From a virus: a stretch of DNA of 64,000 bases. Location: the IMG/VR virus record IMGVR_UViG_3300045988_167206, positions 108,686-172,685 of that record; one strand, written 5' to 3'. The notes below the pieces were generated by a model that was not told the origin of the DNA, searched no databases, and worked only from the letters and a program-made list of their open reading frames with translations. Of the stretch, positions 1 to 64,000 are shown one piece after another. The position numbers were made by a program, and so were the translations under genes. Positions within the stretch are counted from its first letter, which is position 1. The number at the start of each line of letters is the position of its first letter.

Positions 1-373
1 TGGAATCAGCATCGATATCTGCTGTTTCGCCAAGCTTAACAGTAGCATTTTTTTCTGTGTTCTGAGAAGCAGTAATAATTTTTGGCATATAGAGGTTGCC
101 ATCTGCACTTGTAACAGATCCCTCACCAGCAGCTGCTGCTGCGATATTAAGATTGATCATTGCGTTATTTGCAGTAAGCTCTCCAGATTTTGCTTTCCAG
201 AAACGTTTGATTAGAGTACCCTGATTGTCAACCGCATCTGTAGAATCAGCTGTGATGTTTACAGAAACATCCTGAAGCTGTGTCAAAACATATAATGGAG
301 TTCCACTTTTCTTTTCTTCAGCGAATGCATACTGTACTCTATCAACAATAATGTCACCTAAATTAAATCCCAT
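1..373 (-). CDS. virion structural protein, N-terminal ~124 codons (tail-tube/major-tail-like by position); gene runs off the left edge
   Basis: Open minus-strand frame from ATG at 371-373 (AAGGAGG about 9 nt upstream) to the window edge. Begins MGFNLGDIIVDRVQYAF. Lies downstream of the head/connector genes. Function is positional only. Confidence 0.45.
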   Translation of the reverse strand, partial: MGFNLGDIIVDRVQYAFAEEKKSGTPLYVLTQLQDVSVNITADSTDAVDNQGTLIKRFWKAKSGELTANNAMINLNIAAAAAGEGSVTSADGNLYMPKIITASQNTEKNATVKLGETADIDADS

Positions 374-427
374 TATGATTTTCCTCCTTTAGAATTTTTA
401 GAAATGTGTTAGAAATGTATAAAAAGA

Positions 428-1243
428 CTAATTCTTATGAGATAGATCTCTCATGAAATTAAAGTCATCTTTATTAATTTTGGATGCGTCAATAAATCCG
501 CTATAGATACCTTTAAGTAAGGCAGTAGAAGATTCATAAATTTGAAGTCTTTGTACACTGTCCATAAATTCGACAATGCCAACTTCTTTTAATTCATTTT
601 TTTTATACTTAAAACCGGGATGATTTAAACACGAAGAAATGAGTGGTAGAAGAGTAGACTTGTATTTATCATTTTTATGGAGTTCATAATTTTGACGATC
701 TTCCCAGATTATAGATTTTTTTGTCGCCTTACCTTTGGCTTTCTCAGTTTTTGGGAATATATTGAACATAGTTTTAAGATATAATGCCAGGGCTTGATAA
801 GTAGATTCATCAATTAGATAATCCTGATCATTATTATATAGAAAGAAGTACGGATCACCGTCTTCAGTTTTATCTTGATATAATTTAAATAATTGGAAAT
901 CCAAATCACCGAATAGCAATTTGGTTGAGTCTTGAGTTAACGTTGGAGCTAACATGCAGAATAGATTAAAATCAGAAAGTTTATTCCAGTCAATACCCAT
1001 ATTCCATAATTGTAATCTGTACATAGTTGGATTAGCAATTAAGGTATTCAGTCCAGAATATACTTTTTTTTCACCTTCATGAATAATGTCACCTATAGTG
1101 GGCTGAAAAATAGTAATATCATTTGCAGATTCAGAAGGAATACTGAATGGTTCTCCAAAATATAATTGAAGAGCATCAACTTCAAACTCTGAAGTTGTCA
1201 TATTTATTATTCCTTCCTGCATAAATACCATTTGGACATTCAA
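428..1243 (-). CDS. hypothetical virion-module protein
   Basis: ORF track, 271 aa. A more likely start is ATG 1201 (MTTSEFEV, GGAAGGA upstream). Ends in TAG. Confidence 0.65.
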   Translation of the reverse strand: MNVQMVFMQEGIINMTTSEFEVDALQLYFGEPFSIPSESANDITIFQPTIGDIIHEGEKKVYSGLNTLIANPTMYRLQLWNMGIDWNKLSDFNLFCMLAPTLTQDSTKLLFGDLDFQLFKLYQDKTEDGDPYFFLYNNDQDYLIDESTYQALALYLKTMFNIFPKTEKAKGKATKKSIIWEDRQNYELHKNDKYKSTLLPLISSCLNHPGFKYKKNELKEVGIVEFMDSVQRLQIYESSTALLKGIYSGFIDASKINKDDFNFMRDLSHKN

Positions 1244-1790
1244 TCTTAAATTTTAAAGTCCTGCAATAATAACGAGTGTCAACAATATCTCCAAAATCAG
1301 CGATACATTTAAGCTGCTTGCCAAAAGCATTGGTCCAACATAAAAGATCTTTTACGATATAACTTAATAAATCAGTTCTCATAATTTCATATTCTGTTTC
1401 TACATCGTCTTCATGCACCAGACACATAACTTCGATGATCTGATTTTTAATAGATTCATTTACGTATGATACGCTATCATCATTGATATCAAACATGATA
1501 AAATTTAAAACTTCCTTATTAATACCGTTTAACTTTAGCATAGGGATAATTTGTTTTTTATCAACTCGTTTATTGTATTCTAAAATAAGATTTCGTTCCT
1601 CCAGCTCTTGCTCTGTAGGATGTTCTTTATCCGCAAATTTATTTAAAGGCCGTTTATCCTTTTTCCCTAGTATTTCGTTTAAATCAGGATCTGCCTCAAA
1701 GATTTCTTGGAGTTTATTTTTTTTATAAATAATATCATTATTCTTTTTATCCTCAAGATCTCTTTTTATATTAAAAATATCTCTAATCAT
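1182..1790 (-). CDS. hypothetical virion-module protein (202 aa)
   Basis: ORF track 1182..1868, trimmed to ATG 1790 (MIRDIFNIK). That start is preceded by GGAGGTGG and overlaps the TAG stop of the upstream gene (ATGATTAG). Confidence 0.65.
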   Translation of the reverse strand: MIRDIFNIKRDLEDKKNNDIIYKKNKLQEIFEADPDLNEILGKKDKRPLNKFADKEHPTEQELEERNLILEYNKRVDKKQIIPMLKLNGINKEVLNFIMFDINDDSVSYVNESIKNQIIEVMCLVHEDDVETEYEIMRTDLLSYIVKDLLCWTNAFGKQLKCIADFGDIVDTRYYCRTLKFKIECPNGIYAGRNNKYDNFRV

Positions 1791-2997
1791 CGTCAACCAC
1801 CTCCAGTACAATTGATGACATATTATCACCATTATTATCTGTAGCAGAAAGAGTAAATCGTTTTCCAATTAAGCTCTTTGCTTTCCCTGGCTTAATCGAT
1901 ATAGACACATTATCTAACACAGTCATTTTCATTAACTTATTATAATAGGAAGTTTCTCTTTCAGAATACTCATTATTTTCATCAATAATATGTAAATTCC
2001 ATTCAGATGTCATATCCGAATAAGGGAGAGTGTACTCAAAATAAGAATTCTTTCCTATATATAATACTTGTCGTGATCTATCAATTAAAGGTTCTAATTC
2101 GCCATCATCATTTAATGTCATCCACTGAATATGTGAATTTGTCTTCATCATTTGAGGATGCTGAATAGTTTCTGTTTTTTGATCTCCGGATTCTGTGTAA
2201 TAATCACAGATACGTAGCTGAATGTTATCTGTTTTATTATTTAGCTCATCCTGTTTAATGGATAGTTTAATAATTCCAGATGGGTTTAAATCGATTATTT
2301 TTGTTACCTGATATACTTTCGGATCAAAAATATTATTTGTAAGCATAAAACGTTGTTCATGCATAATAGTTCTGGTATCTCCTAATTTTAAGGTATACAT
2401 ATCATTTCCGTATGCGTAATATAGATCAGGCACCCAAGCAGCAGTCAAATTATCAAGCGAAGAACTTAATTCATCGGTCCACTTACCAGAAGTGTAGGAA
2501 TTTGCTGATCTATTCGCACCCCAACAGGAATATAATTCATTTTTATAAATCCATTGAAATTTCCAATTACATTTTAAAATATTATATCTAACATAAGCGG
2601 CAGCGTCATCTCTACCAACAATGAACCATAATTGTGTTATTCGTTCATTTGGAAGAGAGAATGGATTATCAAGTTCGTGCCCGGATATATTAATATCAAA
2701 GTCAGTATCATCAGGAACAAACACATAGCTTCCAATTGGATAATGAACTTTAGGCCGAAATTGTAAATAATAATCCACTGCGTCTTTAAGAATAGATAGT
2801 TTGGAATGACGTTGATATTTAGCATCTTCCCATTTCCATCCATCGCGAGTTAATATGTAAACTCTTTTATATTGTGCATCAGCAGTAAAAGTAGAATTTA
2901 TTATCATATCAGATTGAGTTCTTTTTATTTGTGCTAAATTACCGCCTTGTGATGCCAAGTGACTTTTATACATATCAGCAGTAATCATTAAACTCAA
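1783..2997 (-). CDS. hypothetical virion protein (404 aa)
   Basis: Long ORF in the structural module. No motif recognised. Ends in TAG. Confidence 0.75.
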   Translation of the reverse strand: MSLMITADMYKSHLASQGGNLAQIKRTQSDMIINSTFTADAQYKRVYILTRDGWKWEDAKYQRHSKLSILKDAVDYYLQFRPKVHYPIGSYVFVPDDTDFDINISGHELDNPFSLPNERITQLWFIVGRDDAAAYVRYNILKCNWKFQWIYKNELYSCWGANRSANSYTSGKWTDELSSSLDNLTAAWVPDLYYAYGNDMYTLKLGDTRTIMHEQRFMLTNNIFDPKVYQVTKIIDLNPSGIIKLSIKQDELNNKTDNIQLRICDYYTESGDQKTETIQHPQMMKTNSHIQWMTLNDDGELEPLIDRSRQVLYIGKNSYFEYTLPYSDMTSEWNLHIIDENNEYSERETSYYNKLMKMTVLDNVSISIKPGKAKSLIGKRFTLSATDNNGDNMSSIVLEVVDDD

Positions 2998-3326
2998 CTC
3001 CTTGAATTGATTTTATCTACTTCATGATGAGCGTCTAATATTAATTTTCTGTATGATTGATAGTCAAAATCCTCGTCTTGATGAGCTTCATCCCAGGCCG
3101 CTTGTAATAGGCTCATAATAGTAATGATTTCAACAGGATAATCAAGTATTTTATTAAGACCATCAATACGTAACATCAAATTAATAAAATATTTGTCAAA
3201 GTCAACATTAAATTCATCTTTTGTTTTTGGGTCTTTATATAAGAGCAACCAAAACAAATCTTTGTGCAATTTTACTTTATAGTCTTCGAATTGTTTGTCA
3301 TCAAAATGTCCATATATTGTTTTCAT
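2994..3326 (-). CDS. hypothetical protein (head-tail connector-size)
   Basis: 110-aa ORF with start/stop overlap to its neighbours, typical of head-completion genes. Call is positional only. Confidence 0.6.
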   Translation of the reverse strand: MKTIYGHFDDKQFEDYKVKLHKDLFWLLLYKDPKTKDEFNVDFDKYFINLMLRIDGLNKILDYPVEIITIMSLLQAAWDEAHQDEDFDYQSYRKLILDAHHEVDKINSRS

Positions 3327-3790
3327 TATGATTCACCATCCAAATAACTATTCCAAATATAACCTCTGTCTCTTATAAGGTTTCGCTGTTCTCTGACAAG
3401 ACTATCTCTTAAGTCTTTTAATGTGCTTAGATGAGCAGCCTGTGAAAAGAATTTTTCTTCAGATGATCCAAAAATCTGTGATATATTATTCAGATTATTA
3501 ATTTTAGGAGTGATCCATTCAATGACCAATCCAATGCCAACTACATCAGTAATTAGTTCTTTATCAAAATCATCATCTACTGAATATTTCATAGTGTAAT
3601 CAAATTGCTGAATTTCATCATGAAATTTGGTACTGGTAAATAATCTGTAAATATACGGTTTATGAATAGCCGAATGCATCCAATCGCACAAAAATACATT
3701 CAGATCGTCATCTCTTAAGTCTAAAAGATCATATGCAGAGGCTTTTAAACGAAACTTAGAATAAATTTCTTCATAATTTAATGAAGGCAT
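3326..3790 (-). CDS. hypothetical protein (head-tail connector-size)
   Basis: 154-aa ORF, abutting its neighbours, downstream of the capsid gene. Confidence 0.65.
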   Translation of the reverse strand: MPSLNYEEIYSKFRLKASAYDLLDLRDDDLNVFLCDWMHSAIHKPYIYRLFTSTKFHDEIQQFDYTMKYSVDDDFDKELITDVVGIGLVIEWITPKINNLNNISQIFGSSEEKFFSQAAHLSTLKDLRDSLVREQRNLIRDRGYIWNSYLDGES

Positions 3791-3808
3791 AAAACACCTC
3801 CAAACAAA

Positions 3809-4381
3809 TTAATTAAACAATCCAGTCATAACAGTCATGTCTGTATCAAAGATTTCATCAAGAATTTTGATTTTCTTGACACTATCAAGTCTTCCATCGC
3901 TTACCATTTTTGAGGCGAGATGACTAATAGAAGTCTGAGCACCTTCAGGAAGTGAGAGAATAGTAGCTTTCATACTTGCTGGATCAAGATCAAGAATTAC
4001 ATCTTCAAGCTCACCAACAGAATAAAGAGATTCATAAAGCTTTTTAATCTGTGGATAGTGTTCAATCATCTCAGAATCTTCAATTACAAAAAGAGGACGC
4101 ATAATATATCCATTGTGAGAACGAATAGCAGCAAGTAAATCCTGATACTCAACTTCAACAACATCACCGGCATCAACCCATTCGTAAAGAATGCTTGATT
4201 TAAGACCTGACATATAAAGTCCACCCTGTGTAATGGATTTACATGGAATTCCATCAGTAGGAGAGTAAACCTTCTCAACTTTCTTTTCTTCTTTAATGCT
4301 TTCTTTTTCTACAGTAACATTATCTGTATTAACTGGTTCTGTTTTGGTATTTACATTTTTGGTTTTCATAGCGGTAGCCAT
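3809..4381 (-). CDS. hypothetical virion-module protein
   Basis: 190-aa ORF with a GGAGAA-type SD upstream. Located between the capsid gene and the connector-size genes. Confidence 0.65.
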   Translation of the reverse strand: MATAMKTKNVNTKTEPVNTDNVTVEKESIKEEKKVEKVYSPTDGIPCKSITQGGLYMSGLKSSILYEWVDAGDVVEVEYQDLLAAIRSHNGYIMRPLFVIEDSEMIEHYPQIKKLYESLYSVGELEDVILDLDPASMKATILSLPEGAQTSISHLASKMVSDGRLDSVKKIKILDEIFDTDMTVMTGLFN

Positions 4382-4403
4382 TTTATTTTCTCCTTTTATT
4401 CAA

Positions 4404-4433
4404 ATGCGGTATACCAATAAAGATATACCGCAT
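4404..4433 (-). terminator. hairpin after capsid gene (terminator-like)
   Basis: ATGCGGTATA...TATACCGCAT stem just downstream of the 4475 stop. The T tract is weak. Confidence 0.4.
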
Positions 4434-4474
4434 ATTCTATATAAGTTAATCAAAACTAACTAAATGGCCTAAAA

Positions 4475-5611
4475 TTAGGCGATTGTCCATTCTCCGAAGT
4501 AGCGTCCAAGCTGACATCCAACACCCATAGCTCTCTGTACTTCGTATTTCATCGTATCATCCATACGTGCAGCTTTCTCTGTTACTTCAGTAATTTCTGT
4601 TTCACCAACATCAACAAATTTGATAAATTTATCTTCAACCTGTGGCATGAAGAATAATTTCTTTGGATCCAGAAGTTTCTTTGAAGTATCGTTCAGAGCG
4701 AATCTCTGAGGAAGTTCAAATAAAGTATACGGTCCATAATAACCAAGTCTTCCCATTGTAGCCATATCTCTTTTCTGATCATCTGAAATCCAATTAATAT
4801 CAATCAGATTAGAGAACTGCTGAAGACCTGTTCTGGTTCCCATAATTACAACCTGTGCTCCATCATTAGCCATAGATACATCTTCAAGAAGAGTATCAAT
4901 TTTATCTTTCATATCTTTAGTGATAGCACCTGTTCCACGGAACTGAGCCGGGAGTTTCTTTCCAGCATTCATCATTTCAGCAAAAATATCATTCTGAATT
5001 TTTCTTACGAAAGCAGCGGCGCACTGATCGGTAAGTTTTGCCCAATCATATCTTCCTGCAAGATATAAATCAATATCAGCACCAACAGCAATACCATAAA
5101 CAGATGTGGTTACTGTATAGCTTTCTCCAGAACCAAGTCTCTGGAGTGTAAAATCATGATGATCACCCGAAATTTTAGTAACTGACAGGATAACTTTATC
5201 ATCTGTCCAGAATTCCTGAGAATCACCACGAGCAAGGTTTCTCTGTTCTACGTAATTATTAAAGAATTCAGATTCTTTAAAACCTGTCTCAACCTTAATA
5301 TCAATTTCTTCTTCCATAACTTCAAACAGTTCCATACCATGTCTCTTCATAGCACGATCTCTTTGACGTTTAGTAGATTTTTCATCTAATCCCATAATAG
5401 CAAATACAAATTTACGAACTGCATTTTCAGCATCTTTCTTAGGAATTCTATTTCCTTCTTCATCAAAAATCTCATTCGGATTATGATTTAACTCATATGT
5501 AAGTCTTTTGAATCCTTCAAAATTTTCCTCTGGTGTTACACCATCTTCGCATAAATCTGTAAATACTTTCTTTGTATGTTCACTTAAATCATTAAAACAA
5601 ATTTTATTCAT
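4475..5611 (-). CDS. putative major capsid protein
   Basis: 378 aa. Gene order large terminase, portal, scaffold-like, small accessory, this gene mirrors lambda-type head modules. Followed by a hairpin. No motif-level proof. Confidence 0.6.
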   Translation of the reverse strand: MNKICFNDLSEHTKKVFTDLCEDGVTPEENFEGFKRLTYELNHNPNEIFDEEGNRIPKKDAENAVRKFVFAIMGLDEKSTKRQRDRAMKRHGMELFEVMEEEIDIKVETGFKESEFFNNYVEQRNLARGDSQEFWTDDKVILSVTKISGDHHDFTLQRLGSGESYTVTTSVYGIAVGADIDLYLAGRYDWAKLTDQCAAAFVRKIQNDIFAEMMNAGKKLPAQFRGTGAITKDMKDKIDTLLEDVSMANDGAQVVIMGTRTGLQQFSNLIDINWISDDQKRDMATMGRLGYYGPYTLFELPQRFALNDTSKKLLDPKKLFFMPQVEDKFIKFVDVGETEITEVTEKAARMDDTMKYEVQRAMGVGCQLGRYFGEWTIA

Positions 5612-5629
5612 TATTTATTCACCCCTTCC

Positions 5630-6094
5630 TTATTCGCTAATCTTTAGCTTTCTATTTTCACAAGTTACAGTTTTTTCGGCTTCAGGAGTACCGGTAAATC
5701 CTTCTGCGGATACTTCGAAAACATCACCTGTATGAAGAGCATATCCACGAACAGTATCACCTTTTGCATTATAGAAATTTGATTCTTTTTTCCATGTGTT
5801 TGTCCAATCTTCAGCAATAAATGCCTGCATATAAACAAACAGAGCATCTCCTGGCTCAACAACCTCTACGTACCAATTTCCATTTGCAGCCTGCTTCTGA
5901 ATTTTTCCTTCAAATTCAGTTACGGTTCCTTCCTCGTATAAATCAAGATCAAGGAATTTTCCTTTAGCAACTAACTGACCATTATCTGTATCATTTTTTA
6001 GCTCAATATTATAAATGTGCTCTCCACCCTGCTGTGCAACAAGCTTAGATGGAAACGCAATAGCATGTTTTTCAATTGCATATTTAATAGCCAT
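5630..6094 (-). CDS. putative head accessory/decoration protein
   Basis: 154-aa ORF directly upstream of the capsid candidate. Positional inference only. Confidence 0.45.
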   Translation of the reverse strand: MAIKYAIEKHAIAFPSKLVAQQGGEHIYNIELKNDTDNGQLVAKGKFLDLDLYEEGTVTEFEGKIQKQAANGNWYVEVVEPGDALFVYMQAFIAEDWTNTWKKESNFYNAKGDTVRGYALHTGDVFEVSAEGFTGTPEAEKTVTCENRKLKISE

Positions 6095-6123
6095 TTTTTT
6101 TAGCTCCTTTCATATTTTTAGGC

Positions 6124-6152
6124 ATAAAAATAAGATCAGAATTTCTGATCTT
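6124..6152 (-). terminator. rho-independent terminator-like hairpin between scaffold-like and accessory genes
   Basis: AAGATCAG-aattt-CTGATCTT stem followed on the minus strand by ATTTTTAT. Confidence 0.5.
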
Positions 6153-6200
6153 AAATAAAGTTAAATAAAACTAACTCAACAATATAAAAATTACTTATTT

Positions 6201-7751
6201 TTATTTGACAGAAAATAAAGAACCGAATTTATTCTTTTTCTGTGTAGATTTAACATTTGCAAGACCAACTTTTGCAGCTGGTTTCTTTGTATTAACTGGT
6301 TCTTCAATTGCAGAAAAGTTAAGTTTTCCAGCTTTTGCGTAAGACAAAAGAATACCATCTAATTTTTCTTTTAACTCATCTACTGTAAATTCCTTATGAT
6401 CGTTCATAAGAGTAGTGAATTCTTCAGTCTCTTTGATTCCTTTATAGTCATCTATTGCAAATAAAGCATCCTTATTTGCATCTTCCTCAGCCTTTTCGTA
6501 TTTCTGCAGTTTCTCAGAAATAGCAGCATAATTTGAACGCATACTCTGAAGTTCAGAATACTCAGAATCCGTTAAAAGTTCACGATGAAGATTATATCTT
6601 TCACCATCAAAAGCAACATTATCACCATCTTTTGTATAGTTCTGTCCGTAGATTTTATCTCCATCCCAATTTTCATATGTAAAATGAGAGTCATATACTG
6701 AATTAATAAAATACCATTCATTATCAGCTTCTTCATAAGAATCAAGAAGAGTATAAAGCGCATAACGAATATCACTATGAGATAACTCAAAAGATTTTAC
6801 AAAATTCTCTGGTTCCTGTTCTGGATTATTTTCTTCGAATGCTTTAGCAAAAGCAGATTCCAGTTCTTCATCTGATAGATCTTTATATTCAAATGTAACA
6901 TCTTCTACGGTTTTACCGTATTTCTGTAAAAGTTCTTCAAATTTATTCACCTGATTCTCCTCCTTTCCTTCAGCATTATTTATATTGAAATTAGAGAGAG
7001 TAGTGTTAATTTTCTCTAATGTTTCAACCAATTTAGAATTAATATCAAAATCTACATACATAGAATTTTTCTTAGAATCAAAATCAGCAAGCTGAACATT
7101 ACTTCCGGCCATACCTGGTCCAACATTTTCATTAAGAAGAGTAAGCCCACCTACATAATAATCATCAAGGTTTAATACTTTATCTTTGGCATTAAATGAC
7201 AACTCGCGAATACTTAATTCAACACTACAATCAACTTTTTCTCTTCGTTCCATAATATCGACAGCATCCTGGCAATATCCTTCCCAAAGATAACCTTGAA
7301 TCATAGCTCTGTTTACACCGGCTTCTTTATCATATTCAATACTATAATCTTTCTTAATTACACCAACTGGACGTTCCTGATAGATAAATGTTTCATTTCC
7401 GTCTTCATCTGTCTCGACAGTAAAATCATGGGATCCGAAATCTTTGTTTCCGTCAGCATTTTCAATAATGTTAGCCAAGATTGGTCTATATGGAATCGAT
7501 TGAGTATTTTCCTCAAAGACATCTTCATTAATATTAGATTTATTTAAATTTACATGATCGTGATAGGCAGCTGCGACAAATGGCTTTAAGCCTTCTGTAT
7601 GCTTATTATCATCAGATTCTCCAAATGTAGCTACGGCAGGCATCTGAACACAAATTTCTGCGTTTGATTCTTTACTGCTAAATTTTGCAAAATTATTTTG
7701 TATACAAAATTCAATTAAATCGTCAATAGTTAAATATTTCTTTTTAATCAT
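6201..7751 (-). CDS. putative scaffolding protein (possibly protease-scaffold fusion)
   Basis: 516 aa, located between the portal and capsid genes. The C-terminal half is acidic and coiled-coil-like (EELESAFAKAFEENNPEQEPE). No catalytic motif was confirmed. Confidence 0.45.
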   Translation of the reverse strand: MIKKKYLTIDDLIEFCIQNNFAKFSSKESNAEICVQMPAVATFGESDDNKHTEGLKPFVAAAYHDHVNLNKSNINEDVFEENTQSIPYRPILANIIENADGNKDFGSHDFTVETDEDGNETFIYQERPVGVIKKDYSIEYDKEAGVNRAMIQGYLWEGYCQDAVDIMERREKVDCSVELSIRELSFNAKDKVLNLDDYYVGGLTLLNENVGPGMAGSNVQLADFDSKKNSMYVDFDINSKLVETLEKINTTLSNFNINNAEGKEENQVNKFEELLQKYGKTVEDVTFEYKDLSDEELESAFAKAFEENNPEQEPENFVKSFELSHSDIRYALYTLLDSYEEADNEWYFINSVYDSHFTYENWDGDKIYGQNYTKDGDNVAFDGERYNLHRELLTDSEYSELQSMRSNYAAISEKLQKYEKAEEDANKDALFAIDDYKGIKETEEFTTLMNDHKEFTVDELKEKLDGILLSYAKAGKLNFSAIEEPVNTKKPAAKVGLANVKSTQKKNKFGSLFSVK

Positions 7752-7770
7752 AGTTCCTCCTTTCTTTGAG

Positions 7771-7800
7771 TATAAAAATACTCCTCAAATAGAAGAGGAG
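7771..7800 (-). terminator. terminator-like hairpin
   Basis: CTCCTC-aaatagaa-GAGGAG stem followed on the minus strand by TATTTTTAT. Confidence 0.4.
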
Positions 7801-7803
7801 TGA

Positions 7804-7992
7804 TTAAATACATAAAGTATTTGTATATACAAGGCCACTTAAATTATTAAATAGCATCTTGGCATCATTTAAAAAAATCCATTGATCTCCATCTTGTTTT
7901 AATAATTTAAAACCAGTTTTTAATAAGAGATCTGCGGATTCATCATTTTTAGTAATTATAAATTTTGATTCATTATTTATCATATAATTCAT
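7804..7992 (-). CDS. hypothetical small protein
   Basis: 62-aa ORF between the portal and scaffold-like genes. Confidence 0.45.
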   Translation of the reverse strand: MNYMINNESKFIITKNDESADLLLKTGFKLLKQDGDQWIFLNDAKMLFNNLSGLVYTNTLCI

Positions 7993-7997
7993 CCATC

Positions 7998-9581
7998 CTA
8001 ATTTTTCTTATCTTGTTTATCTCTACTTGCTTCGCCATCGTCAGTAATACTCGAATCATCTTTTGTAGGTGCACCTCCAGTATCTGAAGAGCCAGACTGA
8101 GTATATGATGTTTGAAGAGGAACTAAAAGTCCTGATAGTCTAAGAACTTGCTCTTCTAAGAAATTAAGTGCAAGAGTATCTTTTTCAGAAAATTGATTTA
8201 AAGTATTATAAGCCAATTTTGTCGGAAGTCCGTTTTGTGCACCAACCAATAATTCTTGTTTGAATTCACCTTTTGTGTAGGCACTCACTTCAAAAAATTT
8301 AACTTTGGCAGGAGTGGATACCCAATATGTTAAAAAGCGATTGACCCATCCCTGGGTCTCCGGCAATAACATTGAAATTGCCATTTCTGTATCAGCTTTT
8401 ACCGCAGCTGAAAATGCTGTGGTTCCAGAAATGCTTGCACTGTTTAATATTTGTGCACCACCAGAACTATTAAATAAAGTTTCTGTGGATTTTGCTATTT
8501 TATTTGTATCGGTAGCTTTGTCGTTATTAAATGAAATTTGATCAAGTTTACCAGGAATAATGGCAGCGGAAGTATATTCAGGTAAAGCCTCGCTGATCAT
8601 CCTATTAAAGTACTCAATAACAATATCTGGTGTAATTTTCCAATCATCAACGTTATCACTGCCAGTAATCGTTTCAAGCTCTAACCAAATCATTTTGTAA
8701 ATGTCTTGCTGATCTGCAATTGCCTGTAAATCATCAAGATCAATAAGATTAATAATTCCAGAAAGTAATCCAGAAAATGGAGGAACAACAGTTTCCCAAT
8801 CTTCAGCTCTGGCTTTTAAGCATACCGCATATTCATCTGGCATAGGTTGCCATTTTCCATTTGTTGTATCGTTTTCATATGCGCGATACATTGATTGGAA
8901 TGGTTCTCCCCATAATTCAAGGACAGTCTGCCTTGATCTAAAATAACTCATATCCATTGAGAAAGCATAATCTCCAGTATTATAAGCTCCGGAAATTTTA
9001 CAATAATCAGGATCAAGTGGGAGAATAAATAATCCTTGATCCTCATCATAAAATGCACATCCATAAAATACATCTTCACGGAAGCATACCATATAAGCTT
9101 TTAACATTTCATATTGAAGATGCATCTTATCAAGAATATTAAGTGTATCCTGGTAAGATGATAACATAGCATTGGCATCGCCACCATTTACTAAATCATA
9201 ATCTGGGATAACTGAACGAGCGTCCAAACAGAACATATTTGCATTATAAGCAATCAATCTGTAATAAGCATGACATCTATAATACAAATACCTAGAAAGA
9301 TTTCGAAGGTTCTTTTCATTTGAACCGATATTTTTAAGATAAGTTCTGAGACTATCCTTACTGAATGCAGTAATAGTAGTAGTGCTTGTCTTAGTAACAT
9401 CTCTAAGTCCTCGTGCACCCTCCATTGCAGCAGCATAATTTTCAATATCTCTATGATTTTTTGAGTACCAATCTTTAATTTCAGCAATTGAACTTTGCTG
9501 AGTAGGTGCCGGGTCCAACTTTTTAGCTGTTGGAACCTTGCTATTAGCACTAATTCGTCTTCTTTTCATTCTTTGTGCCAA
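7998..9581 (-). CDS. putative portal protein
   Basis: 527 aa, immediately downstream of the large terminase, with an acidic C-terminal tail. Ends in TAG. Call rests on position and size. Confidence 0.7.
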   Translation of the reverse strand: MAQRMKRRRISANSKVPTAKKLDPAPTQQSSIAEIKDWYSKNHRDIENYAAAMEGARGLRDVTKTSTTTITAFSKDSLRTYLKNIGSNEKNLRNLSRYLYYRCHAYYRLIAYNANMFCLDARSVIPDYDLVNGGDANAMLSSYQDTLNILDKMHLQYEMLKAYMVCFREDVFYGCAFYDEDQGLFILPLDPDYCKISGAYNTGDYAFSMDMSYFRSRQTVLELWGEPFQSMYRAYENDTTNGKWQPMPDEYAVCLKARAEDWETVVPPFSGLLSGIINLIDLDDLQAIADQQDIYKMIWLELETITGSDNVDDWKITPDIVIEYFNRMISEALPEYTSAAIIPGKLDQISFNNDKATDTNKIAKSTETLFNSSGGAQILNSASISGTTAFSAAVKADTEMAISMLLPETQGWVNRFLTYWVSTPAKVKFFEVSAYTKGEFKQELLVGAQNGLPTKLAYNTLNQFSEKDTLALNFLEEQVLRLSGLLVPLQTSYTQSGSSDTGGAPTKDDSSITDDGEASRDKQDKKN

Positions 9582-9601
9582 AGATTCAGCACCTCCTTCG
9601 T

Positions 9602-11656
9602 TTAATCATCAAACATAGATCCAATTCGTCCTTTACGAATAGTAAGAAGCTGCACTAGAGATTTGTCAGCAGTTGGACGTTTCTTATTCGTAATAAATTT
9701 TCTACGCTCACATTGAAGAGCATAAGAGCACATTGCTGTTACATAAGCTCTATCATCATGAAGCTTAGTACGTTTTTCCGGACATAATTCAAAAGAGTCT
9801 TTTCCAGACTCTCGTTTAATACGGATCATATTTACAAGTTCTTCTTTTGTAGCATCAATACTAGCAAGTGATTTTTGTTCTTGCCAGCTTAATTTTTCTA
9901 TTTTACTTTTTACATTTTGTAAATTATTCAAATCCTTCTGAACATTATAATCAATGTCCTCTGGACTCATTTTTTGTTTTTTATATTTAGCTTCAAGCTC
10001 TTTTTTAGCCTTATCATACTTATCTTTGTCGATATCAAAAATAGTAAGATAATCTTTTCCATCATAATCTGCCGTAAACCCAATTTTATCCTGATTCATC
10101 AACTCAATCATTGCTTCATACATTTCTGATTTATATTGAGTAGGAGACATAAGATGAATTTTATTTACTGCATTTGGGAATTTTTTAACATATTCTTCAG
10201 AATATTCTTTATCAATTAAACCACGATGTTTTTTTCCATCTTTACCTTTCCAGTCAGGCATAAGATAATCTGCAATATTTACACCTGCTCCACCAGATCC
10301 AGCATCAATATAAATTCCTAAAATATTGCTATAGGAGTCATCGCCGCCTTGATTATAATCAAGAATAACTTCTTTTAAATAATCAACTTGATCAGGAGTC
10401 TGCATAGGTGTTTTTCGCTTAGTTTCAATATCAATGAGATTAATACAATTTAATAATTTCATTTTGTATTCTGAATCACCATTTTGATCTTTATCTACGT
10501 ATATTTCTGCTACTAAAATAACAGAATTATCTCGACTACGAGCAGGGTCATAAGCTATAACAATTTTTCTCTGTCCGGTATCATTATACAAAATAGGTCT
10601 TCTTATCTCAGAATTCCTTGCAATAACACCTCTTCGAATAATAGCATTTGCTCCAGCGTCAGAAGTGAACTCACAGTAATATTCTCTACGAGCTTTTTCA
10701 GGATTTGAACGCATAGCTGCCTCGACTGTAGATTTCGTAAGAAGCGGAGCCATAACTTGGCCACGAATTGTAGGTCTGAATGCAACTTCACAATCAATAT
10801 GAGCGACAAAATAATCTGGATCGCCCATAAGCTGCCTTTTACTAAAATCTCTATATAACTTATAAAATTCTGTATCTGTAGAAGAAGCAGAAGAGATATA
10901 AAATAATTGGTTTGGAATATTCGATGGAATACATCTTAGACGGTTTATATCAATAGAATTACCATCACGGTCTTTACCAGATTTGAAACTTTTATTAACA
11001 ATTGCGAATGCGCCGTAAGTCTGAAGCATTTCATCAGAAAGCCATCCACATTCATCAAAGATTACATTACCACGCATTCCTCTTTTTTTATCAATATTAC
11101 TATTAAGTGTTTGAGTAAATGCGCCATTATATAAGCTATATGAAAATCCATTAGAAGAGTGGCTAAATCCATCTCCGGCAGCATTCTTTATTTCAATTTC
11201 TGCCTTAAATATATAACCTGTAGAACCAAGCATGGTATCAATATTATCATTCGCAATTCTTTCAAGTGTCGTAAAGGTTTGTTCAGCCTGCGATCCCGAT
11301 CCTGAAGCAATGTATGTCCAATAGTTATTAAATAGCATATCTTTGGCCATTACCATAATATCTATTAGTGTAGATTTTCCAAATCCACGGGTACAAACCA
11401 ATAATACATTTGGACAATTCCAAGATCGTTGAATAATCCATGCCTGAGAATCTAACAATTCAATATTAAAAAAATCATTTATAAAACGTACTGGATTACA
11501 TTGATAATATTTTTGGAGATTTGCAATTTTTATAAAGCCTTCCAGTTTTCTGGACGACATTGGATAAACTCCAGGTTTTACAAAAATCTTATCTCCTTGT
11601 TCGCAATAATCAAGTTTCGGAAGCCGGTTCATCCGTCTCGGATCCATCATCGGCAT
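9602..11656 (-). CDS. terL: terminase large subunit
   Basis: Walker A-like TRGFGKST, Walker B-like VIFDECGW, and a nuclease-domain-like AYDPARSRDNSVILV. 684 aa. Confidence 0.9.
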   Translation of the reverse strand: MPMMDPRRMNRLPKLDYCEQGDKIFVKPGVYPMSSRKLEGFIKIANLQKYYQCNPVRFINDFFNIELLDSQAWIIQRSWNCPNVLLVCTRGFGKSTLIDIMVMAKDMLFNNYWTYIASGSGSQAEQTFTTLERIANDNIDTMLGSTGYIFKAEIEIKNAAGDGFSHSSNGFSYSLYNGAFTQTLNSNIDKKRGMRGNVIFDECGWLSDEMLQTYGAFAIVNKSFKSGKDRDGNSIDINRLRCIPSNIPNQLFYISSASSTDTEFYKLYRDFSKRQLMGDPDYFVAHIDCEVAFRPTIRGQVMAPLLTKSTVEAAMRSNPEKARREYYCEFTSDAGANAIIRRGVIARNSEIRRPILYNDTGQRKIVIAYDPARSRDNSVILVAEIYVDKDQNGDSEYKMKLLNCINLIDIETKRKTPMQTPDQVDYLKEVILDYNQGGDDSYSNILGIYIDAGSGGAGVNIADYLMPDWKGKDGKKHRGLIDKEYSEEYVKKFPNAVNKIHLMSPTQYKSEMYEAMIELMNQDKIGFTADYDGKDYLTIFDIDKDKYDKAKKELEAKYKKQKMSPEDIDYNVQKDLNNLQNVKSKIEKLSWQEQKSLASIDATKEELVNMIRIKRESGKDSFELCPEKRTKLHDDRAYVTAMCSYALQCERRKFITNKKRPTADKSLVQLLTIRKGRIGSMFDD

Positions 11657-12911
11657 CTACCTCATCTTCTAGTGACCCAAAGCAAGAATATAAGTCATTT
11701 AGATCAACTAAATCTGTAGGTTTAATCAATCCTTCTTCTTGCATATAATCTTTGAGATCAATATTTTCACGTAATAAAATACGTGAAATTTCTTTATAAT
11801 TATCTAAATCAGTACGTAAATTTGTGATCATTTGTCGCTGTTCTGCAACCATATCAGACCATTCAGATTCATCTAGACGTAATGCCTTTAATATAGAAGC
11901 ATTACTCATATCCATTACTTGTTGCATGCCTCGACAAGTTCCAATATCAAATCCGTTAACCTCACCTTCGCGAAGATTTAAGTCTTTTATTTTTTTGATT
12001 TTTCCGGTCCATGTATTTTCGCCCTTTTTGGCATTTTTATTATTCTTTAAAGAAATACAGCTTTCAGCTGCCAAATCTTTTATAATAGTAGTTAGATCTT
12101 TTTTACTTTGCTGTAGGGATTTTATTGTAGCAGAATTATTTTTTAATTTATGAATATCAGACATATATGTAGAAATAGCATTGTCAATTTTAGACTGCTG
12201 AAGAAATGCTCGCACAATAGAAATAGCAGAAGCAGTACGCATCATATCATCATTGGCATCTTCACTTGAATCAAGAAGTCCAAGTAATTGAGAATATAAA
12301 AACGGCTGATCAGAAATAGCTTCTTTTTCGAATGGATCATAGCCAAGCAATCGAACTACATCATTTTTATTTTTCGTAAAACTACTATATGTATCCTGAT
12401 TTTCACGACCTTTTACCACATCGTCTGTAGTTTTTTCATCTTCATATACAATTTTTTCTTTGAATAAGTCAGAATCAGAAAATGTGTATCCGATATATTG
12501 TGGCATCGAAACATTTTTTATATACGAAGTCCAAGCATTTGTTTTGGATTTTCCTGTGATAGAATTTTCTGATTCTTGAATACTAGAATTGTAAAGACTT
12601 TCATAGAATGGTTTATTTAGATATCTGAGAGCTTGAATAATAGATTCTTTTGTTGGTTCATGTTCTTCACCATTAACATCAATTCGTAATGCAATTTTTC
12701 TTGCACAATCCATGCAAATTGGAGAACATCCTGATTCACATAACGGATCGGTATTTTTATAAAATTTATCTTTTTTTTTAGGTTTTCCACATAGAAAACA
12801 CCAAGCAGTGTTTTCTTTATAATTATTATTTTCGATTTCTAATTCTTTAATTCGGTTTCTCATTTGGGTCGGAGTCATCTTGACTTGCCCAGTTTCTTTT
12901 GTTGCTGCCAT
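11610..12911 (-). CDS. Cys-rich (zinc-ribbon-like) coiled-coil protein; positional candidate for small terminase/DNA-recognition subunit
   Basis: 433 aa with CFLCGKP...CESGCSPICMDC near the N-terminus. Directly upstream of terL and overlapping it. Confidence 0.6.
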   Translation of the reverse strand: MAATKETGQVKMTPTQMRNRIKELEIENNNYKENTAWCFLCGKPKKKDKFYKNTDPLCESGCSPICMDCARKIALRIDVNGEEHEPTKESIIQALRYLNKPFYESLYNSSIQESENSITGKSKTNAWTSYIKNVSMPQYIGYTFSDSDLFKEKIVYEDEKTTDDVVKGRENQDTYSSFTKNKNDVVRLLGYDPFEKEAISDQPFLYSQLLGLLDSSEDANDDMMRTASAISIVRAFLQQSKIDNAISTYMSDIHKLKNNSATIKSLQQSKKDLTTIIKDLAAESCISLKNNKNAKKGENTWTGKIKKIKDLNLREGEVNGFDIGTCRGMQQVMDMSNASILKALRLDESEWSDMVAEQRQMITNLRTDLDNYKEISRILLRENIDLKDYMQEEGLIKPTDLVDLNDLYSCFGSLEDEVDADDGSETDEPASET

Positions 12912-12935
12912 AACAACTCCTCCTTGTATTCGTAA

Positions 12936-13010
12936 TGGATATAGTAGGACTCGAACCTACAAAAGCCTGATCCTAAGTCAGGTGCGTCTGCCAAATTGCG
13001 CCATACATCC
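12936..13010 (-). tRNA. tRNA, anticodon UAG (Leu by anticodon), class I body with short variable loop
   Basis: Hand-folded cloverleaf. Acceptor GGATGTA/TATATCC, T arm GTAGG-TTCGAGT-CCTAC, anticodon arm CCTGA-CUUAGGA-TCAGG, 5-nt variable loop, A73. Confidence 0.8.
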
Positions 13011-13084
13011 AGAGAAGGACAGTAAAGACTGTCCTGTAAAGAAATGTATAATATAAGCAGCAACGCCACTCGTATTATTTAAAT

Positions 13085-14272
13085 TTAATTTAATTTATAT
13101 TTATGTTCGTCAACAATACCATCGGTTTTATCAAATACAAACATTGATGCACCGGCATTAGCTGTTTTTCCAAGAGTCTCACTATATGGATTAAGTCCAA
13201 TTATAGATCGAACACTTATTGCTTCTGAATTTACTCCACCTTCTTCTGAAAATGAAGAGTGCCAATGTCCACTAAATAAATAATCAAATGGTACTTTATA
13301 CATTTTTGATAAAGATTTTAACTTGTCATTTAACTGCTTAGTCTCAAAATGTCCACCAATACAAGTGTGGCAAGCAAGTTGCGAATAAGCTAATCCTGTT
13401 GGATTTTCAATAATAGTGATATTATCATTGCCTTTTAATCTAGCTTTAATTAAGGTAAGCATGGATTTACTCATATCCTCATCCTTAAATGCGTCTTTTG
13501 GCTGCCCAACTAAGCGTAGCTGATTATGATTTGACCTTTTTACCATCTGAAATTTGATAATTACATGTTTACTTAATTCATTGAGCCATTCTGAAATAAA
13601 ATTTGCATACAAAATAGAAGAGTCGATAACTCCATATTTTAGAGTCATAAGCTGTGAATTAGCCCTTAAAATTCCTTCTAAAGCATCACCAAGATCCCAA
13701 ATATGTAAAACCTTAATATCGTCTTTATCAATTTGCTCTACTACTTTATAATATAATTCCCACATTCGTTGCTCAAAAATTTCAGGGCTATATTTATTAA
13801 GTGTATACCCGTAAATATCTTTAATATCAAATTCAACGCCATAATGTGCGTCAGAAATAACTAATAAATAATCTTTACTGGTTACAAAAGGTTTAGTGAT
13901 TATATTTTTAGGTAATGTAACAGGTTTAATTTTTTCAATCGCTTCAACAATTTTTTCCGTAATTAATTCATCACGAGAGTATTCTCGTAACCATTTATTA
14001 AATTCTAATTTTTCACTCTGAAGTTTAATGCGTTCTTTTTTAATAGCTAATTCTTCAGGTAAAGTTGAAATAGAAGAGGATGGGACAATATCCCATCCTG
14101 CATCTACATATTCTAATAATAATTTTGATCCTTTTCGTACAGTATCACGGTGTTCTGTTTCTCCAAGTGCATCTGCTCTAAAATCAGTTATATCTTGCCA
14201 TTCAATTGAAGGATCTATTTGTTTACGCTTAATTAAATCAAGCTGTTGCTGTAAAAATTGATTGTTATCCAT
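13085..14272 (-). CDS. calcineurin-like metallophosphoesterase
   Basis: Ordered motifs SDAHYG (DxH), LGDALEG (GDxxE), SNHNQ (GNH-like), GGH and GHWH. Confidence 0.75.
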   Translation of the reverse strand: MDNNQFLQQQLDLIKRKQIDPSIEWQDITDFRADALGETEHRDTVRKGSKLLLEYVDAGWDIVPSSSISTLPEELAIKKERIKLQSEKLEFNKWLREYSRDELITEKIVEAIEKIKPVTLPKNIITKPFVTSKDYLLVISDAHYGVEFDIKDIYGYTLNKYSPEIFEQRMWELYYKVVEQIDKDDIKVLHIWDLGDALEGILRANSQLMTLKYGVIDSSILYANFISEWLNELSKHVIIKFQMVKRSNHNQLRLVGQPKDAFKDEDMSKSMLTLIKARLKGNDNITIIENPTGLAYSQLACHTCIGGHFETKQLNDKLKSLSKMYKVPFDYLFSGHWHSSFSEEGGVNSEAISVRSIIGLNPYSETLGKTANAGASMFVFDKTDGIVDEHKYKLN

Positions 14273-14280
14273 ATTTCTCC

Positions 14281-14529
14281 TTAAAGTTTCATTCCATCGG
14301 TTGCAGATCCAGAGATTTCATCCAGATCAATAGTTTCTTCTGTTTTAGTAGTAGTAGATAAGTCAAAAGGCATATCTCCATAAGCCTTTTTAAAAATTTC
14401 ATTGATGTCGATAATTTCACCTGTACTATCAACAAGCTGATCATCTACCACATGTAGTCCTTTAAGTTTTCCATCGTATTTTACAGTTTTTTTTAATTCC
14501 ATTATTTTTCTCCTTTTATTCCTTGACAT
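14281..14529 (-). CDS. hypothetical protein
   Basis: 82-aa ORF with a GGAGAA-type SD upstream. Confidence 0.5.
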   Translation of the reverse strand: MSRNKRRKIMELKKTVKYDGKLKGLHVVDDQLVDSTGEIIDINEIFKKAYGDMPFDLSTTTKTEETIDLDEISGSATDGMKL

Positions 14530-14584
14530 ATTGAAATAATCAATATAAAATGTTATTAGTGAAAGTTTACAATAAAATGTCTTA

Positions 14585-15187
14585 TTAAAGAATATCGTCT
14601 AATTCAAGATCCTGGCCAATAATTCCATCGACAATTCCACGTTCTTTAGCTTCTTCAGCAAACATATAATATTCACGATCCTTAATTTCTTCAAGAAATT
14701 CTGCAGTCATATTTGAATGTTCGATCATAAACTTATTCATACGCTCTTCAAGTGTGTCATAGAATTTCTGAATATCTTTTCCTTTATTTGAAGAGCTGAT
14801 GTATCCTGTTTGTCCATCATGATGAAGAACTACGGTTCCCGGGAAACAATATCTTTTATGTCCAGCTGCTAAAATATAACAAGCCATAGAAGCACACCTT
14901 GCAAAACCTATTGTTACAATAGGTGTTTTAGACGTACAGATAGTACCTAATACCTGATAACCACATACGACATCACCGCCGCAGGAATTAATATATATAT
15001 AAATTTTTTTTCGTTTACTAATAGGAATATCTTTATCTTCTTTATTCCATTTCATAATCATAAGACATACATTTTCAATGACATTATCATCGATATCCTC
15101 ATTCAAAATGATTTTACGTTCATTTAAATGTTCTTTTATAATAGCATCATAAATGCAATCATCATCTTTTAATGTAAATAATTCCAT
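14585..15187 (-). CDS. ClpP-family serine protease
   Basis: INSCGGDV...GFARCASMACYILAAG...VLHHDG parallels the ClpP signature INSPGG...AASMG...HQP. Start moved to ATG 15187 (GGAGAA 8 nt upstream); the track start at 15232 has no SD. Confidence 0.7.
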   Translation of the reverse strand: MELFTLKDDDCIYDAIIKEHLNERKIILNEDIDDNVIENVCLMIMKWNKEDKDIPISKRKKIYIYINSCGGDVVCGYQVLGTICTSKTPIVTIGFARCASMACYILAAGHKRYCFPGTVVLHHDGQTGYISSSNKGKDIQKFYDTLEERMNKFMIEHSNMTAEFLEEIKDREYYMFAEEAKERGIVDGIIGQDLELDDIL

Positions 15188-15218
15188 TTTATTTTCTCCA
15201 TGTTTTCCTAAATATATT

Positions 15219-16664
15219 TTATAATGCAACAACCATATCTTTAACAGAAGCGACTACTTTAAATGTTTTATCTTCTTTTGATATGGCATCTTTCAAATCT
15301 TTTTTTAAACTATTTTTTGCTACTTCAGATCCATGTACTAAAATCAATTTTTCTGTATTAATTTTAGATCCATATGTAATAAGTTCATTTCGATTTGCAT
15401 GACTTGAAAATGTTCCAAGCGATATACAATCTGCTTTATTTTCAACACCATCTCCACTGATCTTTATAATTTTGTTTTCCTTATAGTTTTTTATTCTATA
15501 AGACAAATAAGAGTTGTCGGATCCAGTGTATCCACTAAAAATAACCATACTATTTTCATCGCTGAGATATTCATGTAAATAAGATAAAATACGTCCGTTT
15601 GTACAAAATCCAGAACTACTTAATATAATTTTAGGCCGATGATCTTTTACAATTGCCAAAGAGTCTTCTTTTTCACGAATAAAATGAACTTTATTCCATC
15701 CTACAACTTTATTCCATAGTTTTAACTCTTCTTCAGATAAAAGAGTAGAGTATAAGTCACAAATATCACATGATAATATAGAATCAACTATAATATCGTA
15801 ATTAAATGAAATATCATGATAGATATTGTACAAATTAGTAAGAATTTCTTGAGTCCTACTAAAACTAAAGCATGGCATAATAACAGATCCACCACGTTCA
15901 GTTACGGTATCAATCGCAGTTTTTAAATGATCCAAATCGAATTTTCGAGTCTTTTTATTTATTCGTCCTGGTTCTCCATATGTAGATTCCATAATTGTAA
16001 TTTTGTTAAAATCTGTTGGAATTTCTGTATTATGAACATAATGATTTTTGGTATTTAAAGAACCAATATCAGAAGTGTATAAAATAGATTTTGAAACACC
16101 ATTTTGATCTCGAAGCGTAAGCTGAAGCTGTCTAGCTCCAACACAATGACTATTCTCATACCATTTAAAAGAAACAATATCGTCAAGAATATACTGTATA
16201 TGTAACTCATCATATTCAACAATATATTTCAAAGTATTCATAACATCATTTTCTTCATAGATAGGAGAGTAGTTTCGTTTATATTTAAATGATAAGGCGT
16301 TTGCTTCACTAAATAAAATAAAAGCACAGTTATAAAGTAAAGGCTTCATAAGTTGTGCAGTAGCGTGTGAAGCGATAATTTTTCCAGTAAATCCTTCTTT
16401 AACTAATCTTGGTAGCAACCCAATATGATCAACATGAGTATGGCCAACAAACACATAATCAATTTCAGAAGGCTTAAAAGGAAATTTGGCAGAGTTTATA
16501 TTATATGATTCAAGATAATTGTTATTTTGGTAAAGACCGCATTCCAATAAAATCTTTTTTCCATTAAACTTAATATAAATACAACTGCCGGTAACATCGT
16601 TGGCATTTTGTCCAATTAAATAAATGCCATCGTCTTTTTTCTTTTTGCTGATATCCAACACCAA
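15219..16664 (-). CDS. metallo-beta-lactamase fold beta-CASP nuclease (RNase J/CPSF-like)
   Basis: HxHxDH motif (VGHTHVDHIG). Beta-CASP-type FSSHANRNEL and LILVHGSE motifs near the C-terminus. Apparent TTG/GTG start. Confidence 0.8.
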   Translation of the reverse strand: MVLDISKKKKDDGIYLIGQNANDVTGSCIYIKFNGKKILLECGLYQNNNYLESYNINSAKFPFKPSEIDYVFVGHTHVDHIGLLPRLVKEGFTGKIIASHATAQLMKPLLYNCAFILFSEANALSFKYKRNYSPIYEENDVMNTLKYIVEYDELHIQYILDDIVSFKWYENSHCVGARQLQLTLRDQNGVSKSILYTSDIGSLNTKNHYVHNTEIPTDFNKITIMESTYGEPGRINKKTRKFDLDHLKTAIDTVTERGGSVIMPCFSFSRTQEILTNLYNIYHDISFNYDIIVDSILSCDICDLYSTLLSEEELKLWNKVVGWNKVHFIREKEDSLAIVKDHRPKIILSSSGFCTNGRILSYLHEYLSDENSMVIFSGYTGSDNSYLSYRIKNYKENKIIKISGDGVENKADCISLGTFSSHANRNELITYGSKINTEKLILVHGSEVAKNSLKKDLKDAISKEDKTFKVVASVKDMVVAL

Positions 16665-16686
16665 CTTTCAGTATATTTAACATATA

Positions 16687-16899
16687 TTAAAAACGAAAAT
16701 CTTGTTTGTTTTTGCTTTTATAAAGATCAGTCTGGTGTCTGGATTTTCTATAATCATTTAGAAGCTGCACACTTCTATATCGAGTAGTTAACCAGTATTT
16801 CTTTCCTCTACTTTTATGAGTTTTACTTGTAACGTGTACATCGAATCCTCGTCCTTTTGAACGTAGATATTCTGCTTCTTTTGAAGTAATAGTAATCAA
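16687..16899 (-). CDS. hypothetical basic protein
   Basis: 70-aa K/R-rich ORF with an AGTGAGGAA SD upstream. Confidence 0.5.
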   Translation of the reverse strand: MITITSKEAEYLRSKGRGFDVHVTSKTHKSRGKKYWLTTRYRSVQLLNDYRKSRHQTDLYKSKNKQDFRF

Positions 16900-16943
16900 A
16901 TTTATTTCCTCACTTTTAAATTATTTCTCCAATCAGGAGATAA

Positions 16944-17026
16944 TGGGAAGTGATGGAGTTGAACCACCCGAGTCTTTCGACAACAGATTTACAGTCTGCC
17001 CCGCTACCCCTACGGTATAACTTCCC
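16944..17026 (-). tRNA. tRNA-Tyr (GUA)
   Basis: Acceptor GGGAAGT/ACTTCCC, anticodon loop CUGUAAA, long variable arm, T loop TTCAACT. Confidence 0.85.
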
Positions 17027-17174
17027 TTGTTTTCTTTACTTTTTCATCTTGGCTGAGGATTTGTGCCCTCCAACCAAAGATATAGTCTGTGTACTTTAGA
17101 CTGCCATTTACTTTACACTCTAAATGGTCAAAACGTAACCGAGGCTGCTGGCGCGACCAGTGCATGTCAGTTAA

Positions 17175-17246
17175 CACACCCTCAAGGACTCGAACCCTGT
17201 TCTACGGTTTTGGAGACCGTCATAATACCACATATACCAAAGGTGC
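17175..17246 (-). tRNA. tRNA-Trp (CCA)
   Basis: Anticodon arm ACGGT-CUCCAAA-ACCGT, T arm CAGGG-TTCGAGT-CCTTG, acceptor GCACCTT/AGGGTGT (G1-U72 wobble). Confidence 0.8.
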
Positions 17247-17255
17247 AAAAAAATA

Positions 17256-17337
17256 ACGCCGTGCACACGATTCGAACGTGCAAGTCCTTTCAGACCAACA
17301 GTTTTCAAGACTGCTCCCTCACCACCCGGACACACGG
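17256..17337 (-). tRNA. tRNA-Ser (UGA)
   Basis: Acceptor GCCGTGT/GCACGGC, anticodon loop CUUGAAA, long variable arm, T loop TTCGAAT. Confidence 0.85.
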
Positions 17338-17347
17338 CATAATAAAG

Positions 17348-17420
17348 CTGAAATAGAGACTTGAACTCTAAACCTGCTGATTACAAATCAGCTGCTCTGC
17401 CAATTGAGCTATTCCAGCAA
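17348..17420 (-). tRNA. tRNA-Thr (UGU)
   Basis: GCTGGAA-TA-GCTC-AATTGGCA-GAGC; anticodon arm GCTGA-UUUGUAA-TCAGC; T arm TAGAG-TTCAAGT-CTCTA. Confidence 0.9.
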
Positions 17421-17484
17421 AATCCGTCTTTCCGGATTGTCAGACCGAGATACCAGTCATTTACTAATTAAATTTTAAACTTGC

Positions 17485-17513
17485 TTGACAAAAATATCCA
17501 ATAATGGTATTAT
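17485..17513 (+). promoter_or_regulatory. sigma-70-like promoter (TTGACA-17 nt-TATTAT)
   Basis: Consensus -35 TTGACA at 17485-17490, 17-nt spacer, TATTAT at 17508-17513. Faces the opposite way to the surrounding tRNA genes. Confidence 0.65.
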
Positions 17514-17675
17514 CCCATTCGTTAGAGGTCGAGAATCCCAAAAGGATTCATAGGAAGATAGTGCAAACTGGACTCCGTGGTAAACCAAGCAATATACAAC
17601 GGTTATTATACGGCCGCCTTTATGGGCAGATTTTAGCTCATGTGCCTCCAATCGGTAGGAGAGGAGGTTTTTACT

Positions 17676-17756
17676 ATGAATGATTATATTACATATATTA
17701 TTCTAGGACTTGATGCACTCGTATGGGTGCTGAAGGTTATTAAAACATTTTGTTAA
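17676..17756 (+). CDS. 26-aa hydrophobic peptide MNDYITYIILGLDALVWVLKVIKTFC (type I toxin-like)
   Basis: ATG preceded by GGAGAGGAGG. An upstream CCTCC (17645-17649) can pair with the SD. Single predicted TM helix with a basic tail. Own promoter and terminator. Confidence 0.55.
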   Translation: MNDYITYIILGLDALVWVLKVIKTFC

Positions 17757-17816
17757 TTTCTTGTTGTTGAGCTTGGCGGGATAATAATTCCATTATTGGA
17801 TTAATCATAGTAGTAG

Positions 17817-17852
17817 AAGCTGCATCCTGCAGCTTCTTTCTTTGTGTTTTTT
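17817..17852 (+). terminator. rho-independent terminator
   Basis: GAAGCTGCA-tcc-TGCAGCTTC stem followed by TTTCTTTGTGTTTTTT. Confidence 0.8.
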
Positions 17853-17947
17853 GATATGCTCCCAATCTAAAAGACCTGAGGTCTCCCAGGAAGGATTTTC
17901 ACCTTCGAGTTCCCAGCATGGTGGGCGGTAACTGTTCATATCTTTAA

Positions 17948-18032
17948 CGCAAAGCAGAGTATTCGAAACTCAATCCAATAAAGGATCGCATGACTTAGCA
18001 GGTCAGCTCCGTGCCTCACGGATTTACTTTGC
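17948..18032 (-). tRNA. tRNA-Ser (GCU)
   Basis: Acceptor GCAAAGT/GCTTTGC, anticodon loop CUGCUAA, long variable arm (ATCC-TTTATT-GGAT), T loop TTCGAAT. Confidence 0.8.
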
Positions 18033-18100
18033 AATTTTAAAGGAGAGGGAGGATAAAACCTCCCCAGAAAAAAGAAAGAGGTAGTAACTATAACAAATCA

Positions 18101-18129
18101 ACAAAAAAATATTGAGTGTAAAACACTCA
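18101..18129 (-). terminator. rho-independent terminator inside the tRNA array
   Basis: On the minus strand, TGAGTGT-TTT-ACACTCA then ATATTTTTTTG, immediately after the 3' end of tRNA-Leu(UAA). Confidence 0.65.
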
Positions 18130-18215
18130 GTGCTATCTGTGGGACTCGAACCCACACTTCGTGTTTCAGAAACAGGATTTTAAGTCCTGTGCGCCTGCCA
18201 GTTACGCCAAGATAG
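18130..18215 (-). tRNA. tRNA-Leu (UAA)
   Basis: Acceptor GCTATCT/AGATAGC, anticodon arm CAGGA-CUUAAAA-TCCTG, long variable arm, T arm GTGGG-TTCGAGT-CCCAC, A73. Confidence 0.9.
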
Positions 18216-18226
18216 CATTTATTTAT

Positions 18227-18299
18227 AAGCACTATATGAGAGTCGAACTCATATCATCTGATTGGAAGTCAGATATCATGTTCCGTTAAACCAATAGTG
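18227..18299 (-). tRNA. tRNA-Gly (UCC)
   Basis: Acceptor GCACTAT/ATAGTGC, anticodon arm TCTGA-CUUCCAA-TCAGA, T arm ATGAG-TTCGACT-CTCAT. Confidence 0.85.
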
Positions 18300-18454
18300 C
18301 ATCGGCAGGGAAGCGGAATTCTGCCTTCTAATTCTCTTATTACCTACTAAATTATAAAGAGCCATGGTTTTATAAAATTTCGGATCCTCTGTAGAAAGAG
18401 GATAACATTCTTTATAATTACTCATTCTGAGATTATACTTAGTACTTCCCCAAA

Positions 18455-18525
18455 TAGCGGAGGCTGGATTTGAACCAACGTCTCTAGAGCATGAATCTAG
18501 CAAGGAACCGCTCCTCTACTCCGCG
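18455..18525 (-). tRNA. tRNA with CAU anticodon (Met or Ile2-type), C1xU72 mismatch
   Basis: Anticodon arm CTAGA-UUCAUGC-TCTAG, T arm GTTGG-TTCAAAT-CCAGC, acceptor CGCGGAG/CTCCGCT with position 1:72 unpaired. 71 nt. Confidence 0.7.
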
Positions 18526-18704
18526 TTATTCGTATATTTATGGTAGAACTATATCTATGTCGTCTTACAACATACAGCATGTTCACTTATTGCCTACTAA
18601 AGATTTCGTACTTAAACCCGATCAGGAATATAATAAAATCACTCGGTTAACACATGCAATTATATTCCGTGTACCTATCTACACCAAACTTTCAGGCACC
18701 ATAG

Positions 18705-18778
18705 TTGGAATGACGGGATTTGAACCCACAACGTCTTGGTCCCAAACCAAGCGGACTGCCAAGTTGTCCTACATTCCA
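18705..18778 (-). tRNA. tRNA-Pro (UGG)
   Basis: Acceptor TGGAATG/CATTCCA (U1-A72), anticodon arm CTTGG-UUUGGGA-CCAAG, T loop TTCAAAT. Confidence 0.85.
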
Positions 18779-18786
18779 AAATTAAG

Positions 18787-18859
18787 CTCTCCCAGCAGGA
18801 CTCGAACCTGCGACACAACGGTTAACGGCCGTTTGCTCTACCAACTGAGCTATAAGAGA
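18787..18859 (-). tRNA. tRNA-Asn (GUU) with C at position 33
   Basis: TCTCTTA-TA-GCTC-AGTTGGTA-GAGC; anticodon arm AACGG-CCGUUAA-CCGTT; T arm GCAGG-TTCGAGT-CCTGC. Confidence 0.8.
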
Positions 18860-18898
18860 ATGTAATCAGGGTAGGAAAGTATCCTACCCTATATTTAG

Positions 18899-19174
18899 TT
18901 ACGCATTTACTGCTTCTTTGATCTGTTTTCCAAATTTACATCTTACAGCATTTTTAGCATCGACCATTACAGTTTCACCTGTTCTTGGATTACGAGCTGT
19001 ACGAGCATCCTTATGTACTGTAGAAAGTGTAACGCCATCCATCAGTTTAACCTCATCGCCTTTTACAAGTGTATCAAATGTAACTGCCTGGATAGCTTCC
19101 ATAACGGACTTAATATCCTTCTGTGTAAATCCTGTCTTTGTTGCAACTTCTTTAATCATTTCTACTTTGTTCAT
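18899..19174 (-). CDS. hup: HU/IHF-family DNA-binding protein
   Basis: 91 aa. MNKVEMIKEVATKTGFTQKD...ARTARNPRTGETVMVDAKNAVRCKFGKQIKEAVN matches the HU fold signature (R-N-P-x-T-G arm). Confidence 0.9.
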   Translation of the reverse strand: MNKVEMIKEVATKTGFTQKDIKSVMEAIQAVTFDTLVKGDEVKLMDGVTLSTVHKDARTARNPRTGETVMVDAKNAVRCKFGKQIKEAVNA

Positions 19175-19218
19175 TATAAATTTCTCCTTTTATTCATTAA
19201 AAATATAGTATTTTGTGT

Positions 19219-19247
19219 ATAATAAAAGCGGTGCATAAAACACCGCT
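19219..19247 (-). terminator. rho-independent terminator
   Basis: On the minus strand, AGCGGTG-ttttatg-CACCGCT followed by TTTTATTAT, between the 19265 stop and the HU gene. Confidence 0.6.
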
Positions 19248-19264
19248 GATATTGACGAGTTTAT

Positions 19265-19603
19265 TTAGTTGAAAATATTATTTGCGATCTCAGCTCCACG
19301 ATCACCAAGAATTTCACAAGATATAATGTAAGACACAATCTCATTTCCTTCTTTGTCTTCACGTTTTACTTCGATGCCTTTACATTTTGGATTTTTACAT
19401 GCCATAATGTTTCCGTGAATATAAGTCATTGGAAGACCACATGCTTTACATATATGCTTATTAACGAATGTTTTTTGCTGTTCTGCAAGCTTTTCGCTAT
19501 CTCGTGTCTTTTTGATGACTGGTTTCATTCCCCAACCTTCTCTAAGAGCAGCTAAAGATGTGTAATGTTCAGTAGTTCCCTTTGACATTCTATAGTTGTT
19601 CAT
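19265..19603 (-). CDS. zinc-ribbon protein, function unknown
   Basis: 112 aa with CKACG...CKNPKCKG. Confidence 0.6.
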   Translation of the reverse strand: MNNYRMSKGTTEHYTSLAALREGWGMKPVIKKTRDSEKLAEQQKTFVNKHICKACGLPMTYIHGNIMACKNPKCKGIEVKREDKEGNEIVSYIISCEILGDRGAEIANNIFN

Positions 19604-19877
19604 TGTAGATCTCCTTGTTTCTCAAATAATTATTTGTACACCCGGATGTACCAAGCCCATCCGGTAAGGCATTACCATTATCAAATTCGAATCCCATATT
19701 TCAACACGCATCGGCAATAGCGCAGAAGGTTTTACTTTTTTTCAAACAGCTGTCTGACCACATGTATCCATATTCTACGTATAAACATGGACCTGAAGGA
19801 TCAACGAAGCAAAAAGTTATTCCCCTCATATACCACACGCTATTCGAATTGCGAAAAACACTGATTTTATAAAGGTT

Positions 19878-22745
19878 TTAGAGCAACTTTTTTTTTGATA
19901 TTCTGCAGTTTTTCCGGAAATTTTGCAAAAATGCATTTTTGTCCATTCTATAAAGAAGATTTAAAAGATTGCGAGTGTATCTTGAATAATCTTTCTTTTT
20001 TCCTCTTGTACTTGTATTCAAAGCAATTTCAATTAAACGGCTCATTGTTTTCGGATTAGAAATTTTCATTTTTCGTAAATCAGTTAAAATTTCTTCAAAT
20101 CTTTCTGTATAAGCCATGATATCATCGTCAGACATATCATCTTTACTCAATTCATCTAATTCTTTGGCATAATTAATAATTTTTTCCATTTGTCTGTGAT
20201 TAGCCTTTCCAGGTACATCAACGATAAATTCTTTTATAGGAATAGCATCTTTTTGTGATGCCGGTGCAATCTCATTTAATATTCTTTCAAGAAAATTCAT
20301 AGGACATATATAATAGGAAGAAACTCTGTTATAAAGTTTGTTTTTCTGTTCCATAACAATCTCTCTATCAATTTCTTTACCATTTTTGGTATAAGCAATT
20401 TTTCGTGTAAACTTCATAAATTCCGGGAAATCTCGTTTTATTTTTTTCACATTTCCATCTTTATCAGTAATCTCTTCAACCTGGCACATACATGGCAACC
20501 CCTTTATTCGTTTAATTTCTTCTATAGCGTCAACTTCATACTCTCGTTTACATCCATCAATAATAACCTGGGCTAATACAGAAAGAATCACAAAATTATC
20601 GTATAATTCTTTGGATGGTTCGGTCCAATAGTATGTCATAGCAAGCTGTGCTAAGTTACTAGATTCTCCGATACCAATACGTGATTTTGCAAATTTGTTA
20701 TCCATACGAGCATATTCCTTCATTGTATTCTTATAGGTAAGACCACTTTCTTTAAGTTTGTTCACTATAGTAGGATATTTTTCGTATGCGGCTTTCGCAC
20801 TTTTTACCATTACTGGATTATTGGTCACAAAGAAAAAATCGGAATCAAAATCACATCCATTGGCACGATCCTGAATATCTGTTTCGATACAGTTCACAAA
20901 CATAATGTTGTTACTTATCTTAAAATAACGAGATAATTCAGGACTATAATGATTATGTAAATAGCAAATGTTATTTGGACTATTATGTGGATTTCTGATA
21001 CCACATAGATATTCGCCATCATCAAAACGAGTAGTATAACACTGAATTGTTCCAGGCTCCGGGCGAAGAGTGGGATCTGACTCCGGATCTTCACCAACTG
21101 CTTTTAATAAAAGTGCATATGGATTACCAAAAATCGTAAGATTGTCGCCGTCTATAGTAATTTTACCGTTACGAAGTCTATTTACATAGTTACGAAGAAT
21201 CTGCCTTTTCTCGTATCTAAACCAAGTACTATCACCAAATTCATAGTCCTGGTCATATAGATCTGCTAACATCTCATAATGGTTTACTATAGTAGCATTT
21301 TTTCTCAGGAACCGCTCGAAGATATCATTTTCCAGCTTCATATCTTCAACATAATCAACACTGGTTCTCGCCAATTCACGTACTTCAGACATTCCACAGC
21401 ATAATAATTCACTATCTTCTTCATAAGATGGGAGAGTATTGATCATCTGATAGCTCATCTGCTGAACGCTGCCTAATTTACTTGGATGATCAGTTTTTAC
21501 CACGCCCCAGTAGCTTCCGTCTGCATCAACACGATCACACCAATATTTATAGGCCGCTTCAGGTGTTTTTCCCATCAAATCCATGAATTTCTTCCATTTA
21601 ATGGCATTATCAGTAGTGATCATCTTAATATCTTTGAGTTTGTGTGATACTCCGAACATATCTTTAACTTCATATGTTTCGTAGTCTAAATCATGTTCCT
21701 CGCACCAGTCCTTAAAAAATAGCTGCAATTTACTTTTGATTGCACATGCCTTAAAGAAATGTTGCCTGAGCAACGCCATACCATTGATCCATTTAGGTAA
21801 AATAGAGATATCTGCAAGAGCAAGTCCATCATGTAATGTATTTTTTACCTCTGTCTCTTCATCAGAAACAACACATTTTTTCTTTGTTACCGGCACCATT
21901 TTATATCTCCGGCTGAATTTAGGAGTAACACCATCTTTTAAAAATTTCTTCTCTCGAATAGCTTTTTGTTTTGCTGCTTCAGTAGCTTCTTCATCAAGAA
22001 CCTTTTCGTATGCTATATATTCTTCAGCTTTTACTATTTTAGCCATAGTCTTAAAAAAGCTATCAGTGTCCTTTAGAATCAAAATATCTCTAACAGGGCA
22101 ATAAAACTTTCCTACTATGGTAGAAGTAGTAAGAGGAGCATAAGCAGACATCTCTACAATTTTTGCATTATCAATAGGCATTTTCTTTCCGAGTCCCATT
22201 GTAAGCCAATCATAAGACTTCTTATATAATTTGCTATTGATAAACATTACCTGGCCGATCTTAGCTTTAGAGGAGTTACGATACAGCATTTTATAATTAA
22301 TAGTCTGGCTTTTTTCACCATCTTTTTTAGTGTATTTCGATTTATATTCTATGTTAACTCCTTGATCATAGAACAACTCACGTATTTCATCCTTAGATAA
22401 TTTCCAATAATTATCTTTATTTTTTTCTACATTATCAAATATCTGCTGGATTTTTTTCTTTGATTCCGCTGTAAGAGAAGCATCATGTTTAAAACCTTTA
22501 AATTGTTTACGTAAATGATCAAGTTCTTCTTCGTAACTTCTGCTACCAAAATCAAAATCCAAACAGATAATATCTCTAGTACTCGTATCATTCCAAACAT
22601 TAAGGCCATTTTCTCTAATCCAATCATAAAACAGACTATTGCTAAACATTGCTTCAGTCGAATCATAATGATCACGAACTCCCTGATTACAACCAAATAG
22701 AGTACCGGCTTTAATATTCCGTATTTTTAAACCAAATTCAGACAA
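19878..22745 (-). CDS. putative single-subunit two-barrel RNA polymerase (YonO / cellular-RdRP-like)
   Basis: 955 aa. The segment GIRNPHNSPNNICYL...IMFVNCIETDIQDRANGCDFDSDFFFVTNNP resembles the RdRP/QDE-1/YonO catalytic barrel signature (R-x-P-x-x-H-P...D-x-D-G/S-D). Confidence 0.6.
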   Translation of the reverse strand: MSEFGLKIRNIKAGTLFGCNQGVRDHYDSTEAMFSNSLFYDWIRENGLNVWNDTSTRDIICLDFDFGSRSYEEELDHLRKQFKGFKHDASLTAESKKKIQQIFDNVEKNKDNYWKLSKDEIRELFYDQGVNIEYKSKYTKKDGEKSQTINYKMLYRNSSKAKIGQVMFINSKLYKKSYDWLTMGLGKKMPIDNAKIVEMSAYAPLTTSTIVGKFYCPVRDILILKDTDSFFKTMAKIVKAEEYIAYEKVLDEEATEAAKQKAIREKKFLKDGVTPKFSRRYKMVPVTKKKCVVSDEETEVKNTLHDGLALADISILPKWINGMALLRQHFFKACAIKSKLQLFFKDWCEEHDLDYETYEVKDMFGVSHKLKDIKMITTDNAIKWKKFMDLMGKTPEAAYKYWCDRVDADGSYWGVVKTDHPSKLGSVQQMSYQMINTLPSYEEDSELLCCGMSEVRELARTSVDYVEDMKLENDIFERFLRKNATIVNHYEMLADLYDQDYEFGDSTWFRYEKRQILRNYVNRLRNGKITIDGDNLTIFGNPYALLLKAVGEDPESDPTLRPEPGTIQCYTTRFDDGEYLCGIRNPHNSPNNICYLHNHYSPELSRYFKISNNIMFVNCIETDIQDRANGCDFDSDFFFVTNNPVMVKSAKAAYEKYPTIVNKLKESGLTYKNTMKEYARMDNKFAKSRIGIGESSNLAQLAMTYYWTEPSKELYDNFVILSVLAQVIIDGCKREYEVDAIEEIKRIKGLPCMCQVEEITDKDGNVKKIKRDFPEFMKFTRKIAYTKNGKEIDREIVMEQKNKLYNRVSSYYICPMNFLERILNEIAPASQKDAIPIKEFIVDVPGKANHRQMEKIINYAKELDELSKDDMSDDDIMAYTERFEEILTDLRKMKISNPKTMSRLIEIALNTSTRGKKKDYSRYTRNLLNLLYRMDKNAFLQNFRKNCRISKKKLL

Positions 22746-24487
22746 TAATGATCAGACCTCCTTGCTAATGTTTCATTTGATCTAGCAAGATCGTTAGAGG
22801 ATATTATTTCGTATGTAGGAAGATGGTGACTGTCTCGTGGTAATATAATAGGATTGGACACAGAATTTAAATCAAGAGTTTCCGCTCTATGACCTATTGA
22901 ATTTGCTTCACTTGGATAAGCATATGCATGACTACTTATATGGGCAGCAGAAGTAATAGTTCCATTTTCAGATGTAGGTAATGGTCTAATTGAATCAATA
23001 TCAAGGTGATGCTCTCCAAGAATGAAATTCATACTCCCAATAGATAAATTTCCACTAAGATATTCAATTTTATTATTTGATTTTTCTTTTTGTAGTGTTC
23101 TCAATTTTTTCAATTTTACATTTAACTCATTATTGGCCTTATTTAACGCCTGGTTAATAGATTTCCGACTATAATAAGTCTTTTTATGCATAAGTTGGGT
23201 TTTCAACCTAGTAATTTCAGTTTTTAAATATTTTATTTCTTTTTTTAATTGATCATCTTCATGCAACTTATTATATCTTCCAATATAATACTCATTAAGC
23301 GCGGGAGAAAATAATTTTGTCAAATCATTCCAAGAAGCAAACTCGATTTCTTCAATACTAACCGATTTTGCATAATCAATAATATTCTTAACAAATTCTA
23401 AAGTAAGAAGAAAAGTTTCATATTTTAATGTACTTTTAAACATTCTGAATTCAATGGTATCCGGATGCTGTAAATTCAGCGCAGCCTTCTTACCTTCATC
23501 TGAATATTTTCCAAATAATGTGATAGCGGTATCATCTTTTCCTCGATCACCAACAAATCTACTATAATCTGTATGCCGTCTTCCAATAACACAAATTTCA
23601 TCATTAAATTTCTCAATGATATATAGAATCTTTGAAATTACAAGCTCCTGTTGTAATTTAGTTTTACCTAGGTAAGATCTGTTTGCATGAATATGTAATC
23701 CGGCATTACTACAGTCATGTCCTTTATAACCTTGTTCATCAAGATATTTAAACATTTCTTTATAATTCATTTTGGTCTGATGGAATTTAAGACTGCATGG
23801 CATTGTATCAAGTTCGATTTGTACAGTCCCATCATGTGTACTATAAATATATTTCTCTTCATCAGAATCTGAAGTATTCATGATCTGAATACATTTTTTT
23901 ACAACATCCTGCTTAATAATTTGATCTATTTCTGGAAGATTTCCTGCAACCTCAATTTCTGCACCAAGTAGAAGAGTAGTAGATGGATCTTCATCTTCAC
24001 AGAAATATCTTAAATATTCAGGTTTATAGTCATATGAATGAATATAATATTTTATTCCTGTATTAGAAACTCTGCGTTGAGTCTCTAATCTTCTTATATT
24101 GTTATCTCGATTAGTAGAAAGTCTACCGCTATACCAATTAAATATATCGTTTGATGAATTAAACGGTATTAATCCATGTGAACCAAGATCATCTATATAT
24201 TCGTCACTATAATACATACAACAGGGATCGAAATAAAACCTGTTGCTATAATTATCTGTAAATTCAATTAATGTATCTTTCACTAATTTACAAAAATCCA
24301 CATAATTAAAATTATAAGTATACCATCTATGATTATCTCGTATATGTTCACACATTATTCTGAGTGTTGATTGGCTATTAATATTTATTTGTACATCAAT
24401 ATCAGTCACCAAATTTCCATCTATAGTAAGTGGATCCTGCAGACTTATAATATGTCCATCAAGTTCCATATCTGGTAGTAATCTCAT
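22727..24487 (-). CDS. amidoligase-like (glutamine-synthetase-fold COOH-NH2 ligase) protein with C-terminal coiled coil
   Basis: LLLGAEIEVAG, STHDGTVQIELDTMPC, NAGLHIHANR and DTIEFRMFKSTL occur in the order expected for the Amidoligase_2 family. C-terminal K/E-rich helix. Confidence 0.65.
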   Translation of the reverse strand: MRLLPDMELDGHIISLQDPLTIDGNLVTDIDVQININSQSTLRIMCEHIRDNHRWYTYNFNYVDFCKLVKDTLIEFTDNYSNRFYFDPCCMYYSDEYIDDLGSHGLIPFNSSNDIFNWYSGRLSTNRDNNIRRLETQRRVSNTGIKYYIHSYDYKPEYLRYFCEDEDPSTTLLLGAEIEVAGNLPEIDQIIKQDVVKKCIQIMNTSDSDEEKYIYSTHDGTVQIELDTMPCSLKFHQTKMNYKEMFKYLDEQGYKGHDCSNAGLHIHANRSYLGKTKLQQELVISKILYIIEKFNDEICVIGRRHTDYSRFVGDRGKDDTAITLFGKYSDEGKKAALNLQHPDTIEFRMFKSTLKYETFLLTLEFVKNIIDYAKSVSIEEIEFASWNDLTKLFSPALNEYYIGRYNKLHEDDQLKKEIKYLKTEITRLKTQLMHKKTYYSRKSINQALNKANNELNVKLKKLRTLQKEKSNNKIEYLSGNLSIGSMNFILGEHHLDIDSIRPLPTSENGTITSAAHISSHAYAYPSEANSIGHRAETLDLNSVSNPIILPRDSHHLPTYEIISSNDLARSNETLARRSDHYCLNLV

Positions 24488-24630
24488 TCTTCCTTCTCCT
24501 TCCTATCATTATCTTTATAAATAGTATCTTCATATTTCTTTTGAATAGCACATAATATCCAACATAAGAAAACCAATAATAAAATCATACAAACTACAAA
24601 AATAATGACTGCAATATTTAATAAATTCAT
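24484..24630 (-). CDS. small membrane protein (48 aa)
   Basis: Not in the ORF track (under 60 aa). ATG 24630 has AGAGGA upstream. MNLLNIAVIIFVVCMILLLVFLCWILCAIQKK... Its stop overlaps the ATG of the amidoligase gene (ATGA). Confidence 0.5.
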   Translation of the reverse strand: MNLLNIAVIIFVVCMILLLVFLCWILCAIQKKYEDTIYKDNDRKEKEE

Positions 24631-24633
24631 AAA

Positions 24634-24879
24634 TCATTCCTCTTTTTTTAATAATTTTTCTATGGTATCATTGGCTTTTTCTATAACGTCTTTATCAATA
24701 TTTACATTATTAGCGGCAAACAATAACTTCTCACCGCAATGCTTACAAACATCTAATTTTTTATATCCACTCCATATCCACTCTCCGCACATTATGTTCC
24801 AAAATCTTCCAGAGCGTTTTACCTTATAATGGTAATCTGCTTCGTTCTCATGACAAATATCACAAATACATTTTTTCAT
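24634..24879 (-). CDS. zinc-ribbon protein
   Basis: 81 aa with CICDICHEN...CKHCGEK. Confidence 0.55.
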   Translation of the reverse strand: MKKCICDICHENEADYHYKVKRSGRFWNIMCGEWIWSGYKKLDVCKHCGEKLLFAANNVNIDKDVIEKANDTIEKLLKKEE

Positions 24880-24882
24880 TAT

Positions 24883-25191
24883 TTAATTCTCCTCTATTAT
24901 GGCAATAGCTTTCTTAGTACAAGGATCAGGATATATTTGTTTTATTCCATATTCTGGTAACGCCCATTCTTCCCATGGAATGAAATCATGTTTTATAATT
25001 CCATTTTCTCCTATAGAAATGTCTTCTGTGTTTAAAACAGCACTATAAATAATAACCGTAACGTCAGAGAATATTTTATTTCCGACAGAAGAATATACAG
25101 CGACTCCTTTGTATGTTATTTTGTAAGTACCATCTGTATTTCTTTCAATAAGAACCGACTGTGGTTTTTTATCAGCAATAATACGAAACAT
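24883..25191 (-). CDS. hypothetical protein
   Basis: 102-aa ORF. Its C-terminal EEW-x2-P-x2-GIK motif is shared with the 26447..26995 product. Confidence 0.55.
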   Translation of the reverse strand: MFRIIADKKPQSVLIERNTDGTYKITYKGVAVYSSVGNKIFSDVTVIIYSAVLNTEDISIGENGIIKHDFIPWEEWALPEYGIKQIYPDPCTKKAIAIIEEN

Positions 25192-25202
25192 AATTAATCC
25201 TC

Positions 25203-26099
25203 CTAAACAAATACTAATTCGTTAATATAATCTCTGCCTTTGCCTTTAAATACCGGAATATTATTATCAATGGTCCAATAGGATCGTTGTGTTTCACATC
25301 TAATTTCTCCAATTCTTTTGTTATCATCTTTAACAGGTTTCCATCCTTCATGATTTTCATAAGTTTTAATACAACAGAATCCGCGTTGTTTGCCAATTTT
25401 AAAATCATTATCAAAATCAATATTTTTCTGCTCATGTAACATTTCTTTAATGGCAGCAGTACTTTTATTCTGTAATTCCTTTTGTGTAAAATTTGCCTGG
25501 CCAACCATCTGAATAGAATTACGAATACAATCTTGCTGCCGCCAGAAAAAATAATTTGCGATCTCATCTTTAGAGAGATTAAAACACCTTGAATCAAAAC
25601 CTCTGTATTTAAATTCAAGCGCATTCCATAAACGTTGCATATATTCAATATCGGATTTTTCTTTATCTGTTAAATCTTTATAAGTTCCACCCATATCATA
25701 ATCCGGAATGTTTCTATATCCATATCTTTCAATATTTTCCTTAAACATTTCTTCAAAAAATGTTGTAGCAAGAGCAGCAGAAGTGCTGACTATTTTCTGA
25801 ATTCTATTATCAAACCAAGGCTGAGTATCAAAATTTTTATAATCAATAAGAAGTAATGAAATTTCATCAGACTGAGTATATGCAAGAACACAATTCTGCA
25901 CATTCTGACACATATATAATGCAGTCTGTTGCATAGTATCAATTAAAATATCATCAAATGGTTTCCTGAATCCTCTTGTAAAACTATGGAAGCTGCGGCC
26001 ATCAAGTCTAATAATTACCGGTAATCTTCGGATTAACTTTTGATCCGTAATCTTTTCGTAGTCTTTCATTCTAATATCTAAATCTGTATATGCTGGCAT
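25203..26099 (-). CDS. Thg1-like protein (tRNA-His guanylyltransferase family 3'-5' nucleotidyltransferase)
   Basis: VIIRLDGRSFHSFTRGFRKPFD, LAYTQSDEISLLL, FDSRCF...YFFWRQQDCIRNSI and NIDFDNDFKIGKQRG align motif-for-motif with eukaryotic Thg1 (VVVRLDGRNFHRF..KPND, YGQSDEYSFVF, FDGRVV..YLSWRQADCHINNL). Confidence 0.9.
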   Translation of the reverse strand: MPAYTDLDIRMKDYEKITDQKLIRRLPVIIRLDGRSFHSFTRGFRKPFDDILIDTMQQTALYMCQNVQNCVLAYTQSDEISLLLIDYKNFDTQPWFDNRIQKIVSTSAALATTFFEEMFKENIERYGYRNIPDYDMGGTYKDLTDKEKSDIEYMQRLWNALEFKYRGFDSRCFNLSKDEIANYFFWRQQDCIRNSIQMVGQANFTQKELQNKSTAAIKEMLHEQKNIDFDNDFKIGKQRGFCCIKTYENHEGWKPVKDDNKRIGEIRCETQRSYWTIDNNIPVFKGKGRDYINELVFV

Positions 26100-26130
26100 T
26101 GATTAATTCTCCTTAAATATTTTGTAAATT

Positions 26131-26436
26131 TCATTTTTTCTGAAATTCTTTAACAGAAAGAGTATGTTCGTGAGTAATCTCAATCCAATTATAATTATTC
26201 AGCGTTTTTTTAGATGCTTCTAGGTATTTATCATAAATTTCTTTTACACATTCTTTGCTGCAACAATCATATGTTTTTGAATCACCCCAGTTATCATGTT
26301 TATCAACGTCTTGTATTGTTACTAACCAATAATGCTGCGGAACCTTCATTTTCTTGTTACATACATCGCAGAAATAATTATGTTCAACAACTACTTCTTG
26401 CGTTACCTGATGTTTTTCTGTTTTATTTTCAATCAT
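26131..26436 (-). CDS. Cys-rich hypothetical protein
   Basis: ORF track 26131..26454 trimmed to ATG 26436 (GAGGAG upstream). Contains CDVCNKK...CCSKEC. Confidence 0.55.
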   Translation of the reverse strand: MIENKTEKHQVTQEVVVEHNYFCDVCNKKMKVPQHYWLVTIQDVDKHDNWGDSKTYDCCSKECVKEIYDKYLEASKKTLNNYNWIEITHEHTLSVKEFQKK

Positions 26437-26446
26437 ATATACTCCT

Positions 26447-26995
26447 CTAAACAATTACTGTTAATCCATTTTTAATTCCTTCTTTTGGATCATCCCATTC
26501 TTCATATGAAACGATTTCCTGGCTTGGACTATAGTTATCTCCATCAAGAGATATTATTTTGCCGACCTCAGTTTTAAATGCTCCGGCAAATATACTGTCT
26601 GTTTCATATATAGGAGGAATAGTAATCCTATATTCAACATAGTCATAATCTTTATTTTTTATTAAATCTCCAATAGTAAGACGAGCACCTTCATTCTCAA
26701 TCATTGGAATTTCTTTAATTCCTAGGACGATTTTTCTGTATTCTTCCGATGTTATTTTTCCAAGCTTCATATTAATGAGATCGCCAATATGTTTACCTTT
26801 AATATCTACATCATATTGAATATCGTTGCATAACTTCCGGATTTCATATACGGCTTTTTTAGAGTCAAGATGCATTTTACTTTCGCGAACGCATATCTCC
26901 CCAACTTCGTTATAAAAGCTCTTAAATCGATCAATTATATAAATAAGCTGCTCTTTACTGAGGTTTTCTAAATTTTCTTTAATATCACTTCTCAT
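26447..26995 (-). CDS. hypothetical protein
   Basis: 182-aa ORF overlapping the start/stop of its neighbours. Confidence 0.65.
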   Translation of the reverse strand: MRSDIKENLENLSKEQLIYIIDRFKSFYNEVGEICVRESKMHLDSKKAVYEIRKLCNDIQYDVDIKGKHIGDLINMKLGKITSEEYRKIVLGIKEIPMIENEGARLTIGDLIKNKDYDYVEYRITIPPIYETDSIFAGAFKTEVGKIISLDGDNYSPSQEIVSYEEWDDPKEGIKNGLTVIV

Positions 26996-27282
26996 AGCTC
27001 ATCCATCCAATCCTTCAAATCGTAAATATCAAATTCCGTAATCTTTTCAAGATCCGGATGATAGAAGAAGAGAGAACTATCATTAGTCCCAGCTGCAAAT
27101 GTTTGCTCTAGGAATGATAAGACAGTTCTAACACCAAGAGAGTAAGCTTCGCTCTCAGTTCCGGTCATTTCTTCGGTTATATCTCTGTATTTTTTATCAA
27201 GTGCATCCTTAAACGTTTTTGTGTTGAAGCCCCAGAAGGAAATATCCTCCAGGGCTTTCATATCATAATTTACATGTGACAT
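26992..27282 (-). CDS. hypothetical protein
   Basis: 96-aa ORF with AAGGAG and the conserved 15-mer just upstream. Confidence 0.6.
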   Translation of the reverse strand: MSHVNYDMKALEDISFWGFNTKTFKDALDKKYRDITEEMTGTESEAYSLGVRTVLSFLEQTFAAGTNDSSLFFYHPDLEKITEFDIYDLKDWMDEL

Positions 27283-27302
27283 TTTTAATTCTCCTTAATA
27301 TA

Positions 27303-27320
27303 TCATTAAATTTTACATTA
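27303..27320 (-). promoter_or_regulatory. copy of conserved 15-mer RTAAAATTTAAAAAT (minus orientation)
   Basis: On the minus strand reads ATTAATGTAAAATTTAATGATATATTAAGGAG. About 25 nt upstream of ATG 27282. Confidence 0.6.
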
Positions 27321-27325
27321 ATTGA

Positions 27326-28339
27326 TTAAAGTCTTGCGTCATACATCTGCTGTACAAGCATTTCTACGTCTGATTTAAACAGTTTTACAGCTAATTCGTA
27401 TAATTCGTTAAGCATTCCAAGCTGCTCATCAATAAACTGAAGCCGGCTCTTACATTTAGGAGAATGTGTATCATTATATTTATTCATTCTGTATTTTGTG
27501 TTCATGTGATAAATGTCATCAAATTCTCTATACAGAATCATGTATCTGGATCCGAAATTATCTCCAGGAGCACGAAGAACTCTGTTTAAGATAGCTCTTT
27601 TCCCTGCAAGTGGAACATCCTTAACAAGGTTTGTAACAACACCTACATAGCCTTCGATCTGCTGATCTTTGAATTCTAACTGTTCATGCTGTTTGGAGAG
27701 TTCTCGTTTCTGAGCAAGAATACGATTATCTTTTTCATTCAGATCTTTCTGCTGAGATTCAAGCTGAAGTTTCTGGTCCTTGATAATCTTGTTCTACTGC
27801 GCCATAGCCTGCATATTTAATCTGAAGAAATTTTTTACATTTTCGTCAGCAAACGGCAGGTACGTTTCTACAAAGAGATCTTCCTGTCCAGGATTAATAT
27901 AACCCCCGGTCTTGCGAATAGTAGGAAGAACTTCTGCTGTAACCCAGTGCTTAAACTCTTTGGCTTTTTCGAGCTTGCTGCCGAGGATGAGAGAGTAGAG
28001 ACCGGATTCGTTGATCCAAACTGGATACTGAGTTCGTCCTAAACTATCTGTGATGGATGGGGTAACGTTTTGGACCCCCATCTTATCTTCTTCTGATACA
28101 TGATTACGAATTGCTTTACTTGTATTAAAATATCCCAACGCTTCAGCTACATCCTTGCCTACAAACCACGGTTCTCCCTCGATCGTAAGAGTACGAAGAT
28201 TACCGAACTCTGGATGAAGAGAAGAGTTAAAGATCTGGATCTGCGGTGGAGTAGTGGATTTGGTAGTGGAGGATGAGAATCCTTCTGTTACCTGCTCTGG
28301 TGTAATAGTTGCTGCGATTTTACTTGCGTTGCTTGTCAT
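27326..28339 (-). pseudogene. Bro-N/antirepressor-type gene (337 codons) interrupted by a single in-frame TAG at 27794-27796
   Basis: I translated 27793 down to 27541 codon by codon: 84 sense codons (NKIIKDQKLQLESQQKDLNEKDNRILAQKRELSKQHEQLEFKDQQIEGYVGVV...). They run in frame into the 71-aa ORF 27326..27541. Confidence 0.7.
27794..28339 (-). CDS. Bro-N domain protein (N-terminal product of the interrupted antirepressor gene)
   Basis: FGNLRTLTIEGEPWFVGKDVAEALGY...INESGLYSLILGSKLEKAKEFKHWVTAEVLPTIRKTGGY is the Bro-N/phage antirepressor signature. Confidence 0.8.
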   Translation of the reverse strand: MTSNASKIAATITPEQVTEGFSSSTTKSTTPPQIQIFNSSLHPEFGNLRTLTIEGEPWFVGKDVAEALGYFNTSKAIRNHVSEEDKMGVQNVTPSITDSLGRTQYPVWINESGLYSLILGSKLEKAKEFKHWVTAEVLPTIRKTGGYINPGQEDLFVETYLPFADENVKNFFRLNMQAMAQ

Positions 28340-28385
28340 AATTATTGTCTCCTTTAAAATTAATTTGTTTTACACTGATGATAAT

Positions 28386-28398
28386 TAAATTTTACATT
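28386..28398 (-). promoter_or_regulatory. copy of conserved 15-mer (minus orientation)
   Basis: On the minus strand reads AATGTAAAATTTAATTATC. 47 nt upstream of ATG 28339. Confidence 0.55.
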
Positions 28399-28494
28399 AT
28401 TAAATCTTAAAAATAAAAACATCAGTATTTATGAGGTTTTCAAGGTGCTGCACACGGAAGATTTGTACAAATGTAAAAACAATTGATATACTTT

Positions 28495-28528
28495 CAAATT
28501 TTACATTATAACCGGTACACGATGAGTA
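28495..28528 (+). promoter_or_regulatory. bipartite box TTACAT-N16-TGAGTATAT, overlapping an inverted 15-mer copy
   Basis: TTACAT at 28501-28506 and TGAGTA at 28523-28528. Same architecture as the boxes after hairpins U1-U4. 28495-28507 is also the reverse complement of AATGTAAAATTTG. Confidence 0.4.
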
Positions 28529-28570
28529 TATCACCAGCGAAAGGTAGTGTCAAGAGCTTTGAACGAAAAT

Positions 28571-28585
28571 AATGTAAAATTTAAA
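28571..28585 (+). promoter_or_regulatory. copy of conserved 15-mer
   Basis: AATGTAAAATTTAAAC, inside the non-coding control region. Confidence 0.5.
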
Positions 28586-28727
28586 CAGATATTTTGAGCC
28601 ATGTGAATGATGAGAGGGGAGGGAAAGGTAGGTGATGTTGCATTAAATAGGAAGAAACTCGTTATATTTGGTGCGAGATATAGAGATTTTGCGATCAGAA
28701 GTGCGATAGGAGAGTTGGAGATAGTAA

Positions 28728-28740
28728 ATGTAAAATTTGA
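28728..28740 (+). promoter_or_regulatory. copy of conserved 15-mer (3' half diverged)
   Basis: AATGTAAAATTTGA. Confidence 0.4.
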
Positions 28741-28991
28741 TGAGAGTGTATGGGGATTGTGAGGATTGAGACAAGATTTTGAGTGAATGGGGATGTGATA
28801 GGCGGGATGTTAAAATTGCAGTCAGTGTATGTGTGAACCGGCTTACCAAGAAACCATAAAAAAACATGCCTTTTTTGGTCAAAAGTACCCCCTACTTGCA
28901 CCTAAATCTTCAAAAAGACAATTGACAATAGGGATTGTTTGTCCCGGAATCCCTTTATTTATGCGGGTTTCCGGGCTTTTTGGAAAAATAA

Positions 28992-29040
28992 TAGTAAAAT
29001 TTAAAAAATGCATGGTTTCTATATGTACGGCGTGTATAAT
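28992..29040 (+). promoter_or_regulatory. 15-mer copy followed by an extended -10 (TGTATAAT)
   Basis: TAGTAAAATTTAAAAAATG at 28992-29010. TGTATAAT at 29033-29040, followed by GGGTAGTGTCAAGAG, a string also found at 28544. Confidence 0.45.
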
Positions 29041-29712
29041 GGGTAGTGTCAAGAGGATAAGCAATCCCTACTTGATAAATGTTCGTTATACTATCGGCGT
29101 GAGTGACCGCCGAACCTTGTAACCTATAAACCAATGAGTTCTACTGTATAGGAACGTTTAATAGCTATACAGGCACTTCAACAGCAGGTGAGGAGCGGTA
29201 AACTTTAATACCGATATCAAATTGAACCCTAAATAGGAAGTTCTTTTAATTTAAGCGGGTACAATACTGGACGTGGGGCGGGAAAGACCATATTAAGTAC
29301 TAGTAGTAACGACAGGTTGTACAGTAAAAATTCTCATATGAATACCGCTGAAAAAAGAGTATACTATAAATCTTTATCTTTGAAGAAATAGCTTGTTAAT
29401 AGATGTGGGCGAACAAGCTGACAGCAAGCCCGAACACTCAGGGCGGTACATTGAGAGAGTACCAAAAAACTACAGTTCTTCTGGAAATGTCAACAAGTAG
29501 TAATCTGGTGATTCTACTTTACGATAAGTACAGCGTGAAGTCTCTGATAGACTTCACAGGTGGTGCAAGTCTCTGATAGACAAGTACAGGAACAACAACA
29601 CACTTTCTGTATCTAATACCCATATGCGAAACGCGTGGCGAAAAATACAGTCTAACTATAAACAATGACGGGATAAGTCCGTCTAATTATAAGAAAGAAA
29701 GAGGTAGTTATC

Positions 29713-30477
29713 ATGTTAAAAGCTGAGAATATCATTATTAGAACCATTAACCATAAGCCAGAGCAGTTTGACAAAATCTGTGATTTTGTACGCTTCCTTG
29801 CATGGGATGCAGAGTACACTAACACAAAGAAGCAGTACTCAAAAATGACTGCTTTAATCACAGAACAGTTCCCGTTCGCTAATCTCAGTGAGATTGACGT
29901 AAAAGAATTGATTCTTGTTGACGGGTTGGAAGTCCAAAAGTTCATTGAAACACGCAAGCGTATGCGTGAACTTGATGAGATTCTGGACGAACTGGCTAAA
30001 CAGGGATTTACAAAAATCTCATATAACGCACTCAACAGCACAGACAAAGTGTTTTTGACTTTACAGGCTCATACAGCAGTAAAGGCTATTCAGATTGATG
30101 AGTCTGTACTCACAAAATCCAACGGGGAAAAACTGGACTTTGAACCACTTATCAATAAATGGATTGCAAACGGTCAGAAGTTCGCAGATATTCGAAAAGC
30201 ACTGTCAGCCGTTTTTTCCAAAATGGTCAACAGTGAGGGTGACTTGTTCTATCCTATCAAAATCAAAAAAAGTGATTTGCCGGAATCAGACGTTCGCCAT
30301 TTCCTTGGTGCATTCCTTGGAAAAACCGGACGTTCCGACAAGGGTAAAGGACGTTATCAGTATCTGACAGATATCTCTGATAAAAAAGTGCTGTCAGCAG
30401 TCACAGATCTTTATGCGGTCATTCTTGAAAGTGATTGTATTGAAGTGATTAAGTCAGAGCCACATAACGAAAAATAA
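29713..30477 (+). CDS. hypothetical protein (first gene of the plus-strand array)
   Basis: 254-aa ORF with AAGAAAGAGGTAGT SD. Followed by a strong terminator. Confidence 0.75.
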   Translation: MLKAENIIIRTINHKPEQFDKICDFVRFLAWDAEYTNTKKQYSKMTALITEQFPFANLSEIDVKELILVDGLEVQKFIETRKRMRELDEILDELAKQGFTKISYNALNSTDKVFLTLQAHTAVKAIQIDESVLTKSNGEKLDFEPLINKWIANGQKFADIRKALSAVFSKMVNSEGDLFYPIKIKKSDLPESDVRHFLGAFLGKTGRSDKGKGRYQYLTDISDKKVLSAVTDLYAVILESDCIEVIKSEPHNEK

Positions 30478-30500
30478 CCATTCTTGACAATTAAACATAA

Positions 30501-30527
30501 AAAAAGACCTTCGCGGGTCTTTTTTTA
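30501..30527 (+). terminator. rho-independent terminator
   Basis: AAGACC-ttcgcg-GGTCTT followed by TTTTTTT. Confidence 0.85.
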
Positions 30528-30552
30528 TTGTGAAAAAAATAAGGGGTAAAAT

Positions 30553-31287
30553 ATGAGCAAAAAAGGATTAAAACTGTATACAAAACAGTGTAAAGCATAC
30601 AATACAATTTTTGAAGGCTTTAAAGTTCCCGTTGGTGCATTTTATGGACGTATTTTAGTACCATATACAGACGGTATTTATCGCAGTTCGGATTATGTTT
30701 TTTGGGTATGTGATGACCCAAAAAGTATTAAAACAGGTATGCTTTCCATTCATATTATGAAACGCGAATGGGGTAATAATACTATTACTCGCGATATTCG
30801 CAAGACTACATGGCACGATATTAAAGTAGGAAAAAATCATCCAATTTATCAAACTGTATTAACAGAATGCTATAAACTTGGTGGAATTCCTGTAGTTAAA
30901 ACCTTTAAAAATCCGCAAATTTATGTTAATCGTGTATACACTGCACTAGCACATGAATATAGCTACCGTAAACATCCACAGCCACAGTCACGTTGTTATA
31001 AACAAGCACAAGTTGACGGTAAAAATTGGGATATTTCTTGGGAAGAAAACATTCAACCAATGCAGGATATTGACGGTTATAATTACAATGGTATGCCTGT
31101 ACAATATAATTCTGATAACACCAAACAAGCTCCTTTTACCTCTTTTGAAGGATTTACCGACACGTATGAAGCTCATAGACATGATGGTATGAAGGTTAAT
31201 CAGACTAAATGCAGACCTGAAAAACAACGTAATAATAATGCCATTATATCTATAAAAATCAACGGTGTTAATATTAACGTTAAATAA
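30553..31287 (+). CDS. hypothetical protein
   Basis: 244-aa ORF with AAGGGG SD. Confidence 0.7.
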   Translation: MSKKGLKLYTKQCKAYNTIFEGFKVPVGAFYGRILVPYTDGIYRSSDYVFWVCDDPKSIKTGMLSIHIMKREWGNNTITRDIRKTTWHDIKVGKNHPIYQTVLTECYKLGGIPVVKTFKNPQIYVNRVYTALAHEYSYRKHPQPQSRCYKQAQVDGKNWDISWEENIQPMQDIDGYNYNGMPVQYNSDNTKQAPFTSFEGFTDTYEAHRHDGMKVNQTKCRPEKQRNNNAIISIKINGVNINVK

Positions 31288-31349
31288 TTTGACATATATT
31301 CACTAACAGTATATTATGAGAGGAGGTGATATACTGGAGGTGAGAAAAT

Positions 31350-31643
31350 ATGATGATAGACAGTACAAAATTAATGTTTGGTGGATCTGATTGGTCTGTT
31401 AGAAGACGAGCAAGATTACTCGACCAAATGGATCAATATATTAAAGCACATATTAATTCATACGATGATTCTTCAATCAGAGAGTGGCGTATATTTGGAA
31501 TACTTGATAAATCTGATGAAGAAGTTCTTGAAATGGCAGAAGATTATACACAGTTTATTAATGCCTTATTTGTATTTCAAGGCATCGTTGCTGGTGAGAG
31601 TATAGACGAAATTCTCACTGTCAAAATTGGTCGTTTTAACTAA
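31350..31643 (+). CDS. hypothetical protein
   Basis: 97-aa ORF with GGAGGTGAG SD. Confidence 0.6.
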   Translation: MMIDSTKLMFGGSDWSVRRRARLLDQMDQYIKAHINSYDDSSIREWRIFGILDKSDEEVLEMAEDYTQFINALFVFQGIVAGESIDEILTVKIGRFN

Positions 31644-31665
31644 TAATCAACACCACACACATTAA

Positions 31666-31692
31666 GAAGCCCAACACCAGGGCTTCTTTTTG
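31666..31692 (+). terminator. rho-independent terminator
   Basis: GAAGCCC-aacacca-GGGCTTC followed by TTTTT. Confidence 0.85.
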
Positions 31693-31736
31693 TGTACAAA
31701 AAATATAGATAACACCACAAACCACCACATATCACA

Positions 31737-31806
31737 GTCCTATTGATGTGAGGAACATTCGCCGGTTCCACCCCTTACCGGTTGCAAGGTCAAACCTTGA
31801 TAGGAC
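31737..31806 (+). other. multi-stem structured element in the 5' leader of gene 31840
   Basis: Closing stem GTCCTATTGA/TTGATAGGAC encloses GGAAC/GTTCC, CCGG/CCGG and CAAGG/CCTTG hairpins. Confidence 0.45.
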
Positions 31807-31839
31807 GCTTGTAATGAACATACACAAGGAGGAGTTACT

Positions 31840-32055
31840 ATGTTTAAAAATCAAAGTCTCAGACTTATTATGCAATTAGAAAGTCAGCTGTCCGCAATTG
31901 ACATTCTAATCTCAGAAGCAGAGACTCGCTTCGATCTTGCAACTATTGAACATTATAATAAGGTTCGAAAAGTCCTTTCTCATAAACTCAATGTGATCTT
32001 GCAAGACCACAAGGAATCATTAGAACATGATTATGAATTAGTATATTCCTGCTAG
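31840..32055 (+). CDS. hypothetical protein
   Basis: 71-aa ORF with AAGGAGGAG SD. Confidence 0.55.
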   Translation: MFKNQSLRLIMQLESQLSAIDILISEAETRFDLATIEHYNKVRKVLSHKLNVILQDHKESLEHDYELVYSC

Positions 32056-32119
32056 TTCCCTTTAATTTTAATACATCATAGGTTACGTCTAATCCACAAA
32101 GGCGAGAAGGAGAATAACC

Positions 32120-32533
32120 ATGACAACAACAATCACAATAAAAGACTACAATGATGCAGTCACCCTGCTTAATGCATTTTACGGAGAGGACGGATGGCTC
32201 ATCTGCAACTATCTGGAAGATCCGGTTTTACAAGTTCGCACCCTCTGGGATAGCGACAACTGCAAGTCGAAAGCTATAAAGATTGCACTGGCAGTCATTC
32301 TTTCTACCGCTTGCGTAGAGGATGAAGAAATCCTGAACGACTGGGATGAATGGACGATGGCTGAATATCTGCATATAGATTATTGCCTGGATAATCCAGA
32401 AGATTACGAAAAATTACTCAAAAAAGCAGAAGATATAGAATCTCAGTTAGATGATTGTGATTGGAATATTATTGAGTTTTTGAATAATCAGAAAGAGTGT
32501 CGTGTGTTCGACACAACATGCTGGATAAGATAA
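32120..32533 (+). CDS. hypothetical acidic protein
   Basis: 137-aa ORF with GAAGGAG SD. Confidence 0.65.
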   Translation: MTTTITIKDYNDAVTLLNAFYGEDGWLICNYLEDPVLQVRTLWDSDNCKSKAIKIALAVILSTACVEDEEILNDWDEWTMAEYLHIDYCLDNPEDYEKLLKKAEDIESQLDDCDWNIIEFLNNQKECRVFDTTCWIR

Positions 32534-32556
32534 AAGGAAGAGAGGAGAATAACCAT

Positions 32557-32784
32557 ATGAATATGAATGCCATCCAGACAGAAGCAGCCATGCATGATTT
32601 ACTTATTCGTGTCGGTAGAAATACCGATCCGAACTACATTTCAATCAAAAATCTCTTGATTTCATACATGTATAACACATGTATTTCAAAGAGCAAAATC
32701 TACGAGATCTTCGTAGAGTTCTGTAATACTGGAGTGTTACCGGCGATGAGTACCGTACCAGGATATTACAGATATAACAAATAA
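32557..32784 (+). CDS. hypothetical protein
   Basis: ORF track 32497..32784 trimmed to ATG 32557 (GAGAGGAG upstream). Confidence 0.55.
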   Translation: MNMNAIQTEAAMHDLLIRVGRNTDPNYISIKNLLISYMYNTCISKSKIYEIFVEFCNTGVLPAMSTVPGYYRYNK

Positions 32785-32841
32785 TAAAATGGTAATTTTA
32801 AACATACATGTATAAATATATAGGAGAAAGAGGGTGTTAAT

Positions 32842-32916
32842 ATGGTTTTACTTATCGGATATACTCCTGTTGATGTAATTATTGCACCACTTATTATAGA
32901 TATATTTAGAAAATAA
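32842..32916 (+). CDS. 24-aa hydrophobic peptide MVLLIGYTPVDVIIAPLIIDIFRK
   Basis: Not in the ORF track. TAGGAGAAAGAGGG SD upstream. Confidence 0.35.
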   Translation: MVLLIGYTPVDVIIAPLIIDIFRK

Positions 32917-33105
32917 ACACAAAAATGTAATCCTGAATTATATCAATTCAAATTTCAAATTTGCTATAAAATCATATTACTTGCCGATTTGAAACTTGGG
33001 TTTTGAAATAGGATCGCATTTTTTGTACCGACCCACCCCAGTAGTGAAGCTACGAAAATAAATATACACCTGATATACAGGGAAATAAGAAGGAGAGAAA
33101 ACATC

Positions 33106-33657
33106 ATGAAAAAATCATTCAACGCAAATATTAAATCTGCAATCGAAACAATCGTCACGATTACTCTTGCTACACTTGCAGTAGCATGTCAGCCTTCACC
33201 AGTAAATGCAGCTACGGAAACATTTTTGGATTCTATTACTACTAAAACAGAATCTACATCAACTGGAACTCTGTATACATTCAGTGATGGAACCGGTTAC
33301 TATGAAGAGAAATCAGACGCAACAGAAGATTTTTCTGATGGATTAAAGAAACCAGATACAACAGCGTTCGCTCCAACGCTCAGATATTCAATGGACGGAA
33401 AGTATTATCCACTCACTGGAATTATCACATCAATAGTTCCAGACGCAGACGCAAGAGAAAATGTGATCACTTTCGAATGTGGAAACGGAAACATGTTCCA
33501 GTTTACAGATTCTACAAATGCAGACTGGGATACATATGATCTTGTATCTTGTGTCATGGATAACAATGGAACTGCAATTGTATATGACGATGAAGTTGTT
33601 ACGACAATGTACGCAGGATATACAGGACAGTTCCAGGAGATTGAAGGAAGAGATTAA
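33106..33657 (+). CDS. putative secreted lipoprotein
   Basis: N-terminal MKKSFNANIKSAIETIVTITLATLAVAC: basic n-region, hydrophobic core, lipobox-like LAVAC. Confidence 0.6.
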   Translation: MKKSFNANIKSAIETIVTITLATLAVACQPSPVNAATETFLDSITTKTESTSTGTLYTFSDGTGYYEEKSDATEDFSDGLKKPDTTAFAPTLRYSMDGKYYPLTGIITSIVPDADARENVITFECGNGNMFQFTDSTNADWDTYDLVSCVMDNNGTAIVYDDEVVTTMYAGYTGQFQEIEGRD

Positions 33658-33696
33658 ATATGTTATAATAAATAAAAAAGAAAGAGGTGAAAGGAA

Positions 33697-34065
33697 ATGT
33701 TCGCCATTTATAAAAGAATAGCTGAATTCAAATGGAAAGACAGATTTTCCATTGAAGCTGGATGCACCTGTGATGATCCGGATCCTGAGCTTCTTACATC
33801 TTTTGATAGTCTCGAAGATGCAAGAAAAGAACTAAACAAACATAAAACTTCTATAAGGGAATTTGATTCTCCTATAGGAAAAATGTTTGAAGTTGTTGAA
33901 TATATCATTCAGGACCAGGAAAGCTTTGATGTGTGGGACGAATCAGAACTCAACATTAATCTGCTTGATGAAAATGGAAACAGTGTTGCAACTTGCGTAT
34001 CTTATCAAAGTGCGGAAGAGATTTTTAATAAAGATGATCGTGAATTAAAAATAGTTCTTCCGTGA
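33697..34065 (+). CDS. hypothetical protein
   Basis: 122-aa ORF with AGAGGTGAAAGG SD. Confidence 0.65.
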   Translation: MFAIYKRIAEFKWKDRFSIEAGCTCDDPDPELLTSFDSLEDARKELNKHKTSIREFDSPIGKMFEVVEYIIQDQESFDVWDESELNINLLDENGNSVATCVSYQSAEEIFNKDDRELKIVLP

Positions 34066-34083
34066 TAATAACAAAATCAACTA

Positions 34084-34119
34084 ATAGTCTTATAGAGAAA
34101 TCTGTGAGACTATTTTTTT
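34084..34119 (+). terminator. terminator-like hairpin with T tract
   Basis: TAGTCT...AGACTA stem (16-nt loop) followed by TTTTTTT. Confidence 0.45.
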
Positions 34120-34138
34120 ATGAAAGGAAATAAAAATC

Positions 34139-34396
34139 ATGAACAACAGAAAATTGAAATCAATCCTTACAGGCGGCTTATTCTTAGCTGTCTTTTTTAT
34201 TGCAGTCGCAATCACAGGATCCGTTGACTACAACGCTTACAACGGAATCCATAAGGTTTCCGGCACTGTGATCAACGGAAAAGTCCAGGACGATAACGGA
34301 AATGTGTACTCCGCAGCTTCCTGGGAAACCGGATCAAAGGTAACTCTCACCCTTGATGGTGATGGTGCAGTGGTAAGTATTGCCACTAATAAATAA
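34139..34396 (+). CDS. membrane-anchored small protein
   Basis: 85 aa. N-terminal TM segment LTGGLFLAVFFIAVAITGSV. Confidence 0.6.
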   Translation: MNNRKLKSILTGGLFLAVFFIAVAITGSVDYNAYNGIHKVSGTVINGKVQDDNGNVYSAASWETGSKVTLTLDGDGAVVSIATNK

Positions 34397-34420
34397 TAAT
34401 CTAAGAAGGAGGGAAATGGT

Positions 34421-34759
34421 ATGGCAGTAAATTTAACCAGACCAAAAACAGCAACAGAGCATCAAATAAAACTTAAATCTCTGAATAAGGACATCAATGG
34501 AATGTTACATGTTCTTGCGAGCTACAAGAAACATCCAGAAACAGAAAGAACATTCTTCACAAAAGAAAAATGTGAGAAAGAACTCGCACTTGCATATCAT
34601 CAGAAACTTAAACTTCTGTATCCAAAGGCAGAAGCATTATATCAATCTACCATTACAGAAACCTGCAACGGAGAATTTGGACGGAAGTTACTTATTAAAT
34701 ACGATCTCATCGAGACTTGTGGCGTTGCAGATAATGATGAGAAACTTTATGCAATTTAA
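34421..34759 (+). CDS. hypothetical protein
   Basis: 112-aa ORF with AAGGAGGG SD. Confidence 0.65.
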   Translation: MAVNLTRPKTATEHQIKLKSLNKDINGMLHVLASYKKHPETERTFFTKEKCEKELALAYHQKLKLLYPKAEALYQSTITETCNGEFGRKLLIKYDLIETCGVADNDEKLYAI

Positions 34760-34780
34760 ATAGAAAGGAGAGAAAACGAA

Positions 34781-34939
34781 ATGAAACGATGGGAAATTCA
34801 TGCAAGATCTATCATGAAAGATTTTTGTTTTCCGATGGCAAAGATTAATCAGGTGATTGACTATGCAAAGGCAATACCGAACGCAAGTAATGACATTAGA
34901 TTAAACTATGCTTGTCGCAAGGCAAGGGAATTGCTGTAA
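34781..34939 (+). CDS. hypothetical small protein (52 aa)
   Basis: Not in the ORF track. AAAGGAGAG SD. MKRWEIHARSIMKDF... Confidence 0.45.
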   Translation: MKRWEIHARSIMKDFCFPMAKINQVIDYAKAIPNASNDIRLNYACRKARELL

Positions 34940-35002
34940 TAAGATTCTAGTTACCATACAATAGTAAAAATTAAAAACACATAAAAGAAAGAGGTAGTAA
35001 AA

Positions 35003-36058
35003 ATGAAAATCAAAGAAATCGTAAGCACAATCATGGGAAACAAAGTAGTAGAGGCAGCAGTAGCAGCACCAGTACAGCTCTCTGTATACAACAAAGAAAC
35101 TGCGTACAATACAGTAATGGAAGATGCAAGAAAAATTGGTTTCAAGAAATTTGCATCAATTCCACTGGAACTTCTGGAGATCGACACTGATTATCAGCGT
35201 CTGTCAATAATTTCTAGAGACAAAATCAATTCTCTTGTAAGGGAATTTAATACAAACTTATGTGATCCAATCCTGGTATCACCACACCCGGAAACACATT
35301 CGTTTGCAGTAATTGATGGCAGTCATAGAATGGTTGCGTGTGAACTCAAGGGAATTAAAAATATTACGGCAGTTATTGCTGAAGGACTTCCGGCAGACCC
35401 TCACGAAAGGAAAATTGCAGAAGCAGTAATCTTCTGTGAGCAGGCTGTCAATATTGATCATCTATTGCCAGCTCATAAGCACAGAGCCAATGTTACTCGT
35501 GGAGTTAAGAAGTTCGTCATTCTTGATGAGTGTATGAACGGAAGAAACCTTTTACTTAATATCCATGAATTGAAAAATAAGACAAAAGAAGAACAGGACA
35601 AAATGAAAGCAGACGGATGGAGAGTATTATCTGGTTATTCTGCGGCTCTTACTGTGGCTGCTCGAACAAACGGAAAGGAAGTATTAACTGACGTTTTTGA
35701 TATTATTCAGAAATGTAATTGGCATATGGCAAAAAATGGATACGCTTCAAATGTAATACTTCCGATTGCGAGTATTCTTGGAATTCATAACAATGATCCA
35801 ATTACAGTAGGTGCAATCATCAAGCTCTTATCTACTATGGAACCAGATGCACTTTTTGCAAAAGCTCACGCACAGTTTCCGGAAAGAAAAGAAAAAGAAC
35901 GTATCATGATGTACATTGAGATCGAAACAGCGAAACTGTTAAATCGAGATCCTATCTATGTTGGTGGGGATCTTAGAAAGCTGCGTTATCAGTTAAACGA
36001 CAAGGTAACGAAGATGCCAACTGGAACAGACGGAACCGCGCCAGCTTTAACAAAATAA
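35003..36058 (+). CDS. ParB N-terminal (ParB/Srx) nuclease-domain protein
   Basis: LELLEIDTDYQR...FAVIDGSHRMVACELKG contains the DGxHR ParB-N signature. 351 aa. Confidence 0.7.
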   Translation: MKIKEIVSTIMGNKVVEAAVAAPVQLSVYNKETAYNTVMEDARKIGFKKFASIPLELLEIDTDYQRLSIISRDKINSLVREFNTNLCDPILVSPHPETHSFAVIDGSHRMVACELKGIKNITAVIAEGLPADPHERKIAEAVIFCEQAVNIDHLLPAHKHRANVTRGVKKFVILDECMNGRNLLLNIHELKNKTKEEQDKMKADGWRVLSGYSAALTVAARTNGKEVLTDVFDIIQKCNWHMAKNGYASNVILPIASILGIHNNDPITVGAIIKLLSTMEPDALFAKAHAQFPERKEKERIMMYIEIETAKLLNRDPIYVGGDLRKLRYQLNDKVTKMPTGTDGTAPALTK

Positions 36059-36061
36059 ATA

Positions 36062-36080
36062 AAGTAAGATTTAAAAATTA
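36062..36080 (+). promoter_or_regulatory. variant copy of conserved 15-mer
   Basis: AAGTAAGATTTAAAAATTA (one A-to-G change). Confidence 0.4.
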
Positions 36081-36092
36081 TTAAAATAACAC

Positions 36093-36121
36093 TTGCGTTT
36101 TAGATATGTAGGTGCTATTAT
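36093..36121 (+). promoter_or_regulatory. sigma-70-like promoter candidate (TTGCGT-17-TATTAT)
   Basis: Spacing read directly from the sequence. The spacer string TTTTAGATATGT recurs at 41245 and resembles the box in hairpin unit U1. Confidence 0.35.
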
Positions 36122-36133
36122 AATAATTAAATA

Positions 36134-36150
36134 AAGTAAAATTTAATAAT
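36134..36150 (+). promoter_or_regulatory. copy of conserved 15-mer
   Basis: AAGTAAAATTTAATAAT. 30 nt upstream of ATG 36180. Confidence 0.55.
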
Positions 36151-36179
36151 ATAAGAATAAAAGAAAGGAAATAGATATT

Positions 36180-36422
36180 ATGAAGACAACAGTAATCTTT
36201 CAGCATAAAACAGAGACATACAGAACAGCATCTGGCAAATTTTTGCCACTTATCCTTAAAGTAGTGACTGAGCCTGACGCAAGAGGAATACGGATTTCAA
36301 TATCTGGATATTCAAACCCACTTCCATTTAAAGAAGCGGTTATTGAATGTGAGAGTTATCCTATCAGTTCATGGATAGAGAAATTCGGATATCAGAAGAT
36401 CGCAGAATTTTACAAAGAATAA
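36180..36422 (+). CDS. hypothetical protein
   Basis: 80-aa ORF with AAAGGAAA SD. Confidence 0.55.
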   Translation: MKTTVIFQHKTETYRTASGKFLPLILKVVTEPDARGIRISISGYSNPLPFKEAVIECESYPISSWIEKFGYQKIAEFYKE

Positions 36423-36534
36423 CGATAAATAACGCTTTACGCGATATTTATATATGCAACACAAGTAACTATTAATCAAAGCAAACAGTTTTTGACTTGC
36501 TACCAAAACTGACTCTTACGTACACCCACAAATA

Positions 36535-36616
36535 CATCCTGTATCATGATCCAATTGAACGGTTCAACCTCTAGTCGAAGGTACGTTTTTCCAGATACGG
36601 AAATTGATGCAGGATG
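36535..36616 (+). other. long imperfect hairpin B1 (82 nt)
   Basis: CATCCTG-ATCA-AATT pairs with AATT-GAT-CAGGATG and encloses smaller hairpins. Confidence 0.5.
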
Positions 36617-36622
36617 TCATAT

Positions 36623-36709
36623 CAATAAGATAATTCAGCATCTTACTCATTGGTGGGGTGAAACCTAGACCCACCCTCCTTCTTATAAAGGTATTGAATT
36701 ATCTTATTG
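36623..36709 (+). other. long hairpin B2 (87 nt)
   Basis: 13-bp perfect closing stem AATAAGATAATTC/GAATTATCTTATT encloses GGTGGG-N12-CCCACC. Confidence 0.55.
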
Positions 36710-36717
36710 AGAGATAA

Positions 36718-36735
36718 AAGTAAAATTTAAAAATT
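36718..36735 (+). promoter_or_regulatory. copy of conserved 15-mer
   Basis: AAGTAAAATTTAAAAATTAAGGAG. 16 nt upstream of ATG 36751. Confidence 0.6.
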
Positions 36736-36750
36736 AAGGAGAACAAAGAA

Positions 36751-36873
36751 ATGAAAAGCAAAATCATTCCATTTCCAAAAGAAAAAGTAAAGGAACCCAA
36801 AACGTACCCTGGAGATAACAAAATTATTTATCTTAGAAGGGAATATTTCCAGAAAGGAGAGTATCACTCATGA
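36751..36873 (+). CDS. hypothetical small protein (40 aa)
   Basis: Not in the ORF track. AAGGAG SD. Its stop overlaps the next ATG (ATGA). Confidence 0.45.
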   Translation: MKSKIIPFPKEKVKEPKTYPGDNKIIYLRREYFQKGEYHS

Positions 36874-37157
36874 ATAAATATCTTTTTAAAATAGCAGATC
36901 TTCTGTTAGCTACGGAAAGTACAACGTTCAAAAATATTCAGGGAGCTTCTGGAACCACATATAATATAGAAGTAATTCGTACTCCAACGGATGTAGAAGT
37001 TTGGTCAATCGCACCTACGGAAACTATTTATACAGAATTTGATGCGATTATGGCTGCCTATGAAGAGCAGGAATATCTTCGTAGGAAACGATTACAACAG
37101 AAAAAGAAGAATAAAGTATCAATTTTAAATATCTTGTTTGGAAGGAGAGTAGCATAA
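36870..37157 (+). CDS. hypothetical protein
   Basis: 95-aa ORF with AAAGGAGAG SD. Confidence 0.6.
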   Translation: MNKYLFKIADLLLATESTTFKNIQGASGTTYNIEVIRTPTDVEVWSIAPTETIYTEFDAIMAAYEEQEYLRRKRLQQKKKNKVSILNILFGRRVA

Positions 37158-37795
37158 TGAAATTTATTGAAAAATTTTATGCAGAAGATAAATTTAGATC
37201 AAGTCCATTAGGCAAATGGTGTCCATATCAGTTAGGATATGAGCCAGGACCAGATCCAGAAAGAAAAAATGCAGGTAAATGTCCAGAAGTAGTAAAGGAT
37301 TATTCTTGCGCTACGTGTTGGAACAGAGAAATACCAGAAGAAAAAGAAACAACAGAATCTAAAGAAAACACACCATCAAATCCATTTCCAGGCTTTGAAA
37401 TCAACGATGTTGTGCAGTTAAGAAATGGAAAGTTATGCATCGTATTGCCTAATAATGCATCTGAGAATAATAAAAGCTTATTTTATAAATATGACATAAG
37501 AGAAGCAGGATATGGATCTGGACTGAGCTGTGTAAGTCATTGCTGTGATTATACAGACAATATTTATAATAATAAGTCATATAACTATGATGTTGTTAAG
37601 TTATGGAGATCTGATTCTGAAAATGCTTTAATGACTATCGGATATTTCTTCAATAAAGAATCAAATCTTAAAACAATCAAACCAATCTGGCAGGAACAGC
37701 CAACAAAGAAAATGACACTTAAAGAAATTGAACAGAAGCTTGGATATTCAGTAGAAATTGTAGAAGAATCAGAGAAGGAAGACGAAGATGAATGA
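37157..37795 (+). CDS. hypothetical protein
   Basis: 212-aa ORF with a start/stop overlap. Confidence 0.7.
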   Translation: MKFIEKFYAEDKFRSSPLGKWCPYQLGYEPGPDPERKNAGKCPEVVKDYSCATCWNREIPEEKETTESKENTPSNPFPGFEINDVVQLRNGKLCIVLPNNASENNKSLFYKYDIREAGYGSGLSCVSHCCDYTDNIYNNKSYNYDVVKLWRSDSENALMTIGYFFNKESNLKTIKPIWQEQPTKKMTLKEIEQKLGYSVEIVEESEKEDEDE

Positions 37796-38450
37796 TATAT
37801 GTACATTCTTAGGATTTGCACCAGCACTTGCGGATCAAATACTTTCATACAAAGATAAATTTGATGCCGTCTACATTGATCATGGTCAGATGATCCTGGT
37901 GAGCAAAGATACATATTCAGCGGAAGCGGATGGAGAACTTCCGGCATTTGAGTACAAGTATATCTTAAACTGCTTTGATTTTCAGGCTTTTGGAGCTGAT
38001 CGAAGCGAAATTGTAGTTCAATGTAGATTATGCCCATTACAAAAATACATCAACAAAGAGAAACTTTCAGAACTATTAGAATCAGTTAACGGAGAAGTTT
38101 ATGATGAAGATTTCTACTTCGAAGATATGGCAAGCACAGGAATTCTCCCATGTTTAGGAACAGAATATATCAGCTATGATCCAGAAAAAGTTCCAGAAAA
38201 TAAATACGGAAATCGTTGGTATGATTATTATTATAATCTTACTGATAACAAGGACTTTGTACTGATGTTGAACGTGGCAGCCACAGTATTAAATTGCATC
38301 GATGCTATGCGCGGAGAGTTTATTGATAATGTATGGAACCAGATTGGAAACACTGGTTGGGATAACTTGAATTACCTTCTCAATGGTAGAGACTGGTTGA
38401 ATGCAGCACTTAGAAGAATCAAAAACAATGAAAGCGAGGAAGATAAATAA
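37788..38450 (+). CDS. hypothetical protein
   Basis: 220-aa ORF overlapping the upstream stop. Confidence 0.7.
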   Translation: MNDICTFLGFAPALADQILSYKDKFDAVYIDHGQMILVSKDTYSAEADGELPAFEYKYILNCFDFQAFGADRSEIVVQCRLCPLQKYINKEKLSELLESVNGEVYDEDFYFEDMASTGILPCLGTEYISYDPEKVPENKYGNRWYDYYYNLTDNKDFVLMLNVAATVLNCIDAMRGEFIDNVWNQIGNTGWDNLNYLLNGRDWLNAALRRIKNNESEEDK

Positions 38451-38451
38451 A

Positions 38452-38778
38452 ATGATGAATCCAGATCCAAAGGAATATAACTACGATGATTGCAAACTGA
38501 AATTTTACAGAGGGAAATATGAATTCGGTGGTGGAACTGCGCTGATGGCTATTTGTGATACCGGAGAACCATATGCAACTATCTCTGTAAATTTTGATGA
38601 AGTAAAAATCCCAAAGGATCACATCTTCCTCGACATGAATAACTGCAAGCATTTATGTCAGCAGATGATTGATGATGGTTTACTTGAACTGACCGGGTTG
38701 CAACGTCCATCAGGATTCTGCATTTATCCGGCGGCCAGAATGACAGACAAGCTCAAAGAGATTCTGGAAGATTTTTAA
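38452..38778 (+). CDS. hypothetical protein
   Basis: ORF track 38401..38778 trimmed to ATG 38452 (GAGGAAG upstream). Confidence 0.6.
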   Translation: MMNPDPKEYNYDDCKLKFYRGKYEFGGGTALMAICDTGEPYATISVNFDEVKIPKDHIFLDMNNCKHLCQQMIDDGLLELTGLQRPSGFCIYPAARMTDKLKEILEDF

Positions 38779-38792
38779 ATTATAATCATATA

Positions 38793-38810
38793 AAGTAAAA
38801 TTTAAAATAA
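38793..38810 (+). promoter_or_regulatory. copy of conserved 15-mer
   Basis: AAGTAAAATTTAAAATAA. 50 nt upstream of ATG 38860. Confidence 0.55.
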
Positions 38811-38859
38811 ATCAAAAAAATGAATCAAACTTTAAGGACGGAAAGGAAGTTGATACAAA

Positions 38860-39069
38860 ATGAGAAGAAGAACTGTTGTGGTTAAGAGCAGGAGAATTGC
38901 CTGGATGTTAAGGAAGGAGGGATATAGGATTATCAAGATAGCTCCAGACAGATTTAGACCTCAATTCAACATTTTTATCTTCCAAAACGAACCTGGACTT
39001 GGAAAATCTTTAAAGAAATATATCGAGGAAACTGAAGAATATAGAAGAGTCAGGGATCAGAAAAAATGA
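38860..39069 (+). CDS. small basic protein (DUF5659-like pattern)
   Basis: 69 aa. VKSRRIAWMLRKEGYRIIKIAPDRFRPQFNIFIFQNEPGL resembles a family common in Firmicutes phages, recalled from memory only. Confidence 0.45.
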   Translation: MRRRTVVVKSRRIAWMLRKEGYRIIKIAPDRFRPQFNIFIFQNEPGLGKSLKKYIEETEEYRRVRDQKK

Positions 39070-39091
39070 TGAACTGAAAGGACGTAACGAA

Positions 39092-40027
39092 ATGAGTGCA
39101 CACAATGAAGAATTTGACCGTAGCAAATGTTTTACCTTCTTTGAATCATATTACACTACAGGTAAGATGATTGAAGAAATAAAAGGTAAAGATATCGCTT
39201 ACGAATATTATAAAGCGATTATTGAGTATGCTTTATACAAAAAACCGATAGAGAATAAAGAAATACTTCTCTATGCAGGTGGAGACACCGCCCTTAGAGT
39301 AATTGATTCATCTCAAGAAAGACGAGCGAGAGGTTTTGGTGAGAACACAGAAAGAACTCAAGCAATTATAGAATTTGTCAGAGATCATCCTGGAGTATCA
39401 CAAAATGAAGTCGCTGCTCAAGTACATTGCAGTAAAGGAAAAGTAAACCAGGCTCTGAAAAATTTCAGAGAAGGAAAATATGTAGACACATTCGATTTCA
39501 ATATCATCATAAATGGTAAGGAGTACCGCTCAGATGGTCAGGTCGTGACCGATCAATCAGAGAGCGAATATGAAGTGATTGATGATGGTACCGAAGATAG
39601 TACCGCTATGGTACCCGGTACTTATATACATACTGATACTGATAATGATATTGATAATGATAGTACTGACCGGTACCGGTACCGCGATGCGGATAGCCGT
39701 ATAGCCGGATCAGTCACAGAGAGTCGCTGCGCTCCAGAGATCGCTGACGCTCCGATCGCTAACGCTCAAAAAGATCCTGAACGAGAAAAGAAGAGGGAAG
39801 AGAATCTTAATCACTTCAAATCTCTTGATTATGGTGGAATCATGTCAAATGAACTGATCCCTGAAGTTTGTGAAGCTCAGTATGCAAGAGAAGAGTATGA
39901 GGATGAAACTATAGATGAGAAAAGAGAACGCTTAATGAAATTTCTTACAGGTGGTTTTGTTCGGGCAAAAAAAGAATTTGCAGAGGAGCTTGTTGACACA
40001 GTTATTACCGGTAACGGTAGGTTATAA
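39092..40027 (+). CDS. putative DNA-binding protein (winged-helix segment; acidic repeat region)
   Basis: 311 aa. FVRDHPGVSQNEVAAQVHCSKGKVNQALKNF looks like an HTH. D/N-rich low-complexity tract DTDNDIDNDSTDRYRYRDADS. Confidence 0.55.
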   Translation: MSAHNEEFDRSKCFTFFESYYTTGKMIEEIKGKDIAYEYYKAIIEYALYKKPIENKEILLYAGGDTALRVIDSSQERRARGFGENTERTQAIIEFVRDHPGVSQNEVAAQVHCSKGKVNQALKNFREGKYVDTFDFNIIINGKEYRSDGQVVTDQSESEYEVIDDGTEDSTAMVPGTYIHTDTDNDIDNDSTDRYRYRDADSRIAGSVTESRCAPEIADAPIANAQKDPEREKKREENLNHFKSLDYGGIMSNELIPEVCEAQYAREEYEDETIDEKRERLMKFLTGGFVRAKKEFAEELVDTVITGNGRL

Positions 40028-40040
40028 AAAGGAGATAGAA

Positions 40041-40196
40041 ATAACGTTACTTAAGATAATTATAGTATTAATTGCTTTCCCACTTGGATTTTTTCTGATC
40101 GGAAGGCATTACTCGATACAAGATAAATTGCTTGCAGTATTCACTGTGTGGCTTTCATTATGTGTGGTAACAGAAAATATACGGTATTTGATATAG
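40041..40196 (+). CDS. small membrane protein, apparent ATA start
   Basis: Frame of track ORF 39951..40196. AAAAAGGAG, then 6 nt, then ATA at 40041, just after the upstream stop (40027). No ATG/GTG/TTG is available. TM-like LLKIIIVLIAFPLGFFLIG. Confidence 0.35.
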   Translation: MTLLKIIIVLIAFPLGFFLIGRHYSIQDKLLAVFTVWLSLCVVTENIRYLI

Positions 40197-40204
40197 AGGA
40201 GAAA

Positions 40205-40369
40205 ATGTTAATGAATAAGTCATTATCAGAATTAACAAGAAATGAATTATTTGCCGTTTTGTTGTGTGGAGAACGACCAAAGGAAGGATTTACTCTGAAT
40301 GATTATGCAAAAGAATGGAATCTTAGAGTTGAACAAGAGGGTGGATTTGAGATTTCCGCATCCGATTGA
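40205..40369 (+). CDS. hypothetical small protein
   Basis: Track ORF trimmed to ATG 40205 (AGAGGAGAA upstream). Confidence 0.5.
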   Translation: MLMNKSLSELTRNELFAVLLCGERPKEGFTLNDYAKEWNLRVEQEGGFEISASD

Positions 40370-40380
40370 AAGGAGTTATT

Positions 40381-40554
40381 ATGTCAAAGAAAAATAAGCC
40401 AAGATGGAAAGAGTTAAATATGTATGAGCAGCTTGCTAGACGACATAAACAGAACGGTGGATCTGAATATATGGTTAATTGGCTTCACGAGAAAGCAAGA
40501 GAAAAAGAACAGGAAGAAAAACGAAAGGTGGAAATGAATAATGAAGAAATTTAG
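40381..40554 (+). CDS. hypothetical small basic protein
   Basis: Track ORF trimmed to ATG 40381 (AAAGGAG upstream). Confidence 0.5.
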   Translation: MSKKNKPRWKELNMYEQLARRHKQNGGSEYMVNWLHEKAREKEQEEKRKVEMNNEEI

Positions 40555-40912
40555 CATTGAATATCACGAAACTTATGGAAGAACATATGAAATTGAAGCC
40601 AATTCACCAGAAGAAGCAGAAGAAATTTTAAAAGAAAGAATTAGAGAAGGAATGGAAGATCCACCAGAAGAATGTGAAAATAGCTGGTGTGATAATATCC
40701 AGAAAATGAAAGAAACTAATATTTATGTATCAATAGAAGATAAATTAGAGGAAATTATTTCCAATGAATCTGTTGACATGATAGAAGAATTTCTTGGATA
40801 TGAATTAACATTTACCGCACCAGAAGATATACATAGTCAAGTAAGAGATACTTTAGATCAGATGCCAGAAGAAGAACTTCTTTTATGGGAAGAAAAATAT
40901 AATTTACTTTAG
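40541..40912 (+). CDS. hypothetical acidic protein
   Basis: 123 aa. The C-terminal IEEFLGYE...MPEEELLLWEEKY module is paralogous to 43840..44031. Confidence 0.6.
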   Translation: MKKFSIEYHETYGRTYEIEANSPEEAEEILKERIREGMEDPPEECENSWCDNIQKMKETNIYVSIEDKLEEIISNESVDMIEEFLGYELTFTAPEDIHSQVRDTLDQMPEEELLLWEEKYNLL

Positions 40913-40944
40913 ATGAAAGAGATATTTCAAGATGAGGTGGAAAA

Positions 40945-41214
40945 ATGGATAATAAAGAAAAGATTTCTTTTAAAAATAAAAATATTTTTTGCCAAAATGA
41001 CAAAGAAATTATAGAAATATTAAATGAAGCAGAAAAACGTGGGTATAAATGGAGATCAGGAATTGAACCACTGAAATATATTCCAAAAACAATTTGTGAT
41101 GGATTAGGAGTAATTTTATTTTTCGATAGAGATGGATCAAAAGTAATTACGTTTTTAGATAGTTATTTTAAAGAAACAAATCTTGATGTAATTTTGGCAA
41201 AAAATATTATCTAA
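40945..41214 (+). CDS. hypothetical protein
   Basis: 89-aa ORF with GAGGTGGA SD. Confidence 0.55.
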   Translation: MDNKEKISFKNKNIFCQNDKEIIEILNEAEKRGYKWRSGIEPLKYIPKTICDGLGVILFFDRDGSKVITFLDSYFKETNLDVILAKNII

Positions 41215-41312
41215 ATTTGAATGGATAGTGTAAAAAGTAACTAATACGATTTTAGATATATGTGCAGAATATGTAGAAGAATGAAACAAGAGTTTCAGGA
41301 GGTGGAAGTTAT

Positions 41313-41570
41313 ATGGACAAAGAGAAATTTATGGAAGAACTAGAGAATAAAGCTGCAGCAGCTATAAAATATGCATTGAAAAATGCAAAGAAAGCTGAAG
41401 ATGAAAACGATAAAGCCGCCATTCTTAATATAGAATTTTGGATAGGACAATATCAGGCTTATAAATCTTTAATGAATGATTTAGACCATGAAAAATATGT
41501 TGAATTACATCGCAAATACAGAAATGAATTTACTGAATGTCAATGTGTAATTTATGAGTTATATCATTAA
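41313..41570 (+). CDS. hypothetical protein
   Basis: 85-aa ORF with AGGAGGTGGA SD. Confidence 0.6.
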   Translation: MDKEKFMEELENKAAAAIKYALKNAKKAEDENDKAAILNIEFWIGQYQAYKSLMNDLDHEKYVELHRKYRNEFTECQCVIYELYH

Positions 41571-41584
41571 GAGGTGAAAAATAA

Positions 41585-41803
41585 ATGAAAATATATGTAT
41601 TAGAAGAATACAACACAGGGCGCACTGCTTGCATATCAGAAGATATTAACATGATAAGAAAGAAAATGTGTGACAAAACTTATTTTGATCCACAATATAA
41701 TGATTACCCAATTTTAACAATCTGGGAAAATGGAGATAGCATTGAGAAAATAGAAGGCAGTAATGTATTGAAGAAAATTGCAGAAGAAATTAACAAATTA
41801 TAA
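41585..41803 (+). CDS. hypothetical protein
   Basis: 72-aa ORF with GAGGTGA SD. Confidence 0.55.
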   Translation: MKIYVLEEYNTGRTACISEDINMIRKKMCDKTYFDPQYNDYPILTIWENGDSIEKIEGSNVLKKIAEEINKL

Positions 41804-41828
41804 TATAAAAGAAGAATTGGAGGAAATT

Positions 41829-41981
41829 ATGAGAAGTATTTCGAGTGCGATAATTAGTTTGACTTGTTGGTATATTCTTGCGAATATGAATACTACACAA
41901 GTTGATATGAGATCATTTTTAGCCATGATGTCACTTGTAATGTTAGTAATAGCAATTATATTAATGATTTTTGGACTTTAA
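41829..41981 (+). CDS. small two-TM membrane protein (50 aa)
   Basis: Track ORF trimmed to ATG 41829 (TGGAGGAA upstream). Hydrophobic segments AIISLTCWYILA and LAMMSLVMLVIAIILMIFGL. Confidence 0.5.
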   Translation: MRSISSAIISLTCWYILANMNTTQVDMRSFLAMMSLVMLVIAIILMIFGL

Positions 41982-42014
41982 TGAAATGATGATTTCAGGA
42001 TTGGAGAAAATATT

Positions 42015-42317
42015 ATGACATTTAAAGAATGGTTAAAAGAGGCTGTAAGTAAAAGAAGTGATGATTATAAAAATCTTCTTCCAGAATTAGAATTAATAGA
42101 TGGTACAAAATTGTCAGTGCAGGCATCAGAATTTCATATGTGTATGCCAAGAAAGAAATTAAAAGACGGAAATTATGATAGTGTTGAGGTGTATACACAT
42201 GGAGTTGAAATTAAAGAGTTAAATGAAATGTTCTGGGAGATGTCTCCATATGTTTATGGATATGTATCAGTAGAATTTATGGAAACATTATGTATGCTAC
42301 ACGGTGGTATTAGATGA
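42015..42317 (+). CDS. hypothetical protein
   Basis: 100-aa ORF with TGGAGAA SD. Confidence 0.6.
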   Translation: MTFKEWLKEAVSKRSDDYKNLLPELELIDGTKLSVQASEFHMCMPRKKLKDGNYDSVEVYTHGVEIKELNEMFWEMSPYVYGYVSVEFMETLCMLHGGIR

Positions 42318-42409
42318 AATTCTTTTGTTGTAACTGTATGGCAGGAATTGATAGAGGGTATGATCAGTCACCACATGGATTAATTGATGCATGGAATAAG
42401 AGAGTATAA
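42314..42409 (+). CDS. 31-aa peptide with Lar-like C-terminus (C-x2-C ... AWNKR)
   Basis: Not in the ORF track. MKFFCCNCMAGIDRGYDQSPHGLIDAWNKRV. The ...AWN(K/R)R ending is typical of Lar-family restriction-alleviation proteins, but the first Cys pair and N-terminal half are missing. Confidence 0.3.
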   Translation: MKFFCCNCMAGIDRGYDQSPHGLIDAWNKRV

Positions 42410-42421
42410 GGAGAAATTATA

Positions 42422-42643
42422 ATGGATGGAAATATATTTGCGGTATATACAAAAGAAGATAAGAATATTGGAATGTGTGCAATAGCAGAAAAGATTCCTA
42501 AAAGTAATAATCTTGTAAGTTATTTTAAGAGTTGTGTTACATTCAATGTATTCGATACATGGAAAGAAGCAAAAGAAATAGAGAAAGAGTGGAATATCGG
42601 ATTCTTAAAGAATGGGGAACAGAAACATTATTCGGAATGGTAA
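42422..42643 (+). CDS. hypothetical protein
   Basis: 73-aa ORF with AAGGAGAA SD. Confidence 0.55.
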   Translation: MDGNIFAVYTKEDKNIGMCAIAEKIPKSNNLVSYFKSCVTFNVFDTWKEAKEIEKEWNIGFLKNGEQKHYSEW

Positions 42644-42682
42644 ATAAAATAAAATTTTATGAAGGAAGTGTAAATAAGTTGT

Positions 42683-42826
42683 ATGGATTTTTTAGAAGAG
42701 AAATGGATTAAAGATGGTTGTCATATTGATGAAACGCCAGATTATGAAATGGAAGATAAAGAAAGATTAAAAGATGCGTTACGTGCATTAGATAGAACAC
42801 TTGACAATTTCAAAAATAGAAAGTGA
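42683..42826 (+). CDS. hypothetical small protein (47 aa)
   Basis: Not in the ORF track. ORF fills a gap, but the SD is distant. Confidence 0.35.
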   Translation: MDFLEEKWIKDGCHIDETPDYEMEDKERLKDALRALDRTLDNFKNRK

Positions 42827-42836
42827 GGAATAAAAC

Positions 42837-43058
42837 ATAAAAGTAGAATTAAATCAGATATTTACAGTAAACAAAGGAAACAGAACGGTTAAATGGAAAG
42901 TTATAGAACATCCGTATTTTGATAGATTGATACTTGTCAAAGATTACTCTGGGTTATACGGAAGAATGAAAAATGGAGTTTGTAAGGAAGATTATAACCA
43001 TGTAAACGGATATACAACTTTAGAAACGGCTTATGAAGATGCTTTTATTATGAGTTAA
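42837..43058 (+). CDS. hypothetical protein (73 codons) with apparent ATA start
   Basis: Open frame bounded upstream by TAA. GAGGA, then 7 nt, then ATA at 42837. The first canonical start is far inside the frame. The frame fills an otherwise empty 220-nt gap. Confidence 0.4.
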   Translation: MKVELNQIFTVNKGNRTVKWKVIEHPYFDRLILVKDYSGLYGRMKNGVCKEDYNHVNGYTTLETAYEDAFIMS

Positions 43059-43099
43059 TGAAACGATAATTTCAGGTTGAGAAAGGTTAGGTAATTATA

Positions 43100-43285
43100 A
43101 TGACAGTCGAAGACGTAATTAAAAAAGAAACAAATGTAAAAAGAATTGGTTTCAGAAGTATTCGGAATGGTAAAATTATTGAGTATTATAAAAAACCAAG
43201 TGATATCCCGAAGAATAAGATGTGCCAAGCCACACCAGGATATATAAATATTTATGGATATTTAACAATTGATGTTCATTTTTAA
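43100..43285 (+). CDS. hypothetical protein
   Basis: 61-aa ORF with AAAGGTTAGG SD. Confidence 0.5.
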   Translation: MTVEDVIKKETNVKRIGFRSIRNGKIIEYYKKPSDIPKNKMCQATPGYINIYGYLTIDVHF

Positions 43286-43303
43286 GAAGGAGAAAATCTT
43301 GTA

Positions 43304-43822
43304 ATGACAACAGAACGAACAAAACTTAGAGGATATGAAGTAGTTTTCTACCATAAAGGTTATAGACTTCATGCCGGAAATCCAAAAATTTTTCCGGTCC
43401 GAAAACCATCCGAAATATACAAGAAACATTATGAGGAATATCCATGGTTCGACCACGAATTATGCATTGAAGAAACAGAATATGAAGGCGTTCCATTGAG
43501 TCCATACAATACTTATAACGGAAGGGATATCATTGACAGAGAACACTATTTTGGCCTTGATGCTTGTGAAATTGGTGATTATTTTTCAAGAGATATGATT
43601 AATTATTTTATGGATATGCTTCCACCAGCTTGTATGAGAAGCGATTGTTTCCAGATGGGAGAACCTGTTTCGCATAAACTTAACGATAATGGAAAATATG
43701 CAGCAACGTATCCGACATTTAAACAAATCTCAGAAGATATTTGGGAATATTGTGGAGATTGTTTTAGAGGAGAAAATTCTCAACATGGACAAAGAATAAT
43801 GGCTCCATATGTTTATATTTAA
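43304..43822 (+). CDS. hypothetical protein
   Basis: 172-aa ORF with AAGGAGAA SD. Confidence 0.7.
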   Translation: MTTERTKLRGYEVVFYHKGYRLHAGNPKIFPVRKPSEIYKKHYEEYPWFDHELCIEETEYEGVPLSPYNTYNGRDIIDREHYFGLDACEIGDYFSRDMINYFMDMLPPACMRSDCFQMGEPVSHKLNDNGKYAATYPTFKQISEDIWEYCGDCFRGENSQHGQRIMAPYVYI

Positions 43823-43839
43823 GGAAGAAGGAGATTAAC

Positions 43840-44031
43840 ATGGATAAGAGATTTGAAGAATTAAAAAGTGAATTATTTATGTGGGGACAAGATCGTATTG
43901 AAGAGTTTCTTGGATATGAAATCAATCCGGATTGGGACAAAGATACGATCGACAATGCTATGGATGAAACTTATATGCAGATGCCCGAAGATGAACTTGA
44001 AGTATTTTATCAGCAGTATCTTATTGAGTAA
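43840..44031 (+). CDS. hypothetical protein (IEEFLGYE module)
   Basis: 63 aa. Paralogous to the C-terminus of 40541..40912. Confidence 0.55.
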   Translation: MDKRFEELKSELFMWGQDRIEEFLGYEINPDWDKDTIDNAMDETYMQMPEDELEVFYQQYLIE

Positions 44032-44130
44032 GAGATTTTTAGATGGAGTTAAATATATAACAGAGCAGAATTTGATGAAATGACAGAAAGAAATCTTTAA
44101 ACTGATTGAGGGAAAGGAAGGAAATTGATT

Positions 44131-44568
44131 ATGGATATCAATAATTTAACAAAAGAGCAGGCGATTGCAGAACATAGAAAAATGTGGAATTGGATCGCTG
44201 ATAGATTAGAGAATTATAATGATCCTGGTTATGATATTCATATGTATAAAGTGAAATATATAAAAGAAAACTTTCCACATAATGATATTAGACACGATTG
44301 TTTTTGTTGTCATTACGCTGTGCAAGAAAATGATGGTAATGTTTTTACTAATTATTGTATTAACTGTCCACTGATTTGGGGTACGGAAGATAATACAGAT
44401 GAATTCTTCTGTGAGCAAGGCAATCGTGATATTCCATTCGAAGATATGTATTTGTTTGGTGAAGAAGGATATGGATTATGGAATTACGCACAGAGCTTAA
44501 CAAAGAATCATGACTACGATGAAGCTGCTAAGGTCGCAAGGCAGATAGCAAATTTGCCGGAAAGGTGA
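44131..44568 (+). CDS. Cys/His-rich hypothetical protein
   Basis: Track ORF (TTG start at 44125) trimmed to ATG 44131. Contains HDCFCCHY...CINCP...FFCEQG. Confidence 0.65.
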   Translation: MDINNLTKEQAIAEHRKMWNWIADRLENYNDPGYDIHMYKVKYIKENFPHNDIRHDCFCCHYAVQENDGNVFTNYCINCPLIWGTEDNTDEFFCEQGNRDIPFEDMYLFGEEGYGLWNYAQSLTKNHDYDEAAKVARQIANLPER

Positions 44569-44574
44569 TTGATT

Positions 44575-44745
44575 ATGTTTAATACTACAGTACCATTAAG
44601 AATTTATGAAAATGTAAAGAAATACTTTGAAAAACATAATATGTCATATGATGTGCAGGAAATTATTCCGGATTTATTACTTTTATGTATGATCGGTTTA
44701 CGGAAGTGGCTCCTATTATGTTTTATTGATTCGGAAGGGAGATAA
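44575..44745 (+). pseudogene. truncated paralogue of gene 45437..45748
   Basis: 56 codons. The first ~33 aa (VPLRIYENVKKYFEKHNMSYDVQEIIPD) parallel VPVSINNPVYDHVRKYFKENNMPYEVQEIIPN of the 103-aa protein. The rest diverges into low-complexity hydrophobic sequence. Confidence 0.4.
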
Positions 44746-44747
44746 TT

Positions 44748-45392
44748 ATGAAATTATTGTTGGAAAACATTGCAGATATTCAAGAGATATATGGAACACG
44801 TATTATCTATAACAATGTATCATGTATCAAAAATATTATTAATAAGGATATGTTTAATAAATGTTTGATTTATAGTGAATCCAAAAATCATAAAATCAAA
44901 GGCAATATTAAATGCAGACCAATGAATACAGATTGGAAGACAGAATGTAAAGAAAACATGTTCTGGTTTCAGGACACATTGGAAGACATGAAACAAATGC
45001 ACCCATTTATGGATGACCGTCTGTTTGATCTTCGTCAAAAACTTCTTGATTTTGCTGGGGAAGTTGTCTGTCTTCCTGCTTACGAAGAAGACCTTGACAA
45101 CATCTTGAATTATGGTCAGTTCTGGGTTGGTAACAACGTAAAATTAATGCGTGGTGAACCAAGTCAATGTCATGCAAATTCATGTAATCTCTGGGAACAA
45201 AACAAAAATGCTACACGCATCTGTACCGGATATGCATTATCTGACGATGGAATGTGGCGTCAGCATAGTTGGCTTGTATGGCACAAAGCCCGTTCCAACC
45301 AGATTGTTGAGACAACTGTAAAACGCATTGTTTACTATGGCTTTGTCATGCCTTATGATATGTGTCAGAAATTTGCAGATGACAATTTTTAA
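44748..45392 (+). CDS. hypothetical protein
   Basis: 214-aa ORF with GGAAGGGAG SD. Confidence 0.7.
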   Translation: MKLLLENIADIQEIYGTRIIYNNVSCIKNIINKDMFNKCLIYSESKNHKIKGNIKCRPMNTDWKTECKENMFWFQDTLEDMKQMHPFMDDRLFDLRQKLLDFAGEVVCLPAYEEDLDNILNYGQFWVGNNVKLMRGEPSQCHANSCNLWEQNKNATRICTGYALSDDGMWRQHSWLVWHKARSNQIVETTVKRIVYYGFVMPYDMCQKFADDNF

Positions 45393-45436
45393 TATAACTA
45401 TGATAGTAAATTAATTTGGGAGTGAAATAATTAATT

Positions 45437-45748
45437 ATGGTTAATATTACTATTGTTCCAGTATCAATTAATAATCCTGTGTATGATCATGTAAGGAAAT
45501 ATTTCAAGGAAAATAATATGCCTTACGAAGTACAGGAAATTATTCCAAATGGAAGCCCATTTAATCATAATCTTTATATTGTGATTGCAAAACATACTAA
45601 TTATCCAGAGATCAAAAAATCGTACGGTGGTGGTCCATGGGTTGTCTGGAGCAGCTGGAATGAAAGCACACAGTGCTTAAATCACGGCCATTACGATATA
45701 GTGGATTATGATAAGGCATACGCACTTGCGATGGAATTAAGAGCGTAA
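45437..45748 (+). CDS. hypothetical protein
   Basis: 103-aa ORF. Confidence 0.6.
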   Translation: MVNITIVPVSINNPVYDHVRKYFKENNMPYEVQEIIPNGSPFNHNLYIVIAKHTNYPEIKKSYGGGPWVVWSSWNESTQCLNHGHYDIVDYDKAYALAMELRA

Positions 45749-45763
45749 GAAAGGTGTGAGATA

Positions 45764-46219
45764 ATGTACAAGCTTGAGACTTATATAAAAGAAGACAGAA
45801 TACCGTATATGGTTAAAACAGAAATTTGTAATGAAAAAATTACTGTAAATACTCCAAAAAAAGTATTCAACATGCTTAATACATATTTTAATCTTGGATT
45901 AAGATCAGAAGAATATGTATATATGATTTCAATGGATGCTAAATGCAATATCATTGGAATATTTGAAATATCACATGGGATCATTAATCAATCAATGTTG
46001 AACCCAAGAGAAATTTTTATGAAAGCTTTGTTATCTGGAGCAGCTTCAATTATTTTAGCACATAATCATCCAAGTGGTAATTGCTCTCCGTCACAAGAAG
46101 ATCGTAATTGTTGTAATAGAATACATGAAGTTGGAGAAATGTTAGGTATTGAATTATCTGATTTTCTTGTTGTAAGTGAAAAAACATATTGTTCTTTTAA
46201 AGAAAAAGCATATTTGTGA
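45764..46219 (+). CDS. radC: RadC-like JAB/MPN domain protein
   Basis: ILAHNHPSGNCSPSQEDRNCCNRI is the JAMM motif H-x-H-P-S-G...S-x2-D of the RadC family. Confidence 0.85.
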   Translation: MYKLETYIKEDRIPYMVKTEICNEKITVNTPKKVFNMLNTYFNLGLRSEEYVYMISMDAKCNIIGIFEISHGIINQSMLNPREIFMKALLSGAASIILAHNHPSGNCSPSQEDRNCCNRIHEVGEMLGIELSDFLVVSEKTYCSFKEKAYL

Positions 46220-46230
46220 GGTAAAAAGAT

Positions 46231-46428
46231 ATGAAGGTGCTGGTAACTGTAACAGAAACTTATACACATACATATTGTGTGGAAGCTAAGTCGAAAGAAG
46301 ATGCCGAAAGATATGCAGAAGATAAAGGTTTGGATTGCAATGTCTTTAATGATGATTGTGAAACAGAATACGAAGCAAGATTACCTAAAGGCGAAGACCT
46401 TAGTATGTATGAATATGTGAAGGATTGA
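46231..46428 (+). CDS. hypothetical protein
   Basis: 65-aa ORF with GAGGTAAAAAG SD. Confidence 0.5.
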   Translation: MKVLVTVTETYTHTYCVEAKSKEDAERYAEDKGLDCNVFNDDCETEYEARLPKGEDLSMYEYVKD

Positions 46429-46441
46429 GGTGGACGAGATT

Positions 46442-46627
46442 ATGTGGAATGATAGTTATGATATTACGCCGGATGAATTAAGTCAGATCATGGATATGTG
46501 TCGAAAAAATTGGACATGTACAAGATTTGAACCAGGAGAAACTTTATATATCCTTCTTTGTAGAGTAGATGAAGATGATATTGAAAATATAGTTGATAAA
46601 AAAGAATTTGAATTTGTGAAATGTTAG
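46442..46627 (+). CDS. hypothetical protein
   Basis: Track ORF (GTG start at 46430) trimmed to ATG 46442 (GAGGTGGA 7 nt upstream). Confidence 0.5.
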   Translation: MWNDSYDITPDELSQIMDMCRKNWTCTRFEPGETLYILLCRVDEDDIENIVDKKEFEFVKC

Positions 46628-46645
46628 AAAGGAAAGAGAATAAAA

Positions 46646-47122
46646 ATGAGTAAAGCAATTATTGACGCAATCGCACAGCCAGGAGTTATTGTAGTATTTG
46701 ATGTAGATGGAGTTCTTGCACCGTATGAGTGGGGAACTAACTGTCATCACAGTATGTCGGATGATGAATGGGATAGTAGACTTGCATCAGGCGAAGATCT
46801 TTACAAGACAATTCAGCCAGTGAAAACATTACAGAATTTTATTGCACAGAAAAATCCTGATGAAGTATATGTGTGTTCAAAAGCAGCCAATGTAGAAGCG
46901 AAATCAAAAAAGGAATTCTGTATTAGAGAGTATGGTATTAAGCCGGAAAACATTCGCTTGGTAAAAAAGAAATCTGATAAGTTGACATTACTGAATTCAC
47001 TCAGGGACGAGCTTAATATTCCAGAAAATCAGATCGCTATTGTAGAAGATACAGTTGAAACATTGGACATGATTGCTGATAAAAATAATTATAAAACAAT
47101 TCATGTGTCATCATTCTTGTAA
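46646..47122 (+). CDS. HAD-superfamily phosphatase (5'(3')-deoxyribonucleotidase-like)
   Basis: HAD motif I VVFDVDGVL near the N-terminus. Size of 158 aa and a C-terminal VEDT segment fit the small nucleotidase subfamily. Confidence 0.55.
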   Translation: MSKAIIDAIAQPGVIVVFDVDGVLAPYEWGTNCHHSMSDDEWDSRLASGEDLYKTIQPVKTLQNFIAQKNPDEVYVCSKAANVEAKSKKEFCIREYGIKPENIRLVKKKSDKLTLLNSLRDELNIPENQIAIVEDTVETLDMIADKNNYKTIHVSSFL

Positions 47123-47160
47123 TAAAGAATTCACATTTTTCTTATGAAAGGAGAATTAAT

Positions 47161-47856
47161 ATGGCAGACATAAGAGAAAAAATTCAGAAACTGTTGGCAT
47201 TATCAAAATCTCCGAATGAACATGAAGCATATGCAGCACTGGTTAAAGCAAGAGAATTAATCGCAAAAAACAAGCTGGATGAAATAGATTTTGAAGATAA
47301 AGAAAAAAAGAAAGTAATTAAAACAATGGAGCTTACTGGAATTTCTTACAGTATGAGACGCAATCCCTGGATGAATGATCTTAAAGAAGTAATTGCTGAG
47401 AATTATTGTTGTAAGAGTTTTGCGAAACGCATAAAAAAGACGAGATATATAAAATTTATGGGTTTAGAAGAAGATGTTGATATGTGTACAGATGTATTTT
47501 GGTATGCATTAAATTGTATTAATGACGGAATTGAGAAAGAAAAGAAAAAATATAAAGGAGCCAAAACGAAAGATTTAACAATCATAGCAAACAGTTATGG
47601 TTTTGGGTTTATTGATGGACTCAAACAGGCATTCGAAAAACAGAATCAGGAAAATGAAAAAGGATGGGGATTGGTTTTAACTGTTCCAGAAGAGGTAATA
47701 GATAGAGTAAATGAATTATGTGGGAAACCTAAAAAATTATCATGTAAAGCAGCAAATGAAATTCATCCGGATACATACAGTGCCGGTTATGCCGAAGGAA
47801 AACAATTTACAACAAGAAAGAAATTAGGTGAAGAGAATGAAAAAATTGAATCCTAA
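47161..47856 (+). CDS. DUF2786-domain protein
   Basis: N-terminal IREKIQKLLALSKSPNEHEAYAALVKARELIAKNKL is the characteristic DUF2786 helix pair. Confidence 0.75.
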   Translation: MADIREKIQKLLALSKSPNEHEAYAALVKARELIAKNKLDEIDFEDKEKKKVIKTMELTGISYSMRRNPWMNDLKEVIAENYCCKSFAKRIKKTRYIKFMGLEEDVDMCTDVFWYALNCINDGIEKEKKKYKGAKTKDLTIIANSYGFGFIDGLKQAFEKQNQENEKGWGLVLTVPEEVIDRVNELCGKPKKLSCKAANEIHPDTYSAGYAEGKQFTTRKKLGEENEKIES

Positions 47857-48097
47857 TGAACAAGAATATCTTCATGGATTAAATAATGAAGTAATGTCTA
47901 ATATTAACAACGCAATAGATTTATTATGTAAAAGCAAATATTTATTAGAACGTTGTGAAGTATACGCATTAGAAACAAGTGCTATTAATGATAGGATTTC
48001 ACAAGCAATAACTATGGCAATTAGCGCAAGGATTAGATCTGGAGAATTTAGGGAAGAAATAAGTAGCGGAGAAATTTCAACAGAGGGATTTTATTAA
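47837..48097 (+). CDS. hypothetical protein
   Basis: Track ORF (GTG start at 47828) trimmed to ATG 47837 (AGGTGA upstream). Confidence 0.55.
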   Translation: MKKLNPNEQEYLHGLNNEVMSNINNAIDLLCKSKYLLERCEVYALETSAINDRISQAITMAISARIRSGEFREEISSGEISTEGFY

Positions 48098-48112
48098 AAA
48101 GAGAGAAATAAA

Positions 48113-48349
48113 ATGGATATATATAAATTTGCAATAATGACTATTTCATTAGATATTTTGATAAATATACATATAGCGACCACAATGATGAAAATACCAG
48201 AATTTAATTGGAAACATGAAAAATTATCAATAATCGTGCATACATTCATTATTGTTATATTTTTTGTAGCATGGTTTTATGTTTTTGTATATTCGGATTG
48301 GATTTATATTTGGCTTCATAATTTAAGTGAAAAAACTATGAAAATTTAA
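48113..48349 (+). CDS. membrane protein (2 TM)
   Basis: 78 aa with hydrophobic segments FAIMTISLDILINIHIA and IIVHTFIIVIFFVAWFYVFVY. Confidence 0.6.
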   Translation: MDIYKFAIMTISLDILINIHIATTMMKIPEFNWKHEKLSIIVHTFIIVIFFVAWFYVFVYSDWIYIWLHNLSEKTMKI

Positions 48350-48367
48350 GAAAGCATGAAATAAATA

Positions 48368-48553
48368 ATGAAAAAGGTTAGTGAGGAATATAAAAAAAGA
48401 ACAGAAGAATGGTTGGATGAACGATGGTGGTTTACACAAATGGAAGATGCTAGACCGCAAGAAATGAGCTATTATCTAGGAGCCGTAAAAGCACTTGAAT
48501 TTCTTGGATTTGATTGGGTACGAGACGAACACGGCAAGCATACGATTTATTAA
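48368..48553 (+). CDS. hypothetical protein
   Basis: 61-aa ORF. Confidence 0.5.
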   Translation: MKKVSEEYKKRTEEWLDERWWFTQMEDARPQEMSYYLGAVKALEFLGFDWVRDEHGKHTIY

Positions 48554-48576
48554 AAATTTTTAAGGAGGGTGTTCAT

Positions 48577-48792
48577 ATGAAATATTATATACCGTTTACA
48601 TATGGAAGATATGGAAAAATTTGTATAGAAGCAGATAATCCTAAAGAAGCTGTCGATAAAGCAAAAACAGAATTAAGTGTAATAAGTGAAATAGATTTAA
48701 ACAGGATATCTGCATATCTTGCAGATTCATTGGAAATTGATAAAGACGGGGTTATTCTAGATGAGTGTGGAAATATTGTTGGGGTGATTTAA
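48577..48792 (+). CDS. hypothetical protein
   Basis: Track ORF trimmed to ATG 48577 (AAGGAGGG upstream). Confidence 0.55.
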   Translation: MKYYIPFTYGRYGKICIEADNPKEAVDKAKTELSVISEIDLNRISAYLADSLEIDKDGVILDECGNIVGVI

Positions 48793-48793
48793 A

Positions 48794-49054
48794 ATGGAAA
48801 AAAAATATTATGCATTTTGGAAATATGATAGTGTCCCATATTTACTCGGTGGAGAAATAGAAGAATTTAAATCAGACGGACGAGTAAAAATTAAAGGATT
48901 TACAGGAATACTATTTCATCCAGTGAAAATTGTACCATTGGCGACAGGAATTAAACTTAAGAAACTTCTCGATATAGCAGAAGCAAATTATAGTATAAAA
49001 TATCAACAAATTGATAGAGAGTTGAAGTCTGTAATCGATAAAATTTGTGAATAA
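48794..49054 (+). CDS. hypothetical protein
   Basis: 86-aa ORF abutting the upstream stop. Confidence 0.55.
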   Translation: MEKKYYAFWKYDSVPYLLGGEIEEFKSDGRVKIKGFTGILFHPVKIVPLATGIKLKKLLDIAEANYSIKYQQIDRELKSVIDKICE

Positions 49055-49067
49055 AGGAGAATTAGCT

Positions 49068-49250
49068 ATGACACATTGCTATATTTGTGAAAAGTCAGAT
49101 ATAACTAATCCAAATGTAAAAATAACATATTGTGGAAAAAAGAAAGGAAAAAGAGTACAGAAAACAATAAGAATTTGTAATACTTGTGCAGCTATGATGA
49201 CAGATGAAGAAATAAAAGATCAGGTTAGAGATTGGGAAAGATGGGATTAA
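49068..49250 (+). CDS. zinc-ribbon small protein
   Basis: Track ORF trimmed to ATG 49068 (AAAGGAGAA upstream). Contains CYIC...CNTC. Confidence 0.55.
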   Translation: MTHCYICEKSDITNPNVKITYCGKKKGKRVQKTIRICNTCAAMMTDEEIKDQVRDWERWD

Positions 49251-49253
49251 ATT

Positions 49254-49634
49254 ATGCAGATGGTAAATCAGGGAATTATTTCTATTCCAAAAGAATGGGA
49301 AGGTGCATTGAAATTTTGTTTACGATGTGTTGGTATGGACGAAGAAGCAGTTGATATTACAGTTGAAAATGATAAGGCAATTGCTAATATTGAAGAATAC
49401 TATGGAGATATTGAAGAAAGTTTAAAAGATTTGGTAGATATGTTTGTCGCTGCGGATGTTCCGATCGATATAGACATTGAATACTATGGTGATTATAACG
49501 GAGCGTATAAAGTTGAAAATGATGAATTAATTTGTCTGGACGCTGAAGATTTGGCAGTAAAAAAATCTAATGACGATGAGCTGATTAAAGAATTGGAGCG
49601 TAGAGGATATCAAGTAGTTAAGCGTAAGAAATAA
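49254..49634 (+). CDS. hypothetical acidic protein
   Basis: 126-aa ORF. Confidence 0.65.
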   Translation: MQMVNQGIISIPKEWEGALKFCLRCVGMDEEAVDITVENDKAIANIEEYYGDIEESLKDLVDMFVAADVPIDIDIEYYGDYNGAYKVENDELICLDAEDLAVKKSNDDELIKELERRGYQVVKRKK

Positions 49635-49656
49635 ATGTAAAATTTAAAAATATATT
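49635..49656 (+). promoter_or_regulatory. copy of conserved 15-mer with extended match
   Basis: ATGTAAAATTTAAAAATATATT. 31 nt upstream of ATG 49687. Confidence 0.6.
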
Positions 49657-49686
49657 AACGAATTAAGGAAAAGGAGATTGATAATT

Positions 49687-49944
49687 ATGAAACAGATTAT
49701 AAAATTTATAGACACAGATGTTGATGGCTGTGGCACAAATATAGAAATAATGATTCAAATTAAAGGTAAACATAAAATAACAAATGAAGTCATTCGAAGA
49801 ACAGAAGATGTTATTGAAAAATATAAAAAAGAAAATAAAGAAGAATGGGATACTGATAGCATTATCAATATAGCATGTGAACATTTAAAAACAGAAGGTT
49901 ATACATGCTACTACATTGTAGAAGAAGCAACAATTGAATTTTAA
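49687..49944 (+). CDS. hypothetical protein
   Basis: Track ORF trimmed to ATG 49687 (AAAAGGAGA upstream). Confidence 0.55.
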   Translation: MKQIIKFIDTDVDGCGTNIEIMIQIKGKHKITNEVIRRTEDVIEKYKKENKEEWDTDSIINIACEHLKTEGYTCYYIVEEATIEF

Positions 49945-49976
49945 ATTAAATATTTACTATAAAGGAGATTGATATT

Positions 49977-50951
49977 ATGATGACAAATTTAAACGGAACA
50001 AGAAGAACAAATAATGTTACACATGTAGAAACAATGTTTGATGCAAGAAAAACTCCATGGGACGGTCTTGGTAGAGAAATTGCAGGAGCTGTAACATCTA
50101 AAGATGCACTTAGACTTGCACAGTTAGATTGGTATGTAAAAAGCAGATCGGTTAAAGATTCTACAACTGGAAATATTATTCCGAACTGGAAAGCAAATGT
50201 AAGAGATATTGATAATAGCGTACTTGGTATGGTGTCCGGTAGATATCAGATTGTGCAGAATGACGAAGCGTTTGCATTTACAGATGCTCTTCTGGGCGAA
50301 GGCGTTACATATGAAACAGCCGGATCCTTAAATGGCGGCAGAAAGGTATGGATGCTTGCTAGACTTGATGGAAGAGATATTGCCGGAGAGAAGATTGATC
50401 CTTATCTGGTATTTACTAATAGCCATGATGGAAAGGGATCCGTAAGAGTAGCGATCACACCGATCAGAGTATGGTGCAGTAATACTCTTAACCTGGCATT
50501 AAAAAGAGCACAGCGTCAGTGGAGTTGTACTCATACAGGAGATATCAACGGTAAGCTCGAAGATGCCAGGATGACTATTATTAATAGTGAAAAATATCTT
50601 GGTGCTCTTAAAGACGAATTTGAAACCTTAAAGCTGAAGAAGATCACGAAAGATAAAATGTTCGAATTCACAAAAGAGCTTCTTCCGCTTGATGAAGTGA
50701 GAGATACAGTATTAAAAGCAAATAATATTGAGCGTGATAGAGAAATGCTTATGCAGTGTTGGGATGCACCGGATCTCCAGCAGACAGAGAATAGTTTATT
50801 TAAGTTTGTCAATGCTGTATCAGATTTCTCTACTCATAGACCTGCAAAAAGAATTACAGAAACAGGACAGCAGAATAGATTCATGAAGGTAGTTAATGGA
50901 GACGACCTGATTGATAAAGCGTATAAGATCGCACAGAGGGAGCTGATTTAA
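49977..50951 (+). CDS. DUF932 (phage/plasmid-like protein, TIGR03299-type)
   Basis: RYQIVQNDEAFAFTDALLGEG...GGRKVWMLARL...LVFTNSHDGKGSVRVAITPIRVWCSNTL matches the DUF932 core pattern. Confidence 0.8.
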   Translation: MMTNLNGTRRTNNVTHVETMFDARKTPWDGLGREIAGAVTSKDALRLAQLDWYVKSRSVKDSTTGNIIPNWKANVRDIDNSVLGMVSGRYQIVQNDEAFAFTDALLGEGVTYETAGSLNGGRKVWMLARLDGRDIAGEKIDPYLVFTNSHDGKGSVRVAITPIRVWCSNTLNLALKRAQRQWSCTHTGDINGKLEDARMTIINSEKYLGALKDEFETLKLKKITKDKMFEFTKELLPLDEVRDTVLKANNIERDREMLMQCWDAPDLQQTENSLFKFVNAVSDFSTHRPAKRITETGQQNRFMKVVNGDDLIDKAYKIAQRELI

Positions 50952-51128
50952 ATGAAAATGGTAAAAAATGAAAACCCATTAAATACAATGGAAATTCAGC
51001 AGACTCCGGACCAGAAATGGTTCGGGTTCTGCGAGCAGACACATGAGTATACGCCGCCATTTATAAGTAAGAAAAATTTAATAAAAATGCTTGTAATGAA
51101 AGGATATGAGGTGATAGAAGATGATTGA
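50952..51128 (+). CDS. hypothetical small protein (58 aa)
   Basis: Not in the ORF track. The ATG directly follows the DUF932 stop and the 3' end overlaps the next ATG. Confidence 0.45.
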   Translation: MKMVKNENPLNTMEIQQTPDQKWFGFCEQTHEYTPPFISKKNLIKMLVMKGYEVIEDD

Positions 51129-51678
51129 TTTATTAGAAAAAGCTGTGTTTGTAAAAACACAGGATGAATATAAAAATCTTTTAAGAATGGCTAAATTACA
51201 GGGCTTTAAATTAACTGATGATTTAAAAGCAGAAATATCATTACCAAATATACTGTTTTTTAATCGAAACAAAATAATTGCTAAATTGAATTCAGACGAA
51301 ACAAGAATAATATATGAAGCATCCGAAATTCTTAGTGCAAATACCGAAAAAGAGATGACGGCCAGAGAATTTTTGGAGAAATTGATTATTAAATATATTA
51401 ATTGTAGTGGGAGAGGGTGCGAAAATTGCAAGCTTTGTATGTATAATAATAAACTCGAAAAGCAACTTTGCGACTCTAATTTATGGAAAACAGACGATAT
51501 TGATTATCTTATCGAATTAGTATCAGATGACGATCCAATTTATCACCCGCCAATGGACAATGTCAAAGCTGCTAATTTTATTGACGATGTACTCGGTGGA
51601 AAGGAATTAAGTAAAGATGAAGAAGAGGCATTGAAATATGCTGCAGAGAAATTAAGAAAAATGAAAGAAAATGAATAA
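51121..51678 (+). CDS. hypothetical protein
   Basis: 185-aa ORF with GAGGTGA SD. Confidence 0.7.
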   Translation: MIDLLEKAVFVKTQDEYKNLLRMAKLQGFKLTDDLKAEISLPNILFFNRNKIIAKLNSDETRIIYEASEILSANTEKEMTAREFLEKLIIKYINCSGRGCENCKLCMYNNKLEKQLCDSNLWKTDDIDYLIELVSDDDPIYHPPMDNVKAANFIDDVLGGKELSKDEEEALKYAAEKLRKMKENE

Positions 51679-52258
51679 AAAAATAGGAGAAAATCAAATA
51701 AATATAGACATTTTAAATATGTCTGACGAAGAAATTGTCTTGGTAAATGTTAATCGGTTGTATTATCGTTTGGCAACATTATCACGTTCCGATAAGAGTT
51801 TTGAGGCAGTACAAATAATACATAATGCATTAAACAATGTACCTGCAAGACAAATGTTTGTAGAAATGTCTATAAAACATGTTAAAACATGTTTCGGAAA
51901 CAGTTTGCCGAATATGCCATTTAATTCATTCAGAAAAAGAAGGAGTAAAATAATGAAGAAAATAATCAACGGTAAAAAATATGATACAGAGACAGCCAAA
52001 GAATTAGGATGTTGGGATAATGGATATTTATCTAATGATTTTAGTTATTGCGAAGAAACACTTTATCGTAAGAAAACAGGAGAATATTTCCTGCATGGAC
52101 TAGGCGGCGCGCTAACACAGTATTCTGAAAAGACATGGAATGGAAGTACAGGTGGTCAAGTTATTACACCTCTGACGGAATATGAGGCAAATAGATGGGC
52201 TGAAATGCATTTAACTGTTGATGAATACGAATCAATATTTGGAGAGGTAGAGGAATGA
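51671..52258 (+). CDS. hypothetical protein (possible internal start at 51953)
   Basis: 195-aa ORF. A strong AAGGAG plus ATG inside the frame at 51953 precedes the conserved-looking MKKIINGKKYDTETAKELG... C-terminal domain. Confidence 0.65.
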   Translation: MNKKIGENQINIDILNMSDEEIVLVNVNRLYYRLATLSRSDKSFEAVQIIHNALNNVPARQMFVEMSIKHVKTCFGNSLPNMPFNSFRKRRSKIMKKIINGKKYDTETAKELGCWDNGYLSNDFSYCEETLYRKKTGEYFLHGLGGALTQYSEKTWNGSTGGQVITPLTEYEANRWAEMHLTVDEYESIFGEVEE

Positions 52259-52443
52259 AATACAGATTTTGTGTAATGTTATGTGGTGGATATTGTGGTG
52301 GATATATCCACGTAAACGCTGACGATGAAGATGATGCTTATGACAAGGCAATTGAATATGTAGGACCTAGATTGTATAAAGCATTTCCGGAATTAGATAT
52401 TGAATATTCAGTAGAATTGTGTGACGAAAGTGAGAGTGAATAA
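52255..52443 (+). CDS. hypothetical protein
   Basis: 62-aa ORF with an overlapping start. Confidence 0.5.
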   Translation: MKYRFCVMLCGGYCGGYIHVNADDEDDAYDKAIEYVGPRLYKAFPELDIEYSVELCDESESE

Positions 52444-52445
52444 TT

Positions 52446-52778
52446 ATGCAAAGCATGTATATTGAAAGAGATGGCAAGCAGATTCAGCTGACTGTGGATG
52501 AAATTAAGTCAGCTTGGGCTGCCTGGGATGCAGAATTGAGAAATGATCAAAAAGAAGAAGTAAAGCACACACTGTTAAAATTAAGTAATGAAAATGATGG
52601 ACTTCAATATAAATTGGCTGCAGACAATGATGACATTATAGATGAAATTGCCAGAGATATTCGAGAATCCATTGAAAACGGATGCGATTACGATTGGTGT
52701 TTTAATACTGGTGAATATGGAGGCTTTATGGATAGTTATAATGCTGCAATGGAAGTTTTTGGAGGAGATGAAGAATGA
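52446..52778 (+). CDS. hypothetical protein (IERDG family)
   Basis: 110 aa. N-terminal YIERDGKQIQLTVDEIKSAW is paralogous to 53229..53483. Confidence 0.6.
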   Translation: MQSMYIERDGKQIQLTVDEIKSAWAAWDAELRNDQKEEVKHTLLKLSNENDGLQYKLAADNDDIIDEIARDIRESIENGCDYDWCFNTGEYGGFMDSYNAAMEVFGGDEE

Positions 52779-53248
52779 CAAATAGAGAGTTTTATAAAGA
52801 ACAGATTCTGGATGTTGTGTGTGACAAATGTAGTAAATTTGCGTTTGATGAACGTATAAACAAAGTAGTACCATGTGATGAGTGCGATTGTGATTTTTGT
52901 AAATTTAATAATAATTACGATTGTTTTTTTAAGAGGAGAGAATGGGCTAACTCTGAATACATCGAAAAACCAAAACTCACAGAAAATGAAAAGAAGTTTT
53001 TAGATATTATTGATCCTGAATTTAAATATATTGCAAGGGATTTAGATGGAGACTTATATATATTTAAAAGGGAACCTAAAAAATTAAAAGAAATTTGGGG
53101 GTATTTAGATAATTGTAGAAGAATAGAAGAAAAATTTTTTAGAGAATTATCATTTTCCTTTATTAAATGGGAAGATAGGGAACCATGGTTAATTGATGAT
53201 TTGAAGAAGTTAGAAATAAGGAAGGAAGATGGAGAAAATGATAATTGA
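52775..53248 (+). CDS. Cys-rich hypothetical protein
   Basis: 157 aa with CDKCSK...PCDECDCDFCKF. Confidence 0.65.
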   Translation: MTNREFYKEQILDVVCDKCSKFAFDERINKVVPCDECDCDFCKFNNNYDCFFKRREWANSEYIEKPKLTENEKKFLDIIDPEFKYIARDLDGDLYIFKREPKKLKEIWGYLDNCRRIEEKFFRELSFSFIKWEDREPWLIDDLKKLEIRKEDGENDN

Positions 53249-53483
53249 ACGTGATGGAAGACAATACGAATTAACGCATGAAGAATTGAGTGCAGCAAAT
53301 ACTGAATTTGTTACAGATTTTATGAAAAGAACATTGATTGACGATTTTGGATTGACGGAAGATGAAGCCGAAGAATGGGCTAAAATTGCATATGATTATT
53401 ATTGTGATGAGCATGGCACAGAATATGACTGTATAGAACTGGCATATGATGACTATTTAGAACAGGAGAATAAGGATGAATAA
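53229..53483 (+). CDS. hypothetical protein (IERDG family)
   Basis: 84 aa (or 81 aa from ATG 53238). Contains IIERDGRQYELTHEELSAAN. Confidence 0.55.
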   Translation: MEKMIIERDGRQYELTHEELSAANTEFVTDFMKRTLIDDFGLTEDEAEEWAKIAYDYYCDEHGTEYDCIELAYDDYLEQENKDE

Positions 53484-54315
53484 AAAATGGATTGATAATA
53501 AAATTAAAGAAGAGGAACAGAAAGCAGAAGAGATTTACGAAAAACTTAAAAAGCTTTTTATAGAGCAGAATTTTATTTCGAATGAGTATACATATAAAAT
53601 ACTCAACGAATTAAAGAATAGGAGAAAAGAAAATCATTATTTTACTGAATATTTAATAAAAGATCCGGATATTTTCTTTCATGTAGATGAAAATGATATT
53701 TATTCTGCCATTGAAAATTATGAAATATATCAAAAATGGTTAGAAGATAATAACATTCTTGGATTAGCTTATTCGTACTCAAATAAAGAAAACTGGGAAA
53801 GATATGCTGACTCAGAAGTATTAGAGATTGATGGAGATATTATTATCACTGATCCTTGTTACATAATGAGGGCTGAACATCATGGTACAAAACCTATTAC
53901 AGAAGATGATTGGGTGGCTTGCAATTATGGAAGTAATATGGAAGTACTTGGAATCAAACATTATCTTACTAAAAATACAATTTATGGAGATTGGGGTTGT
54001 ACTACATTTGATGCTACAAATGGAATGGGATTAAAGACTAGAAAAGCAATTGGCAATTTCTGTGCGGATGCTGGTCTTGTTTCAGTATTTTTACTTGACG
54101 AGGTATTGAAATATAATCCGGATTTTGATTATCACAAAAAAAGAGATTGGACCACAACCTGGATCAAAGATTTTAAAGGAAAAGTGCAGATTGTATGTAA
54201 AGTATCAGATAAAACAAGACCTTACGATACTGCAAGAGTAATAGTAAAGGGCAGCGGAGTTATTAAATCTACTGGTAAGAAATTTAAATTTGAAACTAGA
54301 CAAACCGGTTTGTAA
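53476..54315 (+). CDS. hypothetical protein
   Basis: 279-aa ORF. Confidence 0.7.
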   Translation: MNKKWIDNKIKEEEQKAEEIYEKLKKLFIEQNFISNEYTYKILNELKNRRKENHYFTEYLIKDPDIFFHVDENDIYSAIENYEIYQKWLEDNNILGLAYSYSNKENWERYADSEVLEIDGDIIITDPCYIMRAEHHGTKPITEDDWVACNYGSNMEVLGIKHYLTKNTIYGDWGCTTFDATNGMGLKTRKAIGNFCADAGLVSVFLLDEVLKYNPDFDYHKKRDWTTTWIKDFKGKVQIVCKVSDKTRPYDTARVIVKGSGVIKSTGKKFKFETRQTGL

Positions 54316-54328
54316 AGGAGAATAAAAA

Positions 54329-54700
54329 ATGATTGCATATATTGATGGAGTTTGTGATTCAAGAATTACCCGGCTTGATATTTTTTCAATTAAATTTCCT
54401 GAAGAATCTGGTATTACAGATGTAGAATGGGATGAACAGGATATTGTAGTTGAAAAAGGAATATTTACTGCCAGACTAAAAGGAATTTATTTTAATAGAG
54501 AATATGCAAACGGGAAAGGAAAATTGCTTCAAGGATTATCTGCAAAAGTCGAATTTAATTTTTCGGCACAAGATAAAACCTTAATTGTTGATACGGATGA
54601 TGATTTTAATGAATTCATCGATGAAATGTTGCAGTCTATTAAATGTGCTGAAATTGTGTTTGTAGATATAAAAGACAAATATGAGATAGGGATTTTGTAG
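54329..54700 (+). CDS. hypothetical protein
   Basis: 123-aa ORF with AAAGGAGAA SD. Confidence 0.65.
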   Translation: MIAYIDGVCDSRITRLDIFSIKFPEESGITDVEWDEQDIVVEKGIFTARLKGIYFNREYANGKGKLLQGLSAKVEFNFSAQDKTLIVDTDDDFNEFIDEMLQSIKCAEIVFVDIKDKYEIGIL

Positions 54701-54720
54701 AAAGTAAAGGAGAATAAACT

Positions 54721-55116
54721 ATGAAAATTATGGCAATTTGCGATGTGGACGAAGATGAAATTAAAAATGTGAGTTTACATCAAACAAACATAATTGATAA
54801 AGTAGCCAATGAATTTGGCTGGTTGGTGGAATCTGGTATTACTGCTGAGGAAATTGTTGGACTTAATAATTTCAATACAGAAACTCAGTATCAGGCATTT
54901 ATGTGGGATAAAACAACAGAAAAATATACTCCATTTGGTCGGCCTTATTTGTCGGCAAGAATTTGCAAAGCAAGATTAATGGAAAATATTGATAATGGTT
55001 GGATCCCGTCGTTTCTTGATGCAAACAAATATAAGATCTGCAGAAGAGAAGTGTATTCAATCACTACTTTATGGGATGATTTATGGGAAGGAGAAGAAAA
55101 TGAGCTGGAGGGATGA
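54721..55116 (+). CDS. hypothetical protein
   Basis: 131-aa ORF with AAAGGAGAA SD. Confidence 0.65.
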   Translation: MKIMAICDVDEDEIKNVSLHQTNIIDKVANEFGWLVESGITAEEIVGLNNFNTETQYQAFMWDKTTEKYTPFGRPYLSARICKARLMENIDNGWIPSFLDANKYKICRREVYSITTLWDDLWEGEENELEG

Positions 55117-55450
55117 AATGTATTCAGAAACTGAAAGAGCATTACAAGCAGAAGTAAATCGATTGAGAATGGTGGTCAGAAGCTTAGATGATCAGATTGA
55201 AGGATTGAAAAATCAGATTATTGATTGGATTCCAGCGAACTCTGGTATACTCCCGGAAGAAGGAGAAAACGTACAGGTAACTTATCTTGGATATTATGAT
55301 GATAAACCATATTGTGATGGCATGGCATATTTAGAAAATGGCAAATGGTATTGGAGTGATGACCATGAGGAAATAATTGTAAAAATTACTGCATGGAAAC
55401 CAACAGGAGAACCATATAGAGAAGAAACTAAAGATAAATACGAGGAATAA
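55100..55450 (+). CDS. DUF551-like protein with N-terminal coiled coil
   Basis: Track ORF trimmed to ATG 55100 (GAAGGAGAAG upstream). The C-terminal WIPANSGILPEEGENVQVTY...KWYWSDD...KITAWKP pattern resembles DUF551. Confidence 0.5.
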   Translation: MSWRDEMYSETERALQAEVNRLRMVVRSLDDQIEGLKNQIIDWIPANSGILPEEGENVQVTYLGYYDDKPYCDGMAYLENGKWYWSDDHEEIIVKITAWKPTGEPYREETKDKYEE

Positions 55451-55453
55451 ATT

Positions 55454-55738
55454 ATGACATTAAAAGAATTATTTAAACAAGGAAAACTTCAGCTTGAAGT
55501 TGGACCTATAAAAAAATATTCTGCGGTTGATATTGATTTTCTTACAAATGACGGAGTAGAAGATGAGATTCAGTTAAATGTAGAAAATAATATTCTTACA
55601 AAAGCGGGAGAAGAGGAATTAGAGGAGTTGTTTGCTTCTCTTACAAAAGAATTTAACACTCGAAGTGATTTTGTTCTTTCTTGCACGGTAGTTGCAACAG
55701 CAAATACATATAAAAAATTAGTTGAAATGGGATATTGA
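55454..55738 (+). CDS. hypothetical protein
   Basis: 94-aa ORF directly upstream of the RT gene. Confidence 0.55.
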   Translation: MTLKELFKQGKLQLEVGPIKKYSAVDIDFLTNDGVEDEIQLNVENNILTKAGEEELEELFASLTKEFNTRSDFVLSCTVVATANTYKKLVEMGY

Positions 55739-55747
55739 GGTGGTCAA

Positions 55748-57013
55748 ATGAAAGATTATTTATTAGAGAAATTCTTTGAATCAGACCGATGGGAGAATGC
55801 TATTGAAACAGGAGTTATTAAGGGAATTGATAAATCAGAATTAAGAAAGCTTTGTAGTCCAGAGTATAGATTAACATTATTGAATGCAATCGTTACTAAT
55901 AATTACGAGATAGCTCCTCCACATCAGGCATTGATTCCAAAAGATAATGGAGAATTTAGAACAGTTTATGTTAATGAAGGAATGGACAGAGTGTTCTTAT
56001 CTATTGTAAATGATATGTTATTTGAACTTGATCATGACTCTATTCATCCAGCATGTAAAAGTTATCAGAAAGGAATTGGCTGCGGAAAAGTAGTTCAGGA
56101 AGCTGTTAGAAATATAAAACATATTCAAAGACAAGATATTGGATTTAAGGCAGACTTAAGTAAATACTTTGATTCGGTTCCGATTAAGTTTATCGAAAAA
56201 GAATTTAAGCGGATCGAAGAAAGATTTGGAAGATCAAAAATAATTGATGTATTAAGGAAATATTATCATGCAGATTTATGTTTTAATCCAGACGGAAATC
56301 TTATCGAACATTATCAAAGTCTTAAGCAGGGTTGTGCCGTTGCAAGTTATCTGGCTGATTGTGTGTTGTTTCACATTGATAAAAGATTAAATATCATGTG
56401 CGATGGATATTATGTTAGATATTCTGATGATATTCTATTTATTGGTGATGATTATGCATCGGCAATGGCTGCGCTTAAAGACGAATTAGAGAAAATGCAA
56501 ATGAAATTAAATCCAAAAAAGGTAGAATTGCTTGATAAAGATCATTGGTTCAAGTTTTTAGGATTCATGATTAAAGGTGATCAGATCAGTTTATCCAAGA
56601 GTAGAGTCAAAGACTTCCAAAAAGAAATAGAAGCAAGAACAATTAAAAAGAGAGATACAACTAAAACAAAAGCTATAAATAGTGTGAATAGATATCTTTA
56701 CAAAGGTGATGGAAAGTATTCCTGGGCAACTTCAGTATTGCCGATAATTACCGTGCAGAAAGATATTGATACACTGAATGAATTTGTTATGGATTGTATT
56801 AGGGCGGCAGAAACAGGAAAGAAAAAAGTAGGTGGTTTAGGATGTGTTGTAGATAAGGATAATTATACGATTCTTAGAGGAACCGGAAAAAATGTAAAAG
56901 CAAATAAAATTAAAACAGAAAAATATATTGAAGGATATAAGAGTATACGATGTATGCAGAATGCATTGAATTACAGCAGGCCGTTGTATGAAACATTAGT
57001 GAGGGAGATGTGA
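55748..57013 (+). CDS. reverse transcriptase (stand-alone, group-II-intron-like palm/fingers plus thumb-like C-terminus)
   Basis: RT motifs in order: IPKDNGEFRTV (1), SYQKGIG (2), FKADLSKYFDSVP (3), SLKQGCAVASYLADCVL (4), YVRYSDDILFIG (5, YxDD), LNPKKVELL (6), FKFLGFMI (7). Confidence 0.9.
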   Translation: MKDYLLEKFFESDRWENAIETGVIKGIDKSELRKLCSPEYRLTLLNAIVTNNYEIAPPHQALIPKDNGEFRTVYVNEGMDRVFLSIVNDMLFELDHDSIHPACKSYQKGIGCGKVVQEAVRNIKHIQRQDIGFKADLSKYFDSVPIKFIEKEFKRIEERFGRSKIIDVLRKYYHADLCFNPDGNLIEHYQSLKQGCAVASYLADCVLFHIDKRLNIMCDGYYVRYSDDILFIGDDYASAMAALKDELEKMQMKLNPKKVELLDKDHWFKFLGFMIKGDQISLSKSRVKDFQKEIEARTIKKRDTTKTKAINSVNRYLYKGDGKYSWATSVLPIITVQKDIDTLNEFVMDCIRAAETGKKKVGGLGCVVDKDNYTILRGTGKNVKANKIKTEKYIEGYKSIRCMQNALNYSRPLYETLVREM

Positions 57014-57015
57014 TT

Positions 57016-57372
57016 ATGTATATTGTACCAAGGATAGAAGTAAGAGAAGTAGAAGATATTATTGATTTTGCTACAACAATGGATTCAGATATGAACTTAT
57101 ACTTTGAAGAGAAAAATGAATTATTGGAAGATGTTCCGAAACGTAAAAATGATTGTGGAGCTGTATTTTATCCGGCTGTTATTAATCCTCGATTATTTTA
57201 CGCCTACATTTTAAAAAGACAGTGTTTTCGGGATGGTACATATCGGTGGAATTTATGTATTTCATGTAGGGAAGATGAAGATTGTTGTATGGTATTAGAA
57301 ACTATGAAAGGTACTGAAGAAGAAGCAAAAGAACGACTTTCAATAATTCTTACTTCCGGAAGTATTAGATGA
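57016..57372 (+). CDS. hypothetical Cys-rich protein
   Basis: Track ORF (GTG start at 57010) trimmed to ATG 57016 (GAGGGAG upstream). Overlaps or abuts the RT stop. Confidence 0.6.
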   Translation: MYIVPRIEVREVEDIIDFATTMDSDMNLYFEEKNELLEDVPKRKNDCGAVFYPAVINPRLFYAYILKRQCFRDGTYRWNLCISCREDEDCCMVLETMKGTEEEAKERLSIILTSGSIR

Positions 57373-57381
57373 GGTGATCAT

Positions 57382-58014
57382 ATGAGAGAATATTTATTTT
57401 TATATAGAATTAAAAATTCTGATGATCGCGATTGCTGTGCATATATTAATGCAGCCGGTCCAAAATTTGAATGTAATCATTATTTTGGATCTATTACATT
57501 GCGTGGTAGCTGCTATTCTGGTAAAGAGTTTCCCGAATATAAAGAAATCGAAACGTTTCTTACAAAAGATGAATATGAAGAGATTCTTACATTTAATATA
57601 TTTATTAAATCGCTGGGATATGGTATTACCAAGGGAGATAGTAAATACAAAGCAGGCATTAAACTTATTGATTCCATTAAACATATCTATGACAAGTTAA
57701 AGTCTGATGAGGCGTTTGCTTTCTTTGAAGATATTCAGAATAGTGAAATGGAATATTTAAAAGAAGAATACAATTTATCAGATCGTGATATTAAAAAAAT
57801 ACTTAATGAATATACAGAAGACTTTAGAGATCGCAGTATTGTAAGTTATGTATATGATGATAGTGAAGAAGCTGGACGCGAAGAAGCTTGGCAGTTAGGA
57901 TATGATTCAATTTCTTCTAAACATTTTGGCTATAAGAAATTCGGAGAGAATTTAGTTAAAAATGATTATTTTATGAAATTATGTGATGGAAGAGTTGTGA
58001 GATTAAATTATTAA
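57382..58014 (+). CDS. hypothetical protein
   Basis: 210-aa ORF with GAGGTGA SD. Confidence 0.7.
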   Translation: MREYLFLYRIKNSDDRDCCAYINAAGPKFECNHYFGSITLRGSCYSGKEFPEYKEIETFLTKDEYEEILTFNIFIKSLGYGITKGDSKYKAGIKLIDSIKHIYDKLKSDEAFAFFEDIQNSEMEYLKEEYNLSDRDIKKILNEYTEDFRDRSIVSYVYDDSEEAGREEAWQLGYDSISSKHFGYKKFGENLVKNDYFMKLCDGRVVRLNY

Positions 58015-58033
58015 TGAGAATTGAGGTGTAATT

Positions 58034-58615
58034 ATGGGCTGGACTTCTTATCATGCAGAATTTTATAAAAACGGAACTGTTGATCGGAAAAAAGAAGTTG
58101 ATAAACTATGGACCCAGCAAGAAAGTGAAAAATATCCTGAGTTAAATGTATTGAAATCAAGAATGGTTGGTTCTACATATTATGCAGCAATTGAAGAAAA
58201 AGAAAATGGTGTTACTAAACAGGTATTCGCTGTAGTTGTATTAACATCTATAAATATGAAAGACTATTTTAATTTCTCCTATAAAGACATGTGTGAATCA
58301 GCTGGACCATATCGTTACAATTGTCCTAAAGGAATTCTTGATTTGCTGACAGCAACGGATAATGAATATGCAATAAACTGGAGAAACAAGTGTAGAGAAA
58401 ACATTCAGAAGAAAAAAGAAAAATTAACAAAAGGCACATTACCAATAGGCAGCATAATAAGATTCAAAAAATACAATGGTGAAATTGTAGTATTAGAAAA
58501 AATGCATGCAATGTATCAGTTTAGGAGATCTTGGTGGTATTGTGCAGACTCTAATACATATTTTCCACTTGGTCATATACCGGATGAATTTGAAATTATA
58601 AGAATAGGAGCGTAA
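58034..58615 (+). CDS. hypothetical protein (MGW-start conserved phage family?)
   Basis: 193-aa ORF with GAGGTG SD. The pattern MGWTSYHA...YKDMCESAGPYRYNCPKGILDLL resembles a DUF family from memory. Not verified. Confidence 0.65.
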   Translation: MGWTSYHAEFYKNGTVDRKKEVDKLWTQQESEKYPELNVLKSRMVGSTYYAAIEEKENGVTKQVFAVVVLTSINMKDYFNFSYKDMCESAGPYRYNCPKGILDLLTATDNEYAINWRNKCRENIQKKKEKLTKGTLPIGSIIRFKKYNGEIVVLEKMHAMYQFRRSWWYCADSNTYFPLGHIPDEFEIIRIGA

Positions 58616-58617
58616 TT

Positions 58618-59229
58618 ATGGAATTAAATAAAAAAATTGTAGATGTTATTGAGAATAGTGGATTTAATTATGATGGTGTTGATGAAAACGATGGTTATAG
58701 TGTTAGACTTTATCAAAGTACACCCGCAGGAGAAGATTGGGGTTTAATAATATGGTTTGATGGAAGCGATAATGGTTTTATTTATGCATTTAGAAAATAT
58801 TCTGAATCATTTGATGTAGATAAAGAAGTAGAATTTTGGGTTGAATTAAGAGGAAAAAATGGTATTCCAAGTAGTATCAGAAAAATAACAGAAATATTAA
58901 ATGATGCTGAATGGAAAAAAGAAAAGCTTGGATTGTTACTTAATGATTTAGAAGATATTGATTTTAGAGAAGATAATGTATTAACGGTATTTATATTAGA
59001 TCATGTAGATGATGAAGCAAAACCAATATTATATATGATACCATTAAATAAACAGCTTGAAGTAGAAAAATTAGCAAGATCATTAAAGGTAAATGAGTAC
59101 TATAGTGAATTCGAAGATTTATTAACTGATAATCATATTAAATATGAATGGATGGGAAGCATTTATAGTGCTAAAAATAGACAAGAGAATTGGATTGATG
59201 ACAATATTGCAAGAGTAATAGTTGGATAG
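58618..59229 (+). CDS. hypothetical protein
   Basis: 203-aa ORF abutting the upstream stop. Confidence 0.7.
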   Translation: MELNKKIVDVIENSGFNYDGVDENDGYSVRLYQSTPAGEDWGLIIWFDGSDNGFIYAFRKYSESFDVDKEVEFWVELRGKNGIPSSIRKITEILNDAEWKKEKLGLLLNDLEDIDFREDNVLTVFILDHVDDEAKPILYMIPLNKQLEVEKLARSLKVNEYYSEFEDLLTDNHIKYEWMGSIYSAKNRQENWIDDNIARVIVG

Positions 59230-59263
59230 TGAATAGTTAAATAAAACGCACAGGAGAATAAAT

Positions 59264-59923
59264 ATGGGATTAGATATGTATTTATATAAAGCAGAGAAAC
59301 TTGATGAAAATGTTACATTAGAAGATATTCTTCTACTCAATGATTATTTTGATTGGAAGGAATACGGCCAGAAATATACTTTTGAAAAATGGTGTGGAAA
59401 AGATATTAAAAAGGTTAAGAGAAAACTAATTCCATTATATAAAAATGAATATAAAGAAATGTATTGGGATTGGGACACAGAGCATAAATATTGTCATAGA
59501 TCTTTACTTGAACAGTTAGTATCTTGGAGAAAAGCAAATCAGATTCATAATTGGTTTGTTGAGAATGTGCAGGATGGAAAAGATGATTGCGGTTGTTATG
59601 AAGTAACTAAAGGACAACTTGAAGAACTACTTGATACATGTATAAAAGTGAAAGCAGCTTCGAAATTAGTAAAAGGTAAAGTAAATAATGGTTATACATT
59701 TAAAGATGGAGTTGAAATACCAAATGTAGAAGATGGTAAATATATTGAGGATCCAACAACTGCAATGGAATTACTTCCAGCCCAATCAGGATTTTTCTTT
59801 GGAAGTACAGATTATGATCAGTGGTATATGAGTGATATTGATTATACAATTGAGAAAATTCTTAAGGTATTAAAAACAACAGACTTTGATAAGGAAATTG
59901 TATTCTATAGAAGCTCTTGGTAA
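59264..59923 (+). CDS. hypothetical protein
   Basis: 219-aa ORF with AGGAGAA SD. Confidence 0.7.
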   Translation: MGLDMYLYKAEKLDENVTLEDILLLNDYFDWKEYGQKYTFEKWCGKDIKKVKRKLIPLYKNEYKEMYWDWDTEHKYCHRSLLEQLVSWRKANQIHNWFVENVQDGKDDCGCYEVTKGQLEELLDTCIKVKAASKLVKGKVNNGYTFKDGVEIPNVEDGKYIEDPTTAMELLPAQSGFFFGSTDYDQWYMSDIDYTIEKILKVLKTTDFDKEIVFYRSSW

Positions 59924-59949
59924 AGGATAGTTAAATAAGGAGAAAAGAC

Positions 59950-60063
59950 ATGGGAACAAATTTGGTGATAAAGGATATTGAATTTAATGGAGCTATGTTA
60001 AAGGCAGCTCAAGATATAGAAGGAAAAATTGGGGTTGGAGTATCTTATATTTGTTACATATAG
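59950..60063 (+). CDS. 37-aa ORF, possibly a gene fragment
   Basis: Not in the ORF track. AAGGAGAAAAG SD. MGTNLVIKDIEFNGAMLKAAQDIEGKIGVGVSYICYI ends at TAG. It resembles the start of phage antirepressor N-terminal domains but stops early. Confidence 0.3.
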   Translation: MGTNLVIKDIEFNGAMLKAAQDIEGKIGVGVSYICYI

Positions 60064-60079
60064 AAAAGTCTATATTAAG

Positions 60080-60253
60080 ATGAAACATATAGATCCTAAT
60101 ATCAATTGGAAAAATCTTGAAAATAGATATATGCAAAAATATGGCAAATCACAGAAAGGAAAAGTGAGCAAAAGGATGATCATTAATAAAAGTGATAAGT
60201 TATTAGAAAAATTTAAAAGAGCTGTAGATGTTATGATTGTAGAAATGAGGTGA
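60080..60253 (+). CDS. hypothetical small basic protein
   Basis: Track ORF 60029..60253 (TTG start) trimmed to ATG 60080. Weak SD. Confidence 0.4.
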   Translation: MKHIDPNINWKNLENRYMQKYGKSQKGKVSKRMIINKSDKLLEKFKRAVDVMIVEMR

Positions 60254-60255
60254 TA

Positions 60256-60342
60256 ATGATATTTAGAATAGCAATTGCAGTTTTTGTATTAATGTATGTA
60301 ACAGCAATTATTATGTGGATCAAAGAACGGAGGAACTTCTAA
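60256..60342 (+). CDS. 28-aa hydrophobic peptide MIFRIAIAVFVLMYVTAIIMWIKERRNF
   Basis: Not in the ORF track. GAGGTGA SD. Single TM helix with a basic tail. Confidence 0.4.
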   Translation: MIFRIAIAVFVLMYVTAIIMWIKERRNF

Positions 60343-60420
60343 TGTATAAGCAGGAGTTTTGTGGAATTACAATTTTTACTTATGAACTTTTTGATGAAGG
60401 AGAACTCGGAGGGATAAATT

Positions 60421-60684
60421 ATGAAATATAATATTAGATTACTTTTCGCTTGGGATGATGTGGACGAAATGGAAAGTTATACAATAACCGTACCAGATCA
60501 AGTTACTCTTAGCGATGTGGAAAACAAACTATGTGAAAATCATGAATTCCTATGTAAAAATGATGAAAAAGATACATATGGCATAGAAGGAAGAAATCCT
60601 GATACATTAATTAGATATACATGCGAAAAAGAAGGGTGGACATATGAGGAACCTTCTTATGATCTGGATTTAAATTTTGAATAA
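60421..60684 (+). CDS. hypothetical protein
   Basis: 87-aa ORF with GGAGGG SD. Confidence 0.55.
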   Translation: MKYNIRLLFAWDDVDEMESYTITVPDQVTLSDVENKLCENHEFLCKNDEKDTYGIEGRNPDTLIRYTCEKEGWTYEEPSYDLDLNFE

Positions 60685-60702
60685 TATTGGAGGGTTAATT
60701 TA

Positions 60703-60924
60703 GTGAATAATATTTGGTTATATGGATTTGATGGGTTTAATGGAATTAAAGTAGTTGGTTTTGTCGTAGCAAATAACGAAGATGAAGCATACAGCAAAAT
60801 TATTGAAATGTATAACGATTTTGGAACTGATGAATATAATTTAGAAGATCTGGTTGTTTGGCTTCCTAAAAATGATGACAATTATAGAGAGGATTATCCA
60901 GATGTGATGGAAATTATTTATTAA
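60703..60924 (+). CDS. hypothetical protein (GTG start)
   Basis: 73-aa ORF with TGGAGGG SD 9 nt upstream of GTG. Confidence 0.5.
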   Translation: MNNIWLYGFDGFNGIKVVGFVVANNEDEAYSKIIEMYNDFGTDEYNLEDLVVWLPKNDDNYREDYPDVMEIIY

Positions 60925-60985
60925 ACAAATAATGTAAATATTAAAAGAGCACACTTAAAATATACAATGTCAACATAATTTAATA

Positions 60986-61107
60986 ATGCTGCTGAACTCC
61001 TGGTATAACCGGCCTTCATCTGGATATCTCCAGCTGCTTTCCGGTCCAACCAGGATTCTGCAGCATCTATATGATACTGTTACAGATATGTGCAAGGTTG
61101 ATGAGTA
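60986..61107 (+). repeat. structured unit U1: 81-nt imperfect hairpin plus conserved 3' box
   Basis: Hairpin at 60986-61066 (ATGCTGC/GCAGCAT, GAA/TTC, TCCTGGT/ACCAGGA, ACCGG/CCGGT, CTGGA-tatc-TCCAG). Followed by CTATATGATACTG-TTACAG-N16-TGAGTA. Confidence 0.6.
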
Positions 61108-61152
61108 TATTTAATGTAATGCCGTAGTGTAACGGAAGGTAAATGAGATATA

Positions 61153-61273
61153 TTCAATTCAATTATGATCCATAATGAGAGAGGAGCTGCTTCAGATATC
61201 TCTGAAGCTGCGCCTCCACATATGGATCATTCTATATGATTCTGTTAAAGAAATGTACCGGAATATATGAGTT
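61153..61273 (+). repeat. structured unit U2: TTCAATT box, 66-nt hairpin, conserved 3' box
   Basis: TTCAATTCAATT. Hairpin at 61165-61230 (ATGATCCATA/TATGGATCAT, GGAGC/GCCTCC, GCTTCAGA-tatc-TCTGAAGC). Followed by TCTATATGATTCTG-TTAAAG-N17-TGAGTT. Confidence 0.6.
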
Positions 61274-61317
61274 TATCTAAAAATAAAGCATAGAATAATG
61301 TATATCAACAAGGTAAT

Positions 61318-61455
61318 TTCAATTCAATAAAGTGAGGCATAAAGCCGCAGGCTATTCATCGCTCCTGAATTATCATTCCGGCGACGATGACTATCTCGGC
61401 GGCCATGCCTCCATTATATGAAACGGTTAAAGAAATATTCCATAATTATTGAGTT
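61318..61455 (+). repeat. structured unit U3: TTCAATT box, 78-nt hairpin, conserved 3' box
   Basis: TTCAATTCAAT. Hairpin at 61334-61411 (GAGGCAT/ATGCCTC, GCCGC/GCGGC, TCATCG/CGATGA, apex ttatc). Followed by ATTATATGAAACGG-TTAAAG-N17-TGAGTT. Confidence 0.6.
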
Positions 61456-61486
61456 GATATAAAAATAACAGAAAGGAAACAATAAT

Positions 61487-61963
61487 ATGTTGACATATTA
61501 CGATAATTTGGTTGATTGGGTAAAATGTGGTCATGCCTATTGTATTAATTTAAGAACTAAAACAATGCAGTTAACATCAAATGAAAAATGTATTGACAAT
61601 GGAAGTTGGTATCCTGATGCTGATTTAATTCATATTGATAGAATTGAGACATGCGAATACAAGAATCTACGTTGCTTGAATATCATCGAAGATCTTTATC
61701 GTGATTACAAATATTCAGTTCCATCTGAAAATAGTGAAAGAACGAAAAGGAGAGATTATTTCAAAGCATTATCTCCGGATGAAATGACAGATAAAGAGTT
61801 GGCAACGGGGATGGATAGAAATATTGCGAAAGCGAAACTTGAGGGATTTATCCTGTGTGCTTCATTGGCAGGATATCTTACTTGGGATGAAAAACTTATG
61901 GGAAAATGGTTTTACCAGGGAAAAGATAAAGATTTGGTGATTTTGAGAGAATGGATGGAATAA
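61487..61963 (+). CDS. hypothetical protein
   Basis: 158-aa ORF, the first gene after hairpin units U1-U3. Confidence 0.65.
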   Translation: MLTYYDNLVDWVKCGHAYCINLRTKTMQLTSNEKCIDNGSWYPDADLIHIDRIETCEYKNLRCLNIIEDLYRDYKYSVPSENSERTKRRDYFKALSPDEMTDKELATGMDRNIAKAKLEGFILCASLAGYLTWDEKLMGKWFYQGKDKDLVILREWME

Positions 61964-61980
61964 TTTTTGGGATTAATAAT

Positions 61981-62000
61981 ATAAAATTTAAAAATATATT
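61981..62000 (+). promoter_or_regulatory. copy of conserved 15-mer with extended match
   Basis: ATAAAATTTAAAAATATATTAAGGAG. 19 nt upstream of ATG 62019. Confidence 0.6.
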
Positions 62001-62018
62001 AAGGAGAATAGTAATACT

Positions 62019-63224
62019 ATGGCAACGTGGAATATGAATTATCTAGCTAATAGAAATTTTCCAGAATTGTATAAGTATGTAGAAGTTATTCTGAGTGATG
62101 GAACGATTAGAAAAAATATGCTAGTTAAAAGAAAATATGGAATTTATGAATGGCGCGATTATACTTCTTGTTACGTAGTAGGATGGAGATACATTGAAGA
62201 AGATAATAAAGAAAAATCAAATGTAAAGGAGAATAAAACTATGAAGAATAACAACAGAGAGAGCAGAATGGAAACTTTAAATAATGCAGGTATTAACACA
62301 GGTAAATATTTTAGCTTAAGTCTTCCGGAAGGACTTAAGCCTGGAGCAACGATCAACATTACAATTTCAGAAGATGGTATTCCGGTTATTAATACGCCTG
62401 AGAAACCGCAAGAAATTGATGTTGCACTTGAGAATTATAATGATATCTGCAGGAATATTACAAGTAGATATGTTAAAAATACAAAATTACATAGAAGATG
62501 GGTAATGGCACAGATGTTCAGAATGTTGAATTATGAAAGCAGAAATGGAGAACGCTGTGGGTACGATGCATATTTAAATGATATGTATGAATATGATTAT
62601 CAGTTTAAGATGATGCTTGATGAAATCAGAGTTTTAAGTATTCTTCAGGAAAAAGATTACACTGCATTTAATGAAAGATCAATTTTCTTTGATTTTAATA
62701 CAGTCATTGCTACTTGTGAGGATTATTTAAGAAAACTGAAAAAATATGTAGAAAATCTTCCAAAAAAGAAATGTAAAGGTGTTCCATATGTAAGAATTAG
62801 TGGAAATGATGTGTTCGTAAATGATTTATATAAGAAAGTTTATTTTCCGATTGAAGACCGGATCCGTAAAATGAGAATCGCAAAACAGTGTGATGAATTA
62901 TATTGTAATTTAAAATGGTTCATTGTAGATTTTGTAAAGAAATATCGCCTTCCAGATAATACTCCAAAATGTAAAGAGTGGAAAAATGCATTCAAGGGAG
63001 CAGGATCTTATTACACATTAATGAATTTGGTTAAATTCCATGGATGTAATATTTATACCGATCATGGTATTTTAAGTGGTTTAAGAGCTGTAGAATATGT
63101 AAATGATAAAAGTAAAGAATATCATGGAGAATATTATAGATTATTTGCTCTTATGAAAAAGGTTATTGCTGATAATAGATTTGATTTTGGTTTGGCAATG
63201 AAAGAAATTTACGGAAATAAATAA
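62019..63224 (+). CDS. hypothetical protein
   Basis: 401-aa ORF with AAGGAGAA SD. Confidence 0.75.
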   Translation: MATWNMNYLANRNFPELYKYVEVILSDGTIRKNMLVKRKYGIYEWRDYTSCYVVGWRYIEEDNKEKSNVKENKTMKNNNRESRMETLNNAGINTGKYFSLSLPEGLKPGATINITISEDGIPVINTPEKPQEIDVALENYNDICRNITSRYVKNTKLHRRWVMAQMFRMLNYESRNGERCGYDAYLNDMYEYDYQFKMMLDEIRVLSILQEKDYTAFNERSIFFDFNTVIATCEDYLRKLKKYVENLPKKKCKGVPYVRISGNDVFVNDLYKKVYFPIEDRIRKMRIAKQCDELYCNLKWFIVDFVKKYRLPDNTPKCKEWKNAFKGAGSYYTLMNLVKFHGCNIYTDHGILSGLRAVEYVNDKSKEYHGEYYRLFALMKKVIADNRFDFGLAMKEIYGNK

Positions 63225-63238
63225 TTGTAATAATATAC

Positions 63239-63408
63239 TGTGATATATACGCAAATTACACAAGGTGTATATCTTCAATTGTAAGGCACGAATATCATAG
63301 ATGTCAGCCAAATCTTCGGATTAACATCCTACGAAATTGGCCGACATCTATGATTCGATGCCTTCGATATATGAAACATTTACAGTGATATATACGAACG
63401 CATGAGTG
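63239..63408 (+). repeat. structured unit U4: TTCAATT box, 82-nt hairpin, conserved 3' box, flanked by direct repeat GTGATATATACG
   Basis: Hairpin at 63283-63364 (AAGGCA/TGCCTT, CGAAT/ATTCG, TCATAGATGTC/GACATCTATGA, GCCAA/TTGGC). Followed by CGATATATGAAACAT-TTACAG-N17-TGAGTG. GTGATATATACG occurs at 63240 and 63385. Confidence 0.6.
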
Positions 63409-63513
63409 TAATTATCTTCTTTAATTTCCATAATATACCAGCACTTCCAATTAACCAATGGGTGTATAATATATAATATAAAAGGATAGCGAAAATTTGT
63501 TCGATTTTTTATA

Positions 63514-63542
63514 TTGCCAAAATACTTGAACTATGGTATAAC
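63514..63542 (+). promoter_or_regulatory. sigma-70-like promoter (TTGCCA-17-TATAAC with TG extension)
   Basis: TTGCCA at 63514-63519, 17-nt spacer ending in TGG, TATAAC at 63537-63542. 50 nt upstream of ATG 63592. Confidence 0.5.
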
Positions 63543-63591
63543 ATTAATATAAAAACGAACAGATGTTTGCTGATTGGGAGGCTAGAATATA

Positions 63592-63867
63592 ATGGGAAAA
63601 GAAACTGAAAAAGAAGTATGTGTGATTATTACAAAAAGTAATCAGGTAAAAGAAATAGTCTTTGTTGATGAAGACCAGGCAACAGGCTATATTGAGGATC
63701 GTTACAGAGAATTTATTAAAACTGTTCCGAATTATAATTTTCGTGAATCATATCTGTCTCCTGATCGTACATATGGAAAGATTGCAGCAGGAATTTTTAG
63801 TGTGAAAATTATGTTATACCGGGGAAATGTCAAACGATATCAATCGAAATGGAAAGATAATAGGTAA
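63592..63867 (+). CDS. hypothetical protein
   Basis: 91-aa ORF with GGGAGG SD. Followed by a strong terminator. Confidence 0.6.
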   Translation: MGKETEKEVCVIITKSNQVKEIVFVDEDQATGYIEDRYREFIKTVPNYNFRESYLSPDRTYGKIAAGIFSVKIMLYRGNVKRYQSKWKDNR

Positions 63868-63882
63868 TTAAGTAATAAGAAA

Positions 63883-63912
63883 AGATCGACAATGCGTCGG
63901 TCTTTTTTTTTT
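63883..63912 (+). terminator. rho-independent terminator
   Basis: AGATCGAC-aatgc-GTCGGTCT followed by a 10-nt T run. Confidence 0.85.
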
Positions 63913-63933
63913 GCAGAAAATGAGGTCGATAAA

Positions 63934-64000
63934 ATGAAAAAGGTAAAAAATAATATTTTAACTATTGAAGAAGCAGAAAAAGTTTCTGGAGTACATTATA
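63934..64000 (+). CDS. hypothetical protein, N-terminal fragment (runs off the right edge)
   Basis: ATG 63934 with GAGGT SD. MKKVKNNILTIEEAEKVSGVHY... Confidence 0.45.
   Translation, partial: MKKVKNNILTIEEAEKVSGVHY

Follow-up and report, generated by a model that had tools for sequence, protein, structure and literature searches.

The question raised by this locus is whether a reverse transcriptase (RT) encoded amid tightly packed ORFs acts on its own or belongs to a retroelement whose other parts lie elsewhere. The preliminary description of the window, i.e. the whole 64-kb stretch of DNA that was analysed, had presented the RT as a stand-alone enzyme. This was not borne out: proteins of 158 and 401 aa are encoded with the RT in 13 out of 13 related loci, and four non-coding RNA (ncRNA) units are found downstream of it. 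We conclude that the RT is not a stand-alone enzyme but that of the already described UG27 phage system, not of a new type, and that the locus very probably holds every part of a UG27 retroelement, in a split layout, carried by a gut Lachnospiraceae phage or prophage. Our analysis establishes family membership, co-occurring partners and a conserved, covarying RNA architecture. The RT, both accessory genes (sORF and bORF) and the four ncRNA units are all on the + strand; bit scores refer to R1, a covariance model built in the present analysis.

55454..55738: ORF upstream of the RT, 94 aa, tightly packed
55748..57013, +: UG27 reverse transcriptase, 421 aa, ATG start, YSDD active site intact
57010..60924, +: inserted gene block, from RT to array, with ORFs of 120, 210, 193 (DUF6927), 203, 219, 74 (?), 87 and 73 aa
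60938..61114, +: ncRNA unit U1 (R1 107.6 bits, E=3e-18; motif at 61068; fold z=-4.8)
61116..61280, +: ncRNA unit U2 (R1 89 bits, E=1e-14; motif at 61233; fold z=-5.0)
61282..61462, +: ncRNA unit U3 (R1 130.9 bits, E=2e-22; motif at 61415; fold z=-4.8)
61487..61963, +: small accessory protein (sORF), 158 aa, conserved co-occurrence with the RT
62019..63224, +: large accessory protein (bORF), 401 aa, conserved co-occurrence with the RT
63234..63415, +: ncRNA unit U4, solitary, after bORF (R1 97.5 bits, E=3e-16; motif at 63368; fold z=-8.4)

Assignment of the reverse transcriptase

Comparison with the PADLOC profiles places the RT in UG27, within class 2 of the UG/Abi groups: RT_UG27 is matched with 692 bits (E=5e-209), residues 1-421 aligning with positions 1-420 of a 420-position profile, against 124 bits at most for all remaining RT classes, the second-ranked profile being RT_UG26 (E=1.4e-36). 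The earlier proposal that the enzyme stands outside introns, retrons and diversity-generating retroelements (DGRs), among the UG/Abi groups, was thus correct. With 421 aa and a YSDD active site, it also has the length (380-450 aa) and the YxDD signature of UG27 enzymes, and it shares 57-59% identity with its counterparts in A. putredinis DSM 17216 and P. coprophilus DSM 18228.

Several features read earlier from the sequence stand, namely the ORF itself with its YVRYSDD motif (within YYVRYSDD) and the lack of an endonuclease, maturase or primase extension, since the only Pfam domain found in the protein is RVT_1 (residues 63-275, whole 205-position profile, E=2e-21). One has to be amended: motif 4 is QGCAVAS, i.e. 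QGxxxxS and not QGxxxS; its residues Q194, G195, C196, A197 and S200 are invariant in our alignment A7. A homologous RT in Bacteroides phage BS-TP1 carries the GenBank label 'tail protein'.

Two accessory proteins accompany the RT

UG27 systems have been described as combining an RT with two accessory proteins, one small and one large, and with arrayed structured ncRNA units of ~150 nt; they were found in gut phages, with two associated protein clusters and an intergenic ncRNA (Mestre 2022, NAR, PMC9226505). A recent preprint reports the array, its motifs and the cDNA hairpins, and that all three proteins are required; its Discussion assigns no function to UG27 (Li et al. 2026, bioRxiv 10.64898/2026.09.22.753630). 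In the window, the corresponding proteins are the 158-aa sORF, well within 20 kb of the RT, and the 401-aa bORF that follows it. Their homologues are the only proteins encoded near the RT in all 13 related loci, and they are present in exactly those two of 50,697 INPHARED phage records that hold the RT. They also accompany it in most of the ~60 genome loci with enough flanking sequence, where bORF again comes after sORF. Among these loci are those of A. putredinis DSM 17216 and P. coprophilus DSM 18228, both of which are named as species in the preprint (10.64898/2026.09.22.753630). Homology was judged against the genes occupying the same positions beside the RT in these two genomes; the A. 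putredinis counterparts are genes of 156 aa (sORF) and 347 aa (bORF), the window's bORF differing by an extra N-terminal region.

Searches of Pfam and PHROGs were uninformative for both accessory proteins and for most of the RT neighbours. Among the sORF homologues (n=173), none has a Pfam domain save one 147-aa sequence, P0278 (PF01693), and none was found among the 120 matches listed for the bORF homologues (n=1260). AF2 models have a pLDDT of 91.4 for sORF and of 80-96 in the C-terminal domain of bORF; Foldseek searches of sORF and bORF against the PDB gave no significant match (best E=5.2 and 0.23, respectively).

An array of covarying ncRNA units

With 18 matches in the window against 13.7 expected, the published motif ATCN7TANAG shows no enrichment and, therefore, an AUG variant was looked for. 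TATATGAN5TTANAG gave four exact matches to its 13 bases, every one intergenic and on the + strand. The corresponding units, three before sORF and one after bORF, are 165-182 nt long and have UUYAAU and UANAG at the published spacing, with AUG where AUC has been published. Scored with R1, they conform to the array described for UG27 (units of ~135-167 nt with an interrupted hairpin, UUYA and AUCNNNNNNNUANAG), AUG replacing AUC. When the whole 64-kb window was scanned with R1, filters off, the four units scored 89-131 bits and the best other match 14.8 bits; R1 also recognises units within the arrays of A. putredinis and P. coprophilus. The AUG start motif is common to the window's clade and to loci L018, L019, L081 and L088, while locus L009 has the published AUC-N7-UAAAG five times, at a spacing of 157-173 nt. 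Sequences close to the motif at 42850, 44686 and 49213 were rejected as units for lack of an R1 score; further matches, at 60875 of the window and at 9793, 9961 and 16395 of L003, lie inside coding sequence.

Each unit is a long interrupted hairpin in which P0 is a small 5' hairpin, P1 the outer stem and P2 a second stem; an asymmetric internal loop has UUYAAU on its 5' side and UAUAUGAnnCnnUUAMAG on its 3' side, and a central hairpin of unit-specific sequence completes the unit. RNAalifold predicted no pairs from the raw MAFFT alignment of the units, because the central hairpins vary in length and sequence. Unit boundaries were redefined and the structure was specified before covariation was scored on a MAFFT alignment: P0, P1, P2 and the base of P3 gave 0.397, against 0.170±0.013 for shuffled controls (none of 500 reached 0.397) and 0.10-0.18 when the registers were slid. 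When the alignment was fitted to the model, 84.5% pairing was seen in P1 and P2, with double-sided changes in 15 of 16 pairs; inside the central hairpins, units could not be aligned pairwise with those of distant loci reliably enough for counts of compensatory changes. Fold z-scores per unit range from -2.9 to -10.8, values that are somewhat generous since they come from mononucleotide shuffles (40 each). When long flanks were included, minimum free energy folding often mis-paired neighbouring units. A candidate pseudoknot, UUYAAU:AUUGAG, is invariant on both sides, hence can give no covariation signal.

The earlier suggestion that hairpin units 4-6 kb downstream are templates of the RT, advanced as speculative, gains support from these UG27 motifs and architecture. 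The predicted cDNA templates are 60979-61073 for U1 (UUUAAU ... AUG, ~95 nt; DNA hairpin of -25.8 kcal/mol), 61153/61158-61238 for U2 (81-86 nt), 61318/61323-61420 for U3 (98-103 nt) and 63274-63373 for U4 (100 nt). Over the four units, template length is 81-103 nt, and the predicted DNA hairpins have energies of -21 to -28 kcal/mol. Nothing else in the window matches the predicted cDNAs over more than 15 nt; those of UG27 systems are likewise reported to be without genome-wide matches (10.64898/2026.09.22.753630).

The genes between the RT and its array

The RT is flanked directly by ORFs (55454..55738 upstream; 57010/57016..57372, 57382.., 58034.., 58618.. and 59264.. downstream); the coordinates, the tight packing and the absence of a non-coding gap given in the preliminary description all hold. 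Its statement that the RT lacks context holds for these immediate neighbours but not for the locus as a whole, where the partners of the RT, RNA as well as protein, are found 3.9-6.2 kb downstream of it. Nor did the five flanking ORFs turn out to be the partners, since only 1-7 of the 13 related loci have them; conservation singles out the 158-aa and 401-aa genes farther downstream instead. Gene by gene, the block is represented in the 13 loci as follows: 120 aa, 3; 210 aa, 2; 193 aa, 7; 203 aa, 7; 219 aa, 1; 74 (?) aa, 4 (at 37-38% identity); 87 aa, none; 73 aa, 8. In L014, a relative, a P22-type antirepressor cassette occupies the place of positions 59229-60688 of the window. Sequence comparison thus points to the ORFs abutting the RT being lineage-variable cargo under purifying selection, and not parts of the system. 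In the window's lineage, the spacer between RT and array has turned into a hotspot at which accessory (moron or anti-defence) genes insert; a functional link between these genes and the UG27 system is conceivable but rather doubtful.

How far does this arrangement leave room for other readings? One is that the RT, without any dedicated template RNA, uses its neighbours of 94, 120, 210, 193, 203 and 219 aa as effectors. Its translational packing with them, with no adjoining gap, would fit, and dN/dS values of 0.09-0.34 show that the four block ORFs shared with L014 are genuine genes kept by purifying selection. But no neighbour matches a defence family (PADLOC was applied to the RT and its six immediate neighbours, those seven only, and the RT alone was matched), part of the block is replaced by another cassette in a ~90%-identical relative, and in most other UG27 loci, chiefly from Bacteroidota, the position is gene-free, the array beginning ~130 nt past the RT stop. 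Set against the presence of sORF and bORF in every related locus, this makes neighbour effectors highly improbable. Another reading, which we consider very unlikely, is that insertion of the cargo uncoupled the RT from the array, leaving a decaying, non-functional system. The 3.9-kb separation (eight ORFs) is indeed atypical within the UG27 family, and RT and array module differ in their identity to L014. However, the RT is full length with an intact YSDD and evolves under constraint (dN/dS 0.12 relative to L014), no intrinsic terminator was detected between RT and array, and the split layout is kept across a lineage (L001, L003, L004, L006, L010-L014 and L016, with 2.4-5.0 kb from RT to sORF), which argues that the system works.

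A different kind of known retroelement, i.e. a retron, a DGR, a group II intron or a defence-associated DRT such as DRT2 or DRT9, has practically negligible probability. It could be invoked from the weak similarity of the RT to many class profiles (Drt9, 78.5 bits; Drt2, 43 bits; retrons, 42-66 bits, the best at 65.9 and the Ec107-like one at 54.9), but all these are far below the UG27 score. The Rfam scan revealed no RNA of an intron, a retron or any other family, even when the gathering threshold was relaxed to E<=1. A search of the 64 kb for direct repeats of at least 45 nt yielded none resembling the TR/VR pair of a DGR; motif 4, as given above, is QGCAVAS. No maturase or endonuclease domain accompanies RVT_1. 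The absence of retron, DGR and intron features around the RT, noted earlier, is therefore confirmed. Moreover, UG27 shows no enrichment in defence islands (Mestre 2022, PMC9226505). Retrons do resemble the UG27 retroelement proposed here in that an RT and a structured ncRNA lead to a short hairpin-forming ssDNA (predicted for the window), and the msDNA of Ec86 was recovered by the same ssDNA protocol in the preprint (10.64898/2026.09.22.753630). They differ in that the window has no msr/msd beside the RT, no membership of the retron RT clade, several putative template units in tandem and two accessory proteins without known fold, of the kind that UG27 systems require.

DRT2/UG2 and DRT9/UG28 are class 2 UG/Abi RTs with ncRNA templates. 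The window shares with them a single-domain RT and a nearby structured ncRNA as putative dedicated template. Yet DRT2 and DRT9 are host defence systems with long or concatemeric products, whereas UG27 has short hairpin cDNAs, many units and two accessory proteins, is phage-borne and lacks association with defence islands (10.64898/2026.09.22.753630). It is the latter set of traits that the window recalls, with its RT matching the profile, its sORF and bORF, its array of ~165-180-nt interrupted hairpins (UUYA on the 5' side, AUSN7UANAG on the 3' side, diverse central hairpins), its additional unit U4 in a neighbouring intergenic region and its gut Bacillota phage context.

Possible mode of action

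By homology with the UG27 systems of the preprint (10.64898/2026.09.22.753630), the one unreviewed source on which the mechanistic model rests, the RT, sORF and bORF would act together. The RT would begin cDNA synthesis at the AUG that replaces AUC in AUCN7UANAG, copy the central hairpin and stop after UUYA, and the predicted products would be four different ssDNA hairpins of ~80-100 nt. That cDNA is made at this locus is suggested by the same homology. A long co-directional transcript would run from RT to array; co-transcription and a suitable stoichiometry across the 3.9 kb are assumed. As to function, the counter-defence or replication role suggested in the preliminary description is unsupported. 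Our best guess, put forward with low confidence, is that the hairpins are effectors in phage-host or phage-phage conflict. The more specific idea that they form a phage-encoded, exchangeable repertoire of ssDNA effectors, e.g. decoys or ligands for proteins of the host or of rival phages, is conceivable but rather doubtful.

Relatives and recombination

Megablast of the locus against INPHARED gave no match. Contigs of Blautia intestinalis, Eubacterium ventriosum and Ruminococcus sp. hold relatives, as do IMG/VR contigs of 114-177 kb, and through these relatives the window has the gut Bacteroidota/Bacillota phage or prophage context of UG27. The phage had been called virulent-looking, which is not supported: its relatives are temperate, the closest of them carrying tyrosine integrases (L014) or lying on a 313-kb bacterial contig with an integrase gene adjacent (L006, Blautia intestinalis).

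For annotation, the lesson is that an isolated-looking prokaryotic RT may be one component of a retroelement with several parts, the RNA templates and helper proteins being encoded several kb away, beyond unrelated genes. As regards UG27 biology, physical separation of RT and array appears to be tolerated, AUG is a probable alternative to AUC as initiation triplet, the RT recombines independently of the array/accessory module, and the hairpin of one unit turns over far faster than the remaining units. The third point comes from the comparison with L014, to which the array/sORF/bORF module is 96-100% identical, versus 83% (nt) for the RT gene. Relative to L014, RT gene and module have had different histories; as a consequence, RT-RNA compatibility is deduced from the conserved motifs only. 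The last point concerns U4, which is 78% identical to its L014 counterpart, versus 99-100% for U1-U3. Such turnover could represent cassette-like reprogramming under conflict, and replacement of the hairpin between phages that are otherwise ~90% identical would fit the effector role guessed at above. The flanks of U4 are conserved among the window, L014, L010, L006 and L001, and its central hairpin, hypervariable, differs among them.

Identity of the reverse transcriptase

55748..57013, + strand: reverse transcriptase (RT), 421 aa, containing YYVRYSDD

This ORF is present as the preliminary description had it. Residues 63-275 match Pfam RVT_1 over the full profile (E=2e-21), and nothing else in the RT was significant in the Pfam search, in agreement with the claimed absence of an endonuclease, maturase or primase extension. 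The neighbouring ORFs, too, are where they were described, closely packed and leaving no non-coding gap beside the RT; motif 4, given earlier as QGxxxS, reads QGCAVAS, i.e. QGxxxxS. When compared to the PADLOC profiles, the RT matched RT_UG27 over its full length (E=5e-209, 692 bits), against 124 bits for the next class, UG26, 78 bits for Drt9, 66 bits for the best retron-type profile and 43 bits for Drt2. The suggestion that it belongs to the UG-type classes was thus correct: judged by its sequence the RT is of the UG27 class, and the element is a UG27 system, a known class, with minor architectural and motif variation.

The UG27 RT was defined by Mestre et al. 2022 as a class 2 UG/Abi RT, hosted mostly by predicted human-gut phages of Bacteroidetes and Firmicutes, accompanied by two protein clusters without assigned function and an intergenic structured ncRNA, and not enriched in defence islands (PMC9226505). 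According to a preprint of September 2026, UG27 loci consist of the RT, a small and a large accessory protein (sORF and bORF) and an array of ~150-nt ncRNA units, cDNA synthesis is initiated at the AUC of AUCNNNNNNNUANAG and stops once UUYA has been copied, and no biological role is assigned to these systems (10.64898/2026.09.22.753630). The UG27 RT of Bacteroides phage BS-TP1 (related locus L008, 6001-7263; PQ571274.1, gp79) carries the GenBank label 'tail protein'.

Accessory proteins

Thirteen related loci (IMG/VR contigs, a Blautia intestinalis contig, metagenome contigs, phage BS-TP1 and MT835776) were compared by tblastn with all window ORFs between 53.4 and 63.9 kb.

Window ORFs with a homologue in the 13 related loci (tblastn)
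RT: 13/13
158-aa ORF, 61487..61963: 13/13
401-aa ORF, 62019..63224: 13/13
94-aa ORF: 6/13 at the same position, plus one elsewhere in locus L012
120-aa ORF: 3/13
210-aa ORF: 2/13
193-aa ORF: 7/13
203-aa ORF: 7/13
219-aa ORF: 1/13
74-aa ORF: 4/13, at 37-38% identity only
87-aa ORF: 0/13
73-aa ORF: 8/13
91-aa ORF: 10/13

The RT had been called stand-alone; the 158-aa and 401-aa homologues, however, accompany it in every one of these loci. Conservation with the flanking ORFs, proposed as a check, did not bear them out as partners (3, 2, 7, 7 and 1 of 13 loci for the 120-, 210-, 193-, 203- and 219-aa ORFs). Among the 50,697 INPHARED records, the RT, 158-aa and 401-aa proteins each match exactly the same two, both with the order RT, 0.9-1.5 kb gap, 158-aa homologue, 401-aa homologue. 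In GTDB species genomes, 80 loci were detected. Where the flank is long enough, most of them show an array beginning ~130 nt past the RT stop, the sORF 0.5-1.6 kb past the RT and the bORF behind the sORF. They include Phocaeicola coprophilus DSM 18228 and Alistipes putredinis DSM 17216 (RT of 432 aa, 1.45-kb gap, 156-aa gene, 347-aa gene), both named as species in the preprint (10.64898/2026.09.22.753630). Because of this co-occurrence, and of the gene order in loci including those of these two species, we assign 61487..61963 as the putative sORF and 62019..63224 as the putative bORF.

Neither protein has a Pfam or PHROG match, as the preprint likewise reports for the accessory proteins (10.64898/2026.09.22.753630). 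The AlphaFold2 model of the sORF is very confident (pLDDT 91.4, pTM 0.88) and has no neighbour in the PDB (best E=5.2). In that of the bORF, the C-terminal domain (residues ~160-395) is helical and confident; residues 1-60 (window 62019-62200) form a small predicted beta barrel (pLDDT 76-89), and a low-confidence linker comes next. Foldseek found no significant PDB match for the whole (best E=0.23) and, for the barrel, faint Sm/Tudor/RimP-like hints only, from which no functional inference is drawn. The bORF is 54 aa longer in the window than in A. putredinis (401 vs 347 aa), and Bacteroidota phage matches to it begin at query residue 65-83.

Structured RNA units and predicted templates

An exact match to TATATGAN5TTANAG occurs four times in the gaps 60925-61486 and 63225-63591, on the + strand each time, the copies of the array being 165 and 182 nt apart. 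The sequence corresponds to the published motif except that AUG takes the place of AUC, a variant common to the window's clade and to loci L018, L019, L081 and L088; in its literal AUC form the motif shows no enrichment in the window, and has five copies, 157-173 nt apart, between RT and sORF in locus L009. A covariance model (R1), run over the whole window with filters off, gave the four units U1-U4 and nothing else above 14.8 bits.

ncRNA units, all on the + strand, with R1 score and template predicted if the published boundaries (UUYA to AUG) apply
U1, 60938-61114: 107.6 bits; 60979-61073, 95 nt
U2, 61116-61280: 89 bits; 61153/61158-61238, 81-86 nt
U3, 61282-61462: 130.9 bits; 61318/61323-61420, 98-103 nt
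U4, 63234-63415: 97.5 bits; 63274-63373, 100 nt

With R1, units were also recognized in the arrays of A. putredinis and P. coprophilus (E from 1e-7 to 7e-5) and, weakly, in the 1.35-kb 'empty' gap 3' of the RT in phage BS-TP1. Rfam has no family for these RNAs: its window matches are tRNAs only, with nothing credible in the UG27 locus at E<=1.

Every unit folds as a long interrupted hairpin (z = -2.9 to -10.8 vs mononucleotide shuffles). When 32 units from nine loci were aligned with MAFFT, a named structure of four stems (small 5' hairpin, outer stem P1, second stem P2 and base of the central hairpin) was 67.9% paired, compared to 51.1+-1.2% in shuffles. Its covariation score was 0.397, against 0.170+-0.013 for shuffled alignments, none of 500 reaching this value, and 0.10-0.18 when partners were slid by 1-3 columns. 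Re-aligning the units to the model, a step biased towards the structure, gave 84.5% pairing in the outer two stems, with double-sided changes in 15 of their 16 pairs.

From 5' to 3' a unit comprises the small hairpin (3-4 bp, loop of 6-7 nt), P1, P2, UUYAAU, a central hairpin different in sequence in every unit, UAUAUGAnnCnnUUAMAG, and the 3' strands of P2 and P1 with a conserved UGA/AGA between them. P1 is 7-9 bp long and unit-specific in sequence, e.g. AAATATAC/GTATATTT, AGGTAAAT/GTTTATCT, TATATCAAC/GTTGATATA and AATTACAC/GTGTAATT. In all four units the invariant UUYAAU is complementary to an invariant AUUGAG at the P2/P1 3' junction (e.g. 61323-61328 with 61447-61452). The two may form an H-type pseudoknot, perhaps the one to which the preprint refers, or an alternative fold.

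By homology, cDNA would be synthesized at the window locus on these templates; the predicted products fold as DNA hairpins (-21 to -28 kcal/mol) and match the rest of the window over no more than 15 nt. A link between the RT and hairpin units 4-6 kb downstream, at first speculative, is borne out insofar as these are the predicted UG27 templates.

Layout, cargo genes and module histories

Eight ORFs over 3.9 kb separate the RT stop from U1. Such a split layout is typical only of the window's Lachnospiraceae lineage, in which the RT-to-sORF distance is 2.4-5.0 kb (4,477 nt in the window). Four inserted ORFs common to the window and to its closest relative, the ~90% identical phage of locus L014, have dN/dS of 0.09-0.34 and, by this measure, are real genes but interchangeable. 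Where the window has the 219-aa, putative 74-aa and 87-aa ORFs (59229-60688), L014 has a P22-type antirepressor and two other genes (6832-8668); the RT-array spacer looks like an insertion hotspot. L014 also lacks the upstream neighbours of the window RT (153-aa and 94-aa ORFs). The match of the 94-aa ORF (55454-55738) to a 313-aa ProQ_C-like gene of the Blautia intestinalis locus (L006, 9050-9991) is confined to the last 83 aa of that gene product.

Identity of the window locus to L014
RT gene: 83% nt (86% aa)
U1-U3: 99-100% nt
sORF: 99% aa
bORF: 96% aa
U4: 78% nt

These values suggest that the RT gene and the array/accessory modules have different histories relative to L014. The central hairpin of U4 is wholly replaced compared to L014 while its flanking stems and motifs are kept, and the same pattern holds across five relatives (window, L014, L010, L006 and L001). 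Fast turnover of this hairpin and the cargo hotspot are leads; the purpose of the cDNA hairpins is the question that the window locus alone does not advance.

The RT, sORF, bORF and U1-U4 are all co-directional, and a simple scan gave no + strand terminator between RT and array. U4 is followed (~63488-63545) by a short conserved hairpin with a run of T, then by a conserved promoter-like TTGCCA...TGgTATAAC, and a strong hairpin followed by T10 was seen by eye at 63884-63912, after the 91-aa ORF; together they suggest the end and restart points of transcription units.

Alternative explanations and lifestyle

The co-occurrence data contradict a truly stand-alone RT acting together with the adjacent ORFs. 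Another possibility is a decayed RT, uncoupled from the array by the intervening genes; this is unlikely, since the active site is intact, dN/dS is 0.12 and the split layout is conserved across the lineage. Retron, DGR and group II intron were each rejected as failing a defining feature (Pfam, PADLOC, Rfam and a window repeat search).

Named homologues come from Blautia intestinalis, Eubacterium ventriosum and Ruminococcus sp. The phage had been described as 'virulent-looking', which is unsupported: L006 lies in a 313-kb bacterial contig, with an adjoining integrase, and L014 has a tyrosine integrase ~6 kb beyond the bORF. The window ORFs tested include no integrase; the position equivalent to that of L014 would fall past the window end. 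Because these relatives have integrases, a temperate lifestyle seems the more likely.

Other features of the window

A divergent strand switch and a change in GC-skew sign coincide at ~28400, with large - strand genes without Pfam matches to the left and many small + strand genes to the right, including DUF932, DUF2786/DUF7168 and an HTH protein. Ten tRNA genes (Leu x2, Tyr, Trp, Ser, Thr, Gly, Met, Pro, Asn) lie on the - strand at 12935-18859, adjoined by a beta-CASP/metallo-beta-lactamase RNase-like ORF (15219..16664, - strand). A 65-nt direct repeat, 78% identical, has one intergenic copy (44605-44669, between ORFs 44125..44568 and 44748..45392) and one within a 103-aa ORF (45482-45546 in 45437..45748). 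The AT-rich box TAAAGTAAAATTTAA, repeated at 36124, 38783 and 49625 (+ strand), each time directly 5' of an ORF, may be a phage promoter or regulatory motif.
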